This document shows, in pieces, positions 1-64,000 of a DNA stretch of 64,000 nucleotides (position 1 is its first letter; every line of letters starts with the position of its first letter). A program made the translations under genes and the position numbers. The notes under the pieces are model-generated. The model did no database searches and had not been told where the DNA came from. It worked only from the letters and a program-made list of their open reading frames with translations. The stretch covers positions 101,877 to 165,876 of the forward strand of contig CBDCBP010000007.1 in NCBI GenBank assembly GCA_965214315.1, given 5' to 3'. The stretch comes from Puia sp. Lineage in GTDB: Bacteria > Bacteroidota > Bacteroidia > Chitinophagales > Chitinophagaceae.

Positions 1-3000
1 CACCATCTTCCCAACTGGGGATCAAGCGTTCTTAATTGGGTTTCGTAAACTTCTAATCCTGATCCATCAGCGAATTCTTTGTTCTGCAATTCCGAACCTT
101 TGTTATACCGATACTTATTCTCTGCATATTGCGTCTTGATGGCTTTGTCCGAAATTCCTGCCATCGTCAGTCCGAATGGATAATAATGGTTTTCCTCTAT
201 CAACGGACTATTGTAGTGTAGAATACTAAGATTATCAAAGAACACGGGCCACCCCTTTGAGATATTGCTCAGGTAAATATACAAATATCCGCTCTTTAGA
301 ACGGTGATTGTTTGCCCAAGCGGCGACTGAAGGCCGGTGCCGTTTGGTCCGGCAGTCTTTACCTGTAGGGCGCCGTTTTGGAGCGATCCAGTCACGGGGT
401 TGAACTGATTGTCCAGCGATACCCAATTGAGATAAGCTTGCGGCCTGGAGGTCAGCGAACCGGTATCGTTGGAGGTTACCGATGTCAGGGCGGCCTGAAT
501 AGCGCTTGAACTCGGTCCGCTGAGTATCGTCGTGCCTTCCGAGGCAATCGGCGACAGTGTCGCCAGGCCCGAAACCAGCGAACTCACCAGATTTTGGGCC
601 GTCAAAGGCGAGGTGGGAGTGGACGGTATGGGGTTGTAGTAATAATACGTCCCCATCGTGATCCTGTCTCCTGCCATGACCTTGAGAATAATCGCCGGTC
701 CCATTTTCGGCCCGTTGCCATCGAGTTTAATGACGCTATCGTTTATCACCGGGCCATTGGGTGGCGCCGGGAACCCGCCCGAAATGCCAGTGACCGAAGC
801 CGCCGCGTAGCTAACGGAATCGACATTGTAGAAAAGGGCGTTTTCCGTGGCCCGGTATTGCGGTTCCATGGTGCACATGTACTGTGCCGTATCTTTTTCT
901 TGGCTCAGCATGACGCGCTCATCACCCAAGTGATCTTTCTCTGCAAAATCATATTCATAGCCATAGGCAGTATCGCCGGCCAGGTGTTTATGGTACGCCC
1001 AACGCGCCCTGCCTTCTTCGGTACCGACAAACTGAAGGCTGTCCAGTCCGTTCAACCCTATGTAAGGTGCCACTTTTTGCACATATTGCAACCCGCCCAA
1101 ATAAAGCGTGGTCGTCCATTGATAAGTAGGTGTATAAGTGGTGACCTGTTTCCAAATTTTATTGCCTGTCGCATCATATGCATAAGTAACAATCCCAGAG
1201 ACCCCCTTTGCTACCAAGACTGGCAAATTCATGTAATTGTAAAGAATCCCAGTTAACCCCTTATTGGCATCGAGTGTGAGATTTCCGTTCCCGTCGTAGG
1301 CATAGTCTGTACTTCCCTTCGTTGACAGCTTGTAATGAAAATCTCCCAATGTAGAGGCGGAATCGTTGGCACCGTCAGCAACGCTCAATAGCTTATTGCT
1401 ACCAACCTGATAAGTATAGGTGAGCTGGTCAATGGCACCCGTCGGGCTTCCAACTTTAAAGCCTTTTTGGGTCATGGCCATTATGTTGCCATTCGCATCG
1501 TAACTGAGGCCATTGCTCGAGAAATCCATTTTTGTCGCGCCCCAGCTTCCGCCATTAAGATTATCCGAATAGGCCGCACCCAACAATCTACTGGAATTAT
1601 CATACGTGAAGTCATATTTTCGATTGACGCCATCGCTCAAACTTTTCCAGACTGTCCCAGCAATGTTGCCGTTGTATAGGGGTGAATAGCTCGTTCCGGT
1701 CGCGACGCTGGTGAGATTGTCGTATCCCAGCTCCATGCCGAAGTAATGGTTGGTAGTACCACCGACATAGTTCTTGTTGATGCCTGTCACCCAACCACGA
1801 ATATTATAATCGTAGATCAAACTGTCGAGCGCTACACCTGTCGCCGGATCCTTGCCCAGGTTCTTTGTCCGGAGTTGACTCAATTCGTCGTACCGCATGC
1901 TGTCTATGATCTGATCAGCCGCGGCGCCATCGATGTTTTTGTAAATACTCGTCAACCGGAAGGCCGCGTCGTAATTGTTCTTCGTTAAAACCTGGTGCAC
2001 TTGACCTTGGTTCGTCGCATTCTGCTGGCCCAATAAAGACCTCAAAATCTTTCCGCTGAAATTGTATTGTGTCGTTAATGTATCTATCCCGTTGGAGTAA
2101 TTAGTGCTCCTTGTTTGTATCAGCCGGCCGCGATCGTCGTAGAAATTCTCCGTGTAAAGGAATTGGGAAGACGGCGAGGTGGTGATCACATCGCTGACCG
2201 TGCCCGTTACCATACCGCGGGTGATGGGATGCGCCGTCAGCGCCACTGCATATACTGGCCCGGTGCCGTACGAGGTGATGAAATAGTTACCATTGCTTGT
2301 CTTATTGGTGGCCATTACCGCAGGTAGACCACTCGCCGGACTAATGCCCGAGTAATCATCGTAAAATGTTTTGGTCAACAACTGATTTGTATAAGAAGCC
2401 CAATTCGGGTATTCGCCGCCGAGCATGGCTTGCGTCTCATGATATGGTTGGTTATTATAATTGGTCGGATCGGTAATGGTCCCCGTAGAATCGGGCCGAT
2501 TAAGTCCATCGTAAACACTGACAAGCCATTGCTGTTGAGCGCGCATATTTGAATCCTGTGACATGACCAACCGATTGCGCGTATCATAGACCATGTGTAC
2601 TTCGCCGGCCCCGGGAACCTTCTTGATGATCACACGTCTGCGATAATCATATTCATATCGAAAACAAAGCTCATTGGCAATGGCCTGGGAGATTGTCCAG
2701 GTTCCAGTTACATTGATCAGTTCAACTGCCCGCGGTGAGATCACAAATCGAAGATTGCGCATGTCATCGTACACATAGTAGGTGCAAAGCCATCCAACGT
2801 GTGCCGAGCCGGGGGAGGGGGCCGATTGCACTTTTTTAAGTACCGTTTGCTCATCCATATCTTTATATTCTATAACCTGGTGACCTGATTCGTCTGTGGT
2901 GACATTTTTATAAAGCATATAAGGAACGTAGATAGAAGTGCTGGATGGGATACTACCTATGCCAGGAGTAATTGTCCAAATCCTGACGCTATCCGATGCC

Positions 3001-4646
3001 GTGCTCACTTGGTATTGTTTCGTTACCCCCCTACCGGATCCATTCCAACTCAAGCCAGGCGACATGGCACTAACGACCCGATTGAGTGGCGAAGGCTCGC
3101 AATTAACCTGCCCATAATAATACTGTTCTCCCGGAAATTGACCACTATTGAAACTATATTGATCGGCTACCGCAGTATTCTTGTAATTGCCGTCATTGGT
3201 CGATGCCGCATAAGGCAGGAACTTATTTGTCTCCCGACCAAACCCGTCATATTGGATGAATGACACCATATCGTTCATCTTGGGGGTTTGCTGCATAGCG
3301 ACGGTTTGCATGGGTCTTCCGAGCCCGTCAACATACTGCGTCGTTTGTGAGACATCATAGCGATTAGTAAGTGCTGCCGCAGTGGTTGAATCGGGAACAC
3401 CAGGTTTCAATATATCCCTTGTACGTACAAAACTGATGTCCGGGGAACCTGTTACAATGGCAACGCTTGCGACATTGGAGTAGGCTGTGACCCCGTTTGA
3501 AGTAACCATCAGCCGATACCAGCTGTTGGCCGAAAGAAAACCAGGCGAATAGGAAAGGGAAGTCGCGCCACCAATGTTGGTAGGAAAGTTAATTCCATCT
3601 GTTGAACTTTGCCATTGGTAAACATACGCGTTGTTACCGCCCGTTGCCTGACTGCAATCCAATCCGCCCGGATTACCTCCGGAAGCAATATTGATCGAGG
3701 CAGGCGTAATCAGCCCGGCATTGAGCTTTGGATACACATTTACCACTGCCGAGTTGCTATACGCGGTGACCCCATTGCTCGTAACTGCGACCCGGTAATA
3801 AGTAGTTGATGTTAACATCCCGGGAATATAAGTCATGACCGCACAAGGGATATTTGACCACGTGCTATTATCTGGTGAACTTTGCCACTGATATTTATAA
3901 CTGTATGTGCCATTGGTCACACTGACGCTAGACAACGAAGCAGGTATTGTATTATAGTTTATGTTTTGCACACCCGGAGTTACACTTCCCCCATTTACGG
4001 GTAAAATCGGGTTGGGCGGATTTAAGACCACGGAGGCTACGGGAGTGTAGCCGGAATTACTACCGGTAGTTTCTGTCGAAAACCGCTTGTAATACATCGT
4101 TTGTGTGGCGCCGCTCGAGAAGGTCAGATTTTGAGCCGTTGCACCGTTCAAATTCATGAAATTGATATTGTCCGGACTTTCCTGCCATTGGTAAACGTCA
4201 TTAGGTGTAGTGCATGTACCCCCAGCAGGAGCCGAGCAATTGAGCGTGGCAGGTGTGGTGCCATAATTGATAGTCTGCGTTTGACCTGAAGTGAAACTTC
4301 CTGGGGAGAATGCAGGAGTAATCGTTGATGTCAATACTGCATAGCCGGCCGGAGAGTTGAGGGTGATCGAGCCATTTGTAGTCCAGGTAACCAGGATACC
4401 CACGCTGCCTGGTCCGCTGTGCGTGCCGCTCGTACCCCCCGTAGAAAGTGTGCCGCCAGATATTGTGTAAGAAAAATTAGCTGTACCAGAATAATATGCG
4501 TATAAAGTATACGAGTATTGCGTGCCGGCTAACACACATGTAGGGCCACCAATGCTAGCTTGTGAATACCCTTTGTTGGTTGTGGACAGTATTAACGCCA
4601 ATGTTACTGCTACGACAAGTCTGGGGATATAGATAATTTTTTGCAT
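1..4646 (-). CDS. DUF6443-domain / RHS-repeat-associated core protein (polymorphic toxin-like), partial: the C-terminus runs off the window
   Basis: I translated this by hand because it is not in the ORF track (no stop inside the window). ATG at 4646 gives [29 protein letters not shown] (Sec signal), then Ig-like YQWQxSxD repeats, then a DUF6443-like [23 protein letters not shown] segment. The RHS core reads PQAYLNW...[10 protein letters not shown]...[16 protein letters not shown]...[17 protein letters not shown]...LDPQLGRW. The ATGs at 4646 and 164 share one frame; the middle was only spot-checked for continuity. Confidence 0.9.
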
Positions 4647-4671
4647 GTCTTAAAATTATTTGTGACCGGCA

Positions 4672-7600
4672 CTAGTATTCCATTCCAGGCAGTGATTGAA
4701 AGTGATACTGAAACGTCTTGACGATGTTACCGTCTTGGTCTTTAATCCACTTTAGCCTGCCAATGCTGTCATAGAAATAATAAGTGATCCGGTTCGCTAC
4801 GTCACTCTCGCTCGTGATGCCGATCAGGGGTGAGTACGTGTAACTGACCATTTGTGCTGTTGAGGGGTAAAGTCTAACCTCATCGATGCTTCCCGTTCCT
4901 GAAACAATTACACTCCCGGTATTTTTAACCGTATGCTCAAAATAAGTCCATCCATTGATGGTCTTTCCCTGGGTTACCGCCGTGCTGCCGGTAACCGTAT
5001 ATACGCTCTCCGTTTTACTCCAATACGATACCACATAAGTGGTAGCTGTTTTCAGCCCCCCAATGCTTATATTATTGGAGGCAGACAAGCCAAATACATT
5101 GCTACCGGTTGGAGTGGTATTGTCTGCTGCCACTGCTGAGCTGTTGTACACCCATCTGCCATTCGCAGCGGTCTCAAATGAGGAAAAGGCTACATCGACG
5201 GAATCGGCATTGGTAACCTGCGCCATGAGTTCATTATAATTCTCATCCCATATGTAGCTTTTATCTCCCTGCAAAGTATGCAAGGTCCAGATCATGTTGT
5301 TAGCTGAATAGTCGCCAGACGTATAAAGCACGTAATGCGGATCGATCGCTACCGACCAAGAGGTCCCCGGGATAAGATACCAGGGAACAAATTGCGTCCT
5401 GAGGGTTAGGGGCTGAGCGGTTTCCATATTATATACTTGGAGCGGCAAGGCATTTTGATATACGTTAAAACGGCTGCTGATAACCGTAGAATCTCCGGCG
5501 ACATCCCTGTGTAAGACAGTCTGCTCAATAGGCAGATCAAGTAAATGCTGGTTAAACATCTGGTTCATCTGCGTGGCGAGGACTCCGGAGGGAGCGCCGG
5601 ACTGCGCGGCGAGCTCGGCCGACATTCTTGTATATTGAATTGTCTGTGTGCTATCTGAATTATACGATATCTCGAACATCGGCTGGTAATAGGGATTGTA
5701 TTGATAAGCGGTTTTCTTCTTTATAAAATTATTCCCGCTATACGTGGTTTCCACCACGCTATCTTTTAAGGTATGATAAGACTTGGCCGGTGATATGAAT
5801 AAATAAACCGGTCGGTTACCACCCGTCAGCGAGCCGATATTTGGTGTTAAGCAACTTCCCGAGTAGTTAAATCCGCCGGCTCTATTTTGCACTGCCCTGA
5901 TATCATAAAAACCATTCGTATAATTGGCCAGGTGATAGTAGTAGTTCACGGACTTGATGAGGTTGTTCAGGCTGTCATAATATTGCTCCTGAAAAAGTTT
6001 TCCTTCCAAATTTGCTGAAGGAGTGGGGGGTAGATCTTTATTGGCAGGATCAAGATAAGTAGAATAGGGCTGTGGATTCCCATTAACATTATAACCACTT
6101 GGATATGCTGGAGGGTCAACGTCAAATCCGAGCCCACCAGAATAATTTGACGATGGGGTAGCGAGATTAAAAGCCTTCACTAAATAGCCATTTGATTGAC
6201 CCGTTGGACTTTGCTGCGAGATCGTTATCTCCGCATATCCGATCAGTATTTCATTAAAGTTGACCGCACCAGAGGACGAATATTTAAGAATCGCTCCTCC
6301 GTTGGAGCCTCCGGTGCAAGTTGACAATTCCGCTTGATCAGTATAATATTCGATCGCGCCCATGTATTTGCCACTTGAATAGGTATAGTTAGTGGAGCCT
6401 ACCAAACTTCCTGAAACATAATTATTGATTGTTTTTACCCTCACCCCTCCGCCGATAACTGTGTATCCGGCGACCGCGTTGGATTGATGGGGCTCATATA
6501 CAAACGAGGTGCTGCCACCGGTAGGGTACACGACGCTCGTCAAGATCATGGCCTGCACTTGAATAGGGTCGCAATCCCTGCTTACGCCTAAATTGCTTGC
6601 GCTCAAATAAGTCGATGGTATGGCACTTCCCACCCCGCCGGTTCCGGAAACCGGGATCAAATGCGTAAAAGTGTAGCCGCCGCTGACATTGCCGGCGGCA
6701 TTTAAGTATCCCCAATGGTCCTGTGAATACGAATATTTGTCCGGCACGTTACTATTGTAAGTAAACCGGTAGGGCGGCTGATATGAATTGAGGTTGATAT
6801 TGACTGAATCCAGCCTAAGCCTTGTGTTTGAACAGGCCAGATAGCCAGTGGTGGTTAGTGGGGTAGGTAGGGTATACGAAAGTGTCCCCAGATAGGACGC
6901 CCAGGGATTGTAACTGCTCTGAAAATAGCTGTAATTAAAAGTCGAAGTCTTTTTAATGATCCCTGTCAATTTGTCTAGAACTGTTATTTGAGTCAGTTCT
7001 CTGCTGCCCGGACCGTAGAGGTCAGTCCGGGTGGACAATGTAAAATTCACAGCTGCATCTGAGCTCTCAACCCGGGTAAGATAATAAGGCGATTGAATAG
7101 CTACATTTTGGTTGTAGTCCGTGGATAGCACAGCCGGCGCAGGCGGGTTTGCCGTCCAGCTGACTGAGCCCTGCATGGTAAAGGCAGGAACCGAGTACCC
7201 ATAGTTAGCATAGGTAAACTGGAGATAATCCCCACTGGGATGTACGGCTTTTGTAAGCAGCCATGCCGAGGTGCTAGTTGGCGGAACCACGTTGCCATTC
7301 GGCAAAGTATTGGTGGTTGTCTCCGTCTGGTTAAAGTAGTAAGTCACCCCGAGATTGTCAATGATCGTCCATGTCGTGATATTGTTATGCGCATCAAGCG
7401 TATAGTTGATCTTAAACAGACTTTGTTCGCCGATAAACTTTATGCTACCCGAGATCTTATCGACATAATAGACCACCGACTGACCCATAAAGTTCGCCCT
7501 GAAAATATCTGGTTCTCCCGTTCCAAATTCAGTCATTTCCTCTACCGCCGCAAGATTATCATAGGTAGTATCTGAAGCGCAGGATGTCCCTGATTCGCAC

Positions 7601-7814
7601 ATTGTCGAAGGCGTCAATACAGCATTTTCACTTCCAGAACCGACCCGATTGAAAATACGTCGCATCCCACCGGCAAGATTTGTAGGACTTGATAGTCCCT
7701 GCGTCGACCCGTTAAAATCGGCACAGCCTCTAACCTCCACTGTGATCCGGCCGCCTGGATTAAGGTCCCAACCAAGCCCGACCCAAGACGCCTCTTGGTT
7801 GACTTTGATTCCCG
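4672..7814 (-). pseudogene. YD/RHS-repeat partner protein of the DUF6443 gene, 5'-truncated at the IS3 end
   Basis: The 1022-aa ORF (4672-7740) extends upstream in frame as GIKVNQEASWVGLGWDLNPGGRITVEVRG, a conserved motif near the N-terminus of this Bacteroidota family, and is cut at the IS end (7815). The C-terminus SYTYSPLIGITSESD...YYFYDSIGRLKWIKDQDGNIVK is typical of the family. The start codon and signal peptide are missing. Confidence 0.8.
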
Positions 7815-7845
7815 TGTATCGACCCCCAATAAACTGGACAGTTTT

Positions 7846-8742
7846 CTAAAGGTAGTTTAGTAGTTTTTCATTTTCAAAAGGGACCGGATTAATATTTTTG
7901 AACACGTGGTTCGGGGTTTGCCTATTTAAGGCGCCATGCCGTCTTTTTTCGTTGTACCACTCGTAGTAGCGATCGAGCACCATCTGGGCATGGTAGATCG
8001 AGTCGAACTCGTATCGGTCGATCACCTCTCGTTGGAGGTTAGAATGGAAGGCTTCTATGTAGGCGTTGTCCTCTGGTGTGCCGACGTGAGAGAACTCTTG
8101 AAGGATTCCTTTGTCTTTCAGATAAACCCGAACGGCCTGGGCAATGAACTGCGAACCGTTATCATTGCGGATGGACATGCCCTCGGCTTTGTATTCCAGC
8201 AGCATTAGCGATAGTAGCACCAGGACGTCACCTTTGCGGATATGGCTTCTCAGTTGGTAGATCAGCACTTTTCTGCTGTAGATGTCGATCACCGTCAGCA
8301 GGAGCACGTTTCTGCTGGTTCCGTGAATATGGACGTACTTGATATCCATTGCCAGGTACTGCAAGGGTCTTTCCGGCTTCAGGCTTCGGAATCGAATAAA
8401 ATTTCGTTTAAACGGCAGGGGCCGAATCCGGGCGCCGTATAGCAATCTTGCTTCTTTCATCAGCCGGTACACTTTTTTGTGATTAATGATCCATCCCAGC
8501 TCCCGGAGCTCGGCTGTCATGTTCTTGTACCCATAACAACAGAATTCCTGTCGCAGCACTTGCTCTACTTGCATAACGACGATTTTGTTTTCTATCATCT
8601 CGCCATGAACCGTAACGGTGTGGGTGCTGGGTTTTATGCCTTTACGGGCGCCAGACTGCTTGTAATAAAAGCTGCTGGGCGCCAGATCGGCCCATTCCAG
8701 CAGGCTTCGAACTGGTATACTCCGAAGCGCATAAGCCCTCAC
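7846..8742 (-). CDS. IS3-family transposase OrfB (DDE/rve integrase core)
   Basis: Motifs INHKKVYRLM, LAMDIKYV, IRNDNGSQF, PEDNAYIEAFHSNLQRE and WYNEKRRHGAL are present. It lies in the -1 frame relative to orfA. Confidence 0.95.
   Translation of the reverse strand: MRAYALRSIPVRSLLEWADLAPSSFYYKQSGARKGIKPSTHTVTVHGEMIENKIVVMQVEQVLRQEFCCYGYKNMTAELRELGWIINHKKVYRLMKEARLLYGARIRPLPFKRNFIRFRSLKPERPLQYLAMDIKYVHIHGTSRNVLLLTVIDIYSRKVLIYQLRSHIRKGDVLVLLSLMLLEYKAEGMSIRNDNGSQFIAQAVRVYLKDKGILQEFSHVGTPEDNAYIEAFHSNLQREVIDRYEFDSIYHAQMVLDRYYEWYNEKRRHGALNRQTPNHVFKNINPVPFENEKLLNYL
7847..7878 (-). promoter_or_regulatory. Outward-facing Bacteroidota sigma-A-like promoter at the IS end
   Basis: The minus strand has TTTG (7878-7875), a 20-nt spacer and TACCTTTA (7854-7847). 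The consensus is TTTG-N19-21-TAnnTTTG, so this has one mismatch. Confidence 0.5.
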
Positions 8743-9059
8743 GAGCCCTTGAGCCTCCGCTCGTAGGCCTCGTTTTTTTTTAATAGCTCCGTCTTGAACT
8801 CTAACTCCAGTGCCTGATTGCCGATGATCTTTTTAAGCCGGGCGTTCTCCTCTTGCAAGGCCTTCAGTTCCGGATCTACCTTCCGATATTGCGGCTGCAG
8901 CTTGGCTGGGCCACCCTGATTAAACTGGTTCTTCCACCGCATGAACACAGAATGGGACAAATTGTGCTTACGAAGTGTCTGAGTGACACCTTGATGATCA
9001 GCCTCTTGGATGATTTGAAGCTTTTGCTCGACAGAAAAGCTTCTGTACTTCTTTGCCAT
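8739..9059 (-). CDS. IS3-family transposase OrfA (HTH)
   Basis: MAKKYRSFSVEQKLQIIQE...RWKNQF...ELKALQEENARLKKII matches the HTH plus leucine-zipper pattern of OrfA. Confidence 0.93.
   Translation of the reverse strand: MAKKYRSFSVEQKLQIIQEADHQGVTQTLRKHNLSHSVFMRWKNQFNQGGPAKLQPQYRKVDPELKALQEENARLKKIIGNQALELEFKTELLKKNEAYERRLKGS
8773..8781 (-). other. Candidate -1 programmed frameshift site (A9 run) joining OrfA and OrfB
   Basis: TTA AAA AAA AAC lies near the end of orfA. A -1 slip reads KKKRGLRAEAQGLVRAYALR straight into OrfB without a stop. Confidence 0.75.
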
Positions 9060-9326
9060 AATACCCTAAATTTAAATGACTAAATTGATTTGATCAATTA
9101 GTCCAGTCTTTTAGGGGGTCAGTACAAGACACCTGTTTTACTATCCTCAATTAATAATAAGGCTACACAGGAATTGGCAGTAAATTCTGTTAAATGAGGG
9201 ATTTTGTTATTGAAGATTGGTAAATGGGTGACTATTTGTGCTGTGACGGTACAATTTTTCGTTTGAGCCACGAGACAGGCCAGTTCCGTGAATCTAACAA
9301 GGAAATTGGTCGCGGTGTTTAGATGA

Positions 9327-10292
9327 CTAATTTTGTTGTATATTGATTGAGTCAAATTGGAAATCCCCAATTAATTCCCAGTTGTTGGCGCGATTTGAAT
9401 GCTGTCGATATACGGGCGGATAATATTTAAATACTTTTATCTCCAAGCCGTCGCCTAGGCCGGTTCCTTTATAATCTTGAATGCAAATGAATAATTCACC
9501 AATTCCATCTCCGTCAATATCATATTGACCCACCTGAAAAAGCACATTTTCTTTAAACCGAAATTCCTCTTTGACATCGTGCCTTCTGCCAGTTTTAAAA
9601 TTAGGAAATATCCGAACTCTAGCATTTTCAAAGTGAATATAAAAAGCTATACCAATTTGTTCAAAAAACGTTCGCAATAAAATTGGAGCGACGTCTAAGC
9701 TCGCCGGATAAATCAATGGCAATTCGGCTCCATCTGAGGTTTCCTGGTATGTCCAGACAGCGGAATAGCTTAGCCCTAGTACAAATCCGTCCTGGGTAGG
9801 CACGGACGCTCTTTTAATGTAGGCCGACCGTGACTTATTTAGACCAAGTTGCCGCGTAATCAAATTGAAGGTTGCACTAATCAAGGCTTGCTCCTCGTTT
9901 TGCAAATAACTATTGTGCGCAATTAAATTGCGACACCTACTCATATCGTCCATTTTACCCAAAATCCTAGTCTGAGATGGAAATTCACTGGCAAAAAAAT
10001 CCCAATTGTGAGTTAGAATGCCACACAAATCCTTGAAATCCAAATAGTATAAAATTGAATTTCCCCGTAGAGACGCCCACTTGTGTTTCATCTCGTCTTC
10101 TTTCCTGATATCTGCATTTTTCTGACAGCTAGCGGGAATTCGAATATTTTCTCTGGAAGGATGTTCTTCAATATATAGCCGCAGCAGGTTCTCAAGGCAA
10201 TAGAGATATTGATACGCCATTGACATACTGATAGCCTTCCTTATTAAGTCCTCCGGAAGCAAAGAAAGTGAATCTTCATTTAGTAGATTCAT
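9327..10292 (-). CDS. Swt1-like HEPN ribonuclease domain fused to an uncharacterised beta-rich C-terminal domain
   Basis: AYQYLYCLENLLRLYIE, LYYLDFKDL..I..NWDFF...FP and the intact Rx4H motif RNLIAH (9915-9932) match Swt1-type HEPN. The C-terminal half contains YDIDGDGIGELF. Confidence 0.75.
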   Translation of the reverse strand: MNLLNEDSLSLLPEDLIRKAISMSMAYQYLYCLENLLRLYIEEHPSRENIRIPASCQKNADIRKEDEMKHKWASLRGNSILYYLDFKDLCGILTHNWDFFASEFPSQTRILGKMDDMSRCRNLIAHNSYLQNEEQALISATFNLITRQLGLNKSRSAYIKRASVPTQDGFVLGLSYSAVWTYQETSDGAELPLIYPASLDVAPILLRTFFEQIGIAFYIHFENARVRIFPNFKTGRRHDVKEEFRFKENVLFQVGQYDIDGDGIGELFICIQDYKGTGLGDGLEIKVFKYYPPVYRQHSNRANNWELIGDFQFDSINIQQN

Positions 10293-10337
10293 AATGAATA
10301 TTTATCGACCGAGTCAAGAGCCAGTTCACACTTAAAT

Positions 10338-11271
10338 TTAGCTTTTTAAAATACCATCCAGTACGTCCTGATCCGTTAGACCTCTGGATTGTTCGTTTTC
10401 GTGAAAATATATATTTTCTTCTTTCTTAACTATTGCCTCCCATTTATTTTGGGGAAATAAAGGTCCAACTTTAACTGTATAATTGCACAATTTCATAGGC
10501 GAATACCGGGCCCCAAAAATTAGCAGGAGGTTGAATTCATAACCAAATTGATGAAGATGATCCCTATTGAGAATAATATCAAAAGAATGATGAATGTAAT
10601 TGCCGTAGTAAATCACATCAGCAATTTGCCTCCGTATATAATCTGATCCCGTCTCAATACTTCCATTCATCTGGTTGAAGGGGATATTTACATCCAAAAT
10701 CAACCCCTGTGAGGTGATTGCTCTAAAATGAACATTCAAATCATTCTGAAATCTAGAAAGGTTTCTGAAAATTATCGAGCAGCTTAAGCGGCTATGCTTA
10801 ATAGTAGAACTTTCCTGGCGATATCCCTCAATCTTCAAGTACGCCTCCAATTTAGGGAATTTTACTTTTTTAAATAGAGCCTCTATATAGTGATGCGGCG
10901 CCGCCGCAGTTTGTCCATCCATACGCGTATGGTATATATTTTCAAATTGATGCGGCGCATATTCACTGGTAGGAACTTCCAAAAGGTACCAGTATTTGCC
11001 TTGATCTTCTAATCGGTTAAACAGTATGCCTCTAGGGCTAGGTATTATGCGATTTGCTATTTTTGATATAAATGAGTCTTTCTCATACCTCTCAGCAACA
11101 GAAGTCAATGCCCCTTGGTAGACTTTTTCTTTCGCCCCCGGCAACTTTATGCCTTCTGGTGCGCCCCATACCAACAAGCCGCCTTCAGAGTTAAGAAATC
11201 CACAGATCGCTCGAAGCACCTTTTTCTTCTTCTGCCTTTGCGCCTGTGCCTAACGAACTAGGATAAGATTT
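10338..11271 (-). pseudogene. Schlafen/AlbA_2-domain protein, N-terminally truncated with an apparent frameshift
   Basis: AICGFLNSEGGLLVWGAP...HQFENIYHTRMDGQTAAAPHHYIEALF is AlbA_2-like. The expected upstream KSY segment (KSYPSSLGTGAKAEEEK) sits in another frame at about 11221-11271. An alternative GTG start at 11219 gives 293 aa. Confidence 0.65.
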
Positions 11272-11642
11272 GTGATGTAAGTCTCGTTTTTTGTCCGTCC
11301 TTCTAATAATATTATAGATTGGTATTCTTCTTTTTGGAGAATATCAGTCTGGCTCTCGAAAAAATTGAACATATTTTCTATGGCCCCTTGATTAATCCTT
11401 ATATATTTATATCCAGGGCCAGTGGTTGCACGTGCATTTGTCGAAAAATCGGTTCTATAATAGACGTAACTCGAAGGAAATTTTAGTGCTGCTCCCTTTG
11501 TTTTTAGATGCAGATTAGCCAAATTGAATAATTCGTCATATACTTCCTGCAAACGGTCGTCACTGTAATCGTAAATTTCATCAGATTTGACAATGTTTTT
11601 GGCTACCATCTCAGCACCGTTTTCCAAATACTCGGCATTCAT
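11250..11642 (-). CDS. Hypothetical protein, probably the N-terminal fragment of a zinc-peptidase-like (U49/Lit-like) family
   Basis: This 130-aa ORF has an AT-rich start context. YVYYRTDFSTNARA...YIRINQGAIENMFNFF resembles the NA-x-A...IxIxxG segment that precedes HExxH in such proteins, but no HExxH is present and the ORF runs into AlbA_2 sequence. Confidence 0.4.
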   Translation of the reverse strand: MNAEYLENGAEMVAKNIVKSDEIYDYSDDRLQEVYDELFNLANLHLKTKGAALKFPSSYVYYRTDFSTNARATTGPGYKYIRINQGAIENMFNFFESQTDILQKEEYQSIILLEGRTKNETYITNLILVR

Positions 11643-11841
11643 AATATATAGTTTTGAGTTAATGCCAATCGATCTTATTCAGACAACTCACCACACGCTA
11701 TGGTCACTACTTTTGAGATTAGCAACCCAATTCCCACCACAAAGAGCACAACTAAAGGCAAATAAAAACACAAAAATCAACAACTTGGCACCGTGAAAAC
11801 ACCTGATTTTCAGCTTAAAACGCGCGAATTCGGCGGAGAGC

Positions 11842-13224
11842 CTACTTCCCAATACAAAACTTCGAAAAAATATAATCCAACCGCTCCTCCGAAGTAACTT
11901 CCCCCGTAATCTCCCCCAACCAATGCAAACAAACCCGAATATCCAACGACAAAAGATCCCCCGGCAATGACTCATCAAGCCCCCGCCGGATTGTCTCTAA
12001 CGCCGTCGCCACCTGCTGCAAAGCATGAAAGTGCCGCGCATTCGTAACGATCGTCCCTTCACCCGCAGCACCAGCCGAATTACCCGCCAGCACCTGGTCA
12101 ACGAGTCGCTGCCGAAGCACCTCAACACTTCGCGAATCCCGCGCCGAGATCAACAACTCTTGCGGAAACCGGGACCGCACCCAGGCCTCATCCAATCCAT
12201 CTATCTTATTGCCGACGAACAAAAACGGCTTGCCCCGGGCGACCAGTTGTTCCCGCGCAACAGCAACCGAAGCCAGCCTATCGTTCACGTCGAAAAGATA
12301 CACGATGATATCTGCCTGCTCCATTTTCTCCAAACTCTTGCCAACGCCTATTTGCTCTATCACATCGGAAGTATGTTCCCTGATCCCGGCAGTATCGATC
12401 AGCCGAAACAAAATACCGCCAATATTCAATATCTCCTCAATGGTATCCCGGGTTGTCCCGGCAATCTCTGAGACGATCGCACGCTCGTCATTCAGCAGCG
12501 TATTCAAAAGCGTGGATTTACCCGCATTAGGCTTGCCCACGATGGCTACCGATACGCCATTGCGGATCACATTCCCTAGCCGAAAAGAAGCCAACAACGC
12601 CGATGTCGTCGCAGTAGCTTCATTGATCAAAGCATGGAATTGCGTCCGATCGGCAAATTCCACATCCTCCTGGGAAAAATCAAGCTCAAGTTCGATCAGC
12701 GCGGAAAAACTCAAAAGCCTTTCCCGCAGTTCGCGCAAAGCCCGGGAAAAACCACCACGAATAGTATGAAGCGCAGTATGCGCGGAAGCAGCAGTATGCG
12801 AACCAATAAGGTCAGCCACGGCTTCAGCCTGGGCGAGGTCTAATTTGCCTTTCAAAAACGCACGCTGGGTAAACTCGCCCGCCCGCGCCAACCGGGTGCC
12901 CCGTTGAAGAAGCGCCCAGATAACACGTTCTTGCACATAAGGGCTGCCATGACAGGATATCTCGATGACGTCTTCCCCCGTATAACTGCGGGGCGCACGA
13001 AACAGAGACACGACAACTTCATCGAGTTCATCATCCCCATCCTTCAGTAATCCCACATGAAGGGTGTGACTCGCCTGAACCAAAAGATCTTTCCCCGGAA
13101 AAAGTCCACTAACAACCCCAAAAGCCAAGGGGCCGCTGACCCTGATCACGCCAATGGCGCCAATTCCCGGCGGTGTGGCAAGCGCCACGATCGTATCTTC
13201 CCACCCTGCTAATTTTCCTACCAT
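11842..13224 (-). CDS. mnmE: tRNA modification GTPase MnmE (TrmE)
   Basis: DTIVALATPPG, GEFTQRAFLKGKLDLAQAEAV, the P-loop GKPNAGKSTLLN, DTAGIR and the C-terminal FSKFCIGK are all present. Confidence 0.99.
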   Translation of the reverse strand: MVGKLAGWEDTIVALATPPGIGAIGVIRVSGPLAFGVVSGLFPGKDLLVQASHTLHVGLLKDGDDELDEVVVSLFRAPRSYTGEDVIEISCHGSPYVQERVIWALLQRGTRLARAGEFTQRAFLKGKLDLAQAEAVADLIGSHTAASAHTALHTIRGGFSRALRELRERLLSFSALIELELDFSQEDVEFADRTQFHALINEATATTSALLASFRLGNVIRNGVSVAIVGKPNAGKSTLLNTLLNDERAIVSEIAGTTRDTIEEILNIGGILFRLIDTAGIREHTSDVIEQIGVGKSLEKMEQADIIVYLFDVNDRLASVAVAREQLVARGKPFLFVGNKIDGLDEAWVRSRFPQELLISARDSRSVEVLRQRLVDQVLAGNSAGAAGEGTIVTNARHFHALQQVATALETIRRGLDESLPGDLLSLDIRVCLHWLGEITGEVTSEERLDYIFSKFCIGK

Positions 13225-13228
13225 GCCG

Positions 13229-13280
13229 CAAAGATAGGCCCCCCGGAAGCCATCTTCAAAATCGATTCACTGTAACTTTG
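13229..13280. promoter_or_regulatory. Divergent promoter pair (two -7 boxes)
   Basis: TATCTTTG on the minus strand (13236-13229) lies just before the mnmE ATG. TAACTTTG on the plus strand (13273-13280) lies before the ORF at 13297. Confidence 0.65.
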
Positions 13281-13296
13281 TCCAAAAGAAGCAAGC

Positions 13297-13605
13297 ATGG
13301 AACTGCAGCAAGCCAGGACCCAATTGACCGCCATCCGCGACAACCTGCCACCGGATTATTCGATCAGCGGCGCCCGGAAATTGATGTCGGCTTTCGAAAA
13401 TTATAAGCAGATCTCACGAGGATTAGGCCGTGACCTGGGCCGTCAAAAGCTAGGCATCCGCTCCGAATTCGACGATATCGAACAGAACATCAAATCCGCT
13501 ATAATAGGAACACCAAAGAAAGAAGCCGAATCCAGGTTCAGCCAGGCCAAAAAGCATATAACGGAGGACATCAACAAAATTATCGCAGCGGCTCTACAAG
13601 GATAG
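13297..13605 (+). CDS. Hypothetical 102-aa helical protein
   Basis: It fills the gap between mnmE and the next gene, has its own -7 box and looks amphipathic-helical. Confidence 0.7.
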   Translation: MELQQARTQLTAIRDNLPPDYSISGARKLMSAFENYKQISRGLGRDLGRQKLGIRSEFDDIEQNIKSAIIGTPKKEAESRFSQAKKHITEDINKIIAAALQG

Positions 13606-13612
13606 TCAGCAG

Positions 13613-15199
13613 CTATCTTATTAGTATCACAAGTCCTTTCCGCTCAACCAAGCGGCCTGTATAGTCAATGCCCGCGGCTACCCACACAAACGTTCCCGTT
13701 GGCAACGTATGCCCGCTCAAAGTTCCATCCCACCCGAATGAGGAATTAGTGGTAGTAAAAACCTGCTGCCCAAAACGGTCGTACACCGTAAAATACTTGA
13801 ATTGTGATATACCGATCGGAATAGCACGAAGCAGATCATTGTGTCCGTCATTGTTCGGCGTGAAGGCGTTGGGAACGAAGATATCCGTCTGCGAAGTAAA
13901 GGCCTTGATGGTCATGCTGTCTATCCCCTCGCAACCATCCGCCGCGGTGGCGGTCACGGTATAGGTGATGCTCTCATTTACGACAGCTGTTGGATCAGCG
14001 GTATTGGCATTGCTCAGTCCCGACGCCGGCGTCCAGACATATTGCGTAAAGCCGACGCCATCCACGTCGACGGCATTCAGTGGCACACGCTGCCCAACCA
14101 GTACACTTGTATCATCCCCCGCGGACACTTTTAAGGGTGGCACGACATTTACGATTACCGTTGCCGGCGACAACGACGTACAGCCATTCGCCCCGACAAC
14201 CGTCAATTGGTAGGTCACGCTGGAATGGGGGCTGACCATGATCGGATCCGGCTGTTCGGCATTACTAAGATAAGTGGAAGGCGACCATTGGTAGGTGGCG
14301 CCCCCGCTCCCCTGCAGTTCGACGGACTTCCCATAACAGGTCCCCACAGGCGACACCGCCGAGGCGACCGGCGCTGGTAGCACGGTGACGGTCACAGTAC
14401 CCGAGGCAGGACAGACACCCAGCGTGTCGGACAAATTGTAGGTAGTGGTGGAAGCAGGCGAAGCCACCGGGTCGAGGATAGTCGTATCGCTCAACCCCAT
14501 AGCGGGGGTCCAGGCAAAAATGGTAGCATTCGAGACCGGCTTCAGGTTTACGCTCGTGCCTTGGCAGATGGTCGTGTCATGGGGCATCGTTAACGAAAGA
14601 TCGATGCTCAGCGGAACGATGCCCGAGACCGAATCAATGCAATGGTAGACGTCCTGGGCGTAGACTTTATAAGGGCCGGCAGGCACACCGCTAAAAGATG
14701 GACTGCTGCCATACGCGCCACTGCCCAAAGCATAAGTAAGTGGCGGCTGGCCTCCGTAAATATAGGTAACCTGTATCGTGCCTTTACTCGCCTCGCAAAT
14801 TGAGGCAGTCGCACTGGCTGTTATCGAAGGACCCGAAGACGTATAGAGTGGAGCTGTCTTGGTTGCAGTTTGGTTCATCTGATCCGTAATGGTAAGTTGG
14901 TAGACACCTGCCGGAAGGCCAGTAAAGACCCCCGTGGAATCAGGGACGGCCCCAGTGGCCACACTAAAGATGGTGTAGATCAAAGGTAGAAAAACCGGAC
15001 CCGGACCCGTGGCAGCTGAAAAGCTAATTGCCCCATTAGCATTGCCGCAACTGCCCTGAGTGGTGTTGACATTTACTATCGCAAGATTCTGCCCATACCC
15101 GATCCCCGCGCTCAGCACTAGCAGTAGCACCACAAAATACGGCCGGATCGCTCTCAGGGACCGTTTTGATAGGATAGACGAAAAAGGGCGTTGCGACAT
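13613..15199 (-). CDS. Gliding-motility-associated C-terminal domain (T9SS type B CTD, CHU_C) protein with SprB/PKD-like repeats
   Basis: It has an N-terminal signal and repeated WTPAxGLS...PxAxP units. The C-terminus reads IFVPNAFTPNNDGHND...VYDRFGQQVF...GWDG...GTFVWV...KGLVILIR. Confidence 0.92.
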   Translation of the reverse strand: MSQRPFSSILSKRSLRAIRPYFVVLLLVLSAGIGYGQNLAIVNVNTTQGSCGNANGAISFSAATGPGPVFLPLIYTIFSVATGAVPDSTGVFTGLPAGVYQLTITDQMNQTATKTAPLYTSSGPSITASATASICEASKGTIQVTYIYGGQPPLTYALGSGAYGSSPSFSGVPAGPYKVYAQDVYHCIDSVSGIVPLSIDLSLTMPHDTTICQGTSVNLKPVSNATIFAWTPAMGLSDTTILDPVASPASTTTYNLSDTLGVCPASGTVTVTVLPAPVASAVSPVGTCYGKSVELQGSGGATYQWSPSTYLSNAEQPDPIMVSPHSSVTYQLTVVGANGCTSLSPATVIVNVVPPLKVSAGDDTSVLVGQRVPLNAVDVDGVGFTQYVWTPASGLSNANTADPTAVVNESITYTVTATAADGCEGIDSMTIKAFTSQTDIFVPNAFTPNNDGHNDLLRAIPIGISQFKYFTVYDRFGQQVFTTTNSSFGWDGTLSGHTLPTGTFVWVAAGIDYTGRLVERKGLVILIR

Positions 15200-15300
15200 G
15201 TAGGATATATCTGCGCTAAAATAGCACTAATCCCCCGTATACGCAACGCCCTTCCCCGATTCACCCATCCCCCAGGCATCCAACTCGCAGCCGCCCCACT

Positions 15301-16116
15301 CTAATCCGCAATCCTAAAGATCACCGGTTGTCGCTTATAACTCTTTACATTCCTCCCATTCTGCACCGCGGGTATCCATTTGCCACTCTTCCTGATCACC
15401 CGAACCGCCTCCTCCCGCAATCCATCTTGATCCGGCCCACTGAGCGCCTCCACATCACTCACATCCCCCTCTTTGTCGACAATAAAACGCACCATGACCG
15501 TTCCCTGAATATTGTCATTCTGAGCCGCATCGGGATACCGAAAATTCTTGTTTAGGAATCGCGCCCAGGCCGGCAAACCACCCGGATAGCTCGACTCGAT
15601 CTGAACTGTCGTATAAGGCGCATCATCCTCCTCCTTCGGCTTCTCCACCACGCCTCCTACGTTCGCCCCCAAAGGCGCAGGGGGCGGCACCACTCCATTA
15701 TCTTCCCCACCCGGAGTATTCACCGTCCCGATTTTCACCTTTTCCAGGTCATCGACAACAGGCGGCTTTTCGTCGTCAGGCGGATCCTTCACCAAAACCG
15801 GCGGCATAAAGATCTTCATCGCAACGGGCGGCGGGGCCTTCACAACAGGCGGCGGTAGCGGCGGCGCAACCGGCGGCGGATCAGGAACACTCACCAATGT
15901 CACCGAATCCGGCATCAGCGGCTTAACACCATGCGGACCCCGTCCACGCACAAACCCAAAACAAAACAACACCAACACAAACCCGCCGGTCGCCATCAAC
16001 GCTTTGCCCATTCGGTTATTATATGTCTTACGCAAAGTATACGCACCATATTCCTTATTGCGCCCATCGAACAAAATATCGAGGACATCAGCAGTCAAGA
16101 TCTTATTTGTTTCCAT
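15301..16116 (-). CDS. tonB: Energy transducer TonB (paralogue 2)
   Basis: The N-terminus is ILTADVLDILFDGRNKEYGAY, followed by a TM helix, a Pro-rich linker and a TonB_C domain (YPDAAQ...IQGTVMVRFIVDKEG...WIPAVQNGRNV). Confidence 0.93.
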   Translation of the reverse strand: METNKILTADVLDILFDGRNKEYGAYTLRKTYNNRMGKALMATGGFVLVLFCFGFVRGRGPHGVKPLMPDSVTLVSVPDPPPVAPPLPPPVVKAPPPVAMKIFMPPVLVKDPPDDEKPPVVDDLEKVKIGTVNTPGGEDNGVVPPPAPLGANVGGVVEKPKEEDDAPYTTVQIESSYPGGLPAWARFLNKNFRYPDAAQNDNIQGTVMVRFIVDKEGDVSDVEALSGPDQDGLREEAVRVIRKSGKWIPAVQNGRNVKSYKRQPVIFRIAD

Positions 16117-16348
16117 GTTAAATGTTTCCAGATAAGACGCCGATCGGGAACATTTCCATAACGCACTAGTATAAACGAAAACAGACTAGTCACCGCCTTC
16201 TTAATAAGACGCAACAATGCGGCAATTCCACAATTCAACCGATAAGAATTATGCACGTTATTTCATATTTAGAAGCAAAGGAACCGCAAATTAACGCAAA
16301 CCGAAAAAAAAGAACTACATTCATTCCAAAGAACCCCCGCCAAAACAG

Positions 16349-18739
16349 ATGCGTAAGCTTAACTTCCTCCTGCTGCTCCTGATTGCTCGACAACAAATAC
16401 ATGCACAATCCTTTTATCAGGAATACCACGAACCATTTCCCCTTGACATAAGCGCAAACGCCAACACGAACGGCAGCACAAACAGCAGCACAAACAGCAG
16501 CAAAAACGTCCGCAGCATCGCCATCTCCGCCGACGATGACATCTATATCGCCACCGAAACCGGCGTATACAGGAAACCAAAAGGATCAGCGACATGGACG
16601 GCCCTTCCCTTTAGCGATGTCGACGCCGGCCCCGCCTACGCCGTGGCAATAGCCCAAGACAGCGCGCTCTGGATAGGCAATTGGAAAGGCCTCTTTCAAT
16701 GGAAGAATGGGCAGCTCCGATCCGTAACAGGGCCTGACGGCCCCATCAGCGTACTCTGTCCGGAAGGTGAAGGCGGCTACGCGGCGGGTCCAAACGGCAT
16801 CTGGCGCTACAACGGCCAAACGGCCATCAAACAAGCCTACCCCGTCGCCCGCTCCGTTCGCTATGCCATCCCGGAGCGGGAGGGAGGACTATGGATCGCC
16901 AGCGATGTCGGCCTCTACCATGTCACCAAAGAGGGAACCAACTATTATTATAAGACCGATCTCCTGATCAGTGCCGCCCTGAAAGGGCTGGCCACCGACG
17001 CACAAGGCAACCTCTGGGCAGCCGGCCTGGGCGGCGTCAGCATAATAAATGAATACAGCAGCATACACAACAAAAATATCGGCGAAAAAAACATCGGCAA
17101 AAAAAGCACCAACATAAAAAGCATCAACATAAAAAACATCGGCATAATCGACAAAGGCAGCGCCACAACTCACCAAAACATCGCCACATTCAATCAAAAC
17201 ATAAGCATAAAAAAACAACTTCGCCCCGCAGACGGTTTACCTTCCGTCTTCGTCAACTGCGTGAAACGCTCCCCCGACAATAGTATGTGGGTAGGCACAA
17301 AAACAGGCATAGCCCGTTTCAACCCGGACGGCACCCATTCCCTTCGTTTCAGCAGAAGATGGCTGCTCGCCGATCAGGTGAACGACATCGCCTTCGACCA
17401 CGAAGGCAATGCGTGGATCGCTACCGCCGGCGGGGTCAGCGCCATAAAAAAGAAACGCATGACCCTCGCCGAAAAACAGCACTATTATTACGGCGTGTTG
17501 ATGCGCCGGCATATCCGAGAACCGTGGATCGCAGGCCAGTGCCATTTGCCTGTCGCCGGAGACACGACCCGCTGGCAACCCGAAGACGATGACAACGACG
17601 GCGAATATACCGGCAATTACCTCGCCATGGAGTCGTTTCGCTATGCTGCCACGAACGACCCCGACGCCAAAGAAAAAGCGAAAAAAGCCTTTCACTTCCT
17701 CAAACTCGAACAGGATATCACCGGTGGCGACGGCTATTTCGCCCGGACCATCGTTCCCATCCAATGGAAGGACAGCGTGCACGACAGCAACCGCACCTAC
17801 GATGCAAGACAACTTGCGGAAGAACAGGTCGATGATCCCCGGTTCAAACCGGTAAGCATCCGCTGGCATCCCTCGGCAGATGGAAAATGGCTCTGGAAAG
17901 GCGACGCTTCCAGCGACGAATGGTGCGGTCACATGATGGGCTATTTCTTTTATTACGAACTGGCAGCAGACGAAGCAGAAAGAGCACAACTCCGACAACA
18001 CGTAGCAAAACTAGTCGACCACCTCATCGCACATCGCTTCGACATGATGGACGTCGACGGTACCCATACCCGTTGGGGCGTATGGTCGCCGGAATTGTTG
18101 AACCATGATCCCGATTGGATGCCGGACCGCGCCGAAAACTCCATGGAACTCCTAGCCTTCCTCAAATTGGCCTATTATATGACCCACGATGAGCAATACC
18201 AGCAGCATTACCTCACCTTGATCCACAAAGAACACTATCTGGAAAACATGGCGGCCATTCCGGCGCAAAACCCGGCCTGGTTTATTTATTTTGACGTCAC
18301 CATGCAGGCATATCTGTATCCCATTCTCCTGCATTGCGAAAAAGACCCCAAACTAAAAGCTTTTTACGAAAATCACCTGGATGCCTTTATGGCCAGACGA
18401 AAGGCCGATCACAACCCACTCATCAATTTCCTGTATTGTTATGCGGGCAGCAAACGGATCGAGCAGCAGACCTCGCTGGATTTTCTAAAAGACACCCCAT
18501 TGGATCTGGTGGACTGGCACATCGATCACACCATACGTGAAGATGTGCAGTTGGTACGTACACCCATGCTTGACCAGATACAGGTCAGCCGGCTGCAGCC
18601 CCCGAGCACGCGGGCTACCGTGCGTTGGGACGCAAATCCCTGGGAAGCCGTCAGCGGTTCCCCGTACACTGAGAAGGAACCCGTATTCTGGCTCCTCCCC
18701 TATTGGATCGGCAGATACCTCAAAATGATCCCCCAATAA
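16349..18739 (+). CDS. Secreted protein with a Reg_prop-type beta-propeller and a C-terminal predicted (alpha/alpha) six-hairpin-like domain
   Basis: It has a signal peptide, repeated LWIG/LWIA/MWVG/AWIA blades and a C-terminal helical region with acidic motifs EDDDNDGEYTG and SSDEWCGH. There is no kinase domain. Confidence 0.75.
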   Translation: MRKLNFLLLLLIARQQIHAQSFYQEYHEPFPLDISANANTNGSTNSSTNSSKNVRSIAISADDDIYIATETGVYRKPKGSATWTALPFSDVDAGPAYAVAIAQDSALWIGNWKGLFQWKNGQLRSVTGPDGPISVLCPEGEGGYAAGPNGIWRYNGQTAIKQAYPVARSVRYAIPEREGGLWIASDVGLYHVTKEGTNYYYKTDLLISAALKGLATDAQGNLWAAGLGGVSIINEYSSIHNKNIGEKNIGKKSTNIKSINIKNIGIIDKGSATTHQNIATFNQNISIKKQLRPADGLPSVFVNCVKRSPDNSMWVGTKTGIARFNPDGTHSLRFSRRWLLADQVNDIAFDHEGNAWIATAGGVSAIKKKRMTLAEKQHYYYGVLMRRHIREPWIAGQCHLPVAGDTTRWQPEDDDNDGEYTGNYLAMESFRYAATNDPDAKEKAKKAFHFLKLEQDITGGDGYFARTIVPIQWKDSVHDSNRTYDARQLAEEQVDDPRFKPVSIRWHPSADGKWLWKGDASSDEWCGHMMGYFFYYELAADEAERAQLRQHVAKLVDHLIAHRFDMMDVDGTHTRWGVWSPELLNHDPDWMPDRAENSMELLAFLKLAYYMTHDEQYQQHYLTLIHKEHYLENMAAIPAQNPAWFIYFDVTMQAYLYPILLHCEKDPKLKAFYENHLDAFMARRKADHNPLINFLYCYAGSKRIEQQTSLDFLKDTPLDLVDWHIDHTIREDVQLVRTPMLDQIQVSRLQPPSTRATVRWDANPWEAVSGSPYTEKEPVFWLLPYWIGRYLKMIPQ
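16466..16513 (+). repeat. In-frame 12-bp tandem repeat (ACAAACAGCAGC-like, about 4 units)
   Basis: The units are acgaacggcagc, acaaacagcagc, acaaacagcagc and aaaaacgtccgc, encoding TNGSTNSSTNSSKNVR. Confidence 0.85.
17069..17158 (+). repeat. In-frame degenerate 15-bp tandem repeat (xxxAAAAACATCGGC-like, about 6 units)
   Basis: The units are aacaaaaatatcggc, gaaaaaaacatcggc, aaaaaaagcaccaac, ataaaaagcatcaac, ataaaaaacatcggc and ataatcgacaaaggc. Confidence 0.85.
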
Positions 18740-18780
18740 AAAAAGACCCTCCAACATCTATTAGACTCGGAGGGTCTTTA
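18738..18780. terminator. Bidirectional intrinsic terminator between convergent genes
   Basis: AAAGACCCTCC (18742-18752) pairs with GGAGGGTCTTT (18769-18779), with an A-tract on the left. Confidence 0.8.
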
Positions 18781-18799
18781 TCACTTTCCAAAAAATAAC

Positions 18800-19627
18800 T
18801 TATTGCGCTTCTAACCTAAACACGATCGGCTGCTTCTTGTAAGATTTCACCTGGCGCCCGTTCTGAACAGCCGGCGTCCACTTACCACTCTTCTTGATAA
18901 CCCGGACAGCTTCCTCCCGCAGACCCCCATTCTCAGGCCCGCTGATCGCATTCACATCACTCACGTTCCCTTCTTTGTCAACAATGAACTGTACAACCAC
19001 TGTACCTTGGATCTCATTATTTACGGCATCGTCGGGATAACGCAGGTTCTTGTTGAGATAACGAAGCCATGCCGCAGTACCACCGGGGAAATCCGACTCG
19101 ATCTCCACCTTCGTAAACGTCTTATCATAGTCTTCATTATCCTTCGGCGCTTCAACCACACCCTTACCAGCATCGCTCACCGGCGGAGCCGTGATACCTT
19201 CATCCTTGACACCTTCCTGATTGACGGTGCCGATTTTGGTATCTTCCAACTTCTCTTGTTCCGGTGGCTTCTCTTCTTCCTTCACCTCATTATCTTTTAC
19301 GATCTTGGGCGGTGTGAACTTCGCCATTTCCACTTTCGGCGGCTCTACCTTTGGCGGCGGCGGAGGCGGAGGCTCATTTTTCTTTTCTTCCTTGACATCC
19401 TCAAGCTGTACGTCCTCCACGACCGGCTGTTTCGATTTGCCGCCACCATTCAGATTGGATAAAAAGAATCCACCGAACAGCAGCAGGACAATTATGGCTG
19501 CAGCCATCAATGCCCTCGTAAGGCGTTTGTTGTAAGTCTTGCGCAGGTCGTAAGCGCCGTACTCCTTGTTTTTACCCTCGAAGATAATATCGAGGATATC
19601 GGCGTTTAAGATTTTATTGACATCCAT
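18800..19627 (-). CDS. tonB: Energy transducer TonB
   Basis: MDVNKILNADILDIIFEGKNKEYGAY is followed by a PPPPPP linker and a TonB_C domain. It lies downstream of exbB-exbD-exbD. Confidence 0.96.
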   Translation of the reverse strand: MDVNKILNADILDIIFEGKNKEYGAYDLRKTYNKRLTRALMAAAIIVLLLFGGFFLSNLNGGGKSKQPVVEDVQLEDVKEEKKNEPPPPPPPKVEPPKVEMAKFTPPKIVKDNEVKEEEKPPEQEKLEDTKIGTVNQEGVKDEGITAPPVSDAGKGVVEAPKDNEDYDKTFTKVEIESDFPGGTAAWLRYLNKNLRYPDDAVNNEIQGTVVVQFIVDKEGNVSDVNAISGPENGGLREEAVRVIKKSGKWTPAVQNGRQVKSYKKQPIVFRLEAQ

Positions 19628-19744
19628 TGCAATTGATTTGTTTTGTTAATTTGGTCAACAGCCGGAAAACCGGTCGTTCTCAGTAAATAAGACCCCAAAT
19701 CCAAAGGATTCCATAAACTTTTGGTAACCTTTTGGCCCAAAGGC

Positions 19745-20278
19745 TTATTTTATCCCGTTCGCCGCCTCCGTAGCCTGGACGAACTTATACTCATCAGGCG
19801 AAATATCGACAAGGGCAAAGCGCTTTACGCCATCGATCGTCATTTCATCCAGGATATTCACCGCATTCTTATACGTGGCATCCTGAGTGGGCTTGAGGAC
19901 CACCATGAAATCCTTCGGATCCGTCCGCCGCTTCTTATCCAGGATTACATCCCGGATAGCCTTGAAGTCAGAAACCTGTATCTTGGAAGGATCCAAACCC
20001 TCATAATAATAGACCCTGTCCTGCTTGCCAGGCATCAGCGTAATGACAGCAGATTCTTTTACCTTATTCTGCTCATCAGGCTTGTCCACATCCTTCGGCA
20101 GGAACAATTTCATAGCCGTAGGCTGACTCATCGTCGTCGTAAAAATGAAGAACGTGATCAGCAGGAAACCCAGATCCACCATCGGAGTGAGATCCACCCG
20201 TGTGGACAGCTTTTTCGATTTCTTCACGCCGGGGCCCTTCTTATGACCACCGCCGCTCGAAGTATCCATTTCTGCCAT
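19745..20278 (-). CDS. exbD: Biopolymer transporter ExbD
   Basis: The likely start is MAEMDT at 20278. VDLTPMVDLGFLLITFFIF is the ExbD TM motif. Confidence 0.95.
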   Translation of the reverse strand: MAEMDTSSGGGHKKGPGVKKSKKLSTRVDLTPMVDLGFLLITFFIFTTTMSQPTAMKLFLPKDVDKPDEQNKVKESAVITLMPGKQDRVYYYEGLDPSKIQVSDFKAIRDVILDKKRRTDPKDFMVVLKPTQDATYKNAVNILDEMTIDGVKRFALVDISPDEYKFVQATEAANGIK

Positions 20279-20481
20279 GACAAATGCTTTTTTTAAAGTT
20301 ACAAAAAAATCACCCATTTCCCTTACTCAAAATACCCGCGGCAAACCCGGTTCTTCAGCGCCAACGGTCGGTTTTCTCATGTGTACGCCCGAATAATTTA
20401 TTGAGCCTTAACACCTTATAGTTGTAGCCGTTGTCCCAACCCCCAAATTTCCGCCCAATCCTGAATGGGCGCTCGAAAGAA

Positions 20482-21156
20482 CTATTGCTCCGAGCTCTTG
20501 CTGCCCGTCGCATTCTGGATCTTTTCCAACTCTGATCCAACAGGCGCCGCCACCGGATTGGTCACCATCTGGAACTTCATCTGGTCATTCTTCTTGAACG
20601 CCCAGATCACACCGTCAAAAGAAGGGAACTTGGCTGCATCGTCGCCCTTTACCAGGATATTCATCTTGTCACCCTGAAAGGCAGAAACGGCAGCAGCCAT
20701 CCAGTCCCTCAACTCGTTGTTCGTACTATCCTTCACCGGAATACCAGGCAGTTTCAGGTTCTTCACCTCCTCGGGATTGTGGTCCAGAAAAGACTTTAAC
20801 TGGCTGAAAGGCACTCCAATATATGCCGACGGGTTATTCACGAAATTCTTCTTCTCCGCGTCCGTCAGGCCTATATTCTTAGAGGTGTTGATCGCATCGA
20901 TGATATCCTTCTTCTGACCCGCATTCCCATCACTTACACTGAAATAAACCTTGTCATCCTTGTCCATCGTGATCAGGACCACATTCTTATCTGGCGCGAC
21001 CTTCGATGACACCGAGCTCGGAGTCACCACCGTCAACGCCTCCGGCGGCTTGAACTTCGTCGCCAGGATAAAGAACGACAAAAGCAGGAAGGCTACATCA
21101 CACATGGCCGTCATGTCGATATTTGTGCTTTTACGCGGTAGTTTTGCTCTTGGCAT
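20482..21156 (-). CDS. exbD: Biopolymer transporter ExbD
   Basis: It contains the motif IDMTAMCDVAFLLLSFFIL. Confidence 0.95.
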   Translation of the reverse strand: MPRAKLPRKSTNIDMTAMCDVAFLLLSFFILATKFKPPEALTVVTPSSVSSKVAPDKNVVLITMDKDDKVYFSVSDGNAGQKKDIIDAINTSKNIGLTDAEKKNFVNNPSAYIGVPFSQLKSFLDHNPEEVKNLKLPGIPVKDSTNNELRDWMAAAVSAFQGDKMNILVKGDDAAKFPSFDGVIWAFKKNDQMKFQMVTNPVAAPVGSELEKIQNATGSKSSEQ

Positions 21157-21246
21157 AATAACATTATTTTTTTGAAAAGCCCGGATCTTCTTCTATTACA
21201 TAGATAAGACCCAAATTCAATCACATTCCACAAAGCCCGAACTTCT

Positions 21247-22107
21247 TTATTTGTACAAAGAAGCAAAGCTCTGCGTCAGCGTGAAACCACTCTCATCGAT
21301 ACCATAAGTGATACTGTCGATCTTGGTAGTAAAGATGTTGTACATGATGATCGAAACAGCAGATGTGCCGATACCCAGGGCCGTATTATATAAGGCCTCG
21401 GAAATACCTTCAGATAATTTCTGAGCTGCTTCGCCGCCGCCGCTATCACCCAAGGCAGAAAATGAACGGATCATACCCATAACCGTTCCAAGCAGACCCA
21501 TCAAGGTAGCCACAGAAGCGATCGTAGACAGGAACACCAGGTTCTTCTCCAGCATCGGCAGTTCAAGCGCCGTAGCTTCTTCTACCTCTTTCTGGATTGC
21601 GATTACCTTCTGCTCAGTGTCCAGCTCGGTGACGATCATTTCCTTGTACTTACGCAGACCGGCCTTCATGACATTTCCTACAGAACCCTTCTGCTTGTCG
21701 CACTCGGCGATCGCAGCATCGACATTTTTGTTCGCCAGATGATATTGCACTTTACGGATAAATTCAGCAATATTCCCGTTGCCCGTAGCCTTGGTGATCG
21801 TCATGAAACGCTCGATCACGAAAATGATCACTGTCAACAACGCGCCGATCAGGATCGGAACGATGATGCCACCCTGGTACATCTTGTTTATAGCACTTTT
21901 GGGACCCTGTTGGTTAGGCCAAAATCCACCAGAGGGATCGGGATGCGTAAAGCTGCTATCTGCACCAAGGAGAAATCTCCAGATGCAATAACCGGCAATA
22001 ATAGCCACCAACGGCGCGACCCAGGAGATCGAATTGCCCTTTTTCTGTGGTTGTACGGATGAGGAGCTCTTAGCTGCTGTCGCTGCAGTCGGTTTTGTTT
22101 CAGCCAT
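21247..22107 (-). CDS. exbB: MotA/TolQ/ExbB proton channel protein
   Basis: It contains LSTIASVATLMGLLGTVMGMIRSF and GISEALYNTALGI. Confidence 0.96.
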   Translation of the reverse strand: MAETKPTAATAAKSSSSVQPQKKGNSISWVAPLVAIIAGYCIWRFLLGADSSFTHPDPSGGFWPNQQGPKSAINKMYQGGIIVPILIGALLTVIIFVIERFMTITKATGNGNIAEFIRKVQYHLANKNVDAAIAECDKQKGSVGNVMKAGLRKYKEMIVTELDTEQKVIAIQKEVEEATALELPMLEKNLVFLSTIASVATLMGLLGTVMGMIRSFSALGDSGGGEAAQKLSEGISEALYNTALGIGTSAVSIIMYNIFTTKIDSITYGIDESGFTLTQSFASLYK

Positions 22108-22356
22108 GATCGTTGTTTTTAGTGTTTTAAAAAAATTGAAGTATGTAATAGAAAAAATTTATACCTGGCCTGTGGACGGAGCAGCCCATAGGCGACTCCG
22201 TCGATTGCACAATTCTAAGCAAAAAAGCTTTTCGATAGATGAAATTGGATGTATAATATTTTTCCGGGGAAAGCCGAAGGAAGTCGAAGATAAGGAATCT
22301 TTTGTAACGCACAAATCGCATTCTGTCCATGTCCTTCCGCCTTGCGTCAGGACAAA

Positions 22357-23625
22357 TCACTCATATCGTAACGCCTCGATCGGATTGAGCCTGGACGCCT
22401 TCACCGCCGGATAAAGTCCAGCCAATAATCCCACAATACTGCACACCACGATCCCCCCGATCACCCAGCCCCAGGGCAACACGAACCCCGTCGCCAACAC
22501 AAAACTGAATATATTGCCCGTCAACACCCCCAACACCACCCCAAAACATGCCCCGATCACACTGATCAAAATACTCTCGATCAGGAATTGCTGCCGTACA
22601 TTGCGCTGCCGCCCCCCGATCGCCTTGATCAACCCTATCTCCTTCGTCCGCTCCGTCACCGAAACCAGCATGATATTCATCAACCCTACCGCAGCCCCTA
22701 ACAACGTAATCGAACCGATCACCAGGGCGCTCAAAGTGATAAAACTCAGATTCTTCAACAACAAAGCTACAAAGCTGTCACTCTTATCGATATTGAAGTT
22801 GTCCGCTTCCGTCACCTCCAACCGGCGCACAGGCCGGAAAACACCTTCCGCCTGGTCGATCGCTCCATCGATCTGCTTCACGTCCGCCACCTTCACCTGG
22901 ATATTAAAACTGCTGTTCGCACTGACGCTGAACAACCGCCGTACATTATTATAGGATGTGATCACCGTATTGTCATAGCTGATGCCAAAGGACGACCCCT
23001 TCGATTCCAACACCCCGACTACCCGAAAAGGCAAATTATTGATATTGATGATCTTTTCCAGCGGCGCGTCCGGGCTTTTGCCGAAGAACTTCTCCGCGAC
23101 CCCACTCCCCAGCAGCACCACATTCCGCCCGCTCTGGACATCCAGCCCGTTCAGATTACGACCCGTCGCGAGATTGAATCCGTTCAGTTCCACATAGTTC
23201 GGATCACCCCCGACTACCCTAATGTTTGGATTGGTCTTCCGATTGCCCAATGACACGACTGCATCCGACACCCCGGAAATATTGAGACTTACTGTGGCGG
23301 GAAAACTAAAACGGGTCAGAAAGGTTTCCGCTTGCAATCTGCTGATAGGTATATTGCTATTGGACTTCTTCTCCTTCAACCCCTTGCGCTTGCTCTTTAC
23401 TCCCCCGCCATCAAAATTGAACCACCGCTTATTGTGGATGGTAAACCCATTCGCCCCCATCGCGCTGAAACTTTCGGTAAACTTCTGCTTCATAGCGCCG
23501 ATACACGTATTGATAAACACCAACGCCATGATCCCAAACGCAATGATGGCTACCGTGATGCCCGTCCGCAGGGGATTGCTCCTTATCGTCCGGAACGACA
23601 GCGCTATGGTATCAGTCAATTTCAA
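22357..23625 (-). CDS. ABC transporter permease, MacB/FtsX family
   Basis: LRTGITVAIIAFGIMAL, a periplasmic MacB domain, GLMNIMLVSVTERTKEIGLIKAIG and the ending YPAVKASRLNPIEALRYE are present. Confidence 0.93.
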   Translation of the reverse strand: MKLTDTIALSFRTIRSNPLRTGITVAIIAFGIMALVFINTCIGAMKQKFTESFSAMGANGFTIHNKRWFNFDGGGVKSKRKGLKEKKSNSNIPISRLQAETFLTRFSFPATVSLNISGVSDAVVSLGNRKTNPNIRVVGGDPNYVELNGFNLATGRNLNGLDVQSGRNVVLLGSGVAEKFFGKSPDAPLEKIININNLPFRVVGVLESKGSSFGISYDNTVITSYNNVRRLFSVSANSSFNIQVKVADVKQIDGAIDQAEGVFRPVRRLEVTEADNFNIDKSDSFVALLLKNLSFITLSALVIGSITLLGAAVGLMNIMLVSVTERTKEIGLIKAIGGRQRNVRQQFLIESILISVIGACFGVVLGVLTGNIFSFVLATGFVLPWGWVIGGIVVCSIVGLLAGLYPAVKASRLNPIEALRYE

Positions 23626-23692
23626 TTGGACAAGTAATTTAATGAAAATGCGTCAAATATGACGCGGACGGCCCAGGAAGCGGCCGCTTAAC

Positions 23693-25087
23693 TTACCAGG
23701 TGTAGATAAACCGCGTGAGCTGGTCGAGCAATACCTGGGGAAATACTCCCAAAAAGATCACCAACACCGCCATCAGCACGAGCAGCCCCTTGAATCCAGC
23801 CCCCGGCTCCGACTCCGTCGTCCCCTCCCCTTCCTTGAAATACATGGCCTGGATGACCCTGAAATAATAATAGGCGCTTACCGCCGCGCAAAGGACCGCA
23901 AAGACCACGAGCCACATGAAATGCCCCGTTGCGACCACCGCGGATAACATATAATATTTAGCGAAGAAACCGCCGGTCAGCGGAATGCCCGCCAGCGAAA
24001 GCAGAAAGATCGTAACCGTAATCGCCAGCAACGGCTGCTGTCGTGCTAGGCCGTTAAAGCCTTCGAATGTATAGTCCTTCATCCGGATCAACACGGCAAA
24101 GATCCCGATCGTGGCCACGCTATACGCCGCCGCATACAGAATAATCCCTTGCTTGGCGACCCCATTCAACGCTAACACGGCCAACAACATAAATCCCGCC
24201 TGCGCAATCGAAGAATACGCCAGCATCCGCTTCACGCTTTGCTGAAATACCGCCGTAATATTCCCTATAAAAAGCGTCGCGGCTGCTATCAACGCCACAA
24301 ACACCTGCCAATTCTTAGAAGTCTCCCCAAAAGCCTCGTCAAAAAGCCTTACAAAACCCACGAAGATCGACACCTTGACGATGGTAGCCATAAAAGAAGT
24401 AAACACCGTCGGCGCTCCATCATACACGTCCGGCGTCCAAAAATGAAAAGGCGCAGCCGAAACCTTGAATGCCATCGAGACCAACAACAACAACAAACCG
24501 GCCATAAACAACGGCTGAACGGCCGCATTCCGATTCCAGATATCGTCGATAAAGAACGTTCCCGTTGCACTCGCCCCATACAAAAAGGCGATCCCCAACA
24601 ACATCAGACCAGTCGAGAACGAACCCATCAGGAAGTACTTCAATGCCGCCTCATTCCCCTTCAAATTCCGCTTGTCCGAACCGGTCAGAATATACAACGG
24701 GATCGAAATGATCTCGATCCCCAGGAACAACATTAAAAGCGTATTAAAAGTAGTGATGAGCGACACCCCGCACAACACAAAAAAGATTAATGCAAAGTAC
24801 TCCGCCAGGTTATTCCCCACTTTCTCCATATCCCGCCCGCTCAATAATACCAGCAGCAACGTACTTCCAAAGGCGATGCTGTTCCCAAGCAGGCCAAACT
24901 CGCCAAAATACAACATCTTATGCACGTTGATGGCTACGTGATAACCAGCCATGTCCAGGTAATTCACCAATAACAACAGCGCAAATCCTAACACCGCCGT
25001 ATACCGGATGGAAGTCTTGCTCTTGGTAAAAATACCACTGAACATCATCACAATACCCCAAATCGCCGAAAGTAAGATTGCATTCAT
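23693..25087 (-). CDS. nuoN: NADH-quinone oxidoreductase subunit N
   Basis: It contains EAALKYFLMGSFSTG, FKVSAAPFHFWTPDVYDGAPT and KRMLAYSSIAQAG, and is the last gene of the nuo operon. Confidence 0.98.
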   Translation of the reverse strand: MNAILLSAIWGIVMMFSGIFTKSKTSIRYTAVLGFALLLLVNYLDMAGYHVAINVHKMLYFGEFGLLGNSIAFGSTLLLVLLSGRDMEKVGNNLAEYFALIFFVLCGVSLITTFNTLLMLFLGIEIISIPLYILTGSDKRNLKGNEAALKYFLMGSFSTGLMLLGIAFLYGASATGTFFIDDIWNRNAAVQPLFMAGLLLLLVSMAFKVSAAPFHFWTPDVYDGAPTVFTSFMATIVKVSIFVGFVRLFDEAFGETSKNWQVFVALIAAATLFIGNITAVFQQSVKRMLAYSSIAQAGFMLLAVLALNGVAKQGIILYAAAYSVATIGIFAVLIRMKDYTFEGFNGLARQQPLLAITVTIFLLSLAGIPLTGGFFAKYYMLSAVVATGHFMWLVVFAVLCAAVSAYYYFRVIQAMYFKEGEGTTESEPGAGFKGLLVLMAVLVIFLGVFPQVLLDQLTRFIYTW

Positions 25088-25091
25088 ATTG

Positions 25092-26561
25092 CTATTGCTT
25101 AAAACTCATCTTTGCCAAAATAAAATCAGCCGTCTCCTTGGTCAAGTCCAGTATCGGCTGCGGATACACCCCTACCACTACAATGATCACCACGATCGCC
25201 GACAACACGAACTTCTCATTTAATCTGATATCCACCCCCTTCTCTGTCAACGCATTCGTATTCCCATAAAATACCTTGCCGATCATATTCAGCGTGTAGA
25301 TCGCCGACAAAATGATCGACAGCGCAGCGACTACCGTAAATACAACATTGTATTGCGTAGCCGTAGAGCTGAACACGCCATTGAACAAGAGGAATTCACC
25401 CACAAATCCATTCGTAAGCGGCAACGCCACATTCGCCAACGCCACGATCACTAACAGGATCGCCAGCCCCGGCGCTTTCTGCGCCAGCCCACCCAATTCC
25501 GAGATCTTCCGCGTCTTAAACTGCCGCTCGATCAGATCGATGACTATCCACATCCCCAGTATATTGATTCCATGGCTGAACATCTGGATCATCAACCCTT
25601 GCATCCCACTTATATCGGTCGCAAAGATCGCCAGACACATCAATCCTACGTGCGCAATCGAACTATAGGCTACCAGCCGCTTGAGATCATCTTGTTTGAT
25701 GGCTACCAATGAGGCATAGATCATCCCGATCACGCAGGCGGTCGACACCGTATCCCCCCAGGCCCAGAACCCGATCGGTACCACCGGCGCAAGCCACCTG
25801 ACTACGCCAAAGAGCCCCATCTTGACCATGATCGCACTCAATACCATCGTAACCGCCGTGGGCGCCTGCTCATAGGCATCCGGTTGCCAGGTATGCAATG
25901 GCCAGATCGGCATCTTGATTGCAAAAGCAGTGAACATGATCCAGAAGATCCAATTCTGGTCCTTATTAGAAAGCTGATTGTGCAACGCATAAAAGCTTTG
26001 CATCGAGAAGCTGTGATCCTTCGTCTGACCATACAACCAGATGATACCCACGAGCATCAGCAGACTGCCCGCAAACGTATACACGAAAAATTTAAATGCC
26101 GCCTGTATCCGGCGCTCCCCGCCCCACTGGCTGGCTAAAAAGTAGACCGGGATCAACGCCAGTTCCCAGAAGAAGTAAAACAGCAAAGCGTCTGACGCCA
26201 GGAACACTCCCATCAATCCCGCCTGCGACAACAACATCAACGCGTAAAAATTCCAGGACTTCTTATATTCATCCCGCCAGGTAGCGATAAAGATCAAAGG
26301 AAAACTTACCGCCGTCAGCAGACTCAGGATCAGGCTTAACCCATCCAGCCCCACCGAGAACCGGCTCCCCAGGTCAGGCACCCACGCACAGTCGGCATAA
26401 GCATGCGAACTGTCCTTTGGCAACCCAACCCCGACCAACGCAACGATGAGCGTGAGGAGCGAACTAATCAAGGCCCATACCTTAGCTGCCGCCTCAGTCC
26501 TGAAAAAGAACCCGAGCAGCCCCATCACCAGCGGAACGAAAATCAGTAGAACAGGGATCAT
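25092..26561 (-). CDS. nuoM: NADH-quinone oxidoreductase subunit M
   Basis: It contains FFWELALIPVYFL, AIKMPIWPLHTWQPDAY and KRLVAYSSIAH. Confidence 0.98.
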   Translation of the reverse strand: MIPVLLIFVPLVMGLLGFFFRTEAAAKVWALISSLLTLIVALVGVGLPKDSSHAYADCAWVPDLGSRFSVGLDGLSLILSLLTAVSFPLIFIATWRDEYKKSWNFYALMLLSQAGLMGVFLASDALLFYFFWELALIPVYFLASQWGGERRIQAAFKFFVYTFAGSLLMLVGIIWLYGQTKDHSFSMQSFYALHNQLSNKDQNWIFWIMFTAFAIKMPIWPLHTWQPDAYEQAPTAVTMVLSAIMVKMGLFGVVRWLAPVVPIGFWAWGDTVSTACVIGMIYASLVAIKQDDLKRLVAYSSIAHVGLMCLAIFATDISGMQGLMIQMFSHGINILGMWIVIDLIERQFKTRKISELGGLAQKAPGLAILLVIVALANVALPLTNGFVGEFLLFNGVFSSTATQYNVVFTVVAALSIILSAIYTLNMIGKVFYGNTNALTEKGVDIRLNEKFVLSAIVVIIVVVGVYPQPILDLTKETADFILAKMSFKQ

Positions 26562-26564
26562 ACG

Positions 26565-28493
26565 TTATTTCTTTACAAATAGCTCGACCAAAAAAAGAAC
26601 AATAATGCCCGCCACCATCAGCAACACATACCCACCAACTTGCCCACTCTGCAGCAACCGAAGCTGCCGGCTGCTATACTGAACGAGGCGCCCTACGCCA
26701 TTTACAATGCCATCGATAATATTCTTTTCAATGAACACCAGGACCCGCTCCAGCACATCCAGCGGCTTCACCACGATCGCATTATAGAGTTCATCTACAT
26801 ACCATCTACTCGCCAACACCTTGCCAAAACCTGTTGGTTCGGCCATATCAGGCTTCTTACTGAACCGGCTCCACGCATAGATCGTTCCGATCAATGCCAG
26901 CAACACCGATACCGCCATCAGGCCCCATTCCGTCCCGGCCGGCATTTCCTTCACCGTGCTCTCACCAAGGACCGGGCCCAGGAAGCCCTCCAGCCAATGC
27001 GCATGCGGCACCATTACCGCTGGTATTCCCAGGAAACCCGCCACAATCGCAAAGATCGCCAGGATCCACAACGGAACCGTCATCGCCGCCGGGCTCTCGT
27101 GCAAATGATGAGCGCTTTGCCCGTGACCTTCGTCGGTCCCTTTCGGTCCCTCCTCGGTCATATTCATGGTCCCGCGAAAACTCCCCCTGAAGGTGGTCGC
27201 ATACAAACGGAACATATAAAACGCCGTCAGCAACGCCGTAAACACGCCGAACACATAGTAAATCGGGTTCTTGGCATAAGCCGCCGCCAGAATTTCATCT
27301 TTGGAAAAGAAACCGCTAAACGGCGGTATTCCCGCGATGGCGATACAACCCAGCAAAAACGTCAAATGCGTCGAGGGCAGGAACTTCCGCAGCCCGCCCA
27401 TCTTGCGCATATCCTGCTCTCCGCCCATGGCATGGATCACAGAACCGGCCCCAAGGAACAACAGCGCTTTAAAGAAGGCATGCGTCATCACATGGAACAC
27501 GGCCCCGCCATATGATCCGATACCTAGCCCGAGAAACATATACCCTAACTGGCTCACCGTACTATAAGCCAGCACCTTTTTGATATCGTTCTGCTTCAAC
27601 GCGATCGTCGCAGCCAGCAAGGCCGTCGCACAACCGATCACCGCAACTACCGTCTGCGTCACCGGCGCCAGGTCGTACAACACATGACTCCGTGCAATCA
27701 TATACACCCCCGCTGTCACCATCGTCGCCGCATGGATCAATGCGCTCACCGGCGTAGGACCCGCCATGGCATCCGGCAGCCAGGTATACAATGGTATCTG
27801 TGCACTCTTACCGGTCGCTCCCACAAATAACAACAACGTGATAGCCGTTACCACCCCCGTTGTCGAACCGGAAGCTTTCCCAAAAATATCGGCGAAGTCC
27901 ACCGAACCGTATTTATTGATCATTAAAAATATCGCTATCAGAAACCCCAGGTCACCGATCCGGTTCATGATGAACGCCTTCCGCGCCGCATAGCCGTAAT
28001 CGACATGCTTAAACCAATACCCGATCAACAGGTAGGAACACAGTCCCACTCCCTCCCATCCTATAAAGAGGATGATATAATTGGCGCCCAGCACCAGCAG
28101 CAACATGGAAAAAACGAACAGGTTTAAATAGGAAAAATACCGCGCGAAATGGTGCGGCACCTCGTCATGCATATAAGCGGTGGAATACAAATGGATCAGA
28201 AACCCTACCCCGGTTATGATGAGCAGGAAAAGCGCCGACAGCTGATCGACCTGAAAAGCAAAAGGGATATGCAGCGACCCGACACTGATAAAATTGAAGA
28301 GGTCCACCACCACCGGCTGAAACCCTTCATGCCGCACTTCCCCAAAGATAAGCAGGCTCACCATAAAAGCCGCGAGGATCATCCCGCAGCCGATGAAACC
28401 AGTCATGCGCTTACTCAAAACATTCCTGCCCAGTCCGGTGATCAGAAATCCGGCAAGCGGTAAAACGGGGACCAGCCAAACGAATTGTGTCAT
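26565..28493 (-). CDS. nuoL: NADH-quinone oxidoreductase subunit L
   Basis: It contains GWEGVGLCSYLLIGYW, KSAQIPLYTWLPDAMAGPTPVSALIHAATMV and HAFFKALLFL. Confidence 0.98.
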   Translation of the reverse strand: MTQFVWLVPVLPLAGFLITGLGRNVLSKRMTGFIGCGMILAAFMVSLLIFGEVRHEGFQPVVVDLFNFISVGSLHIPFAFQVDQLSALFLLIITGVGFLIHLYSTAYMHDEVPHHFARYFSYLNLFVFSMLLLVLGANYIILFIGWEGVGLCSYLLIGYWFKHVDYGYAARKAFIMNRIGDLGFLIAIFLMINKYGSVDFADIFGKASGSTTGVVTAITLLLFVGATGKSAQIPLYTWLPDAMAGPTPVSALIHAATMVTAGVYMIARSHVLYDLAPVTQTVVAVIGCATALLAATIALKQNDIKKVLAYSTVSQLGYMFLGLGIGSYGGAVFHVMTHAFFKALLFLGAGSVIHAMGGEQDMRKMGGLRKFLPSTHLTFLLGCIAIAGIPPFSGFFSKDEILAAAYAKNPIYYVFGVFTALLTAFYMFRLYATTFRGSFRGTMNMTEEGPKGTDEGHGQSAHHLHESPAAMTVPLWILAIFAIVAGFLGIPAVMVPHAHWLEGFLGPVLGESTVKEMPAGTEWGLMAVSVLLALIGTIYAWSRFSKKPDMAEPTGFGKVLASRWYVDELYNAIVVKPLDVLERVLVFIEKNIIDGIVNGVGRLVQYSSRQLRLLQSGQVGGYVLLMVAGIIVLFLVELFVKK

Positions 28494-28494
28494 A

Positions 28495-28824
28495 TTAGTG
28501 TTTCAACCGATTCAAAAAATTAACATCTATAGAGTGCGTATTGCGGTACATCATCACTATGATGGCCAACCCCACACTCACCTCGGCAGCCGCCACCACC
28601 ATGATGAAAAAGACGAACAATTGGCCGTCTATGCCCGCACCCGGCTTCATCGCCTGCATGGCATGGAAATGCATTTTCGAAAAGGCGACCAGCAACAGAT
28701 TCACCGCATTCAACATTAACTCCACACACATGAAGATAATAATGGCATTCCGGCGCGTTAGTACCCCAGCCACCCCGATGCAAAACAACGCAACGGATAA
28801 GAAAATATAATAGTTAATTGGCAT
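28495..28824 (-). CDS. nuoK: NADH-quinone oxidoreductase subunit K
   Basis: It contains [12 protein letters not shown] and [12 protein letters not shown]. Confidence 0.98.
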
Positions 28825-28832
28825 AATTCTAC

Positions 28833-29369
28833 TTAGGCTCCATATTTCTGCGGCCCCGCCATACCCTTCTCATCAGACTTCCCGATTACCACAACTCCCA
28901 CCATCGCACTCAGGAAAACCACACTGCTGATCTCAAAAGGCACCACATAATCATGGAAAAGTGTCATCCCCAGGTTATGGATCAACCCGATATTCCCTGT
29001 GTTGGTCTCCGCCAGTTGCGTCTTCAGGTCGGCTCTCTTCAAGGCCGCGACCAACACCAATAGCAAAGCCCCACCCGCCACCACACCGGCGATCTTCAGC
29101 CAGCGGTTCTTCTGCGGCTCGGTATCCGCATTCAGGTTCATCAACATAAAAACAAAAAGGAAAAGTACCATGATCGCCCCGGCATAAACGATCAGGTTCA
29201 CGATCGCCAGGAACTGCGCATCCAGCAAGATATAATGCCCCGAAATGGCGACAAAAACAACGATCAACCATAGTACACTGTGCACCGGGTTTTTGCTGAT
29301 CACGACCGCTATGGCGCTAAGGATCGCCATTATACTCAGAAACCAGAACAATACTTGCGTAATACCCAT
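28833..29369 (-). CDS. nuoJ: NADH-quinone oxidoreductase subunit J
   Basis: It contains [10 protein letters not shown] and [22 protein letters not shown]. Confidence 0.97.
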
Positions 29370-29412
29370 CGAGCAGTTAATTATATATTTCTAATTGCCT
29401 TTCGTAGTTGGC

Positions 29413-29976
29413 TCATGAATCCTGACTGCCTGCGGTCGTCGGCTCGTGAGCCCCGCGGGCTTTTGCGTATCCTTCCGGATCGTTTACCGCATCGGGTATC
29501 AACAACTCCTGCTTCCCGTAAATAAAACCCTGCCGTGTATAATTCGACGGCGCAAACGTCTCACTCAGATAAATCGCATCTTTCGGACAAGCCTCCTCGC
29601 AAAGGCCGCAAAAGATACACCGCAGCATATTGATCTCATATTTTGCCGCATATTTCTCTTCCCGGTACAAATGCTCTTCTCCGGGCAAACGTTCCGCACC
29701 TTCCATCGTGATCGCCTCCGCCGGACACGCTACAGCACAAAGTCCGCAGGCCGTACACCGCTCTCGTCCCTCTTCATCCCTGTTCAATACATGCAAACCA
29801 CGGAACACCGGACTGAAAGGCCGCGTCTTCTCCGGATAGTTCACCGTCGGCTTCTTCTTGAACATATGCCCGAAAGTGATCGACATGCCCTTGGCGATCG
29901 CAGGCAGATACATCCGTTCCCACATCGTCATCGGCTTCCGTTCTACTGCCTTCGCCCTGCTCGTTAATGCTTGCAT
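29413..29976 (-). CDS. nuoI: NADH-quinone oxidoreductase subunit I
   Basis: It has two 4Fe-4S motifs, CTACGLCAVACP and CIFCGLCEEACP. Confidence 0.98.
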   Translation of the reverse strand: MQALTSRAKAVERKPMTMWERMYLPAIAKGMSITFGHMFKKKPTVNYPEKTRPFSPVFRGLHVLNRDEEGRERCTACGLCAVACPAEAITMEGAERLPGEEHLYREEKYAAKYEINMLRCIFCGLCEEACPKDAIYLSETFAPSNYTRQGFIYGKQELLIPDAVNDPEGYAKARGAHEPTTAGSQDS

Positions 29977-30005
29977 ATTCAGATTTTAACGTTCGCAAAA
30001 ATAGT

Positions 30006-31079
30006 TTAAAAATGCCAATGGTTCTCCTTCAGCAAGATCAAAAAACCCGTCACCAGCATATTCACGATCGCAAGCGGGATCATCACCTTCCAGCCAAGCT
30101 TCATCAGTTGATCATACCGGAATCTGGGGATCGTCCACCGCACCCACATAAAGAAAAAGATAAAAAGCACGATCTTCAAAAAGAAGCTCGCCGCCTGCAA
30201 CGCCGCCACCGGGTTCTGTCCCCAATGCTGCGCCAAGGCCGAGTCGTTCACAAAAGGTATATCATAGCCACCCCAGAACAGGGTCGCCATCACCGCACTG
30301 CTGATAAAGACATTCACGTATTCGGAAAATAGATAAAAACCCAGTTTCATCGAGGAATACTCCAGGTGAAAGCCCATGTTCAATTCGCTGTCCGCCTCCG
30401 ACAAGTCGAACGGCGTCCGGTTACACTCCGCGAACGAACACACCAGAAAGATCAAAAAACCTAGCGGCTGCACGTAAACATAATAGTGTCCGATCTGCTG
30501 CTGCTCTACGATTGCCTTCAAACTCAGACTCCCGGCAACCATCAACAATGAAATGATCGACAGCCCCATGGCCAACTCATAGGATATGATCTGCGAAGCC
30601 CCGCGGATTGCCGCCATCAGCGAGAACTTGTTGTTCGAGGCCCAGCCCCCGATCATCACCCCGTAAACGCCCATACTGGTGACACCAAAAATATATAGGA
30701 TACCGATATTGACGTCGGCGATCTGCATCGAGACCTGCCGGCCAAACATATTGAAATGACTGCTCCAGGGAACGACGGCACTCGTCATCATCGCCGTTAA
30801 CATCGCCAGACCGGGCCCCAGCACGAACAGCCAGTTGTTGGAATGCGTCGGGATGATCTCCTCCTTCATGAACAACTTCATCCCATCGGCCAAAGGCTGC
30901 AGGATGCCCCCGGGACCCGCCCGGCTCGGACCCCGCCGGTCTTGCATAAAGGCCGCTACCTTCCGTTCGGCATAGGTCTCATACATGGCGATAACCAGCG
31001 ACAGTACAATGATGATCGCGATCAGCACACATTTCTCGATCAATAGAACCCAGTCAATAGCTAGTAACGTTAGATGCAT
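30006..31079 (-). CDS. nuoH: NADH-quinone oxidoreductase subunit H
   Basis: It contains ERKVAAFMQDRRGP, LQPLADGMKLFMKE and AECNRTPFDLSE. Confidence 0.98.
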   Translation of the reverse strand: MHLTLLAIDWVLLIEKCVLIAIIIVLSLVIAMYETYAERKVAAFMQDRRGPSRAGPGGILQPLADGMKLFMKEEIIPTHSNNWLFVLGPGLAMLTAMMTSAVVPWSSHFNMFGRQVSMQIADVNIGILYIFGVTSMGVYGVMIGGWASNNKFSLMAAIRGASQIISYELAMGLSIISLLMVAGSLSLKAIVEQQQIGHYYVYVQPLGFLIFLVCSFAECNRTPFDLSEADSELNMGFHLEYSSMKLGFYLFSEYVNVFISSAVMATLFWGGYDIPFVNDSALAQHWGQNPVAALQAASFFLKIVLFIFFFMWVRWTIPRFRYDQLMKLGWKVMIPLAIVNMLVTGFLILLKENHWHF

Positions 31080-32260
31080 TATTGCTCATTTATTTTTTTA
31101 TCCGCCTTCCCGTACAGGTCACTGTTCCATGGATTTCCGGCAGCACTTTGCGCGCCCTCACCCCTGGCCTCATGCGCCACGAAATCCGTCGAATGCGCCG
31201 GCCCCTCTATCTTCGACAGATCGATCTCCGGCCTGTTCACTTCGCTAATGCTATGAATATCCATCAACAACTTCGGCTTCCGCCCATCGAGCACATCATA
31301 TAATACCTCCTGCGGCCGCTGGACACCCACATAGTGCCCCTGAGAGATCACACTGTGCCTGCTCACCTTGGTCGCACCATCGATGGTCCAGTCCGCCGTC
31401 TCCTTCTTTTCGAAGCGGCATTCATTGCAGATCCAGGACTCGACCTCACCCCATTCGTCTTTCCGCGCCGTGACCCGGAAGACTTCATCGCCCCGATACC
31501 ATAGGTTGACCTTGCCGCTGCATTTCGGGTTGCTGCAATCCCGATGGGCATCGACCGGCTTCAGGAACCAAACGCGGTTCTTGAACCGGAACGTCTTATC
31601 GGTCAAGGCGCCCACGGGACAAACATCTATGATGTTCCCTATAAAATCATGATCCAGCGATTTCTTGATATAGGTGGCGATCTCCGAGTGGTCACCCCGG
31701 TCCAGCACCCCATGTTCACGCTTGTCCGTGAGCTGATCCGCCGTAAACACACAACGGTAACAGAGGATACAACGCGTCATATGCAATTGAACGTAGGGGC
31801 CAATGTCATGTTTTTCAAAAGTCCGCCGCGTAAACTCATACCGGGTGCCCTCCTTGCCATGCTCGTAACCCAGGTCCTGCAGCGAACACTCGCCGGCCTG
31901 GTCACAGATCGGACAGTCCAGCGGATGGTTGATCAGCAACATCTCCACCACCCCGTTTCGCGCATCGATCACCTTCTCGCTGGTGATATTCCTGACGATC
32001 ATGCCGTCCATGACATTCGTCCGGCAACTGGCCACCAGCTTCGGCATCGGCCTCGGATCGGCGGTGCTGCCCGCGGCGACTTCCACCAGACAGGTCCGGC
32101 ACTTGCCGCCACTTCCCTTCAGTTTGCTGTAGTAACACATCGCCGGCGGCGCCACATCACCCCCAATCTTTCGCGCAGCCATGAGGATGCTCGTCCCCGG
32201 CTCCACTTCCACTGTGATATTGTCGATCGTAACCTTAAACAACTTCTTCTCTTCAGCCAT
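31079..32260 (-). CDS. nuoG: NADH-quinone oxidoreductase subunit G, short form (393 aa)
   Basis: The real start is MAEEKKLFKV at 32260. It contains AMCYY...GKCRTC, HPLDCPICDQAGEC, CILCYRC and CPVGAL. Confidence 0.93.
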   Translation of the reverse strand: MAEEKKLFKVTIDNITVEVEPGTSILMAARKIGGDVAPPAMCYYSKLKGSGGKCRTCLVEVAAGSTADPRPMPKLVASCRTNVMDGMIVRNITSEKVIDARNGVVEMLLINHPLDCPICDQAGECSLQDLGYEHGKEGTRYEFTRRTFEKHDIGPYVQLHMTRCILCYRCVFTADQLTDKREHGVLDRGDHSEIATYIKKSLDHDFIGNIIDVCPVGALTDKTFRFKNRVWFLKPVDAHRDCSNPKCSGKVNLWYRGDEVFRVTARKDEWGEVESWICNECRFEKKETADWTIDGATKVSRHSVISQGHYVGVQRPQEVLYDVLDGRKPKLLMDIHSISEVNRPEIDLSKIEGPAHSTDFVAHEARGEGAQSAAGNPWNSDLYGKADKKINEQ

Positions 32261-32270
32261 AAAGATATAT

Positions 32271-33623
32271 TTAAGCAGTCGCCACCGTAAGTGGGTCAGC
32301 ATAATTCGCCAAACCATAATTCCTGACCAGACACTCCTTTGGATTGTCCACATGCCACTCGAACTCATCGCGGAAATGCCGGATCGCCGCTGCCACCGGC
32401 CATGCCGCCGCATCCCCTAAAGGACAGATCGTGTTCCCCTCTATTTTGCGCTGGATATCCCAAAGCAAATCGATATCACTCTTCTTGCCCTTACCCGCAT
32501 CGATATTCTTCAGGATCTTTTCCATCCAGCCCGTCCCCTCGCGGCAGGGCGAACATTGCCCGCAACTCTCATGCCGGTAGAATCGCGCCAGCGTCATCGT
32601 ATGCTTGACCACACACTGGTCTTCATCCAATACAATAAAGCCACCCGAGCCCATCATCGAGCCCTTGGGAAAACCACCATCCGAAAGACTCTCATAGTTC
32701 ATCATCCTGGTTTCGCCCTTGGCAGTCTTCAGCAGGAGATTAGCCGGCAGGATCGGCACGCTTGAACCACCCGGGATACAAGCCTTCAGGCGCTTGCCGT
32801 TCGCGATCCCCCCGCAATATTCATCGGAATAAATGAATTCTTCAACAGAAATGGTCATGTCGATCTCGTACACGCCTGGCTTATTGATGTTCCCGCAGGC
32901 ACTCAACAGCTTCGTCCCCGTGCTCTTACCCACACCGATCTTAGCATATTCTTCCCCGCCTATATTCATGATCGGTACCACCGCCGTCAGCGTCTCTACA
33001 TTGTTGACCACCGTCGGCCGGTCCCACAAACCCCTCACCGCCGGAAAAGGCGGCTTGATTCGGGGGTTTCCCCTCTTACCTTCCAATGATTCCAATAACG
33101 CGGTCTCCTCGCCGCAGATGTAGGCGCCGGCACCCGTATGCACATAGATCTCGCAGTCAAAGCCCGTTCCCAGGATATTCGTCCCGAGCCAGCCATTCGC
33201 TTTGGCTTCGGCGATCGCCTGCTCCAGGATCTCGGGGATCCAGGCATATTCGCCACGGATATAGATATACGTCTGCTTGCTCCCAAGCGCATACGACGAG
33301 ACGATCAACCCTTCTATCAACAGATGCGGCAGGAATTCCATCAGGTAACGGTCCTTGAATGTTCCCGGCTCCGACTCATCCGCATTGCAAACCAAGTGAC
33401 GCGGCACACCTTCCGGCTTGGCCAGAAAGCTCCATTTCATGCCCGTTGGGAAACCCGCACCACCGCGGCCGCGAAGCCCGCTCTTCTTCACCTCTTCCGT
33501 CACCTGGTCGGGCGTCAGTTTCAGCGCCTTCTCGACACTGGCATAACCGCCTTCCCGCCGATAAACCTCATATCCACGGATACCCGGCACTCCGGCCTTG
33601 TCTAATAAGAGTTTTCTACCCAT
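32271..33623 (-). CDS. nuoF: NADH-quinone oxidoreductase subunit F
   Basis: It contains SGLRGRGGAGFPTGMKW, NADESEPGTFKDR, GAGAYICGEETAL and ESCGQCSPCREG. Confidence 0.99.
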   Translation of the reverse strand: MGRKLLLDKAGVPGIRGYEVYRREGGYASVEKALKLTPDQVTEEVKKSGLRGRGGAGFPTGMKWSFLAKPEGVPRHLVCNADESEPGTFKDRYLMEFLPHLLIEGLIVSSYALGSKQTYIYIRGEYAWIPEILEQAIAEAKANGWLGTNILGTGFDCEIYVHTGAGAYICGEETALLESLEGKRGNPRIKPPFPAVRGLWDRPTVVNNVETLTAVVPIMNIGGEEYAKIGVGKSTGTKLLSACGNINKPGVYEIDMTISVEEFIYSDEYCGGIANGKRLKACIPGGSSVPILPANLLLKTAKGETRMMNYESLSDGGFPKGSMMGSGGFIVLDEDQCVVKHTMTLARFYRHESCGQCSPCREGTGWMEKILKNIDAGKGKKSDIDLLWDIQRKIEGNTICPLGDAAAWPVAAAIRHFRDEFEWHVDNPKECLVRNYGLANYADPLTVATA

Positions 33624-33626
33624 GTG

Positions 33627-33827
33627 CTATTTATTTTTATCGTCGAACGCCTTTGGCCTTCTCCGGTAAACAATGATCTGTATTGCCGCCGCCAGGTAAA
33701 ACCCACCTGTCAGGCTCAGCAGGATCGTCTTCGTGGTTTCCGCCGTCACTAGCATACTCGCCACCATCACAGCAAGCCCCGCGAACAACAAACTAAAGGT
33801 GACGATCCTAAAATTCAGCTTGCTCAT
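33627..33827 (-). CDS. Small 66-aa two-TM hypothetical protein inside the nuo operon
   Basis: It fits between nuoE and nuoF, ending 3 bp before the nuoF start. It has two hydrophobic helices and a basic C-terminal tail. Confidence 0.7.
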   Translation of the reverse strand: MSKLNFRIVTFSLLFAGLAVMVASMLVTAETTKTILLSLTGGFYLAAAIQIIVYRRRPKAFDDKNK

Positions 33828-33874
33828 AACACAAAATTTTACCCGCTACCCCCCCGGCACCCCCGCCGCCGGAC

Positions 33875-34375
33875 TCAATTATTCGTAGCCGCCGTTTTCC
33901 TGCACTCCGCTATGATCTCATCTACCTTTGCCGGCGTCAAATGTTCTCTGAAATACTTACCCAATTGCATCATCGGCGCATAGCCGCAGGCGCCGAGGCA
34001 TTCCACCGCCTTCAGCGTGAACAACCCATCGGCCGTCGTCTCACCCACGCCGATCCCCAAAACCTGTTTAATATGCCCTATAATCCCATCACTCCCCTTG
34101 ATCATACAGGGGCCCGTCTGACAAACTTCGAAAATATACCTGCCCACCGGCTTCAGGTTATACATGCTATAAAAGGTGGCTACTTCATATACCTCGATCG
34201 GCTCCAGGCGCAACAGCGTGGCCACATAGTCCATCGCATCGACACTCAACCAGCCGCCAAACTCATCCTGCGCCAAATGCAGTACCGGGATGATCGCACT
34301 CTTATGCTTTCCCTCCGGGTAGCGCGAGATGATCTCCTCGACTTTCCTTAATTTCTCGTCCGAAAATTTCACCAT
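33875..34375 (-). CDS. nuoE: NADH-quinone oxidoreductase subunit E
   Basis: The real start is MVKFSDEK at 34375. It contains VATFYSMY, VCQTGPCMIKG and ECLGACGYAPM. Confidence 0.97.
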   Translation of the reverse strand: MVKFSDEKLRKVEEIISRYPEGKHKSAIIPVLHLAQDEFGGWLSVDAMDYVATLLRLEPIEVYEVATFYSMYNLKPVGRYIFEVCQTGPCMIKGSDGIIGHIKQVLGIGVGETTADGLFTLKAVECLGACGYAPMMQLGKYFREHLTPAKVDEIIAECRKTAATNN

Positions 34376-34416
34376 AGTCGTATAATTCAAGCGTGCCGCC
34401 AGGCACGCATCGTGTC

Positions 34417-35640
34417 TTAAGCATCCATTTCTCCGGCAATCAAATTCAAAGAAGACATCACGATCACTGCATCGCTCAGCATCGCCCCCTTCGTCATCTC
34501 CGAATAAGCCTGGTAATAGATAAAACAGGGTCGGCGGAAATGCAACCGGTACGGCGTCCGCCCCCCATCGCTGATCAGGTAAAATCCGAGTTCGCCATTG
34601 CCGCCTTCCACGCTGTAATAGACTTCCCCGGGCGGGATCTCCGTTTCGCCCATCACGATCTTGAAGTGATAGATCAGGGCTTCCATCTTCGTATACACGT
34701 CTTTCTTCGCCGGCAGATAATACGCCGGCGCATCTGCATGGAACACCTCGGATTCCACACCCTTCATGTCCTGCACCTTCCGGTAAGCCTGTTCGATGAT
34801 CCGCAGCGACTGCCACATCTCCCCATTTCGCACGAGGAAACGATCGTAACAGTCTCCCGTCGAACCTACTGGTATCTCAAATTCAAAATCTTCATAACTG
34901 CTGTAAGGCGTATGTGACCTCACGTCATAGTCTACCCCTGCCGCCCGCAAATTTGGACCGGTAAACCCATAGTTCAGCGCCCGATCCGCACTGATCGGTC
35001 CTGCACCAATCGTCCGCTCCATAAAAATGCGGTTCCGGGTGAACATGTTCTCGAATTCTTTCAACACATCCGGATATTCGGCCAAAAATTTCTCTATTTT
35101 CTGAAAAGCAGTATCGGTGAAATTACGCTCGAATCCCCCGATCCGGCCCATATTCGTCGTCAGCCTGCTCCCGCAAACCTCTTCATAGATCTCATAGATC
35201 AGTTCGCGGTACTGCATCACGTACAGGAATCCCGTGAACGCCCCCGAATCCACCCCGACAACCGAATTGCAGATCAGGTGATCGCTGATCCGCGACAGCT
35301 CCATGATGATGATGCGCAGGTAGTCCACACGTTTCGGCGTCTTTACCCCGAGCAATTTCTCACAGGTCAGATGCCAGCCCATATTGTTGATCGGTGAAGA
35401 ACAATAGTTCAGGCGATCCGTTAATGTCGTGATCTGATAAAGCGGACGCCGCTCAGCTAATTTCTCAAACGCGCGATGGATATACCCGACCGTCTGCTCC
35501 GCCGAGACGATCCGTTCGCCGTCCAGCTCAAGGATATTCTGAAACACCCCATGCGTAGCCGGATGCGTAGGCCCCAGGTTCAACGTGGTGGTGGTCTTTT
35601 CAATGCTCCCTTCCGGTAGCTTTATGTGATGCTCGCTCAT
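34417..35640 (-). CDS. nuoD: NADH-quinone oxidoreductase subunit D
   Basis: It contains LNLGPTHPATHGV, GYIHRAFEK, DRLNYCS and GELGFYLISDG. Confidence 0.98.
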   Translation of the reverse strand: MSEHHIKLPEGSIEKTTTTLNLGPTHPATHGVFQNILELDGERIVSAEQTVGYIHRAFEKLAERRPLYQITTLTDRLNYCSSPINNMGWHLTCEKLLGVKTPKRVDYLRIIIMELSRISDHLICNSVVGVDSGAFTGFLYVMQYRELIYEIYEEVCGSRLTTNMGRIGGFERNFTDTAFQKIEKFLAEYPDVLKEFENMFTRNRIFMERTIGAGPISADRALNYGFTGPNLRAAGVDYDVRSHTPYSSYEDFEFEIPVGSTGDCYDRFLVRNGEMWQSLRIIEQAYRKVQDMKGVESEVFHADAPAYYLPAKKDVYTKMEALIYHFKIVMGETEIPPGEVYYSVEGGNGELGFYLISDGGRTPYRLHFRRPCFIYYQAYSEMTKGAMLSDAVIVMSSLNLIAGEMDA

Positions 35641-35649
35641 GTTTCGCAT

Positions 35650-36288
35650 TTAGACTTTAGTAGACTCGGTCGGCCAGTCCTGCTTCTCATTGTTGGAACC
35701 GGGCGTCCCGCTGGCCGGCACCGTCGGCTCTCTCGCCTTCCTGGGCGTCTCGACCGCTCCGTCATTCGCCGCCGCCGGCAACTGACCCCGCCCAAACATC
35801 GCATCGTCTTTGTCGATCCTGGTCTGATCCTCCAACGGGAATTCTTTCCGCATCGGAAAATATTCCATCTCATCCACATTCAAGATGCGCTTCAGGTTCG
35901 GATGCCCGACAAAATTGATCCCAAAGAAATCGTAGGTTTCCCGCTCCATCCAGTTGGCCGCGGAAAAAAGCTGCGTGGCAGTAAAGATATCGGGCTTCGC
36001 GATAGCCGTAAAGACCTTGAAGCGCAACCGGACATTCTCCTTCAAATTATGCAGATGGTAAACGACCGCCAATTCTCTCCCGGGCCGGTCGGGATAATGC
36101 ACCGCCGTAAGATCGGTCATGAACTGAAAACCCAGTTCCTCGTCTTCAAAAAGATATTGCAGTACTTTCAAATTGGCCTCCTTCGGCGCCTCAAAGGTCA
36201 GAAGACCATAGGGCTCTTCAAACTGGGAAACTTGTTCTCCGAATTTGGCGATAAGCCGGTCCTTGATCGTTTCGTTGGTTAATGCCAT
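35650..36288 (-). CDS. nuoC: NADH-quinone oxidoreductase subunit C
   Basis: It contains ANWMERETYDFFGINFVGHPNLKRIL and FPMRKEFPL. Confidence 0.97.
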   Translation of the reverse strand: MALTNETIKDRLIAKFGEQVSQFEEPYGLLTFEAPKEANLKVLQYLFEDEELGFQFMTDLTAVHYPDRPGRELAVVYHLHNLKENVRLRFKVFTAIAKPDIFTATQLFSAANWMERETYDFFGINFVGHPNLKRILNVDEMEYFPMRKEFPLEDQTRIDKDDAMFGRGQLPAAANDGAVETPRKAREPTVPASGTPGSNNEKQDWPTESTKV

Positions 36289-36293
36289 AAGAA

Positions 36294-36884
36294 TTATTGT
36301 ATCCCGTAGCTCTGTAACAATCCTTTATACTGGTCTCCACTACGTCTCCGCACACTTTCATTGCCAACCAGGTCCTGGATGCGGATAAAACCATCCAGAA
36401 TAGCCTCCGGCCGGGGCGGACAACCTGGGACGTACACATCCACAGGCACCACCTGGTCTATCCCCTGCAAAACACTGTAAGTATCGAAAATACCGCCGCT
36501 GCATGCACAGGCACCCACAGCCATCACCCAACGGGGCTCGGCCATCTGCAGGTAAACTTGTTTCACGATCGGGCCCATCTTTTTGGCAATGGTCCCCATC
36601 ACCATTAAAAGATCGCACTGCCTGGGTGAGAACGCAAGCCGTTCCGCCCCAAACCGCGCCAGATCATAGTGACTGGCCATTGTTGCCATGAACTCGATGC
36701 CGCAACAGGATGTGGCAAAAGGGAGCGGCCAAATCGAATTCTTGCGCCCCAAACCCACTACTTTACTCAGCGTGGTAGCGAAAAACCCCTCGCCCATATA
36801 GCCCTCGGGCATATTGGTAAGGCTGATATTGTCTTTGATATCAGCCTGTATGGGATGGACATTGAACCTTACCGGACGTGCCAT
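36294..36884 (-). CDS. nuoB: NADH-quinone oxidoreductase subunit B
   Basis: The likely start is MARPV at 36884. It contains TSCCGIEFM, FSPRQCD, GACACSGG and DVYVPGCPPRPE. Confidence 0.98.
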   Translation of the reverse strand: MARPVRFNVHPIQADIKDNISLTNMPEGYMGEGFFATTLSKVVGLGRKNSIWPLPFATSCCGIEFMATMASHYDLARFGAERLAFSPRQCDLLMVMGTIAKKMGPIVKQVYLQMAEPRWVMAVGACACSGGIFDTYSVLQGIDQVVPVDVYVPGCPPRPEAILDGFIRIQDLVGNESVRRRSGDQYKGLLQSYGIQ

Positions 36885-37017
36885 ATGATTAAATATTTTA
36901 ATGAACAACAAACCACCTGTAAGAGTGGTTCCCTGCTTTCCATTTTTCACCCGTATTTAACAAGCAACGTATACTTTTATTGTGCCATTTTTATTGGCCT
37001 ATTCCCCCGGCTCCACA

Positions 37018-37431
37018 TCAGTCCTCCCAATGCAGCGCCCCTTTTTTCTGGATATAGATAAAGCCAACCAAAAAGAACGCTACAAACAGCAAAACCTCCC
37101 CAAAGCCGGACCATCCGAGTTCCCGGAAATTCACCGCATAGGGGTAAAAGAAAATCACCTCCACATCAAACAAAACGAATAAGATGGCTACTAAGAAATA
37201 TTTGATGGCCATCGGATGACGGGCATTGCCCACCCCCTCGATACCACTCTCAAAGTTTTGCAATTTTTCGGCCGTTTTTCTTTTGGGTCCCAGAAGATGA
37301 GTGACGCCAAGAACCAGCCCTACGAAGCCCAGCGCGAACAAAAATTGGACACCGATGGGAAAATAACTGACGGAATTATTCAGATTTGAATCGGTCGCAA
37401 GGGTATTGGCCTGTAGGAGAATGATGTCCAT
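37018..37431 (-). CDS. nuoA: NADH-quinone oxidoreductase subunit A
   Basis: It contains NFESGIE and KYFLVAILFVLFDVEVIFFYP. Confidence 0.97.
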   Translation of the reverse strand: MDIILLQANTLATDSNLNNSVSYFPIGVQFLFALGFVGLVLGVTHLLGPKRKTAEKLQNFESGIEGVGNARHPMAIKYFLVAILFVLFDVEVIFFYPYAVNFRELGWSGFGEVLLFVAFFLVGFIYIQKKGALHWED

Positions 37432-37482
37432 TGTGTTTCATTAACAGGAGACAAAAATAAGCTAGCCGGTGGAAATTCCAAC

Positions 37483-37524
37483 AAAAAAAGAGGCCGGCCC
37501 CAAATTAAAAGTGGAGTCGGCCCC
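37483..37524 (-). terminator. Intrinsic terminator after the TPR gene
   Basis: The minus strand has GGGGCCGACTCC...GGGGCCGGCCTC (a stem with G-U pairs and one mismatch) followed by T7. Confidence 0.6.
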
Positions 37525-37576
37525 TTTATAGTCAATAATATAGGTGATTTAAACAAAGGATCACCCTCAAAATCGT

Positions 37577-39259
37577 TTACTTCGCCCCAGCAGCCTTCGG
37601 CTTGGCTGGCGCCGGCTTTTTCGACAGGGCATCCTTTATCTTCTGTGCAGAAGTATTGGTTGGGTCTACCTGCAACACTTGATCCATCCAATAGATAGCC
37701 GCGGGTTTGTCATGTTTGATGTCGTTTGAGTAGCTTGCCATATAAAAATAAGCATTCACTATCTGAGACTTGTATTTAATCGAATCTGCCGATCCAGCAG
37801 CCTTCGCCGTGGAATCGAGCGCCCTGGCTACTTGCGCCAGTTTTTGTTGCGCTTCTACCGCCAGGCCCTGGCTATTGGTTGAATCATCCATCGCAACCTT
37901 TGATCGGGCACACCATAAATAGCCATATATCTCCGTCGGGTACTGTGTCGTATACATTCCGCAGAAAATGCTGTCCGACGTCTTGTAATTTCCCGCCTGG
38001 TAATTGGCGATCCCCCAATTATAAAGATCAGTATTGATGGGCGCTTTAATGAACGGATACCCGACCCCTAACCAATAGGCATAAGCAAGCTTATGTCCGC
38101 CGGCCTTGGCGTCCGCCGCCGCGTCCTTGATGATCTGCAGCTTATCGGCCAGCACGGTGTCCAGACTAATGGCTTTCATGTAACTGCCAACCGAGGCCGC
38201 ACTATCTGTCGGGAATTTCGACTGTATCTTCCCCAGAAACTTATAGTCATTCGCCACGAATGCATCCGCCTTCTGCTTGGCAAAGTACTGCGTGAGATAA
38301 TCCTTGGCATCCGTGCTGTCACCCTTTGCATCATAGCAATAGGCGATCAGCAGGTAGTATTTAGGATAGGCTTTATCACCCTGGGCCTGGATCGCCGCCT
38401 TCGATTGGGTAATGGTCTCATCATACTTCTTGGCCACATACCCCAGCGAGATCCGGTCATATTCATTCTGCGGAGTCGCATCGGCTACGGCCATATATTT
38501 GTTCAAATTGTCGGTGGACTTGTCTACATCACCATGTTGGAAATACCAGGTATACAGCGCATAAAAAGCCGGTGCATAATTGGGATCGAGCGTGATGGCA
38601 TCCGTATAAGCCGGTATAAAGAATTCCGGGTTGTTTTGACTCTGATAGATCAAACCGATCTTATATTTTGCTTCCGCATCTTTTGGATCGATCGTGAGCG
38701 CTTTCTGATAAGCTGTAACAGCATTTCCGCCATCGACCAGTTTGCGGTAAGCATCCCCCATCAACACATAGGTCTCGGCACTGTTAAAACCCTTGACCTG
38801 CGTCGCCTGCGTCAGCTTCTCCACCGCATATTGGGCATCCCCTGCCGGAGCATCGATACTATTGTCGGCAATAGCATTCAACACCGCAATGTCCTTCCCC
38901 TTGCTCAGACTAACCGCCGTTTCGAAACGGGCCTTCGCATCCGCCGCCTTCCCCATCCGCAATTCCACGCCGCCCATGCCGGCAAGCAACAAAGGAGCCG
39001 TCCCGTTCGTCTGCAAAGCCTTGGAATAAATATCCCCTGCGCCGACAGAATCCTTCAGGTCCAATAGCGTCTGCCCCTTCCAATAAATTGCATCAATATT
39101 GTTAGGATTGGAAGCGAGTATCTTGTCGAAAACATCGTTTGCACTCTTGAAACGATGATAATAAAGGAATCTCTTCCCCTGATCCACCGATTGCGCAAAA
39201 GCCACGTTGCAAAGACTTGCAACGCCTGCCACCAGTAAGCTGAATCGCATCTTGTTCAT
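37577..39259 (-). CDS. Secreted tetratricopeptide-repeat protein
   Basis: It has a signal peptide (AFA-QS) and repeated helical TPR patterns such as YVLMGDAYRK...AVTAYQKALTIDPK. Confidence 0.9.
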   Translation of the reverse strand: MNKMRFSLLVAGVASLCNVAFAQSVDQGKRFLYYHRFKSANDVFDKILASNPNNIDAIYWKGQTLLDLKDSVGAGDIYSKALQTNGTAPLLLAGMGGVELRMGKAADAKARFETAVSLSKGKDIAVLNAIADNSIDAPAGDAQYAVEKLTQATQVKGFNSAETYVLMGDAYRKLVDGGNAVTAYQKALTIDPKDAEAKYKIGLIYQSQNNPEFFIPAYTDAITLDPNYAPAFYALYTWYFQHGDVDKSTDNLNKYMAVADATPQNEYDRISLGYVAKKYDETITQSKAAIQAQGDKAYPKYYLLIAYCYDAKGDSTDAKDYLTQYFAKQKADAFVANDYKFLGKIQSKFPTDSAASVGSYMKAISLDTVLADKLQIIKDAAADAKAGGHKLAYAYWLGVGYPFIKAPINTDLYNWGIANYQAGNYKTSDSIFCGMYTTQYPTEIYGYLWCARSKVAMDDSTNSQGLAVEAQQKLAQVARALDSTAKAAGSADSIKYKSQIVNAYFYMASYSNDIKHDKPAAIYWMDQVLQVDPTNTSAQKIKDALSKKPAPAKPKAAGAK

Positions 39260-39331
39260 TACTTAGCTTTGTTTTGAAGTGAAGTGTATAAAATTATTGA
39301 AATCTGGTTTAAAAAAAATGAAAAAGATCGG

Positions 39332-40243
39332 CTACTTGTCCAGCTGTACATCCCGGAGCTGAAAGTTCATACCCGCGGGCCATAAATAGGCCTTCGTAAA
39401 GATCAACTGGCCCCGCTCATAACTGAGAAAGTTCTCGAAGTTGTTCCCGATGCCGCTGAAGTCCTCCTTCAGGATATAGTACAAACTCCGCACCAGCGGA
39501 TAGCGCTTCAACGCAATATTCGCCTGAAAAGGCTTCACATGCGTGCTGCCAAGACAGGAAACACACTGGATCGCCGCCACATTCACTTTCCGCAGAAAGC
39601 TGGTATCATTGGGATCGCTCTTATCCCCCACCCAGCTAACACCAATAAACCCCACCGCACGGGGATTATTCGCCACATAGTTCACGACACCTTCACTGCT
39701 CTTGGCCGCCGTCACATTCTTACCCAGCGGCTTTCCCTTAAGGATACTGTCGATCGCATACCGCACCGTACTCGTCGCCGACAACCCATCCATCACCGGC
39801 AGGTACTTCGTATCCGTCCCATTCAGCATATTCACCAGGTCCTTCATCTCGAAAATAGAGTCTTTTGAAGCAGGGTTCACGATCACTGCTATAGCGTCAA
39901 AAGCAAGTACCCCCCAGGTCGGCTTCAAATGAAAACTGTCTTTGTAAAAATCACTTTCCTCCTGCGTCAGCCCACGGGTCACAAGGACCATCCGCGTGCT
40001 GTCCGTTGCAAGGTCCTTGAGGCACTGCGCCTCGGGCTTATAGTCCGCAATGATGTGCGCATCGGGGAAAGACGACTCGAACACCTTTATCTGACTGTCG
40101 ATCACAGGTTTGAAAGACTCGTCCACACTGATATGGATCGTCCCGGATGTGGGCGTCTCCTGCGCTGTCATGGACCCGCCGCTGCCGCAGCTGCTGAAGA
40201 GCAGACAAAACATTATTCCTGTCAGAACGCCTTTACCAATCAT
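39332..40243 (-). CDS. PstS-like substrate-binding lipoprotein
   Basis: It has the lipobox LFSSC, then ETPTSGTIHISVDESFKPVI, LAFDAIAVIVN and YPLVRSLY (PBP-like fold). Confidence 0.88.
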   Translation of the reverse strand: MIGKGVLTGIMFCLLFSSCGSGGSMTAQETPTSGTIHISVDESFKPVIDSQIKVFESSFPDAHIIADYKPEAQCLKDLATDSTRMVLVTRGLTQEESDFYKDSFHLKPTWGVLAFDAIAVIVNPASKDSIFEMKDLVNMLNGTDTKYLPVMDGLSATSTVRYAIDSILKGKPLGKNVTAAKSSEGVVNYVANNPRAVGFIGVSWVGDKSDPNDTSFLRKVNVAAIQCVSCLGSTHVKPFQANIALKRYPLVRSLYYILKEDFSGIGNNFENFLSYERGQLIFTKAYLWPAGMNFQLRDVQLDK

Positions 40244-40497
40244 TAATTAAAGTAATTTTTTCTCGAACCGCGGTAAATCCGGAACCCCCCATATAGCAGG
40301 CAAAGACCAGAAAACATATACCGGTAAAGATCATCTATCGACAAATGAAGCCCCAGTTTCGGAGCCAACAAAAAAAGAATACCGAATCCAAAAATGATGA
40401 CGCCCATGCCAAAATCCAGCACGGCACGCCGTAGTACATAGTTCTGCTTCCTGCTGTCCGGCCTGTTATCCTGCCTCTCCGGATCCTCATTTTCCAT
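40243..40497 (-). CDS. Small two-TM membrane protein
   Basis: This 84-aa ORF overlaps the next start and has two hydrophobic helices, DFGMGVIIFGFG and LCLLYGGFRIYRG. Confidence 0.8.
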   Translation of the reverse strand: MENEDPERQDNRPDSRKQNYVLRRAVLDFGMGVIIFGFGILFLLAPKLGLHLSIDDLYRYMFSGLCLLYGGFRIYRGSRKNYFN

Positions 40498-40644
40498 TTT
40501 TTACCGATTCTTTTTGTGACCGTTGGTGGGCAAATTAACAAAATAACCTTAAAATCTACCACCCAACTGCATGGTTCTTATTTATTAATTTCTCCATCCA
40601 TAGGATGCATAACCACCCAACTTTCCACAAAAGCCCCTATTCCT

Positions 40645-40652
40645 TACCTTTG
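40645..40652 (+). promoter_or_regulatory. -7 promoter box
   Basis: TACCTTTG lies 5 nt before the LMW-PTP ATG. Confidence 0.55.
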
Positions 40653-40657
40653 CCGCC

Positions 40658-41164
40658 ATGAACATCCTTATGGTTTGCCTAGGTAATATCTGCCGCAGCC
40701 CCCTTGCCGAGGCCATCCTCGACGAGAAGGCCCGCGCAGCAGGCCTTGATTGGCAGATCGACAGCGCGGGCACCAACGGTTACCATATCGGCGAAGCCCC
40801 GCACCGCCTTTCCCAAAAAGTCGCCCTCCAACATGGCCTTGACATCAGCCATCAACGGGCTCGTAAATTCACAGCCACTGATTTTCAGCGCTTTGATAAG
40901 ATTTATGCCATGGCGGGCAATGTCGTAGACGATATGCGTCAGATCGCCGGCCGCCAATTCGACGCCGCTAAAGTCGAACTCCTCCTCAACGAGCTTCACC
41001 CCGGTAGGAACGAAGACGTTCCCGACCCCTGGTACGGCCCCGAACACGGCTACCACGAGGTCTATGACCTGATAGCCAACGCCGCCGACAAGATCATCAC
41101 CAGGTACGGCCAACATCACGCCGGAGCCGCCGGTGGCGCTCCAGACCACAACCGAAGGTTGTGA
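40658..41164 (+). CDS. Low-molecular-weight protein-tyrosine phosphatase
   Basis: It has the P-loop VCLGNICRSP and the acid loop DVPDPWYG. Confidence 0.97.
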   Translation: MNILMVCLGNICRSPLAEAILDEKARAAGLDWQIDSAGTNGYHIGEAPHRLSQKVALQHGLDISHQRARKFTATDFQRFDKIYAMAGNVVDDMRQIAGRQFDAAKVELLLNELHPGRNEDVPDPWYGPEHGYHEVYDLIANAADKIITRYGQHHAGAAGGAPDHNRRL

Positions 41165-41215
41165 CAAGGTTTTGCCAGTGGCAAACCGACGGTCATCAAA
41201 AATCAATGAATAAAA

Positions 41216-42571
41216 ATGAGCAAAAACATAAATAAACCCTCCCTGCCCCAGGGCACTCGCGACTTCGACCCCGCCACTGTCCGCAAACGACGATTCATCT
41301 TCGACACCATCCGTTCCGTCTTCGAGCTATACGGCTACCAGCCCCTCGAAACCCCCGCTATGGAAAACCTCGACACCCTCATGGGCAAATATGGTGAAGA
41401 AGGGGATAAGCTCATCTTCAAAATACTCAACAATGGTCTCGGCGACCCAAAGAACATCGATAAGGCAAAGACCGCATTCGAGAATGTCCTTCAAGGCAAG
41501 AACGATCTCAACCTCACTGAACGCGCCCTCCGCTACGACCTGACCATTCCTTTCGCCCGTTACGTCGCCATGAACCACGGCCAGCTCACCTTTCCATTCC
41601 GCCGCTATCAGATGCAACCCGTCTGGCGCGCCGACCGCCCCCAGAAAGGCCGCTACCGCGAATTCTACCAGTGCGACGCCGACACCGTAGGCAGTTATTC
41701 GCTCCTCAACGAGGTCGAGCTCGCCGCCATCTATGCAACCGCCTTCAAAAAACTCGGCATCCCCGTCGACATCCGCATCAACAACCGCCAGATACTCGCT
41801 GCCCTTGCCGAGATCTGCGGCGGCGCCGACAAACTCACGGACATTACGGTCGCCATCGACAAATTAGATAAGATCGGCCTGGAAAAAGTCAAGGCCGAAC
41901 TCACCGAACGCGGCCTCGAAGATCGCCAGGTCGCCATCATCGAACGATACCTGCATATAGAAACAACTGACCAGCTCAAAGACCTGTTGAAAAACAACCC
42001 AACCGGTACTAAAGGCATCGCCGAACTAGAAACTATCCTTCACTATCCCGGCGCCCCTGCCCTCACGCTCGACTTTACCCTTGCCCGCGGACTTAACTAT
42101 TATACCGCCACGATCTTCGAGGTCAAGGCCGTTGGCGTCCAAATGGGCAGCATCGGCGGCGGCGGCCGCTATGACGACCTCACCGGCACCTTCGGCGTCC
42201 CCGGCATCCCCGGCGTCGGCATCTCCTTTGGCGTCGACCGCATCTACGACGTCATGGAAGAACTCCAACTTTTCCCCACCGCTGTCCACGCCGGTACAAA
42301 ACTCCTCTTCTTCAACCTCGGCGAAGCGGAGGGCAAAGCAGCCTACACGCTCTTGCAACAGCTCCGCGACCGCAACGTGGCTGCCGAGCTTTATCACGAA
42401 CCGGCCAAATTCGACCGGCAATTCAAATATGCGGAGAAAAAAAGCATCCCCTGGATCGCTATCGTCGGCAGCGCCGAAGTTGCCGCCCGCCAATGCCAAT
42501 TAAAGGACCTGCGCACCGGTCATCAAACGACCCTCACTTTTGAGGCCCTCCTCAGCTCCGACTTCGCCTAA
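41216..42571 (+). CDS. hisS: Histidine--tRNA ligase
   Basis: It contains PQGTRDF, LRYDLTIPFARY, QPVWRADRPQKGRYREFYQCD, LARGLNYYT and GGGRYDDL. Confidence 0.99.
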   Translation: MSKNINKPSLPQGTRDFDPATVRKRRFIFDTIRSVFELYGYQPLETPAMENLDTLMGKYGEEGDKLIFKILNNGLGDPKNIDKAKTAFENVLQGKNDLNLTERALRYDLTIPFARYVAMNHGQLTFPFRRYQMQPVWRADRPQKGRYREFYQCDADTVGSYSLLNEVELAAIYATAFKKLGIPVDIRINNRQILAALAEICGGADKLTDITVAIDKLDKIGLEKVKAELTERGLEDRQVAIIERYLHIETTDQLKDLLKNNPTGTKGIAELETILHYPGAPALTLDFTLARGLNYYTATIFEVKAVGVQMGSIGGGGRYDDLTGTFGVPGIPGVGISFGVDRIYDVMEELQLFPTAVHAGTKLLFFNLGEAEGKAAYTLLQQLRDRNVAAELYHEPAKFDRQFKYAEKKSIPWIAIVGSAEVAARQCQLKDLRTGHQTTLTFEALLSSDFA

Positions 42572-42590
42572 AAAACCTATCTTACGTAGT

Positions 42591-44180
42591 ATGAGAAATA
42601 CGCTATGCCTCCTGCTGGCCCTACTCGCACTCGGCGCAGCCGAGGCCCAACCAAATCCTACAGACAACATCCTCTTCCGCCATATTCCGGCCGACGCTGA
42701 GCAGGTCTACGACATCCACATCGCATCCCTGATCGCCAAAGCAGATCTGATGTCGCTGATGAAAATGGCCCAGGGCATGAAATTGGGCAAGGACAACTCC
42801 CTCTCCATGTTTTCCGACATCGGAAATACGGGCGTCGACATGCGACAGGATATCCTCGTCGCGGTAAAGAGCTCCGCCGGTTCCGATAGCCCCACCTTCA
42901 TCACCGTCATTGCCCACCTCACCGACTCGGGCAAGCTCGCGTCATTCATCCGCGATCACGATAAGGATAAACATATCATCCACCTCCCCGGCAAGGAGCG
43001 CGTCGCCGCCAGCAGCAGCGTAGCCACGGCCTGGACCGACAAAATAGTGACCATGGTCATCGTCAAACTACCCAAAGGTCAGACCTTCGATCCGGCGACA
43101 GCCGCCAAAGACCGCTTAGCCGCCGCACACCGGTCCGCAGCAGCCCTCCACGGCTTCGACCACTCCTTCTTTGCCACCAGCGAAAAATTCAGGATCGGCT
43201 TCTCAGACGACGCCGACGTCCACATTTGGAACCACAACGGCTCAGGCTATGGTGCGCTGTCCAAAATAATGTCGATGACTCCGGCCGCCGCTTCCCCCCA
43301 CGCCGGCGATTTCTCAACATACATGAACAAGACCGCCAAAGCCAATTCACTTAGCACGCTTCGTTTCCTCCCGGGCAAACTGGTCTTCCAGACTACGCGC
43401 TTCCTCACCGGCGATGATAGCGCCATAGCGGCCCGCACCCTCACCAGCCCCGTTAGCGACAAAGTCCTGGCCAGCATTCCACCCGGCAAAGTGTTGGGCT
43501 TGTTCGCCATGCACACCGACCTGTCAGCCGTCGTAGACAATCTTCGCAAATATGGCATGGGTACCAAACTGGATTCGGGGCTTAGCACAAAAGGCCTGAC
43601 CACGCAAACCTTCCTGCATGCCTTCACAGGTGACTTCCTGTTCGTCGCCAGTCTCGCGGACACCGGCAAAGCTCCCCTGCTTTATGGGGCCGCCGGGATT
43701 GGCGATAAAACCGATTTCGACAAGGTCGCAAACATGTTAAAACCAACCGTCCCTGCGGCTGGCGATACCATGCCGCCCAAAAAACAACATTTCTTCCTCT
43801 CTACCAGCAACAGTATCGCCGTCCTCAGCGGTACGCAACAACGGGCCGACGCATGGTTCAGCTCCGCAGTCAATACAAGCCCCAGCCGCCTGCTGACCCC
43901 GGAGCTGCGTCGCAACGCCTTCTTCTTCGCCATCGATATGCAGGTAGGAGCCGATTGCCTGGCGAAGGTCCTCACCAAAGGCGATTCGATCGCCGCCAAG
44001 GACCAAAAACTCCTCGACGCAATCCGGCGGTTCGACTCATTCGTCGTAGAAAGCCCCAGCGGACAACAGGGCCAAACAGCAGTCACCTATGAGTTGAATT
44101 TTACCGATCGCAACAAGAACGCGCTGGCCAGCTTCATGGAGATCGCCGCCTCTTTAACCAAAGCCAAAAATGGAAATTAA
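42591..44180 (+). CDS. Secreted DUF4836-like protein
   Basis: The start MRNTLCLLL carries a signal peptide. LFRHIPADAEQVYDI, TGVDMRQDI and FTGDFLF resemble the DUF4836/DUF3352 type. Confidence 0.65.
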   Translation: MRNTLCLLLALLALGAAEAQPNPTDNILFRHIPADAEQVYDIHIASLIAKADLMSLMKMAQGMKLGKDNSLSMFSDIGNTGVDMRQDILVAVKSSAGSDSPTFITVIAHLTDSGKLASFIRDHDKDKHIIHLPGKERVAASSSVATAWTDKIVTMVIVKLPKGQTFDPATAAKDRLAAAHRSAAALHGFDHSFFATSEKFRIGFSDDADVHIWNHNGSGYGALSKIMSMTPAAASPHAGDFSTYMNKTAKANSLSTLRFLPGKLVFQTTRFLTGDDSAIAARTLTSPVSDKVLASIPPGKVLGLFAMHTDLSAVVDNLRKYGMGTKLDSGLSTKGLTTQTFLHAFTGDFLFVASLADTGKAPLLYGAAGIGDKTDFDKVANMLKPTVPAAGDTMPPKKQHFFLSTSNSIAVLSGTQQRADAWFSSAVNTSPSRLLTPELRRNAFFFAIDMQVGADCLAKVLTKGDSIAAKDQKLLDAIRRFDSFVVESPSGQQGQTAVTYELNFTDRNKNALASFMEIAASLTKAKNGN

Positions 44181-44212
44181 TCGGCCTTCTACGCCTGAGT
44201 TTCCGACATACA

Positions 44213-46669
44213 CTATTCTGACCTTAACGCCTTTACCGGGCTCGCTCTTGCGGCCCGCAACACCTGAAAACTCATCGTCACCAGCGCGATCAGCAGCGCC
44301 ATGCCCCCGACCGACGCAAATATCCACCAACTGATCTCGATGCGATAAGCGAAATCCTCCAGCCACCGGTTCATGAGCAACGAGGACAAGGGTATGGCAA
44401 TGAGGATCGACACAGCGATCATTGCCGTGAAGCCCGAGGCCAGGATGGCCACCAGGTCGCTCACGCTGGCCCCCAGTATCTTGCGAATGCCGATCTCCTT
44501 CGTCCTGTTGGCCGCCGTGATCGCGCTCAACCCGAACAAACCCATACAGGCGATAACGATCGCAAAGAAACTCGCCGCCTGTATGGCTCGCTGCCACCGC
44601 ATTTCCGACTCGTACATCTGCGCAATGGTCGTATCGAGAAAGCTGTAGGAGAACGGATAATTATTGGTCGCCTTTTTCCACTCCGCCTGAAAGGCCGCGA
44701 TCATTTCAGGCATCTGGCCGGCCTTGACCTTGAACATGAATGTTGATGCGTAGCCATTCGACAACCTGTGCTCTTCAGGTTCTATTTTCTTGGTCAGGCT
44801 GGCGAAATTGTAATCTTTGACTACGCCGATGATTGTCACATGCAGGTCCTTATTCATCTCGCCGAGTTTCGCGTCCGTTCCCAACATCTTCCACAAACGC
44901 TCGTTCACGACAGCGGCTCGCACCGCCTTCGCCGAATCCGCGCCAAAATCCCTGGAGAAACCACGCCCCAAGGCAAACTTCATTTTTAGAAGATCGAAGA
45001 AGCCATAATCCACATTCGTCTGTTTATACCATTCCTGTTTCCCGTTAAGTGTAAATCCGTTGGTGCTCATTCTACCGGCGAGACTGCCGCCCATCGACGT
45101 CCAGCCAAGTACCGCCGGCTGGGTCCGTGCAAAATCGATCATCCGCTGCTTCGCATTCGCAGTAAATGACCTATCATAGGTTGGGTTATGGATCATCAGG
45201 ACCTGCTCCTTATCGAATCCCAGGTCCTTGTTGGCAATAAAGCGCATCTGCCGATCGATCACGAATGCCGCCGTCATCAAGACAACGCAACAGGTGAATT
45301 GGATGACCACCAACACCCGTGAAAAACGTGGATTGATCCGCACGCTGCTAAAACTCTTGAGGATAGAGATCGGTTTCAACGCGGAGATCAGCAGCGCCGG
45401 ATAATAGCCGGCCAGCAACCCAAGCGCAACGGCCAGCGCCAACGCGGCGCCAAGCACCTCCATCCCTGAAAGCTCCGCAAACATAACGCCGCTGCCGATG
45501 ACCCCGCGCAATAACGGCAAGCCCAACCAGGAAAGCAGCAAACCCGCCACAACGGCAATCCCCGCGGTTAACTGCGTTTCCGTCCAGGATTGCAGGATGA
45601 TCGATCGTCGTCCCGCGCCCATCACTTTACGCACCCCGACCTCCTGACTGCGCGCCGCGGCATTCGATACGGTGATCAGCACGTAGTTCAACGAAGCCAG
45701 CAGGATGATGATGACGACAATACAAAGCAATTGATAAATGGCTTTGGTATCCGTATAGTGCCCCCAATCTGTGGATACATTGTAATGGCAATCCGCGAAC
45801 GGGCGTATACGCCAACCATAGCTGTCGCGTACCGATGCAGGCACCCCTTTATTCCAGACCGTATCCATAAAAGGCTTGATATAGGTCCTTACCCAGTTGT
45901 TCAGCTTTTGCTCAAAAGCCGCGCGATTCACGCCCGGTTTTAATTCGACGATCAAAACGTCATTCATCCTGCTGAAGCCATCCTTTAGTTCATCCAGGTA
46001 TTGCCTATCAGACTCTACCGGAAATACAAGTCCGAATTGGAGGCTGGAATTGGCCGGCGCGTCAGCGGCGAGCCCAGTCACCCGGAAAAGCCGACTGCTG
46101 TCGTTGACCAGCCTGATGGTCTTCCCCATCGGGTCGGCGTCGCCAAAATACTTTTTCGCTACGCTCGCGGATAGCACGACGTTGTCCGGATCCGACAGTG
46201 CCGTTCTGACATCTCCTTTTAATAGGGGAAAGGAAAAATTCATAAAAAAATTTCCATCTGCCTGAATGATCTGTTCTTCCCTGTCCACGTCGTTACCGGC
46301 ATGTACAAGGTCTGTTTGGTGATCCTTGAACCTGGTAAAGCTGGCGACCTCAGGAAAATTCCGCTGCATATCCGGCCCGGCCACCAACGGAAAGGCCAGT
46401 TCGTTCCTGGTGTCATCGTCGCGGGTCAGCAGCGCGAAAAGGCCCCCTGCTCTCTTTGGCGGCGTTTGATCGCCGATTGCGCTCATTTCACAGCGATACA
46501 ACCGGTCCTTTTTCGAGTGAAAGGTGTCGAAACTTTGTTCCCATCGGATATGATAGAACAGCAGGAGACAAAAAGCTACCGAAATAGAAAGTCCAAAAAG
46601 ATTGATGATGGAAAATGTCCTGTTCCGCAACAGATTCCGCCATGCGATCTTGACATAGTTTCTTAACAT
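44213..46669 (-). CDS. Large ABC transporter permease (double MacB_PCD/FtsX, about 800 aa)
   Basis: It contains MLRNYVKIAWRNL, RSQEVGVRKVMGA, KDLGFDKEQV, RTKEIGIRKILGASV and the ending ASPVKALRSE. Confidence 0.93.
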   Translation of the reverse strand: MLRNYVKIAWRNLLRNRTFSIINLFGLSISVAFCLLLFYHIRWEQSFDTFHSKKDRLYRCEMSAIGDQTPPKRAGGLFALLTRDDDTRNELAFPLVAGPDMQRNFPEVASFTRFKDHQTDLVHAGNDVDREEQIIQADGNFFMNFSFPLLKGDVRTALSDPDNVVLSASVAKKYFGDADPMGKTIRLVNDSSRLFRVTGLAADAPANSSLQFGLVFPVESDRQYLDELKDGFSRMNDVLIVELKPGVNRAAFEQKLNNWVRTYIKPFMDTVWNKGVPASVRDSYGWRIRPFADCHYNVSTDWGHYTDTKAIYQLLCIVVIIILLASLNYVLITVSNAAARSQEVGVRKVMGAGRRSIILQSWTETQLTAGIAVVAGLLLSWLGLPLLRGVIGSGVMFAELSGMEVLGAALALAVALGLLAGYYPALLISALKPISILKSFSSVRINPRFSRVLVVIQFTCCVVLMTAAFVIDRQMRFIANKDLGFDKEQVLMIHNPTYDRSFTANAKQRMIDFARTQPAVLGWTSMGGSLAGRMSTNGFTLNGKQEWYKQTNVDYGFFDLLKMKFALGRGFSRDFGADSAKAVRAAVVNERLWKMLGTDAKLGEMNKDLHVTIIGVVKDYNFASLTKKIEPEEHRLSNGYASTFMFKVKAGQMPEMIAAFQAEWKKATNNYPFSYSFLDTTIAQMYESEMRWQRAIQAASFFAIVIACMGLFGLSAITAANRTKEIGIRKILGASVSDLVAILASGFTAMIAVSILIAIPLSSLLMNRWLEDFAYRIEISWWIFASVGGMALLIALVTMSFQVLRAARASPVKALRSE

Positions 46670-46687
46670 GTAATAGGATTTTGAGGT

Positions 46688-49153
46688 TTATTCTTGTCTT
46701 AAAGCATCGATAGGATTCGCCCTGGCGACCTTCATCACCTGGTACCCTATGGTAGCCAGCGAAACCACTGCCGCGGTCAAACCGACCAGCGCAAACATCC
46801 ACCAACTGATCTGTATCCTGTAGGCAAAATCTTCCAGCCAGCGGTTCATCAGCCACCAGGCCACCGGGGCCGCGATCAGGAACGATAAACCTACCATTCC
46901 CAGGAAACCTCTGCTCAGCAATTGCGCGAGTCCACTTACGGATGCCCCCAACACCTTCCGGATGCCAACCTCCCTTGTCCTGTTCGCCGCCGTGATGGCC
47001 GCCAGGCCAAAAAGCCCCATACAGGCGATCAGGATGGCAAACGAGCAGGAGATCTGCACCGCGTTACGCCAACGCATATCCGCTTCATACATATGCGCGA
47101 TGGTCTCGTCCAAAAATGTATATTCGAACGGGTAGTTGTTGCTTACGCCTTTCCACACCGACTCCAGCGCCGCAATCGTCGCAGGCATCCTGCCGGCCCT
47201 TACTTTGAACATAAAATTACCGGCACCTCGCTTGATCAGCACATGTACCGTCGGCTGAATGGTCTGGCTAAGGCTTTCGATATGATAATCTTTTACTACT
47301 CCGACGATCGTTCCACCTATTGCTTCATCATATACGCCAAGCCGAAAATGAGTACCCAGCAGCCTGACCATCGCCTCATTCACCACCATCGGACGGGCCT
47401 TGCCCAAGGTATCCAGCGCAAAGCTTCGGTTAAAGAACCGCCCTTGCACCAACTGCAGCCCAAGCATCTCAAAATAATCAAAATCGACCGTCAGCTCGCG
47501 CATCCATTGATGTTGCCCATTCAGTTTGAACCCATTGGTATTGTACTCCCCGCTTAGGCCGCCATTCATTGCACTGTAATAGAGTATGGATGGCTGCGTA
47601 CGGGCAAACGCATAAAGCCCATCCTTTACTCGTTTGGTAAAGTCTCGATCATATGTGGGATTGTTGATCATAAGCACCTGGTCCCTGTCAAAACCCAGGT
47701 CTTTATGGTTCACAAACTCCATCTGCCGATCGATCACAAATGCCGCCATCATCAGTACAACGCAACAGGTGAATTGCATTACCACCAGCACACGCGAGAA
47801 TGCCGGCCGGATGCGAAAAGCTGAAAAGCGCTGAAGGATCGACACTGGTTTCAGCCTGGATATCAACATGGCAGGATAATATCCGGCAACCACTCCCAAA
47901 CCAAGCGCCAGAACCAGGCCCGCAGCCAGCACTTCACCCCAGGAAATGCTCCCGTAGGTGACTCCCGAGCCAATCACCTTATTCAATAAAGGCACTCCCA
48001 GCAGTGCAAGTCCCATCCCCGCCAGTACGGCAAAGGCAACTATAAGCTGGGTCTCCACCCAAAACTGCAGGATCACAGATCCCCTGCCCGCGCCCATGAC
48101 CTTGCGCACGCCGATCTCCTGCGACCGGGATGCCGCATCAGACACAGCGATCAGCACGTAGTTCAAAGAAGCCAGTAGTAGGATAACGACCACGATACAG
48201 CCCAGTTGATAGAGCGATTTGACATCGGTGTAATGGCCCCAAAAATGCGATACATTATAGTGGCCGTCGGCCAGCGGCCTTAAAAACCAACCAAAGGTCT
48301 GCACGGCTGCCGGTTTCATCTGCCAGTCCCTGGATACCTGGTTGAGGAAATATCCTTTCATCCAGACATTGATCTTTCCCAAAAAAGCCGCCTTGTCCGC
48401 ACCCGGTTTCAATTCGACCAACAGCTGGTAATCCATGTGGTTGAATTGTTCCTCGATGTCCTTTTTATAGGCTGGATCGGCGGTTACCGGCATCACCATC
48501 CCAAATTGAATGCTCGAGTTGGCGGGCGCATCCGCCGCGATCCCCACCACAGTCATCAGCCGGTCGCTATCGCTTATGATCCCGATCGTTTTACCAATAG
48601 CGTCTTGCCCGCCGAAGAATTTTTTCGCGGTACTCGCCGACAATACCACCGCATTGGGCGAACCAAAGACATTACGCGCATTCCCCTTGAGCAAAGGAAA
48701 GGAAAGGTTTCGGAAAAAATTGTCATCCACATAAAGGGTATGCTCTTGGTTATAGACCTGTTTGCCTGCGCGCACGAGTGTGTGGCCCATATGCACATCG
48801 TTATCCTTTATCCGCGTAAAACTGTTGACCTCGGGAAATTGACGCTTCAGATCCGGACCCACCACCGCAGGCAACTCCAGCATGTGTTCTGCATCCGCGT
48901 CCTTGGTGAAGGTCGCAAAAATGCTCTTGCCAGACTTTTGATCAGCGTCGTCATTCCAGATATTGCTGCTCTCCACCCGGAAAAGCCGGTCCTTTTTTTG
49001 ATGAAACCGGTCGAATGACTGTTCATACCGGATATGAAAGAACAACAACGCACAAAATGCGACGGATATCGAAAGCCCGATGAGATTGATCAGGCTCAGC
49101 GTCCGGTTCCGCAAAAGGTTCCGCCACCCGATCTTCAGATAGTTTAATAGCAT
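46688..49153 (-). CDS. Large ABC transporter permease (paralogue)
   Basis: The ATG at 49153 gives MLLNYLKIGWRNL. It has the same motif series and ends ANPIDALRQE. Confidence 0.93.
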   Translation of the reverse strand: MLLNYLKIGWRNLLRNRTLSLINLIGLSISVAFCALLFFHIRYEQSFDRFHQKKDRLFRVESSNIWNDDADQKSGKSIFATFTKDADAEHMLELPAVVGPDLKRQFPEVNSFTRIKDNDVHMGHTLVRAGKQVYNQEHTLYVDDNFFRNLSFPLLKGNARNVFGSPNAVVLSASTAKKFFGGQDAIGKTIGIISDSDRLMTVVGIAADAPANSSIQFGMVMPVTADPAYKKDIEEQFNHMDYQLLVELKPGADKAAFLGKINVWMKGYFLNQVSRDWQMKPAAVQTFGWFLRPLADGHYNVSHFWGHYTDVKSLYQLGCIVVVILLLASLNYVLIAVSDAASRSQEIGVRKVMGAGRGSVILQFWVETQLIVAFAVLAGMGLALLGVPLLNKVIGSGVTYGSISWGEVLAAGLVLALGLGVVAGYYPAMLISRLKPVSILQRFSAFRIRPAFSRVLVVMQFTCCVVLMMAAFVIDRQMEFVNHKDLGFDRDQVLMINNPTYDRDFTKRVKDGLYAFARTQPSILYYSAMNGGLSGEYNTNGFKLNGQHQWMRELTVDFDYFEMLGLQLVQGRFFNRSFALDTLGKARPMVVNEAMVRLLGTHFRLGVYDEAIGGTIVGVVKDYHIESLSQTIQPTVHVLIKRGAGNFMFKVRAGRMPATIAALESVWKGVSNNYPFEYTFLDETIAHMYEADMRWRNAVQISCSFAILIACMGLFGLAAITAANRTREVGIRKVLGASVSGLAQLLSRGFLGMVGLSFLIAAPVAWWLMNRWLEDFAYRIQISWWMFALVGLTAAVVSLATIGYQVMKVARANPIDALRQE

Positions 49154-49306
49154 AACCAATGAGGTTTGTTTGACATCCCGCGATACCCCTTAAACCCTGC
49201 CCGCGCCTCACTGGCCGGCGCCGGACAGCAATTGTTATAGTTTCTTGATAACGGAAGCTAAGAAAAATCCCCCTTTTAATCGTAATTTTCCGGGAAAGCG
49301 CTCTGT

Positions 49307-49981
49307 ATGAAAAAGCTCGTCCCAAAGCATCCCCTAGCCATCCGCTGGATGCACTGGATCAATTTCCCGGTGCTCTTCGTCATGATCTGGAGCGGAATGC
49401 TCATTTATTGGGCGAACGACGTCTTTAAGATCCACCTCGGCAACACCGTGATCTTCACTTTCTTCCCAAACTCGTTTTATAAAAAACTAAACCTTTCCTA
49501 CCGGCTGGCCGAAGGCATGGCCTTCCACTTCTTTTTCATGTGGATCTTCTTTCTCAATGGCCTTGCATACGTGGCCTATACCCTTTTTTCTGGAGAATGG
49601 CGCGACCTATTCCCCAATAAACACAGCTTTAAAGAAGCCTGGCTCGTCCTCCTCCATGATCTCCATATACGGAAGACGGCCCCGCCGCAAGGTAAATTCA
49701 ACGCGGCCCAAAAGATTGCCTACACCGGCATCATCGTGATGGGGATCGGCTCCATCCTCACCGGCCTCGCCATCTATAAACCTATCCAGTTCCGCTGGCT
49801 AAACTTTATCTGCGGCGGCTATGGCAGTGCTCGCGTCATTCACTTCGTCCTCACCGTAGGATATTGCCTCTTCTTCCTTGTGCATGTCATGCAGGTCATC
49901 CTCGCCGGCTGGAATAACTTCCAGGCCATGGTCACCGGCTTCGAGGTCCTCAGCGACACCAAAAACAAAACCCATGACTGA
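49307..49981 (+). CDS. Cytochrome b/b6-domain membrane protein (Ni-hydrogenase cytochrome b-like)
   Basis: It contains HPLAIRWMHWINF...MIWSG, FHFFFMW, KFNAAQKIAY and RVIHF...VHVMQV, which supply heme-ligand histidines. Confidence 0.88.
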   Translation: MKKLVPKHPLAIRWMHWINFPVLFVMIWSGMLIYWANDVFKIHLGNTVIFTFFPNSFYKKLNLSYRLAEGMAFHFFFMWIFFLNGLAYVAYTLFSGEWRDLFPNKHSFKEAWLVLLHDLHIRKTAPPQGKFNAAQKIAYTGIIVMGIGSILTGLAIYKPIQFRWLNFICGGYGSARVIHFVLTVGYCLFFLVHVMQVILAGWNNFQAMVTGFEVLSDTKNKTHD

Positions 49982-50954
49982 CGGTCAACCCGATAACCCT
50001 AACCAACCCCCACCCGAGCGCCCCGGAGCGTCAACTCCGGGCGAAGCACCGTCGACCGCAGCTCAACCCAACGACTTAACCCCGGGCGAAGCAAAGACGA
50101 CCCCAGTTCACACCGGGACACCGGAACAACCGACGGGCCCCGAAGGCAATCGATGGGTCACCCGCTGGGGGGCCATCCGATCCGGTCTCGGCAAAGCCGC
50201 CGGCCACAGCCCGGACTTAACCCCGAACCAACAAGTCACCCGCCGCACCTTCGTAAGCTTCACTGCATTCACTCTATTAGGCGTGGCCGCATGGAAAAGC
50301 TGGTTCTGGATCAAGGACGGCGCCCAAAGCGACGGCGTCCAGGGCGTGCTGCGCAAGGGACTCAACGCCGACGACAGGATCTTCAAACATACGCTCTCCC
50401 GCAACCACTTGGCAAAGACCTACCCCATTTCCGAAGCAGCAACGAACGTGCGCTATAACAGCGGTCTAGGCCTCAGCACCGCCGGTTTCGACGCCGCTGC
50501 CTGGCGGCTCCAGGTCACTACGATAGACAACCGCACCCTGACCATCAGCATCGATGACCTTAAACGCCTTCCCAAAACCGAGTTCGCCTTCGAATTCAAA
50601 TGCATCGAGGGCTGGAGCCAGATCTCGTGGTGGGGCGGTTGCCGCTTCAGCGACTTCATACGGCAGTATGGCCTGACCGCCGAAACCGCCCTCGACTACG
50701 TCGGCCTCAGTACTCCCGACGACTTATATTACGCCGGTATCGACATGCCAAGCGCCATGCACCCGCAGACCCTCCTATGTTATGAAATGAACGGCAAGCC
50801 CCTGGAGGTCCGCCACGGCGCCCCCCTTCGGCTTATCATACCCATCAAATACGGTGTAAAAAATCTCAAACGGATCGGCAAAATGCACTTCAGCAACGAC
50901 CGACCCCGCGACTACTGGTTCGAACGGGGTTATGACTACTACTGCGGGCTATAG
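49974..50954 (+). CDS. Molybdopterin-dependent oxidoreductase, sulfite-oxidase family (MsrP/YuiH-like)
   Basis: The start MTDGQP at 49974 overlaps the upstream stop. It contains FKCIEGWSQ (Mo-Cys), HPQTLLCYEMNGKPL..HGAPLRL..P.KYG.K and a twin-Arg segment TRRTFVSF. Confidence 0.9.
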   Translation: MTDGQPDNPNQPPPERPGASTPGEAPSTAAQPNDLTPGEAKTTPVHTGTPEQPTGPEGNRWVTRWGAIRSGLGKAAGHSPDLTPNQQVTRRTFVSFTAFTLLGVAAWKSWFWIKDGAQSDGVQGVLRKGLNADDRIFKHTLSRNHLAKTYPISEAATNVRYNSGLGLSTAGFDAAAWRLQVTTIDNRTLTISIDDLKRLPKTEFAFEFKCIEGWSQISWWGGCRFSDFIRQYGLTAETALDYVGLSTPDDLYYAGIDMPSAMHPQTLLCYEMNGKPLEVRHGAPLRLIIPIKYGVKNLKRIGKMHFSNDRPRDYWFERGYDYYCGL

Positions 50955-50958
50955 CGCT

Positions 50959-51573
50959 TCAACGCCATCCATGCCCGATCATCTGATCCTCCCACTGCCG
51001 CTCACTGACAGGCGCAAAAAGAAAAGTTCTTTTACCCGTCGCGCTCCGTTCCACAAATTCGATGCGTTTTGCATATAATTCCTCGAACAATGCACCCAGT
51101 TGTTGCACATGCTCCGGGTCGGGCAGATAGAACTGCCACTCCTGCTTCGCGTTACCAAAAGTGAAATTCAAATAATTGTTCATCCCATTCAGGATCCCAT
51201 TATTCCTGGAATACCTCGACCTCGACACATACCCGTCGGGGTCCAACATGCCATCATACCCTTCAACCTGGAACACTATAGCGCTTATTTGAGCAAGCGG
51301 AAACGTTGTTTCCCCAATTTTGACCTCCTTGACATTGAATACCATATCTGTCGCCGATACATCGATCAGGTCTACATCCCCTTTTGCCAAAAACGCTCCT
51401 ACTAACAGCATGACAACCGCCACACCAAATAACCAGAAACCAATTTGACGATACTTGTCAATGCACATGAGGATCAAAGCCAGGAACACCAATCCCCCGC
51501 CGGCCCAAACGATCCTGGCCTTCGGATTGCTGTTCCCCTCGATTATTTTTGTTTGAAATTCCATTAATGTCAA
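50959..51573 (-). CDS. Hypothetical 2-TM membrane protein, paralogue 3
   Basis: It starts MEFQTK, has two TM helices and a beta-rich domain, and ends FVERSATGKRTFLF...GHGWR. Confidence 0.85.
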   Translation of the reverse strand: MTLMEFQTKIIEGNSNPKARIVWAGGGLVFLALILMCIDKYRQIGFWLFGVAVVMLLVGAFLAKGDVDLIDVSATDMVFNVKEVKIGETTFPLAQISAIVFQVEGYDGMLDPDGYVSRSRYSRNNGILNGMNNYLNFTFGNAKQEWQFYLPDPEHVQQLGALFEELYAKRIEFVERSATGKRTFLFAPVSERQWEDQMIGHGWR

Positions 51574-51586
51574 ATGAACATAACAA

Positions 51587-52192
51587 CTACGAATATCCTT
51601 CTTCGCGCTTCGCTCGCTCGAATTGTTCTTTGTTCCTCACCTGCTCGAACAAAAATGTCCTTCCACCCCGATTCCTCTCCCTGAAACGTATCCCTTTTTG
51701 ATAGTACTCTCTAAACAACATCTCAAGTCGACGCATCGCTATAGGGTCTTCTAAAAAGAACCCAAACGAATACCTCTTCCCTTTGGCCGTAAAATATAGA
51801 TTGTTATCCGTACCACGAAGTGTAATGCGCCGCCACCTTATTCTGGGACCCGCCATGCCTTCATAGCTATTGACCAAAAAATCCAAATACTCCAATTCAT
51901 CTACCAGAAAGGTCTGGTCTCCGATCCTTATTTCATTGACGGAGATCATGATGTCCGTGCCCGTTACCAGGGGGCGGACTACTTTAAATCCTCTTAATAT
52001 CCATCCAACTAGCAACAAACAGAGTCCCGCTAGCGCCCCTATCGCCGCAGGTTCTTCGGAATATCTCATTTTTTCCGCTACGCTCACCAGTACACCACAC
52101 ACGAGCATAAGTATGCCCCCTGCCTCCGACAACCTAACTCTTATATCATTCTGATGCTTTACCGATTTGGTCCAAAATTGCATGGGCTCCAT
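51587..52192 (-). CDS. Hypothetical 2-TM membrane protein, paralogue 2
   Basis: It starts MQFWTK, has two TM helices, and ends FRERNRGGRTFLF...EGYS. Confidence 0.85.
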   Translation of the reverse strand: MEPMQFWTKSVKHQNDIRVRLSEAGGILMLVCGVLVSVAEKMRYSEEPAAIGALAGLCLLLVGWILRGFKVVRPLVTGTDIMISVNEIRIGDQTFLVDELEYLDFLVNSYEGMAGPRIRWRRITLRGTDNNLYFTAKGKRYSFGFFLEDPIAMRRLEMLFREYYQKGIRFRERNRGGRTFLFEQVRNKEQFERAKREEGYS

Positions 52193-52291
52193 AAAAGGTG
52201 ATGCTTTTTCTCCTAGAGCTTAAGATCTAAAAAAGTCATTCTGCCTGGTGAGTTTGGTCTGGATGGATGGGCCGCCGGCCGCGGCACCCAA

Positions 52292-52600
52292 TCAAGGCTT
52301 GACCACAGTCCTGAAACGCTGAAAACTCTTCTCGAAATCCGTACTGATCGTCAGCGTCTTCAGCCGCTCCTCAATGCTGGTCTTCAATTTTCTGTCGCCA
52401 ACCGCCATCTTCTGGCTCCGGCTCAATGCGTCCTTGTACAACTTGATGGCCAACTCCTCTTCGCCGTTATTCTCAGCCTGCATCGCCTCACAATAGCGAT
52501 TGAACAAATCCGACTTCTTCCGTTGCCGCAAAAAGGCGACGAATCCCAAAAAGACCACCAATGCCGCACCTAACAATTCGAAAAGAGTAATAGCTGTCAT
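52292..52600 (-). CDS. Small single-TM protein with a TPR-like helix pair
   Basis: The likely start is MTAITLFELL at 52600, which avoids overlap with the upstream gene. The TM is followed by YCEAMQAENNGEEELAIKLYKDAL. Confidence 0.7.
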   Translation of the reverse strand: MTAITLFELLGAALVVFLGFVAFLRQRKKSDLFNRYCEAMQAENNGEEELAIKLYKDALSRSQKMAVGDRKLKTSIEERLKTLTISTDFEKSFQRFRTVVKP

Positions 52601-52622
52601 CCTTTCAAGATACACATTCTTT

Positions 52623-53207
52623 TCAATGGTACCCATACCTTTTCTTGAACTCCGCCAATTCCCGCTCATTCAAAGCCTGAAACAAATAAGTGCGCTTACC
52701 CCGATTGCGCTCGACAAACGGTATATGCGCTCTGTAAAACGCATCGAACAACACCCCCAACTGCGCCACATGATCCTTACTATCGAGGTAAAATCCACAA
52801 GCCACCTTTGCCCCACCCGCCTTGAAACTCAAGCCATTCGTCATACCATCAGAGTTGCTCCCCGACACCATCGCTCCGTCATTAACATATAAGCCATTAT
52901 AAGCCTCCACATTAAAATCCATATCCGTGATCAGCTTGAAAGGATAATAGACCATACCCACAGTAATACCCTCCCCGCTGATCACCAGGTCCTGCGGCGA
53001 AAGCCCGTAATACCGGACATCGCCCCGCGCGATCACCGCCCCTATCACCACTACGGCAATTCCAGTTCCAAAAACATAGGGGATATAATCTTCCGCAGGA
53101 GGAATAAACACCAACACCAACGAAAGCGCGGCAATGACCAGCCCAGCATAGGCGATATATGCCCTGGGATTGCGGCGACGGATAACGATTTTCGTACGGA
53201 ATTCCAT
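52623..53207 (-). CDS. Hypothetical 2-TM membrane protein, paralogue 1
   Basis: It starts MEFRTK, has two TM helices, and ends FVERNRGKRTYLF...YGYH. Confidence 0.85.
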   Translation of the reverse strand: MEFRTKIVIRRRNPRAYIAYAGLVIAALSLVLVFIPPAEDYIPYVFGTGIAVVVIGAVIARGDVRYYGLSPQDLVISGEGITVGMVYYPFKLITDMDFNVEAYNGLYVNDGAMVSGSNSDGMTNGLSFKAGGAKVACGFYLDSKDHVAQLGVLFDAFYRAHIPFVERNRGKRTYLFQALNERELAEFKKRYGYH

Positions 53208-53215
53208 ACCCGAAT

Positions 53216-54415
53216 TTACAATTTTTCATAGATAACCGCCGCACCCTGTCCGACCCCTACGCACATCGTCGCCAGCCCATACCGCACTCCGGCCCTTCGC
53301 CCCATTTCATGGAGCAAAGTCGTACTGATGCGCACCCCACTACACCCCAACGGATGCCCGATAGCGATCGACCCGCCATTGACATTCACCAGCCCGGGGT
53401 CAACCCCCAGTTCCTGCTGACACACCAACACCTGCACCGCAAAAGCCTCATTCAACTCCGCAAGTCCGAGATCGGCAACACCAAGGCCGGCCCTGCCAAG
53501 CGCCTTCTGCGTCGCAGGTATAGGCCCCACCCCCATGATGGAAGGATCTACACCAGCCACCGCCATGCTCACCACCCGTGCCTTTGGCTTCAACCCAAAC
53601 CGCTTTACCGCATCCTCCGAAGCCAGCAGCATAGCCGCGGCGCCATCGTTGATACCCGCCGCATTCCCCGCTGTCACCGAGCCATCCTTCAAAAATGCCG
53701 GCCGCAACGCCGCCAGTTTCTCCAATGATGTAGAACGCGGCTGCTCGTCGGCGCCAAAATAGAGCTTCTCTTCTTTCCCTCCTAACACTTCCACAGGCGC
53801 CAGCTCATCCACCCAGCGCCCCGCAGCCAGCGCAGCAAAATACTTCTCCTGCGAAGCCAGTCCAAAAACATCCTGCGCCTCCCGCGACACCTTCCATTGT
53901 TTAGCCACATTCTCCGCCGTCTCACCCATACTGTAGGGGTGATATTGCGCGGCAAGCCGCCTATTCACAAACCGCCATCCGATAGTAGAATCAAACATTT
54001 CATTCTGCCGCGAATAGGCATGGGAGGATTTACCCAGCACGAACGGCGCCCGCGTCATGCTCTCAACTCCACTGGCAATAAATACGTCACCATCCCCGCA
54101 CGCAATCGCCCGGGAGGCATCCATCACGGCTTGCAACCCGGAAGCACAAAGCCGGTTTACCGTCGTTCCCGGCACCGTCACCGGCAGCCCCGCCAGCAGC
54201 GCCGCCATCCTCGCTACATTGCGGTTATCTTCTCCTGCTTGATTAGCGTCTCCCGCGATCACATCCTCGATGGCCGCAGGGTCCACCCCGGCATTACGCT
54301 GGAGCAACACCTTGATCACATGGGCGAGCAGGTCGTCCGGGCGGATGGAAGCCAGCACTCCACCATATTTGCCAATAGGTGTTCGCACGGCATCAATAAC
54401 ATATACGGCATTCAT
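53216..54415 (-). CDS. Acetyl-CoA C-acyltransferase (thiolase, PcaF/PaaJ-like)
   Basis: It contains [34 protein letters not shown] and CVGVGQG. Confidence 0.96.
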
Positions 54416-54560
54416 TTCCTGTCAATTTAGCGTGGCAAGTTACACGAATTCCAATTATATGGAAGCGATGGCGTCTGTCGGCAAAAACCTGCCGCCCGTT
54501 GAATTTCCCCATGGCCTTCCAAAGGCAAACCCATAACTTTAAATAAAACAATTCTTTGCC

Positions 54561-55343
54561 ATGGGTTCACAAGCTATGCAGGCCGCACTTTGGGGAAGGC
54601 ACGCATCCGACTGGGCCACGATCCAGGAAGCTACAAGCAAGTCCAATTATGACTACGCTTTGCAGCAACTGCAGCTCACCCCCGCAGACACCTTGCTCGA
54701 CATAGGCTGTGGCGCCGGCCTCTTCTGCCACCTCGCGGCAGGCACCGGAGCAGCGGTAACCGGTTTCGACGCCACCGAACCACTCCTCGAACAGGCCAGA
54801 AAACGCTCGCCCAACCTGACATTCATTGCCGGTGAAATGGAGGCCCTTCCCTTTCCCGACGCCGGCTTCGACGTCGTCACAGGATTCAACTCTTTTCAAT
54901 ACGCCGCCAGCGTTCCCAACGCCTTCGAAGAAGCAAAACGCGTCCTCAAGCCGGGCGGGCGGCTGCTGGTGATGATCTGGGGCGACAAGAAAGATTGTGA
55001 AGCCGCCAGCTACCTTGCCACCATCGGCAGCCTGCTCCCACCACCACCTCCGGGCGCTCCGGGCCCCTTCGCGCTGTCAGAAAGTAAGCGCCTCGAGCAT
55101 TTGCTCACCGAAGCCGGCTTCCACATCACCGGCAGCGCCGATATTCCTACCATCTGGAATTTCCCCAATACCGACATCACCCTCAAAGGCCTGATGTCGG
55201 CAGGCCCCGCCACACGCGCCATCGATCACAGCGGTTTCGACAAAGTCCATAGTACGCTCTCAGAAGCGATAAAGCCATACGTCAAGCCCAACGGAAACGT
55301 CGTCTATAACAATACTTTTCGCATCGTGACAGCCACCAAATAG
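54561..55343 (+). CDS. Class I SAM-dependent methyltransferase
   Basis: It contains LLDIGCGAGLF, EALPFPDAGFDVV and KRVLKPGGRL. Confidence 0.95.
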   Translation: MGSQAMQAALWGRHASDWATIQEATSKSNYDYALQQLQLTPADTLLDIGCGAGLFCHLAAGTGAAVTGFDATEPLLEQARKRSPNLTFIAGEMEALPFPDAGFDVVTGFNSFQYAASVPNAFEEAKRVLKPGGRLLVMIWGDKKDCEAASYLATIGSLLPPPPPGAPGPFALSESKRLEHLLTEAGFHITGSADIPTIWNFPNTDITLKGLMSAGPATRAIDHSGFDKVHSTLSEAIKPYVKPNGNVVYNNTFRIVTATK

Positions 55344-55362
55344 GACATATCCGCTGATAAGA

Positions 55363-55434
55363 GACGGCCACCAAACAAGACACAGCCACCAAACAAGACA
55401 CCGCCACCAAACGAGACACAGCCACCAAATAAAA
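55363..55434 (+). repeat. Intergenic 18-bp tandem repeat, 4 copies (CACAGCCACCAAACAAGA-like)
   Basis: The units are gacggccaccaaacaaga, cacagccaccaaacaaga, caccgccaccaaacgaga and cacagccaccaaataaaa. They match the last codons of the methyltransferase gene (gacagccaccaaatag, 55328-55343). Confidence 0.9.
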
Positions 55435-55458
55435 AAGACCGCCCACCCGGACGGCCCC
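55431..55458 (-). terminator. Intrinsic terminator of the lactonase-like gene
   Basis: The minus strand has GGCCGTCC-GGGT-GGGCGGTC followed by T6. Confidence 0.6.
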
Positions 55459-55486
55459 TCGACTAATATATCGGCACCGCGAAAGG

Positions 55487-56740
55487 TCAACGCGTCGCCA
55501 CCCCTAAAGGCCTCACATCGGCACCCACCGGCAACTGCAACGGGTCGGCAGGCTCCGTCAACTCCCCATCCGCCGCTACCTTTAAAGCATGCAAAAAATT
55601 AAAGTTCCCCACCTTGGCGGCATTAATATCTTGGCTCACGACATAAAGCGTTTTCCCGTCCGGCGAAAAATTAAGTGCAAAATCCGCGCTCGAGATCGGA
55701 CTGCCGCCGTCTTTTAATACCAGCTTGCTGATAAAGGCAGGCGACGCAGGACTTGCCAGACTATACGCACCCACCGAGTTCTCCCCAGAGTTCAGCACAT
55801 ACAAGTGACGCCCATCCATATCCGTCCGTAGCCAACAGGCCGCGGCTCCTGCGCTCACGGTATTCTTTAGTGAAAGGGCGCCCGTCGACTCGTCGATCCT
55901 GTACACCCCAACCGCACTGGCCACAGGGAAACCGACGTACAGGAAGGGGTATGACGGATTGGTTGCCAGCCCAAGCGCACCACCATCGGCCGCAGGAAGG
56001 GCGTAAGGAGCACCCGGCGCCCAATTCAACCCACCAAAACCCGAAAGATCGAAAGATACCAGCGTTCCCACAGGCTGCTCGTCCTTAGCCCCCAGCATGA
56101 AACCCAAAAAATCAGTGGCAAACAAAAAACGATGGTCGTTGGAGACCAAGACCTGCGAGGGAGCACTCCCTGCGGCCACCTCTATTTTGCTTCCCCGCAC
56201 TTCTTCCAGCCTACCCCTACCATCGATCGTAAAGGACACGTAGTTCGGCAGTTCGGTGATCGTATGCAACGGATCGAGACTTTTATTCGCCACATACACA
56301 AACCTGCCATTCACAGCAACGCTGCACGGCGTCTGCCCGCCCGATGCAAAAGGACTCCCAGCCACCGGACTCAAAGAACCATCCCGATCGATTGCAAAAA
56401 CTGCCACCGTATTGCTTCCCCCATTCACAGCCAACAAATACTGACCATCAGGACTAACGACCAGGGGATCGTCGGTATCATCAGGCCCCAACGCCTCGCC
56501 CGGATTGCCGACTCCGGCCCCGGAAGTCAAAAAAGGACTGCCAGGGAGCGGCACCATAGAACCGTCAGGCTTATGACGATAGGCCAACACAGCATTGGCG
56601 CCTTCGTGATAATCATTGCTCAGTACATAAACGATCTTTCCTTCAGCGGCGCCTGTGACCCCGCCGGGATTCTTAGTGCAGGCAAATAGTGTGACGCAGG
56701 CCGATGCGCCTAAAAAGCAGTTGAGTAAACGCGAGTTCAT
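55487..56740 (-). CDS. Lactonase-family (YbhE/3-carboxymuconate cyclase-like) beta-propeller lipoprotein
   Basis: The start MNSRLL at 56740 carries the lipobox LFAC. Blade repeats include SPDGQYLLAVNGGSNTV, GRFVYVAN, GRHLYVLNSG and FSPDGKTLYVV. Confidence 0.85.
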   Translation of the reverse strand: MNSRLLNCFLGASACVTLFACTKNPGGVTGAAEGKIVYVLSNDYHEGANAVLAYRHKPDGSMVPLPGSPFLTSGAGVGNPGEALGPDDTDDPLVVSPDGQYLLAVNGGSNTVAVFAIDRDGSLSPVAGSPFASGGQTPCSVAVNGRFVYVANKSLDPLHTITELPNYVSFTIDGRGRLEEVRGSKIEVAAGSAPSQVLVSNDHRFLFATDFLGFMLGAKDEQPVGTLVSFDLSGFGGLNWAPGAPYALPAADGGALGLATNPSYPFLYVGFPVASAVGVYRIDESTGALSLKNTVSAGAAACWLRTDMDGRHLYVLNSGENSVGAYSLASPASPAFISKLVLKDGGSPISSADFALNFSPDGKTLYVVSQDINAAKVGNFNFLHALKVAADGELTEPADPLQLPVGADVRPLGVATR

Positions 56741-56795
56741 AAAAATAATTTTTACAAAGTACGCGCAGCCCAAACTGGAAGTGATCACGGAATGA

Positions 56796-58112
56796 TCACA
56801 AGACTGTACCAAAAGTATGCACGGGCATCCTCACCCAAAAACAATTGAGCCCTTCCCGCGACTCCGCCCGAAACCCATATCCATGAAGCGAAAGCATCTT
56901 CCTCACGATCGTCAACCCGATCGCCGGAACCGCTGGCCGACTCGCCCCGGTCTCATTCGTCCAAGCCAAAAGGTCCGCCGCCAAAGCCCTGCCTTGGTTC
57001 TCAATCCGAAAGACAAGCACCGCACCGTCGCGCTCGAGCACGACCGCGATCTTTCCCCCTACCGGCGTATATGCCAAAGCATTGACCACAAGATTCTGCA
57101 GCACCCGCTCCATCATCGCGATATCCGCGTCGATCCACGTCCCGTCTTCCATCCCCCGCTGCTCGATCCGGCCCTGCGCGCCCACGGCTCCCAACACCTC
57201 TCCCAGCATTTCCGAAAAGACAAACGGCTCCCGCTTAGGCTCGAAACTCGGCGACTCGATCTTCGCCAACTCGAAAAGCTGATTCACCATCCCTTCTACC
57301 TGTCTGATCTTCCCCACCACCAGCTCCATATATTCCCGCTCCTCTTCAGGCTTGAGTTCCCCTCGCTTCAACAACAAGGTCTCCCCATACCCAAGGGCGA
57401 TCGCCAACGGCGTACGCAGGTCGTGCGACAAATTCACGATAAAATCACCCTGCCGGAACCGCTTCCCCATTACATTCACCAACTCGTCGAATCTTATCCG
57501 CATCCGCTGCAGGTAAAGTATGGTCACCAGTAACGAGAGTGCAAGCACCGCCGCCACGGTGATCAGTACCGTCGGCGTTACCTGGCTGCTGTACAACATC
57601 TGCGCTACCGACCGGTACTGCTGATTCCCTAACACCACATATATATACCCGACAAGTCCCCCCTCTCCCTCCACCGCAGCCGCTGAGAAGATCTTGCGAT
57701 GCGCCGGATCACGCGGATCCGGCCCGGTGATATGCTTGGTCCCCCCACGCAGCAGATAAAAACGAATATCGTCCAACGGGATCACAGGACTCTTGATCTC
57801 CTCAGGCGAACCATGATAATAGATCACCCGCCCGGATGTATCCAGGAAATATACCTCGGCGCTCGGACTGATCACCATGGCATCGTAAAAAACGGAGTCC
57901 GCCTTATGCTTGTCAAAACCTTCCCGCCCATACGGCGAGATAAACCGCGCTATATGCGAAGCAACATCCTTGTTTAATAATTGCGTGCTCGCCTCATAAA
58001 AATTGGTGGTGGCCAGGTAAGTAACGCCCGTGAATACCACGCAAAGCAGCGCCGTCAAAAGGAAAACGACAAGATAGATCTGCCGGAAAAGCGAAAAAGG
58101 TGACTTGTTCAT
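56796..58112 (-). CDS. Sensor histidine kinase (HisKA + HATPase), atypical
   Basis: It has two TM helices around a periplasmic domain, the H-box LSHDLRTPL and the N-box RVLQNLVVNALAY. The G boxes are degenerate. Confidence 0.88.
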   Translation of the reverse strand: MNKSPFSLFRQIYLVVFLLTALLCVVFTGVTYLATTNFYEASTQLLNKDVASHIARFISPYGREGFDKHKADSVFYDAMVISPSAEVYFLDTSGRVIYYHGSPEEIKSPVIPLDDIRFYLLRGGTKHITGPDPRDPAHRKIFSAAAVEGEGGLVGYIYVVLGNQQYRSVAQMLYSSQVTPTVLITVAAVLALSLLVTILYLQRMRIRFDELVNVMGKRFRQGDFIVNLSHDLRTPLAIALGYGETLLLKRGELKPEEEREYMELVVGKIRQVEGMVNQLFELAKIESPSFEPKREPFVFSEMLGEVLGAVGAQGRIEQRGMEDGTWIDADIAMMERVLQNLVVNALAYTPVGGKIAVVLERDGAVLVFRIENQGRALAADLLAWTNETGASRPAVPAIGLTIVRKMLSLHGYGFRAESREGLNCFWVRMPVHTFGTVL

Positions 58113-58810
58113 TCCGCAAACCGGTAACCGGCTCCCCAGGTGGTTAGTATGTATGCAGGCTTGTTTAAGTTGGCCTCGATCTTAATGCGCAGCCGGTTGA
58201 TATGCGAAGTGACCGTATGCTCATATTCCTGGAAGGCGAAACCCCAGATCATCTCCAGCACCTCATGACGGCTGAACGTCTTTCCCGGATGAGCCGCCAA
58301 CAGCCACAGCAGATCGAATTCCTTTGGCGTCAGTTCCAGGCGGTTTCCCCTTACCGTTACCTTCCGTTTTTGCCGGTCGATCACCAGTTCCCGGAAAAAA
58401 ATTGAATTTGCATCACTCTTTTCTTCCTGCTCCCCGGCCCCAACCATTGCGCCACGCCGCAACAAGGCCTTCGTCCGCGCCATAAGTTCCGCTACCCCAA
58501 AAGGCTTCGTCAGGTAATCATCGGCCCCCAGCTCCAGCGCCAACACCTTGTCCATCTCCTCGCCCATCGCACTTAACATCAGGATCGGCGTCCGGCTGTC
58601 GCTTCGCCGTATCTTCTTACAAAACTCAACGCCATTGCCATCCGGCAACAGGATGTCCAACACGATGAGGTCGAAATTTTCCTTCGCCAGCCATTCCAAT
58701 GCCGTTGCCCCCTTATCACAGGCTGTCATCGAAAATGCAGGGGCCTGAAAATGCAGGGTCAACAGGTTCGTAATAGAAGGGTCGTCCTCGACCAGCAGTA
58801 TACGGTTCAT
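58109..58810 (-). CDS. OmpR-family response regulator
   Basis: The start MNRILLVEDD at 58810 is followed by LDILLP, GADDYLTKPF, LTPKEFDLL and ILTTWGAGYRF. Confidence 0.97.
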   Translation of the reverse strand: MNRILLVEDDPSITNLLTLHFQAPAFSMTACDKGATALEWLAKENFDLIVLDILLPDGNGVEFCKKIRRSDSRTPILMLSAMGEEMDKVLALELGADDYLTKPFGVAELMARTKALLRRGAMVGAGEQEEKSDANSIFFRELVIDRQKRKVTVRGNRLELTPKEFDLLWLLAAHPGKTFSRHEVLEMIWGFAFQEYEHTVTSHINRLRIKIEANLNKPAYILTTWGAGYRFAE

Positions 58811-58927
58811 ATAAAAAAGTAAGCGTGAACGATGTACCGCAAATTTATCGAACCCTGGCCATACCAAATATCATAGATTCCTCACGCCGCGTCCGCCCGC
58901 CGGCGGATGCCCCGGCCAAAAAAATCG

Positions 58928-58935
58928 TACCTTTG
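58928..58935 (+). promoter_or_regulatory. -7 promoter box of rlmN
   Basis: TACCTTTG lies 13 nt before the ATG at 58949. Confidence 0.55.
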
Positions 58936-58948
58936 CTTCGTGAAAACG

Positions 58949-60010
58949 ATGACATCGGAGAAAAAGAATATACGGCAATTGACGCTCAGCGAATTAGAGC
59001 AATACTTCGAAACGCTGGGCGAAAAGAAATTCCGTGTAAAACAGGTCTGGGAATGGCTTTGGGCCAAACACGCCCATAGCTTTGGGCAAATGACCAACCT
59101 CAGCAAGGAACTCCGCCAACAGCTCACCGACAACTTCTCCCTCCCCGCCCTGACCATCGACGCCACCCAGTATTCCGCGGACGGAACAATAAAAAGCCGG
59201 TTCCGCACTGTCGATAAACATCTTGTCGAAGGCGTCCTCATCCCTACCGACGAACGCAAGACAGCCTGCGTCTCCTCACAGATTGGCTGCTCGCTTAGCT
59301 GTAAGTTCTGCGCCACCGGCTATATGGCCCGCAAACGCAATCTCGACTACGACGAGATCTATGACGAAGTCGTTCTCCTCAGCCAGCAATCCGAGCGCGT
59401 CTACGGCAAGAAACTCTCCAACATTGTCTTCATGGGCATGGGCGAGCCCCTGCTGAACTATAAGAACGTCCTTAACGCCATCGAACGCATCACAGCAGAA
59501 GACGGGCTCGCCATGAGCCCCCGCCGCATCACCGTATCGACCGCGGGCGTGGCCAAGATGATCCGGCAACTCGGCGATGACAAGGTCAAATTCAAACTCG
59601 CCGTGTCTCTCCACGCGGCCAATGACAAAAAGCGCAACGAGATCATGCCCATCAATGAGAGCAATAACATCAAGGCCCTCATCGACGCGCTGAATTATTT
59701 CTACCAGCAGACAGGCAATGAGATCACCTTCGAATACATCCTGTTCAAGGACTTCAATGACAGCCGCCAGGATGCCGAAGAACTGGTCAAACTCTTCCGC
59801 CAGGTGCCCGCCGACCTCGTGAACATCATCGAATACAACCCCATCGAACAGGCCCTCTTCGCAAAACCCGAAGAATACACCGTCCAACAGTTCATGCAAC
59901 ACCTCGAAAAGAACCGCGTAAACGCACGCCTCCGCCGCAGCCGTGGAAAAGACATCGACGCCGCCTGCGGCCAACTCGCCAACAAAGACCAACTCGCCAA
60001 TAACGCATAG
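58949..60010 (+). CDS. rlmN: 23S rRNA A2503/tRNA A37 C2-methyltransferase RlmN
   Basis: It contains the radical SAM motif CSLSCKFC, then VFMGMGEP, LAVSLHA and DIDAACGQL. Confidence 0.98.
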   Translation: MTSEKKNIRQLTLSELEQYFETLGEKKFRVKQVWEWLWAKHAHSFGQMTNLSKELRQQLTDNFSLPALTIDATQYSADGTIKSRFRTVDKHLVEGVLIPTDERKTACVSSQIGCSLSCKFCATGYMARKRNLDYDEIYDEVVLLSQQSERVYGKKLSNIVFMGMGEPLLNYKNVLNAIERITAEDGLAMSPRRITVSTAGVAKMIRQLGDDKVKFKLAVSLHAANDKKRNEIMPINESNNIKALIDALNYFYQQTGNEITFEYILFKDFNDSRQDAEELVKLFRQVPADLVNIIEYNPIEQALFAKPEEYTVQQFMQHLEKNRVNARLRRSRGKDIDAACGQLANKDQLANNA

Positions 60011-60035
60011 CCGTTTCCCGGCGGCAACCCCCGCC

Positions 60036-60404
60036 TGTGCCGTACCACAGGCCTTTATAATTGACGCCAAACAATCCAATAAACCTATTCTTATTCTACT
60101 ATCCCTGAGCCCTTTCAAGAATCTATCCGCGTAAAACAACAGACGTAGCATCAATACTCAATTTCTTACTGCGGGCTTTCCATCCGGTATCATCTCGAAT
60201 GTAATTCCAGCGGCCACCACCCAAAACATTTGGCTTGCTTGTATTGGAAAAAGATTCATGCGCTTCGATGGCAAGCGATTCGAGAATTTCGATGCGTACA
60301 ATTCTCTTATCCGAAATCCCACTGTCGCCGACCTCGTGATCGACCGGAACGGCAATAAATGGCTGGCTACTGTCAACGGCTTGGTATTTACCGACCTCAA
60401 ATGA
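60036..60404 (+). pseudogene. Remnant of a Reg_prop-type beta-propeller gene
   Basis: Hand translation gives ...AFIIDAKQ...KNLSA*NNRRSINTQFLTAGFPSGIISNVI...NIWLACIGKRFMRFDGKRFENFDAYNSLIRNPTVADLVIDRNGNKWLATVNGLVFTDLK*. There is an in-frame TAA at 60132-60134 and no suitable start. Confidence 0.7.
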
Positions 60405-60423
60405 CACAGCATTTACAGTTAAA

Positions 60424-60466
60424 TGGACTATCTTAGTAGTCCGAATCAAACCTATCGGGTAGTCCA
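60424..60466. promoter_or_regulatory. Candidate MocR operator (TGGACTA / TAGTCCR boxes)
   Basis: TGGACTA (60424-60430), TAGTCCG (60437-60443) and TAGTCCA (60460-60466) lie right before the regulator ATG. Confidence 0.55.
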
Positions 60467-60468
60467 CT

Positions 60469-61938
60469 ATGCTCCCCTGGAAAAGCATCATCCAACTGCA
60501 AAAAGAAGGCGAATGCCCCATCTACCTGCAGATCGCCAATGCGATCAGCCTGGAGATAAAAAAAGGCCATCTCGGGCCCGGCGTCAAACTACCCGGCACC
60601 CGCCAGTTATCCGATCTGCTCGACGTCCACCGCATTACCGTTGTCCGGGCCTACGAGGAACTCGATGCCCAGGGCTGGATCGAAATGCGCCCCGCAAAAG
60701 GCTCGTTCACCAGCTGGGACCTTCCCGAAAGCAAACCCCGCCTCCTCACCAAAGATCAAAAAAGAGCAAGCGCCTTCGCCCCCACCACCGGCTACGATAT
60801 ACCAGTCAACAAATGGATCAAGACGCCCGCATCCCCCAACAGACACATCACCGGCTTTCACGACGGCCCCGATCCACGCCTCATCCCGGTCAATGATATT
60901 GCCAAGGCATTCCGCTCCGTCATGGTCAAAAAGGTGAACGCGAAATACACCTCTTATGTAGAGACCGCCGGCGTTACCCGCTTCCGGAGCATCCTCTCGA
61001 ACTACCTCAACGATACCCGGGGACTGCAAACGAACTTCGAGAATATCCTTATCTCCCGCGGCAGCACGATGGGACTTTATATGCTGACTGCCGTCCTGTT
61101 CACCAGGGGTGATAGCGTCATCGTGGGCGACCCCAACTATTATTATGCCGACCGAACGTTCCTGAATGCAGGGATGGACCTCGTCCGCGTCCCCGTCGAC
61201 GACGCCGGCATCGATGTAGATGCGATAGAAAAAGCTTGCCTCAAAAAAAAGATAAAAGCGATCTACATCACTTCTCACCATCACCACCCGACAACCGTTA
61301 CCCTCTCCGCGGCCCGCCGTATCCGCCTCCTTGACCTCGCCTCAACATATGGCTTCATCATCATCGAAGACGATTATGATTACGACTTCCATTACTGCAG
61401 CAGTCCCATCCTGCCGCTCGTGAGCTCTGATACAAAAGGAATGGTCATCTATATCGGGACGCTTAGCAAAACACTTTCACCGGCTATGCGTACTGGCTAT
61501 GTGATCGCGCCAGTCAACCTCATCCAGGAACTCGCACGCTTACGGCAGATCATAGACAGCCAGGGCGACCCTATCCTCGAACTGGCTCTCTGCGACCTGT
61601 TCGAAGATGGCACCATCAAACGGCACCTGAAAAAATCACTCCACGAATACCACCTGCGCCGGGATTTTGTCTGCAGCCAACTCGCCAACCGCTTCGCAGG
61701 TATCATAGACTTCCGCCCACCCGATGGAGGCCTGGCCATCTGGGCCAAATTCGACCCGGCCATCTCCCTGCCAAAACTCGCCGAGAAAATGAAGGCTGAA
61801 AACGTAATTCTCTCTAATGGATTGATCCACAACTCAGGTCCCGTCAGCCTCAACGCCACCCGCATGGGGTTTGGTTGGATGACCGTCGAAGAGTCGGCAA
61901 AAGCCCTCGACATCCTGGAATCCGTCGTCAAACGTTAA
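60469..61938 (+). CDS. MocR/GabR-type GntR regulator (wHTH + PLP-dependent aminotransferase domain)
   Basis: The HTH part reads IYLQIANAI...KLPGTRQLSDLLDVHRITVVRAYEEL. The aminotransferase part has IIEDDYDYDFHY and GTLSKTLSPAMRTGY. Confidence 0.95.
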   Translation: MLPWKSIIQLQKEGECPIYLQIANAISLEIKKGHLGPGVKLPGTRQLSDLLDVHRITVVRAYEELDAQGWIEMRPAKGSFTSWDLPESKPRLLTKDQKRASAFAPTTGYDIPVNKWIKTPASPNRHITGFHDGPDPRLIPVNDIAKAFRSVMVKKVNAKYTSYVETAGVTRFRSILSNYLNDTRGLQTNFENILISRGSTMGLYMLTAVLFTRGDSVIVGDPNYYYADRTFLNAGMDLVRVPVDDAGIDVDAIEKACLKKKIKAIYITSHHHHPTTVTLSAARRIRLLDLASTYGFIIIEDDYDYDFHYCSSPILPLVSSDTKGMVIYIGTLSKTLSPAMRTGYVIAPVNLIQELARLRQIIDSQGDPILELALCDLFEDGTIKRHLKKSLHEYHLRRDFVCSQLANRFAGIIDFRPPDGGLAIWAKFDPAISLPKLAEKMKAENVILSNGLIHNSGPVSLNATRMGFGWMTVEESAKALDILESVVKR

Positions 61939-61939
61939 C

Positions 61940-61981
61940 TGGACTACTCGGTATATAATAACTGGCTGCCACAATAGTCCG
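61940..61981. promoter_or_regulatory. Second candidate MocR operator
   Basis: TGGACTA (61940-61946) and TAGTCCG (61975-61981) lie just before a TAACTTTA -7-like box of the gene at 62020. Confidence 0.55.
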
Positions 61982-62019
61982 CAAGTCGCCTAACTTTATG
62001 GCATCAAAAACACAAAGCC

Positions 62020-62463
62020 ATGAAGAAGATCACAATCGCCGCGCTCAGCTTCCTCCTTCTCTTAAGAGTCTCGGCCGCTAGAGGTCCCGAAGTAAAAGAA
62101 AACCTGCAACTATCCTTTCAAAAAGACTTCCCCAATGCAGAGAACATCCACTGGGGCGAGGACAGTCACGGTTACAGCGTCACCTTTACCGTCAAATCCA
62201 TCCTCACCCGCATCACCTATGATAAAAAGGGCAAGTTCACCGGTTCATTGCGCAATTACTCCGAGCAGATCCTCCCTTACTATCTCACCAGTAAACTAAA
62301 AAAGAAATATCCCGGCCAGGACATCTACGGCGTCACCGAGATCACCACACCCAATGACGTCACCTATTTCGTAAAATTGCAAAGCGAAAAATACTGGACC
62401 ACCGTCCGCATCGATCCCGACGGCACCAGCGACATCGTCGAGCAATACGGTCGCGATAACTAA
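62020..62463 (+). CDS. Secreted PepSY-like / BLIP-like hypothetical protein
   Basis: It has a signal peptide, then SFQKDFPNAENIHW...YSVTF...ITYDKKGKF and LPYYLTSKLKKKYPG, a typical Bacteroidota pattern. Confidence 0.7.
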   Translation: MKKITIAALSFLLLLRVSAARGPEVKENLQLSFQKDFPNAENIHWGEDSHGYSVTFTVKSILTRITYDKKGKFTGSLRNYSEQILPYYLTSKLKKKYPGQDIYGVTEITTPNDVTYFVKLQSEKYWTTVRIDPDGTSDIVEQYGRDN

Positions 62464-62465
62464 AC

Positions 62466-62492
62466 AAAAGAACCCGCGCTGCGGGTTTTTTC
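62466..62492 (+). terminator. Intrinsic terminator
   Basis: AACCCGC-GCT-GCGGGTT is followed by a T-tract. Confidence 0.75.
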
Positions 62493-62587
62493 GGTTAAAC
62501 GGTCAATTTTCCAGGTATTTACGACCTACCGCCAATTAAACGATTCATGCGTTAGCCAATCTTAAACCCAATAAAACAGGTAAAACC

Positions 62588-63505
62588 ATGAAACGAACAA
62601 TCTCTTCCCTGCTAATAAAGGTTTGTATCCTTTTAGGGGCCTTCTTCCTGGGTATGGCAGCACGCACACGCGCACAAAGCCCCACCCCGAATCAGCAACC
62701 ATCCGATACCACCCACCACCATTATGGCATGCACCGCGGTTGGGGTAACAGACAAGGCGGAGACAGCCTCGCCAAACGCGACGGCTTCCGCAAAGGCCGA
62801 AGCGACCACAACGGCTTCCGTGATGGTCGCGGTGAAGAAGGGCGTGATGAAGAAGGGCGCGCTTGGGGCCACGGCAGAGAAGGCCGGGGCAGAGAAGGCC
62901 GCAACTGGGACCACGGACAGCACGGCTGGGCATCTCACGGCGGTCGCCACCACGGTTTCGAACACGAAAGGATCCACTATACGCCTGAACAATGCCAACA
63001 GCAAAGGGCCATCAATAAGGAATTCGAAGAAAAATCCGAAGCCCTGTTCGCTCAAGACAATATCACCCTGAAACAATACAAAGCCGGCCTCATCGTCTTG
63101 CAAAAGGATAAGAAAGCAAAGCTGGCAGCCTTGATCACACCGCAACAGAAAAATGAAATGGCCGAACGCCGCATGCACATGACCGAAAACGACCAGGTCA
63201 TGGCAGTAGCCCGGCTCGAAAGGCTCCGGCTTCACCTGAACCTCACCGATGACCAGGTCGCAAAGCTCAAAGCCGGTCAGCAGAACCTGCGCAGCCAGGC
63301 AAAAGCCATTCATGAGAACGACAACCTGCTGCCACAGGAAAAAAGAGAGCAAATGAAAGCCCTCTTAGCCAAACGCAACGACACTTATAAAGCTGTGCTT
63401 ACACCCGAACAATTTTCCCAATTCGAAAAAATGCACCATCGCCCCGGCGGCCGGCACTTCGGCGGCGGCCCCAACGGCCCCGGAGAACCCGGCTCCGCGA
63501 TCTAA
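62588..63505 (+). CDS. Secreted Spy/CpxP-like helical protein with a Gly/Arg/His-rich insert
   Basis: It has a signal peptide and the motifs YTPEQ, LITPQQK, LNLTDDQVAKLK and VLTPEQFSQF. Confidence 0.7.
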   Translation: MKRTISSLLIKVCILLGAFFLGMAARTRAQSPTPNQQPSDTTHHHYGMHRGWGNRQGGDSLAKRDGFRKGRSDHNGFRDGRGEEGRDEEGRAWGHGREGRGREGRNWDHGQHGWASHGGRHHGFEHERIHYTPEQCQQQRAINKEFEEKSEALFAQDNITLKQYKAGLIVLQKDKKAKLAALITPQQKNEMAERRMHMTENDQVMAVARLERLRLHLNLTDDQVAKLKAGQQNLRSQAKAIHENDNLLPQEKREQMKALLAKRNDTYKAVLTPEQFSQFEKMHHRPGGRHFGGGPNGPGEPGSAI

Positions 63506-63583
63506 CAGATTCATTCGTCGATTTTAATTGTCGTCTGACGAAGTGCTTCACCCCTTCTCCCAAAGCCACATTAGCTTCGTGGG

Positions 63584-63751
63584 ATGAGACGCATTTTTCT
63601 TCTGCTTTCGACTACCGTCCTAATGACGCTGACAACCCCAGGCTCCGCATCGAAGTTCGTAAGCAGCAGCAAAACACGGATCGACTCAACCCCTACGGTC
63701 AACCCAATAACCCCATGCCCAACAACCAGCCATCCGAAATTCTTACGCTAA
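63584..63751 (+). CDS. Possible 55-aa secreted small protein
   Basis: Hand translation gives MRRIFLLLSTTVLMTLTTPGSASKFVSSSKTRIDSTPTVNPITPCPTTSHPKFLR*. It has a signal-like N-terminus and a TAGCTTCG box just upstream. Confidence 0.4.
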   Translation: MRRIFLLLSTTVLMTLTTPGSASKFVSSSKTRIDSTPTVNPITPCPTTSHPKFLR

Positions 63752-63800
63752 AAATAAGGCAAACCGTATATCTGGGATCTCGCAGTGAAGTAGCAGTTCT

Positions 63801-63912
63801 TGGTTCGTTAGTCCGCCCTCTTCCGGGGGTGGGCTTTTTTTACACCGCATTAAAATTCTAGGATTAATTCCTGGTTGTTTAGTCCGCCCTCTTCTGGGGG
63901 TGGGCTTTTTTT
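63801..63912 (+). repeat. Two 41-bp direct repeats, each a terminator-like hairpin plus T7, separated by 30 bp
   Basis: The unit TGGTTnnTTAGTCCGCCCTCTTCYGGGGGTGGGCTTTTTTT occurs at 63801-63841 and 63872-63912. Confidence 0.9.
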
Positions 63913-63938
63913 GTACCTTTCAAATTAAAAACTACCCC

Positions 63939-64000
63939 ATGCGCATCATTGTTGTTGCTACCTGCATTGCCGCCGTTCTTTTTACATCCTCCGCTATCCC
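63939..64000 (+). CDS. Start of a secreted protein (partial)
   Basis: The ATG after AAAAACTACCCC gives MRIIVVATCIAAVLFTSSAI, which is signal-peptide-like and runs off the window. Confidence 0.6.
   Translation, partial: MRIIVVATCIAAVLFTSSAI

What the first reader, a model, noticed from the sequence alone, without database searches (positions are those of the whole stretch)
9327..11642. Candidate anti-phage cassette at the mnmE 3' hotspot: peptidase-like + Schlafen/AlbA_2 + HEPN fusion
Seen: three co-oriented AT-rich ORFs lie immediately downstream of mnmE and next to an IS, with AlbA_2 and HEPN Rx4H motifs. Established: the mnmE/trmE 3' end is a recurrent genomic-island integration site; HEPN and Schlafen/AlbA_2 domains are RNase effectors in abortive-infection and toxin systems; Lit/U49 peptidases mediate phage exclusion. 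Inference: this is a defence cassette, now partly eroded. I do not recognise the combination as a named system, but the three genes may also be independent stand-alone defence genes.
Basis: partly seen in the sequence, partly recalled or inferred. Interest (0 to 1): 0.7.

Follow-up and report, generated by a model that had tools for sequence, protein, structure and literature searches.

The report
Three broken defence genes beside mnmE
The stretch after the mnmE gene holds the damaged remains of three unrelated, stand-alone genes of anti-phage type (a metallopeptidase-like gene, a Schlafen-type RNase and a HEPN RNase), not a working three-gene system, so it is ordinary decay at a gene-insertion hotspot.

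Summary
Three co-oriented, AT-rich minus-strand ORFs (11250-11642, 10338-11219, 9327-10292) lie between mnmE (11842-13224) and an IS3-family element (7815-9126). The AlbA_2/Schlafen and Swt1-like HEPN (RNLIAH) calls survive profile searches.

All three are remnants:
- ORF1 is the first ~125 codons of a ~330-aa HExxH metallopeptidase-like family and stops before the HExxH motif.
- A deletion joins ORF1, at about 11269-11280, to a Schlafen + Ig-like gene. That gene has lost its first ~35-38 codons, including the catalytic Ex4ExK motif, and carries a 2-nt frameshift.
- The HEPN gene keeps its RNase domain but lacks the last ~36 residues that all 14 full-length relatives have.

The three families do not co-occur in 25 HEPN, about 20 peptidase and 4 Schlafen loci. 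The one exception is a distant AlbA_2 gene next to a peptidase homologue.

Intact relatives of the Schlafen and HEPN genes sit as single genes in defence islands or mobile elements, next to Gabija, PD-T7-1, Old, IetAS or PDC-M11. Four of the seven distinct loci lie directly after mnmE.

Verdict: a decayed patch of independent defence-type genes at a real mnmE 3' insertion hotspot, not a new cassette. Interest is low.

The parts
11842..13224 (-). mnmE (tRNA modification GTPase), intact. It is the anchor gene of the insertion hotspot.
   Evidence: 460 aa with full-length matches to TrmE_N, MnmE_helical and MMR_HSR1. It is 69-79% identical to mnmE in L001, L004, L047 and L049.
11700..11841 (-). 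Conserved non-coding att-like element right after the mnmE stop codon. It ends in the imperfect hairpin GGTTGCTA..TAGTGACC. Variable island DNA begins just beyond it.
   Evidence: It is 80-86% identical in L049, L047 and L004, although the DNA beyond it differs completely. It is present twice in L004, flanking a 1.3-kb insert. No Rfam hit and no fold signal. Metagenome contigs diverge from the window at 11843 and 11881.
11250..11642 (-). ORF1: the N-terminal ~125 codons (11268-11642) of a ~330-aa HExxH metallopeptidase-like gene. The last 5-6 codons and the TAG stop are read out of frame from the Schlafen gene fragment. The catalytic HExxH motif is absent.
   Evidence: phmmer against 1.84 billion proteins gave 35 hits. 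Full-length members are 322-336 aa, and ORF1 aligns only to their residues 1-125. The alignment shows conserved NAxA, YHExxHLxQ, E..DAD and HPHPxxR motifs, and the window sequence stops before HExxH. A family HMM matches positions 1-123 only.
11269..11280 (.). Deletion junction that fuses codon ~125 of the peptidase gene to codon ~36-39 of the Schlafen gene.
   Evidence: Peptidase homology ends at ...TYIT (aca at 11271). Schlafen homology starts at (L)..KSYPSSLGTG in another frame (11280-11221). The missing parts are found nowhere else in the window.
11221..11230 (-). Frameshift inside the Schlafen gene: 2 nt are missing, relative to the closest homologue, in an A-rich run.
   Evidence: DNA alignment with L004. 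The family HMM aligns positions 35-56 in frame 0 and positions 47/49-346 in the ORF2 frame.
10338..11249 (-). Body of a 5'-truncated prokaryotic Schlafen (AlbA_2) + C-terminal Ig-like beta-sandwich gene. ORF2 as listed spans 10338-11219. The Ex4ExK catalytic motif is lost.
   Evidence: PF04326 at 27.4 bits from profile position 21. It is 75% identical to P0032. The 87 homologues are mostly 340-355 aa, and all but two of them carry PF04326. E32, E37 and K39 are invariant in 67 relatives and align with the SLFN13 'ESASIEFK' active-site stretch. The AF2 model of P0032 has pLDDT 94; its N-domain hits SLFN11/13/14/5 and DIP2311, and its C-domain hits ApaG, ASF1 and integrin-type sandwiches.
9327..10292 (-). 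ORF3: a Swt1-like HEPN RNase domain (residues ~7-148, Rx4H at 9915-9932) followed by a beta-rich C-terminal domain. The gene is truncated at its 3' end. Homology ends at 9342, and the last ~36 residues of the family are missing.
   Evidence: PADLOC PDC-M34B at 3.8e-27 and PF18731 at 24.3 bits. It is 71% and 66% identical to P0002 and P0003 (355 aa). All 14 full-length relatives extend 34-38 residues further, with near-invariant R333, F349 and G353. The HMM matches positions 1-319 only. The AF2 model of P0003 shows that the lost part corresponds to the last four beta strands.
9127..9341 (.). Orphan 215-bp filler between the truncated HEPN gene and the IS. Origin unknown.
   Evidence: No similarity to any fetched locus or to the rest of the window.
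7815..9126 (-). IS3-family insertion sequence, intact and multicopy. No target-site duplication is seen.
   Evidence: orfA HTH_Tnp_1 and orfB rve/rve_3. The imperfect terminal inverted repeats are TGTACTGACCCCC..ACTGGAC and TGTATCGACCCCC..ACTGGAC. Depth is raised, and contigs from other copies break off at 7815 and 9127. The flanking triplets CCG and AGA differ.

Best explanation
The 2.7 kb between mnmE and the IS3-family element is a decayed patch of a variable genomic island at an mnmE 3' insertion site. It holds the remains of three unrelated, single-gene, defence-type genes, each of which works alone in other genomes.

1. HExxH metallopeptidase-like gene (family ~330 aa, uncharacterised). 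It is cut after codon ~125, before its zinc-binding motif.
2. Prokaryotic Schlafen gene. It has an AlbA_2 RNase domain with an Ex4ExK motif, fused to an Ig-like beta-sandwich. This matches the architecture of the characterised pSlfn5 class, in which the Ig-like domain senses a phage protein and switches on tRNA cleavage. One deletion removed the 3' two-thirds of the peptidase gene, whatever lay between the two genes, and the first ~35-38 codons of the Schlafen gene, including the catalytic glutamates. A 2-nt frameshift follows.
3. Swt1-like HEPN RNase fused to a beta-rich C-terminal domain, presumed to be a sensor or regulator. Its RNase motif is intact, but the last ~36 residues (four strands of the C-terminal domain) are gone.

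What is shown: the truncations, the junction, the frameshift, the lack of co-occurrence, and the defence-island context of intact relatives.

What is inferred: that the intact genes act as phage-triggered RNases or a protease, that the window copies are non-functional, and that IS activity or illegitimate recombination caused the deletions.
For: Truncations and junction.

The same sequence appears in independently assembled contigs of 2-3 runs.

Catalytic motifs:
- Ex4ExK is invariant in 67 relatives and aligns with the SLFN13 active-site stretch. PMC13056530 gives Ex4(E/D)xK as the catalytic motif, with E15A/D20A abolishing RorSlfn5 toxicity.
- HExxH is nearly invariant in the peptidase family and absent from ORF1.

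No co-occurrence:
- 25 HEPN loci contain no Schlafen-family or peptidase-family gene.
- 17 peptidase loci contain no HEPN gene and only one distant AlbA_2 gene. Three more peptidase loci contain neither.
- Four Schlafen loci contain neither of the other two.
- All-against-all clustering of neighbouring genes found no conserved partner for the HEPN or peptidase families.

Defence context of intact relatives:
- GajA + GajB + PD-T7-1 next to P0072.
- PDC-M11A next to P0032.
- An Old/AriA-like gene next to P0040, and an Old gene near P0003.
- IetA + IetS next to P0005, on a CTnDOT-like conjugative element.

Hotspot: cargo differs directly after mnmE in L001-3, L004, L047 and L049. Integrases are present in L001 and L049. 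The att-like element is conserved, and duplicated in L004.
Against: - ORF3 keeps an intact start, an intact HEPN domain and no internal stops. It could still be expressed, and I have no expression or activity data.
- The peptidase fragment lies upstream of, and is co-oriented with, the Schlafen fragment. One metagenomic locus (L046) has the same order with a distant AlbA_2 gene, so an ancestral functional pairing is not strictly excluded.
- Only seven distinct loci of close Schlafen and HEPN relatives were examined, so no statistical enrichment was computed.
- Read depth is low (about 4x) and comes from contigs, not raw reads.
- The absence of a target-site duplication rests on 3-bp flanks only.
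Confidence: 0.8

Rival explanations
1. The three ORFs are, or recently were, one co-functioning anti-phage cassette (peptidase + Schlafen + HEPN).
For: The ORFs are co-oriented and tightly spaced, share a low GC content, and all three families are of defence type. One locus (L046) has a peptidase homologue followed by an AlbA_2 gene.
Against: No co-occurrence in about 50 loci of the three families, and no conserved neighbour. Intact relatives occur singly at the same mnmE site. All three window copies are truncated. ORF1 and ORF2 match nothing in PADLOC, so no PDC-M34A partner is present.
Confidence: 0.04
2. ORF1 and ORF2 are dead, but the HEPN gene (ORF3) is still a working stand-alone toxin or defence RNase despite its shortened C-terminal domain.
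For: The start codon is intact, 316 of 355 homologous codons carry no stop, and the Rx4H motif and all invariant HEPN residues are present. The gene was called as a gene in the source assembly (P0001).
Against: All 14 full-length relatives keep the missing 34-38 residues, including near-invariant R333, F349 and G353. In the AF2 model these form the last four strands of the beta domain, so the domain is unlikely to fold. There is no expression data.
Confidence: 0.15
3. The apparent truncations are assembly or sequencing artefacts of a low-coverage metagenome bin, and the real genome has intact genes.
For: Depth is only about 4x, and the evidence comes from assembled contigs. One lesion is a 2-nt gap in an A-rich run, a typical place for sequencing errors.
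Against: Contigs of two runs agree with the window with zero differences across both junctions, the frameshift and the stop. A second sample covers the peptidase/Schlafen junction. The two large lesions are deletions of hundreds of bases, not homopolymer errors. The missing parts are nowhere else in the window.
Confidence: 0.02

Closest known systems
Prokaryotic Schlafen defence proteins, class pSlfn5 (Slfn nuclease + Ig-like sensor; RorSlfn5), Perez Taboada et al., Nat Microbiol 2026 (PMC13056530)
   Same: The family of ORF2 has an N-terminal AlbA_2/Schlafen domain with an invariant Ex4ExK motif and a C-terminal beta-sandwich. The sandwich's weak structural neighbours include integrin ectodomains, as reported for RorSlfn5. 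Members are single genes of about 350 aa located in defence islands.
   Different: Sequence relatedness to RorSlfn5 was not tested because I had no sequence for it. The family is from Bacteroidota, not Enterobacterales, and its trigger is unknown. The window copy lacks the catalytic motif and the start codon, so it is a pseudogene.
PADLOC candidate PDC-M34 (component B) and single-protein HEPN defences such as HEC-08 (Payne et al., bioRxiv 10.1101/2024.01.29.577857); Pfam PF18731 Swt1-like HEPN
   Same: The HEPN domain of ORF3 matches the PDC-M34B models (3.8e-27) and carries the Rx4H motif. The equivalent histidine of the Rx4-6H motif is required for HEC-08 defence. It has a single-polypeptide 'HEPN + extra domain' layout.
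   Different: PDC-M34 is a multi-gene, untested candidate, and no A component is present here. Only the ~140-aa HEPN domain matches. The ~200-aa beta-rich C-terminal domain has no Pfam or PDB match. The short (~284 aa) relatives place the HEPN domain at the C-terminus instead. The window copy is truncated at its 3' end.
HExxH regulatory/defence metallopeptidases: CapP (CBASS regulator) and ImmA/IrrE (M78); M48; Lit (U49)
   Same: The family of ORF1 has a conserved NAxA...HExxH...E..D layout. Eight of 24 members give weak CapP hits (best E = 1.7e-4), and a few give M48 or M78 hits around the HExxH motif. Some members sit next to an RM gene, an integrase or a Bil system.
   Different: No hit reaches a curated threshold. 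Lit is touched by 1 of 24 members at E = 0.019. No CapH-like or other conserved partner was found. The family is not in Pfam, NCBIfam or PADLOC. The window copy lacks the HExxH motif altogether.

Membership tests
Prokaryotic Schlafen (pSlfn) defence nucleases | AlbA_2/Schlafen nuclease domain | tested here: met
   PF04326 at 27.4 bits (cut-off 25.3) for ORF2. 85 of the 87 homologues carry PF04326. A profile of the family hits SLFN13/8, SLFN11, SLFN5, SLFN12 and SLFN14 chains in the PDB. Foldseek hits SLFN11, SLFN13, SLFN14 and SLFN5 (7q3z), and DIP2311.
Prokaryotic Schlafen (pSlfn) defence nucleases | Catalytic Ex4(E/D)xK motif present in this copy | tested here: not met
   The motif E32-x4-E37-x-K39 is invariant in 67 relatives. 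In the window the first ~35-38 codons are deleted and the next ~17 are out of frame.
Prokaryotic Schlafen class pSlfn5 | C-terminal Ig-like beta-sandwich sensor domain | tested here: inconclusive
   The AF2 model (pLDDT 94) has an all-beta C-terminal half. Its Foldseek neighbours (ApaG, ASF1, arrestin-like proteins, integrin ectodomains) have high probability but low TM-scores. No direct comparison with RorSlfn5 was possible.
Prokaryotic Schlafen (pSlfn) defence nucleases | Located in defence islands | tested here: met
   All four contexts of relatives qualify: GajA + GajB + PD-T7-1 (L051), PDC-M11A (L004), an Old/AriA-like gene plus an integrase (L050), and the mnmE island with an integrase (L049).
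HEPN RNases (Swt1-like clade, PF18731) | Rx4-6H motif in an all-helical domain | tested here: met
   R121-NLIA-H126 is invariant. The AF2 model is helical over residues 8-148. PF18731 scores 24.3 bits, below the 27.5 cut-off, for the window copy, but is precomputed for 16 of the 30 relatives found, mostly the short ones.
PADLOC candidate system PDC-M34 | Both components A and B present | tested here: not met
   The B models match ORF3 residues 7-143 (3.8e-27). ORF1 and ORF2 match no PADLOC model at E <= 1. No conserved neighbour was found in 24 HEPN loci.
Lit (U49) phage-exclusion peptidase | Match to the Lit profile with the HExxH active site | tested here: not met
   One of 24 family members matches, at E = 0.019. 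ORF1 itself has no HExxH motif.
CapP / ImmA-IrrE (M78)-like metallopeptidases | Profile match around HExxH, plus a partner regulator | tested here: inconclusive
   Eight of 24 members match CapP weakly (best E = 1.7e-4), and 2 of 24 match M78. No conserved partner gene was found.
IS3-family insertion sequence | orfA (HTH) + orfB (DDE/rve), terminal inverted repeats starting with TG, multicopy | tested here: met
   No target-site duplication was seen.
mnmE 3' integration hotspot / genomic island | Variable cargo directly after a conserved anchor gene, with integrases and att repeats | tested here: met
   Content differs after mnmE in L001-3, L004, L047, L049 and the window. Integrases are present in L001 and L049. 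A ~130-nt conserved element is duplicated in L004. Strain-variant contigs break at 11843. No integrase and no second repeat remain in the window.

The most novel reading that the evidence does not exclude
The intact relatives of ORF3 may form a new single-gene, phage-triggered RNase defence family. They are about 355 aa, with a Swt1-like HEPN domain and a beta-rich C-terminal domain that matches no structure or Pfam family and carries an invariant DIDxDG..E motif. I found about 15 members, in Chitinophagaceae-like Bacteroidota. The family rides the mnmE att site and CTnDOT-like conjugative elements. A lesser variant of this reading is that the ~330-aa HExxH family of ORF1 is a new stand-alone defence peptidase. 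The window itself would only be a dead witness of either.
Probability: 0.3. Interest if true: 0.45.

Novelty: new member of a known kind. Interest (0 to 1): 0.2.

Why it matters
The locus itself matters little. It shows how defence genes at an insertion hotspot are lost through deletion, frameshift and a neighbouring IS, which is expected turnover.

Three by-products are more useful:
- A Bacteroidota clade of Schlafen + Ig-like proteins, structurally like the recently characterised pSlfn5 sensor-nuclease. It could be tested for new phage triggers.
- A small HEPN + unknown beta-domain family and an unannotated HExxH family. Both are candidates for defence screens.
- A conserved ~130-nt att-like element after mnmE, which marks a usable 'where to look' site for accessory genes in Chitinophagaceae-like genomes.

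Tried and rejected
- ORF1 and ORF2 as one gene with a nonsense mutation or read-through. They share a frame and are separated by one TAG. Rejected: the family HMM shows the Schlafen 5' piece in a different frame and the first ~35 codons absent, and the N-terminus of ORF1 belongs to an unrelated family.
- The IS split the HEPN gene. Rejected: the missing C-terminal coding sequence is on neither side of the IS nor anywhere else in the window, and 215 bp of unrelated DNA lie in between.
- A conserved partner gene for the HEPN or peptidase families. None was found by all-against-all clustering of neighbours.
- The conserved element after mnmE as a non-coding RNA. No Rfam hit even at E <= 1, and fold z-scores of +0.9 and +1.7.
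- tRNA or tmRNA as the integration target. None lies in 1-16000.
- A fold match for the HEPN family model. Nothing was significant in the PDB by Foldseek (best E = 0.36) or by profile search.
- A literature search for 'PDC-M34' found nothing.
- The first metagenome scan, with the broad peptidase alignment, failed for lack of a conserved stretch. It was repeated with a tighter alignment.
- The look-up of P0006 found no record.
Full report
**1. What is there**

On the minus strand, mnmE (11842-13224) is intact. Three co-oriented ORFs follow it:
- ORF1, 11250-11642, 130 aa.
- ORF2, 10338-11219, 293 aa.
- ORF3, 9327-10292, 321 aa.

After ORF3 come 215 bp of unassigned DNA (9127-9341) and then an IS3-family element. 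The element's orfA (HTH_Tnp_1) and orfB (rve) are intact. Its imperfect terminal repeats place the ends at 7815 and 9126. Contigs from other copies of the element break off at exactly these positions, and depth is raised there.

GC content drops to 0.35-0.43 across 9000-11800, against 0.50-0.60 in mnmE and upstream. The observation as written is therefore correct.

**2. Domain calls**

- ORF2 passes the Pfam threshold for SLFN_AlbA_2 (27.4 against 25.3 bits), but only from profile position 21.
- ORF3 matches Swt1-like HEPN just under threshold (24.3 against 27.5 bits). It matches the PADLOC PDC-M34B models strongly over residues 7-143 (3.8e-27).
- The R121-NLIA-H126 motif of ORF3 is invariant among relatives.
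- ORF1 matches nothing in Pfam, NCBIfam, PADLOC or PHROGs.

**3. All three genes are remnants**

*ORF1.* An exhaustive phmmer search found 35 relatives. Full-length members are 322-336 aa, and ORF1 aligns only with their first ~125 residues. The family alignment shows conserved NAxA, YHExxHLxQ, E..DAD and HPHPxxR motifs, which is a zinc-metallopeptidase-like signature. The window sequence stops just before the HExxH motif, and the family HMM matches positions 1-123 only.

*ORF2.* Its 87 homologues are mostly 340-355 aa. An HMM built from them aligns to the ORF2 frame from position 47-49 onward. Positions 35-56 align to a different frame (11280-11221), and positions 1-34 are found nowhere in the window. 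DNA alignment with the closest relative (L004) places a 2-nt gap in an A-rich run at about 11221-11230.

Peptidase homology ends at ...TYIT (about 11271), and Schlafen homology begins within the same dozen bases. One deletion therefore fused codon ~125 of the peptidase gene to codon ~36-39 of the Schlafen gene. The last codons of ORF1 and its TAG stop are out-of-frame Schlafen sequence. That ORF1 and ORF2 share a frame is a coincidence of the deletion plus the frameshift, not evidence of a single gene carrying a nonsense codon.

*ORF3.* It aligns from its start codon with 14 full-length relatives of 347-356 aa. Similarity ends at window 9342. All relatives continue for 34-38 more residues, with near-invariant R333, F349 and G353.

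*Assembly check.* Contigs assembled independently from two public runs match the window without a single difference over 8763-12000 and 9296-12000. A contig from a second sample covers the peptidase/Schlafen junction. These lesions are therefore not an artefact of one assembly, although depth is only about 4x.

**4. What the intact genes are**

*Schlafen family.*
- E32-x4-E37-x-K39 is invariant in 67 members.
- A profile search of the PDB aligns this stretch with 'ESASIEFK' of SLFN13 and with SLFN11. Published work gives Ex4(E/D)xK as the catalytic motif of Schlafen RNases, and E15A/D20A abolishes toxicity of the bacterial protein RorSlfn5 (PMC13056530; SLFN13 E205/E210 in PMC5862951).
- The AF2 model of P0032 (pLDDT 94) has an N-terminal Schlafen-like domain and a C-terminal all-beta sandwich. 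Its weak neighbours include ApaG, ASF1 and integrin ectodomains.
- This is the architecture of the published pSlfn5 class, in which an Ig-like domain senses a phage tail-assembly chaperone and activates tRNA cleavage.
- The window copy has lost the catalytic motif.

*HEPN family.*
- The AF2 model of P0003 (pLDDT 82) has a helical HEPN domain (residues 8-148), a disordered linker and a beta-rich domain (176-355).
- No PDB neighbour is significant.
- The window copy lacks the last four strands of the beta domain.
- By analogy with other HEPN defence proteins (for example HEC-08, whose Rx4-6H histidine is required), I infer a sensor-regulated RNase. This was not tested.

*Peptidase family.*
- There are only weak hints: 8 of 24 members hit CapP (best E = 1.7e-4), 3 hit M48, 2 hit M78 and 1 hits Lit.
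- It is an unannotated HExxH family.

**5. Cassette or independent genes?**

I tested co-occurrence with family HMMs on six-frame translations of every fetched locus.
- 25 HEPN loci from GTDB genomes contain no member of the Schlafen or peptidase families within +/-10 kb.
- 17 peptidase loci from metagenomes contain no HEPN gene. Only one (L046) has a distantly related AlbA_2 gene downstream.
- Three more peptidase loci contain neither.
- Four Schlafen loci and two further HEPN loci contain neither of the other two families.
- All-against-all clustering of neighbours found no conserved partner for the HEPN or the peptidase family.

The three families are thus independent single genes. The window's arrangement is a chance juxtaposition in an island.

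**6. Context of intact relatives**

Four of the seven distinct loci of close Schlafen and HEPN relatives lie directly downstream of mnmE:
- HEPN P0003 (the same Sphingobacteriales 50-39-type locus, recovered as L001-L003 and again as L005), with HTH_17, AHJR-like, RusA, Old, RadC and an integrase.
- HEPN P0002 (L047), with a ParA-like gene and an AbiEii fragment.
- Schlafen P0032 (L004).
- Schlafen P0037 (L049), with an integrase.

PADLOC profiles identify neighbours as follows:
- GajA (2e-157), GajB (6e-175) and PD-T7-1 (1e-125) next to Schlafen P0072.
- PDC-M11A (8e-205) next to P0032.
- An Old/AriA-like gene next to P0040.
- Old (3e-77) near HEPN P0003.
- IetA and IetS (E = 0) next to HEPN P0005, on a CTnDOT-like conjugative element.

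One peptidase homologue sits beside a Bil system, and another beside an MmeI-type RM gene. So the defence-type reading of the Schlafen and HEPN gene families is well supported by context, less so for the peptidase family, whose contexts are mixed. The system reading is not.

**7. The hotspot**

A ~130-140-nt non-coding element immediately after the mnmE stop (window 11700-11841) is 80-86% identical in L049, L047 and L004, although everything beyond it differs. In L004 it occurs twice as a direct repeat around a 1.3-kb insert.

Conservation ends at an imperfect hairpin, GGTTGCTA..TAGTGACC. I found no RNA family and no fold signal. Metagenome contigs from co-occurring strains diverge from the window right at 11843.

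I read this as an att site for site-specific integration with tandem accretion. That is an inference. The window retains no integrase and no second repeat. The IS shows no target-site duplication. This is compatible with, but does not prove, IS-associated deletion of the distal part of the island.

**8. Comparison with known systems, and verdict**

- The Schlafen remnant is a dead member of the known prokaryotic Schlafen defence kind, with pSlfn5-like architecture.
- The HEPN remnant shares its RNase domain with the untested PADLOC candidate PDC-M34B, but has no A partner and a different, unmatched C-terminal domain.
- The peptidase remnant belongs to an unannotated HExxH family and is not demonstrably Lit-like.

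Nothing here is a new system. The locus is ordinary gene decay at an insertion hotspot.

The most interesting open possibility concerns the intact relatives, not this window: the HEPN + beta-domain family could be a new single-gene defence. Interest is 0.2.

Noticed in passing
window 11700-11841 (minus strand); L004 3972-4104 and 5428-5561; L049 6522-6656; L047 6333-6465: A conserved ~130-nt non-coding element lies right after mnmE. It is 80-86% identical across genomes whose downstream cargo differs. In L004 it is duplicated as a direct repeat around a 1.3-kb insert. It ends in the imperfect hairpin GGTTGCTA..TAGTGACC. It is probably an att site. There is no Rfam hit and no RNA fold signal.
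   Followed up: partly
window 7815-9126: The IS3-family element is intact and multicopy in the source metagenome, with raised depth and contigs from other copies breaking at 7815 and 9127. No target-site duplication is visible at this copy (flanks CCG and AGA).
   Followed up: partly
window 3-4649 and 4672-7740 (minus strand): Beyond the IS lie two very large ORFs: one of 1022 aa, and one of at least 1549 aa that runs off the window start. They have YD/RHS-like repeats at their C-terminal ends, which suggests a polymorphic-toxin-type locus. They were not scanned against any library.
   Followed up: no
window 9127-9341: A 215-bp orphan segment between the truncated HEPN gene and the IS has no similarity to any fetched locus or to the rest of the window.
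   Followed up: partly
L046 1-849 and 1485-2402: This is the only locus where a peptidase-family gene is followed, on the same strand, by an AlbA_2 gene (PF04326, 8e-17). That gene is only distantly related to the window's Schlafen family (39 bits). The order matches that of the window's fused fragments. It is probably a coincidence.
   Followed up: partly
L048 2671-6129 and 12362-16493: A HEPN-family homologue (P0005) is cargo of a CTnDOT-like conjugative element (TraJ, TraM, DUF4138), directly after a complete IetA-IetS defence pair and near an integrase.
   Followed up: partly
L051 2912-9041: In a Flavitalea genome, GajA, GajB, a PD-T7-1 homologue and a Schlafen + Ig-like homologue form a contiguous, co-oriented run. 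This is a compact defence island.
   Followed up: partly
L004 2295-3959: The mnmE gene of this relative is called at 554 aa. It aligns to the window's MnmE in two blocks with an extra ~95 codons between residues 342 and 349, which suggests an insertion within mnmE. L001 and L049 also have longer MnmE proteins (499-504 aa).
   Followed up: no

Follow-up and report, generated by a model that had tools for sequence, protein, structure and literature searches.

The locus considered here raises the question of whether a predicted nuclease gene encodes an intact HEPN RNase joined to a domain of a new kind, or is what remains of a longer gene after a rearrangement, and what such a domain could contribute to a nuclease. 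It lies in a 64,000-nucleotide stretch of Puia sp. DNA, which was analyzed as a whole and is hereafter called the window. The original prediction described the ORF as an intact-looking Swt1-type HEPN RNase that is followed, after a linker, by a beta-rich domain carrying an FG-GAP/EF-like loop, and allowed that its C-terminus might be shortened. The architecture, the novelty of the second domain (termed X below, and the two-domain protein HEPN-X) and the shortening were upheld by our analysis, but the intactness of the gene was not. The features of the ORF are the following, in window coordinates.

9327..10292, minus strand: whole ORF, a 3'-truncated HEPN-X gene (321 aa).
9831..10292, minus strand: Swt1-like HEPN domain, aa 1-154, predicted all-helical (Pfam, PADLOC, AF2 model of the relative P0002).
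9915..9932, minus strand: Rx4H catalytic motif RNLIAH, R121-H126 (read from the sequence).
9966..9968, minus strand: codon 109, Arg, with Trp in all 14 relatives (alignment).
9786..9830, minus strand: variable linker, aa 155-169, predicted disordered (AF2 model of P0002; identity 10%).
9345..9785, minus strand: retained part of the beta-rich domain X, aa 170-316, profile positions 4-158 of 196 (profile).
9495..9521, minus strand: DIDGDGIGE loop, D258-E266, an integrin/FG-GAP-like DxDxDGxxE hairpin (conservation and model).
9327..9344, minus strand: five non-homologous codons (NIQQN) and the stop codon, made by the breakpoint 9344/9345 (end of homology).

The ORF is present as described and its product ends in FQFDSINIQQN*, whereas the start codon, ATG at 10292, is backed by relatives that align from residue 1. 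The Pfam family HEPN_Swt1 (PF18731) aligned with aa 28-136 of the window protein at E=4.2e-5 and 24.3 bits, the cut-off being 27.5, and the PADLOC profile PDC-M34B (PDLC04592) matched residues 7-143 strongly (E=3.8e-27, with 1e-29 to 1e-39 in the relatives), in a match that is confined to the HEPN domain and covers profile positions 42-184 of 192. A Csm6 HEPN profile aligned faintly with the window protein (E=0.024-0.031), and NCBIfam gave zero matches for it. Within the family of 15 sequences, HEPN_Swt1 was matched by 11 members at E<=1e-3 (best 2e-8), with P0033 reaching 37.7 bits, and the residues R121, N122, A125, H126, N127 and S128 were invariant in all 15. The profile matches put the HEPN assignment of the N-terminal part beyond chance, and by family this part of HEPN-X is a putative Swt1-like HEPN RNase, in agreement with the Swt1 signatures and intact RNLIAH motif that had been pointed out in it. 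In the AF2 model of P0002, residues 1-154 form helices only; a Foldseek search with this model placed no HEPN structure among its top matches, and the PDB sequence search was likewise empty of them. Neither a signal peptide nor a TM segment is predicted in HEPN-X.

A search over 5.8 billion proteins recovered 14 relatives that share the HEPN-X architecture, at 43-71% identity and with lengths of 347-356 aa except for one 319-aa fragment, together with a further group of proteins of ~284 aa that have only the HEPN part in common with the window protein. The named relatives belong to Bacteroidota and comprise Niastella populi A4R26_05790 (P0006) and Sphingobacteriales bacterium 50-39 BGO55_24005 (P0003); among 185,579 species representatives, the full architecture was found in four named genomes only. 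Mean pairwise identity among the intact relatives amounts to 55% in HEPN, 10% in the linker, 44% in X without its tail and 51% in the tail, and the P0002 model has pLDDT <50 at residues 158-165, which lie in the linker; the segment joining HEPN to X is thereby predicted to be disordered, and it is unconserved. Recurring in 14 full-length relatives, the two-domain architecture appears genuine by sequence comparison, and we regard the family as real because 11 of its 15 members match HEPN_Swt1 and the Rx4H motif is invariant.

The window protein departs from this family at its end. All relatives finish in a conserved GEPKAY..PRNLRGFYYEWT..F..TG tail, from which nothing is found in the window protein: it tracks the relatives through ...GDFxFDSI and then diverges, while the others run for 39 residues more. 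Searches by tblastn with P0002 and P0003 gave matches over 10292-9345 only (residues 1-316), blastn homology to the two nearest loci likewise ended at 9345/9346, and four C-terminal peptides searched with tblastn against the whole 64-kb window returned chance matches only. On the X profile, 38 of the 196 positions are lost, whereas 108 of the 114 near-complete X-family members extend to position 185 or further and X ends a median of 2 residues short of the protein C-terminus in these members; with a complete X (to about position 190 of 196) as the mark of HEPN-X membership, the window protein falls outside. In the AlphaFold model of P0002 (pLDDT 85.5, pTM 0.82) the lost segment, residues 322-351, makes up the final four beta strands, and the near-invariant R333, F349 and G353 lie in the part that is missing. 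This tail is no less conserved than the remaining X (51% against 44%). Over the 316 retained residues, by comparison with positions conserved at >=90%, the sole deviation is W109R, at a Trp that is invariant in the other 14 sequences. On these alignments, the window gene is a truncated copy that lacks the last 39 conserved residues, so that the suspected shortening of the C-terminus was borne out by homologue lengths; of the intact appearance, what stands is the catalytic motif. A truncation seen from homologues was one of the grounds on which the original prediction had proposed to be refuted, and it applies here.

The surroundings of the breakpoint were delimited as follows.

7815..9126, minus strand: IS3-family element, multicopy, without target-site duplication (ORFs, inverted repeats, contig ends).
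8739-9059, minus strand: IS3 orfA (HTH_Tnp_1) (Pfam).
7846-8742, minus strand: IS3 orfB (rve) (Pfam).
9127..9344, no strand assigned: 218-bp low-GC filler, unique in the window, replacing the 3' end of the gene (homology searches).

The IS3 element is bounded by the inverted repeats TGTATCGACCCCC / TGTACTGACCCCC, and loose ends of Logan contigs fall exactly at 7815 and 9127, which points to a multicopy element. Its end lies 200 bp from the HEPN-X stop codon, much as first estimated, and its flanks carry no target duplication (CCG vs AGA). On the far side, the element borders a large ORF with a frame that runs open into the IS end, that is, a 5'-truncated gene. The 218-bp filler between IS3 and the breakpoint had no match in the window or in 64 fetched loci, and its 83-aa ORF had no Pfam match. 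IS3 was considered as the direct cause of the truncation and rejected, since the inverted repeats and loose ends place it 218 bp from the breakpoint. At least two rearrangements have taken place at this site, and four predicted strands of X were lost in the window copy through a rearrangement.

Two other accounts of the short reading frame had to be weighed. An abrupt end near a multicopy IS is a classic site of misassembly, and the ORF could in principle be an assembly chimera or a sequencing artefact; however, the 9344/9345 junction is crossed by independent Logan contigs from three runs, taken from two samples of the same organism, that show no differences over the spans 8763-11400 and 9273-9441, and the three runs carry the truncated junction only. 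A search for runs labelled as RNA returned none. The junction is not an assembly artefact, and as the two-domain architecture is in addition repeated in 14 unrelated assemblies, we attach next to no probability to this explanation. The other account takes the shortened protein to be still functional, as a de- or differently regulated RNase or as a HEPN domain working without a complete X. Its frame indeed stays open through 316 homologous residues, no catalytic or invariant position other than W109 is changed, and the junction is fixed in two samples; the retained part is undecayed save for W109R, and therefore either the truncation is recent or the shortened protein is still selected. Yet the four predicted core strands are gone together with their near-invariant residues, the missing part is kept by 108 of 114 family members while no other member stops there, the neighboring gene is truncated too, and the rearrangement is IS-associated and without target duplication, so that a functional shortened protein seems to us quite unlikely. 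Because a fifth of X is missing and W109 is replaced by Arg, the window copy is, judged from its sequence, most likely inactive.

What was lost can be appreciated from the X domain of the intact relatives. In 15 X sequences compared with Pfam at E<=10, as well as in NCBIfam and in PDB sequence and profile searches, no family match was obtained, and the PDB profile search returned chance-level hits only (calcineurin-B EF loops, E=0.7-0.9); the region after the linker is unannotated in these databases, and its description as an unknown beta-rich domain was sustained by a strand-rich model. The AlphaFold model of X by itself (pLDDT 89, pTM 0.88) contains 14 strands and one short helix. With the P0002 and X-only models, the best Foldseek E-values were 0.055 and 0.12 against PDB and 0.011 against BFVD, with TM <=0.35, and no structural neighbor below E=0.01 was found in PDB or among the BFVD viral structures; the weak matches come from propeller blades and partial propellers (SMP30, DDB1, clathrin terminal domain, RSL, Pizza and integrin alphaM). 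On sequence criteria X, which folds independently at the C-terminus, is a previously unannotated beta-rich domain of ~190 aa with a loop that is putatively Ca2+-binding from its motif.

This loop, contained in residues 257-268 of the window protein (YDIDGDGIGELF), reads DIDGDGIGE, is invariant in the 15 HEPN-X proteins and is flanked by two predicted strands. Across 126 X members the pattern D-x-D/N-x-D-G-x-x-E is kept in about 95%, with D at position 1 in 123, D/N at position 3 in 117, D/N at position 5 in 124 and E at position 9 in 122, and we take it to be a Ca2+ hairpin of the integrin/FG-GAP type. In its sequence and its place between strands the loop resembles the FG-GAP/integrin-alpha hairpin (DxDxDGxxD), whereas X has a single DxDxDG loop per domain instead of tandem repeats and no structural match at the propeller level; P0164, a true FG-GAP protein, meets the X profile at the loop only, four times. 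An FG-GAP/VCBS propeller was thus rejected for X (no Pfam match at E<=10, single loop, TM <=0.35, E>=0.01), and so was an EF-hand, as the loop is strand-flanked, with its acidic ligand at position 9 (not 12) and a hydrophobic residue at 7 (not 8). From the FG-GAP/EF-like loop first proposed, the FG-GAP likeness was hence retained and the EF part dropped. X is moderately conserved, not hypervariable, and a small or conserved ligand therefore fits better than a fast-evolving phage protein, against whose direct recognition this conservation counts.

The original prediction had recommended a search with the C-terminal domain alone in order to list its other fusion partners. Run against 1.84 billion representatives at E<=1e-3, the X profile found 157 representative clusters, in which X is joined to HEPN, HNH, SMEK, TIR, EAD11 and kinase-TM partners and always stands at the extreme C-terminus. 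A hydropathy heuristic applied to the 114 near-complete members assigned 59 to a signal peptide or lipoprotein box followed by X, 17 to a signal peptide with an extra domain and X, 10 to TM-anchored forms (including Ser/Thr kinase-TM-X, TIR-TM-X and Zn-ribbon-TM-X), 13 to X alone and 15 to a cytoplasmic head followed by X. About three quarters are thereby predicted, by this heuristic, to be secreted, lipoproteins or membrane-anchored, which suits the earlier remark that such a loop is typical of secreted proteins. Given this predicted extracytoplasmic majority, the primary role of X proteins may be non-immune, for example envelope or ligand binding. The kinase-TM-X and TIR-TM-X arrangements put X outside the membrane, where the sensor domains of receptors sit.

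Among the Pfam partners of X we counted TIR_2 (five), EAD11 (four), HEPN_Swt1 (four) and Zn-ribbon (four), besides Pkinase and SMEK_N, and sporadically SnoaL/DUF4440, LprI, PG_binding and PliI-like domains; an HNH-X protein from a Bacteroidia MAG (L010, 7188-8612) shares 44% identity in X. Compared with PADLOC, the heads matched defense effectors known from experiment, namely ZorE HNH (1e-6), the REase head of short-pAgo systems (3e-51, SMEK-X) and the SpbK TIR (3e-25). TIR-X neighbors AbiEi/AbiEii and SMEK-X neighbors a large caspase-like protein. EAD11-X sits amid housekeeping genes, a setting that counts against an immune role. Every X-family protein is unnamed or a "hypothetical protein" in its source database, a word-index profile search for X added HEPN-X members only, and none was found in the viral contigs of IMG/VR. 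From these sequences, X appears to be interchangeable between the killer heads HEPN, HNH, SMEK and TIR, and it also stands behind the adaptor EAD11.

Such an arrangement was compared with known systems. According to the main text of Anantharaman et al. (2013, PMC3710099), bacterial HEPN domains of the Swt1/Abi2 clade are catalytically active, tied to defense and abortive infection, and found fused to AAA+, REase, wHTH and TM domains; neither "propeller" nor "beta-strand" occurs as a word in that main text. HEPN-X resembles these Swt1-like/Abi2 HEPN RNases in its predicted all-helical N-terminal domain and in the invariant Rx4H (RNxxAH), and differs from them by the fusion to X, passages of the 2013 census listing other partners. 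Typical PDC-M34B-like proteins among those recovered here measure 228-298 aa and carry HEPN C-terminally, with no X. Membership of HEPN-X in a PDC-M34 system was rejected, as the partner gene (protein A) is absent: the two upstream neighbors have no PADLOC match at E<=1, filler and IS lie downstream, and PADLOC detected no partner beside the relatives in loci L016 and L022. The effector-APAZ proteins of short-pAgo systems, as summarized in PMC10810196, parallel the X proteins in having swappable TIR, SMEK/REase and HNH heads N-terminal to a shared non-catalytic domain; X, however, is unrelated to APAZ and takes its place, HEPN is an extra head, X also occurs secreted and stand-alone, and none of the X loci examined showed an Argonaute gene. 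The CARF-HEPN proteins Csm6/Csx1 likewise fuse a HEPN RNase to a separate ligand-binding domain, a role that X would fill by analogy, but in HEPN-X the order is reversed (HEPN N-terminal), X is all-beta and not a Rossmann-like CARF, and there is no CRISPR context. A HEPN-MNT toxin-antitoxin pair was also rejected, the neighbors being an AlbA_2 fragment and an orphan ORF, and no MNT domain occurred among the Pfam labels of genes in the homologous loci. The literature searched held no description of the X domain or the HEPN-X architecture, no mention of PDC-M34 and no relevant paper combining FG-GAP with HEPN, and the main text of two Aravind-lab conflict-system papers does not name EAD11, SMEK or FG-GAP. 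The joining of an effector to a sensor-like module is a known scheme, and the X module itself is new.

The upstream side of the locus comprises three further features.

10338..11219, minus strand: AlbA_2/Schlafen-like gene, 5'-truncated, upstream neighbor, not a conserved partner (Pfam, relatives).
11250..11642, minus strand: 130-aa orphan ORF without a family match (Pfam, PADLOC, NCBIfam).
11842..13224, minus strand: mnmE (trmE), conserved border of a variable island in the window and relatives (synteny).

A GC content of 37-41% across 9000-11800, as compared with 52-58% in mnmE and beyond, sets the region apart, and mnmE borders directly on a variable island downstream of it, both in the window and in the loci of P0003, P0002 and the syntenic L064, the last of which lacks HEPN-X. 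The cargo of these mnmE islands falls into one set with HTH_17, AHJR-like, RusA, OLD-type AAA_15-TOPRIM and RadC genes, another with ParA-like and AbiEii, and a third with an intact AlbA_2 gene and IS66. The relatives of the AlbA_2 gene measure 346-350 aa, and P0211 aligns with the window copy only from its residue 52. Elsewhere, HEPN-X genes reside in an integrase island, where an HNH protein is also encoded, and in a conjugative element (TraM, DUF4138; an ICE), and the neighbors across the relatives include OLD/TOPRIM, AbiEii, RusA, integrase, ICE genes and Peptidase_C14. The upstream neighbors in the window had no homologues in a first set of 59 related loci, contexts vary between relatives, and no conserved partner gene for HEPN-X emerged across the loci compared; Rfam and ARAGORN found no RNA genes in positions 1-20000. 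Because no neighbor is conserved, the cargo varies and the AlbA_2 neighbor is also truncated, we conclude that variable islands and mobile elements carry HEPN-X genes as solitary cargo, and that the low-GC island beside mnmE in the window is decaying.

The role of the intact proteins can be read in more than one way. Swt1-type HEPN domains act in RNA surveillance too, as noted in the main text of PMC3710099, and with an X domain that is moderately conserved and not hypervariable, HEPN-X could process RNA as a housekeeping or regulatory enzyme of Chitinophagaceae-like Bacteroidota, outside conflict systems. Against this stand its patchy distribution (the full architecture in four named genomes of 185,579 species representatives), its residence in low-GC variable islands, an ICE and integrase-bearing islands, and its dispensability, being truncated in the window and absent from the syntenic L064; we hold a housekeeping role to be very unlikely. 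The signal peptide, lipoprotein box or membrane anchor on most X proteins, the occasional joining of X to LprI, PG_binding and PliI-like domains, and the presence among the weak structural matches of partial propellers completed by oligomerization (RSL, Pizza) would suit an X that is not a sensor, whether an envelope or ligand-binding module, a pure oligomerization module for localization or assembly, or a part of HEPN-X as a delivered toxin. Yet a signal peptide and a TM segment are both lacking in HEPN-X, its toxin domain is N-terminal and accompanied neither by a trafficking domain nor by a conserved neighboring immunity gene, and in kinase-TM-X and TIR-TM-X the X domain occupies the place of a receptor sensor, which makes a non-sensor X unlikely in our view. 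We consider it probable that the window gene is a truncated remnant of a real HEPN-X family whose intact members are single-gene defense or toxin candidates, with X as a shared sensing or assembly module; the defense role is suggested by guilt by association.

HEPN RNases cleave RNA at a composite site, formed by two Rx4-6H motifs at the dimer interface, and their control therefore runs through assembly or a change of conformation. As suicide effectors of bacterial immunity, HEPN, TIR, HNH and SMEK heads are proven; the systems that employ them differ in the trigger module. An intact HEPN-X would act as a one-gene defense or abortive-infection-type RNase toxin, in which X would bind a trigger ligand, possibly in a Ca2+-dependent manner, and/or self-associate, and this step would license the HEPN heads to assemble, as a dimer, their composite Rx4H active site. 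Gating of the RNase by a sensor, as the original prediction had imagined, would agree with the fusion of X to HNH, SMEK, TIR, EAD11 and kinase-TM partners. More tentatively, and as a proposal that we regard as possible but doubtful, X may be a new-fold Ca2+-loop sensor or assembly domain of envelope origin, recruited as the cytoplasmic trigger of single-chain immune effectors.

For the window itself, these results suggest annotating the gene as a HEPN-domain pseudogene, truncated and lying in a degraded, IS-scarred island by mnmE, and not as an intact nuclease; in more general terms, HEPN-X adds a previously unannotated bacterial protein family. If the proposed role of X is true, HEPN-X, HNH-X, SMEK-X, TIR-X and EAD11-X would constitute an undescribed one-gene abortive-infection family, and the trigger of the X effectors may be a ligand derived from the envelope or an influx of Ca2+ during phage attack. 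Found behind HEPN, TIR, HNH and SMEK heads, behind EAD11 and in the sensor position of membrane kinases, X is a concrete candidate for a novel trigger module and, with it, for several one-gene defense systems that would be new.

The IS3-family element at 7815-9126 is present in several copies in the source genome, as indicated by 3-15x contig depth and several different flanks. In the window, it is not bordered by a target-site duplication (CCG vs AGA), which suggests a rearrangement mediated by the IS. The features surrounding the element and extending past the conserved gene mnmE, which borders the variable island, are as follows:

3-4649, minus strand, very large ORF of at least 1549 aa, extending beyond the window edge
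4672-7830, minus strand, 1022-aa ORF without a Pfam match
9127-9344, low-GC filler of 218 bp between the IS and the breakpoint at which HEPN-X homology stops
10338-11272, minus strand, region of an AlbA_2/Schlafen-like gene, immediately upstream of the HEPN-X gene
13613-15199, minus strand, gene for a CHU_C protein with Ig-like and PKD domains, beyond mnmE

The open frame of the 1022-aa ORF reaches the left end of the IS and continues into it, and hence the IS appears to have cut off the 5′ part of this ORF. A signal peptide and a DUF6443 domain (E=3.8e-39) were recognised in the very large ORF, whose C-terminal region is RHS-like. On the other side of the IS, the filler has one minus-strand frame devoid of stops (an 83-aa ORF at 9119-9370), and nothing similar to the filler was found among the fetched loci.

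Judged from comparison with its relatives, the AlbA_2/Schlafen-like gene is also missing its 5′ part. Its homologues are 346-350 aa long, and the alignment with the relative P0211 (75% identity) starts only at residue 52 of that protein. The DNA homology of this gene region to L064, a syntenic relative locus, stops at 11272; just short of this point, an in-frame stop (11250-11252) divides the gene from a 130-aa orphan ORF to which it is unrelated.

In the relative locus L057 (7050-9304), an unknown 214-aa gene lies 3 bp downstream of the HEPN-X gene, and the next in line encodes a 534-aa HNH protein. This arrangement, not encountered in the other loci, could be a lineage-specific operon.

At the island boundary, the window and L064 share the CHU_C-mnmE gene order, CHU_C being a type IX secretion signal. 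This shared synteny assigns the window to a genome of Chitinophagaceae-like Bacteroidota. The ~120 bp directly downstream of mnmE (11701-11820) match L064 twice, one match being syntenic and the second, at 76% identity, lying 1.3 kb further on (2642-3099 and 4438-4556). This repeat may be att-like, bounding island modules at the mnmE hot spot.
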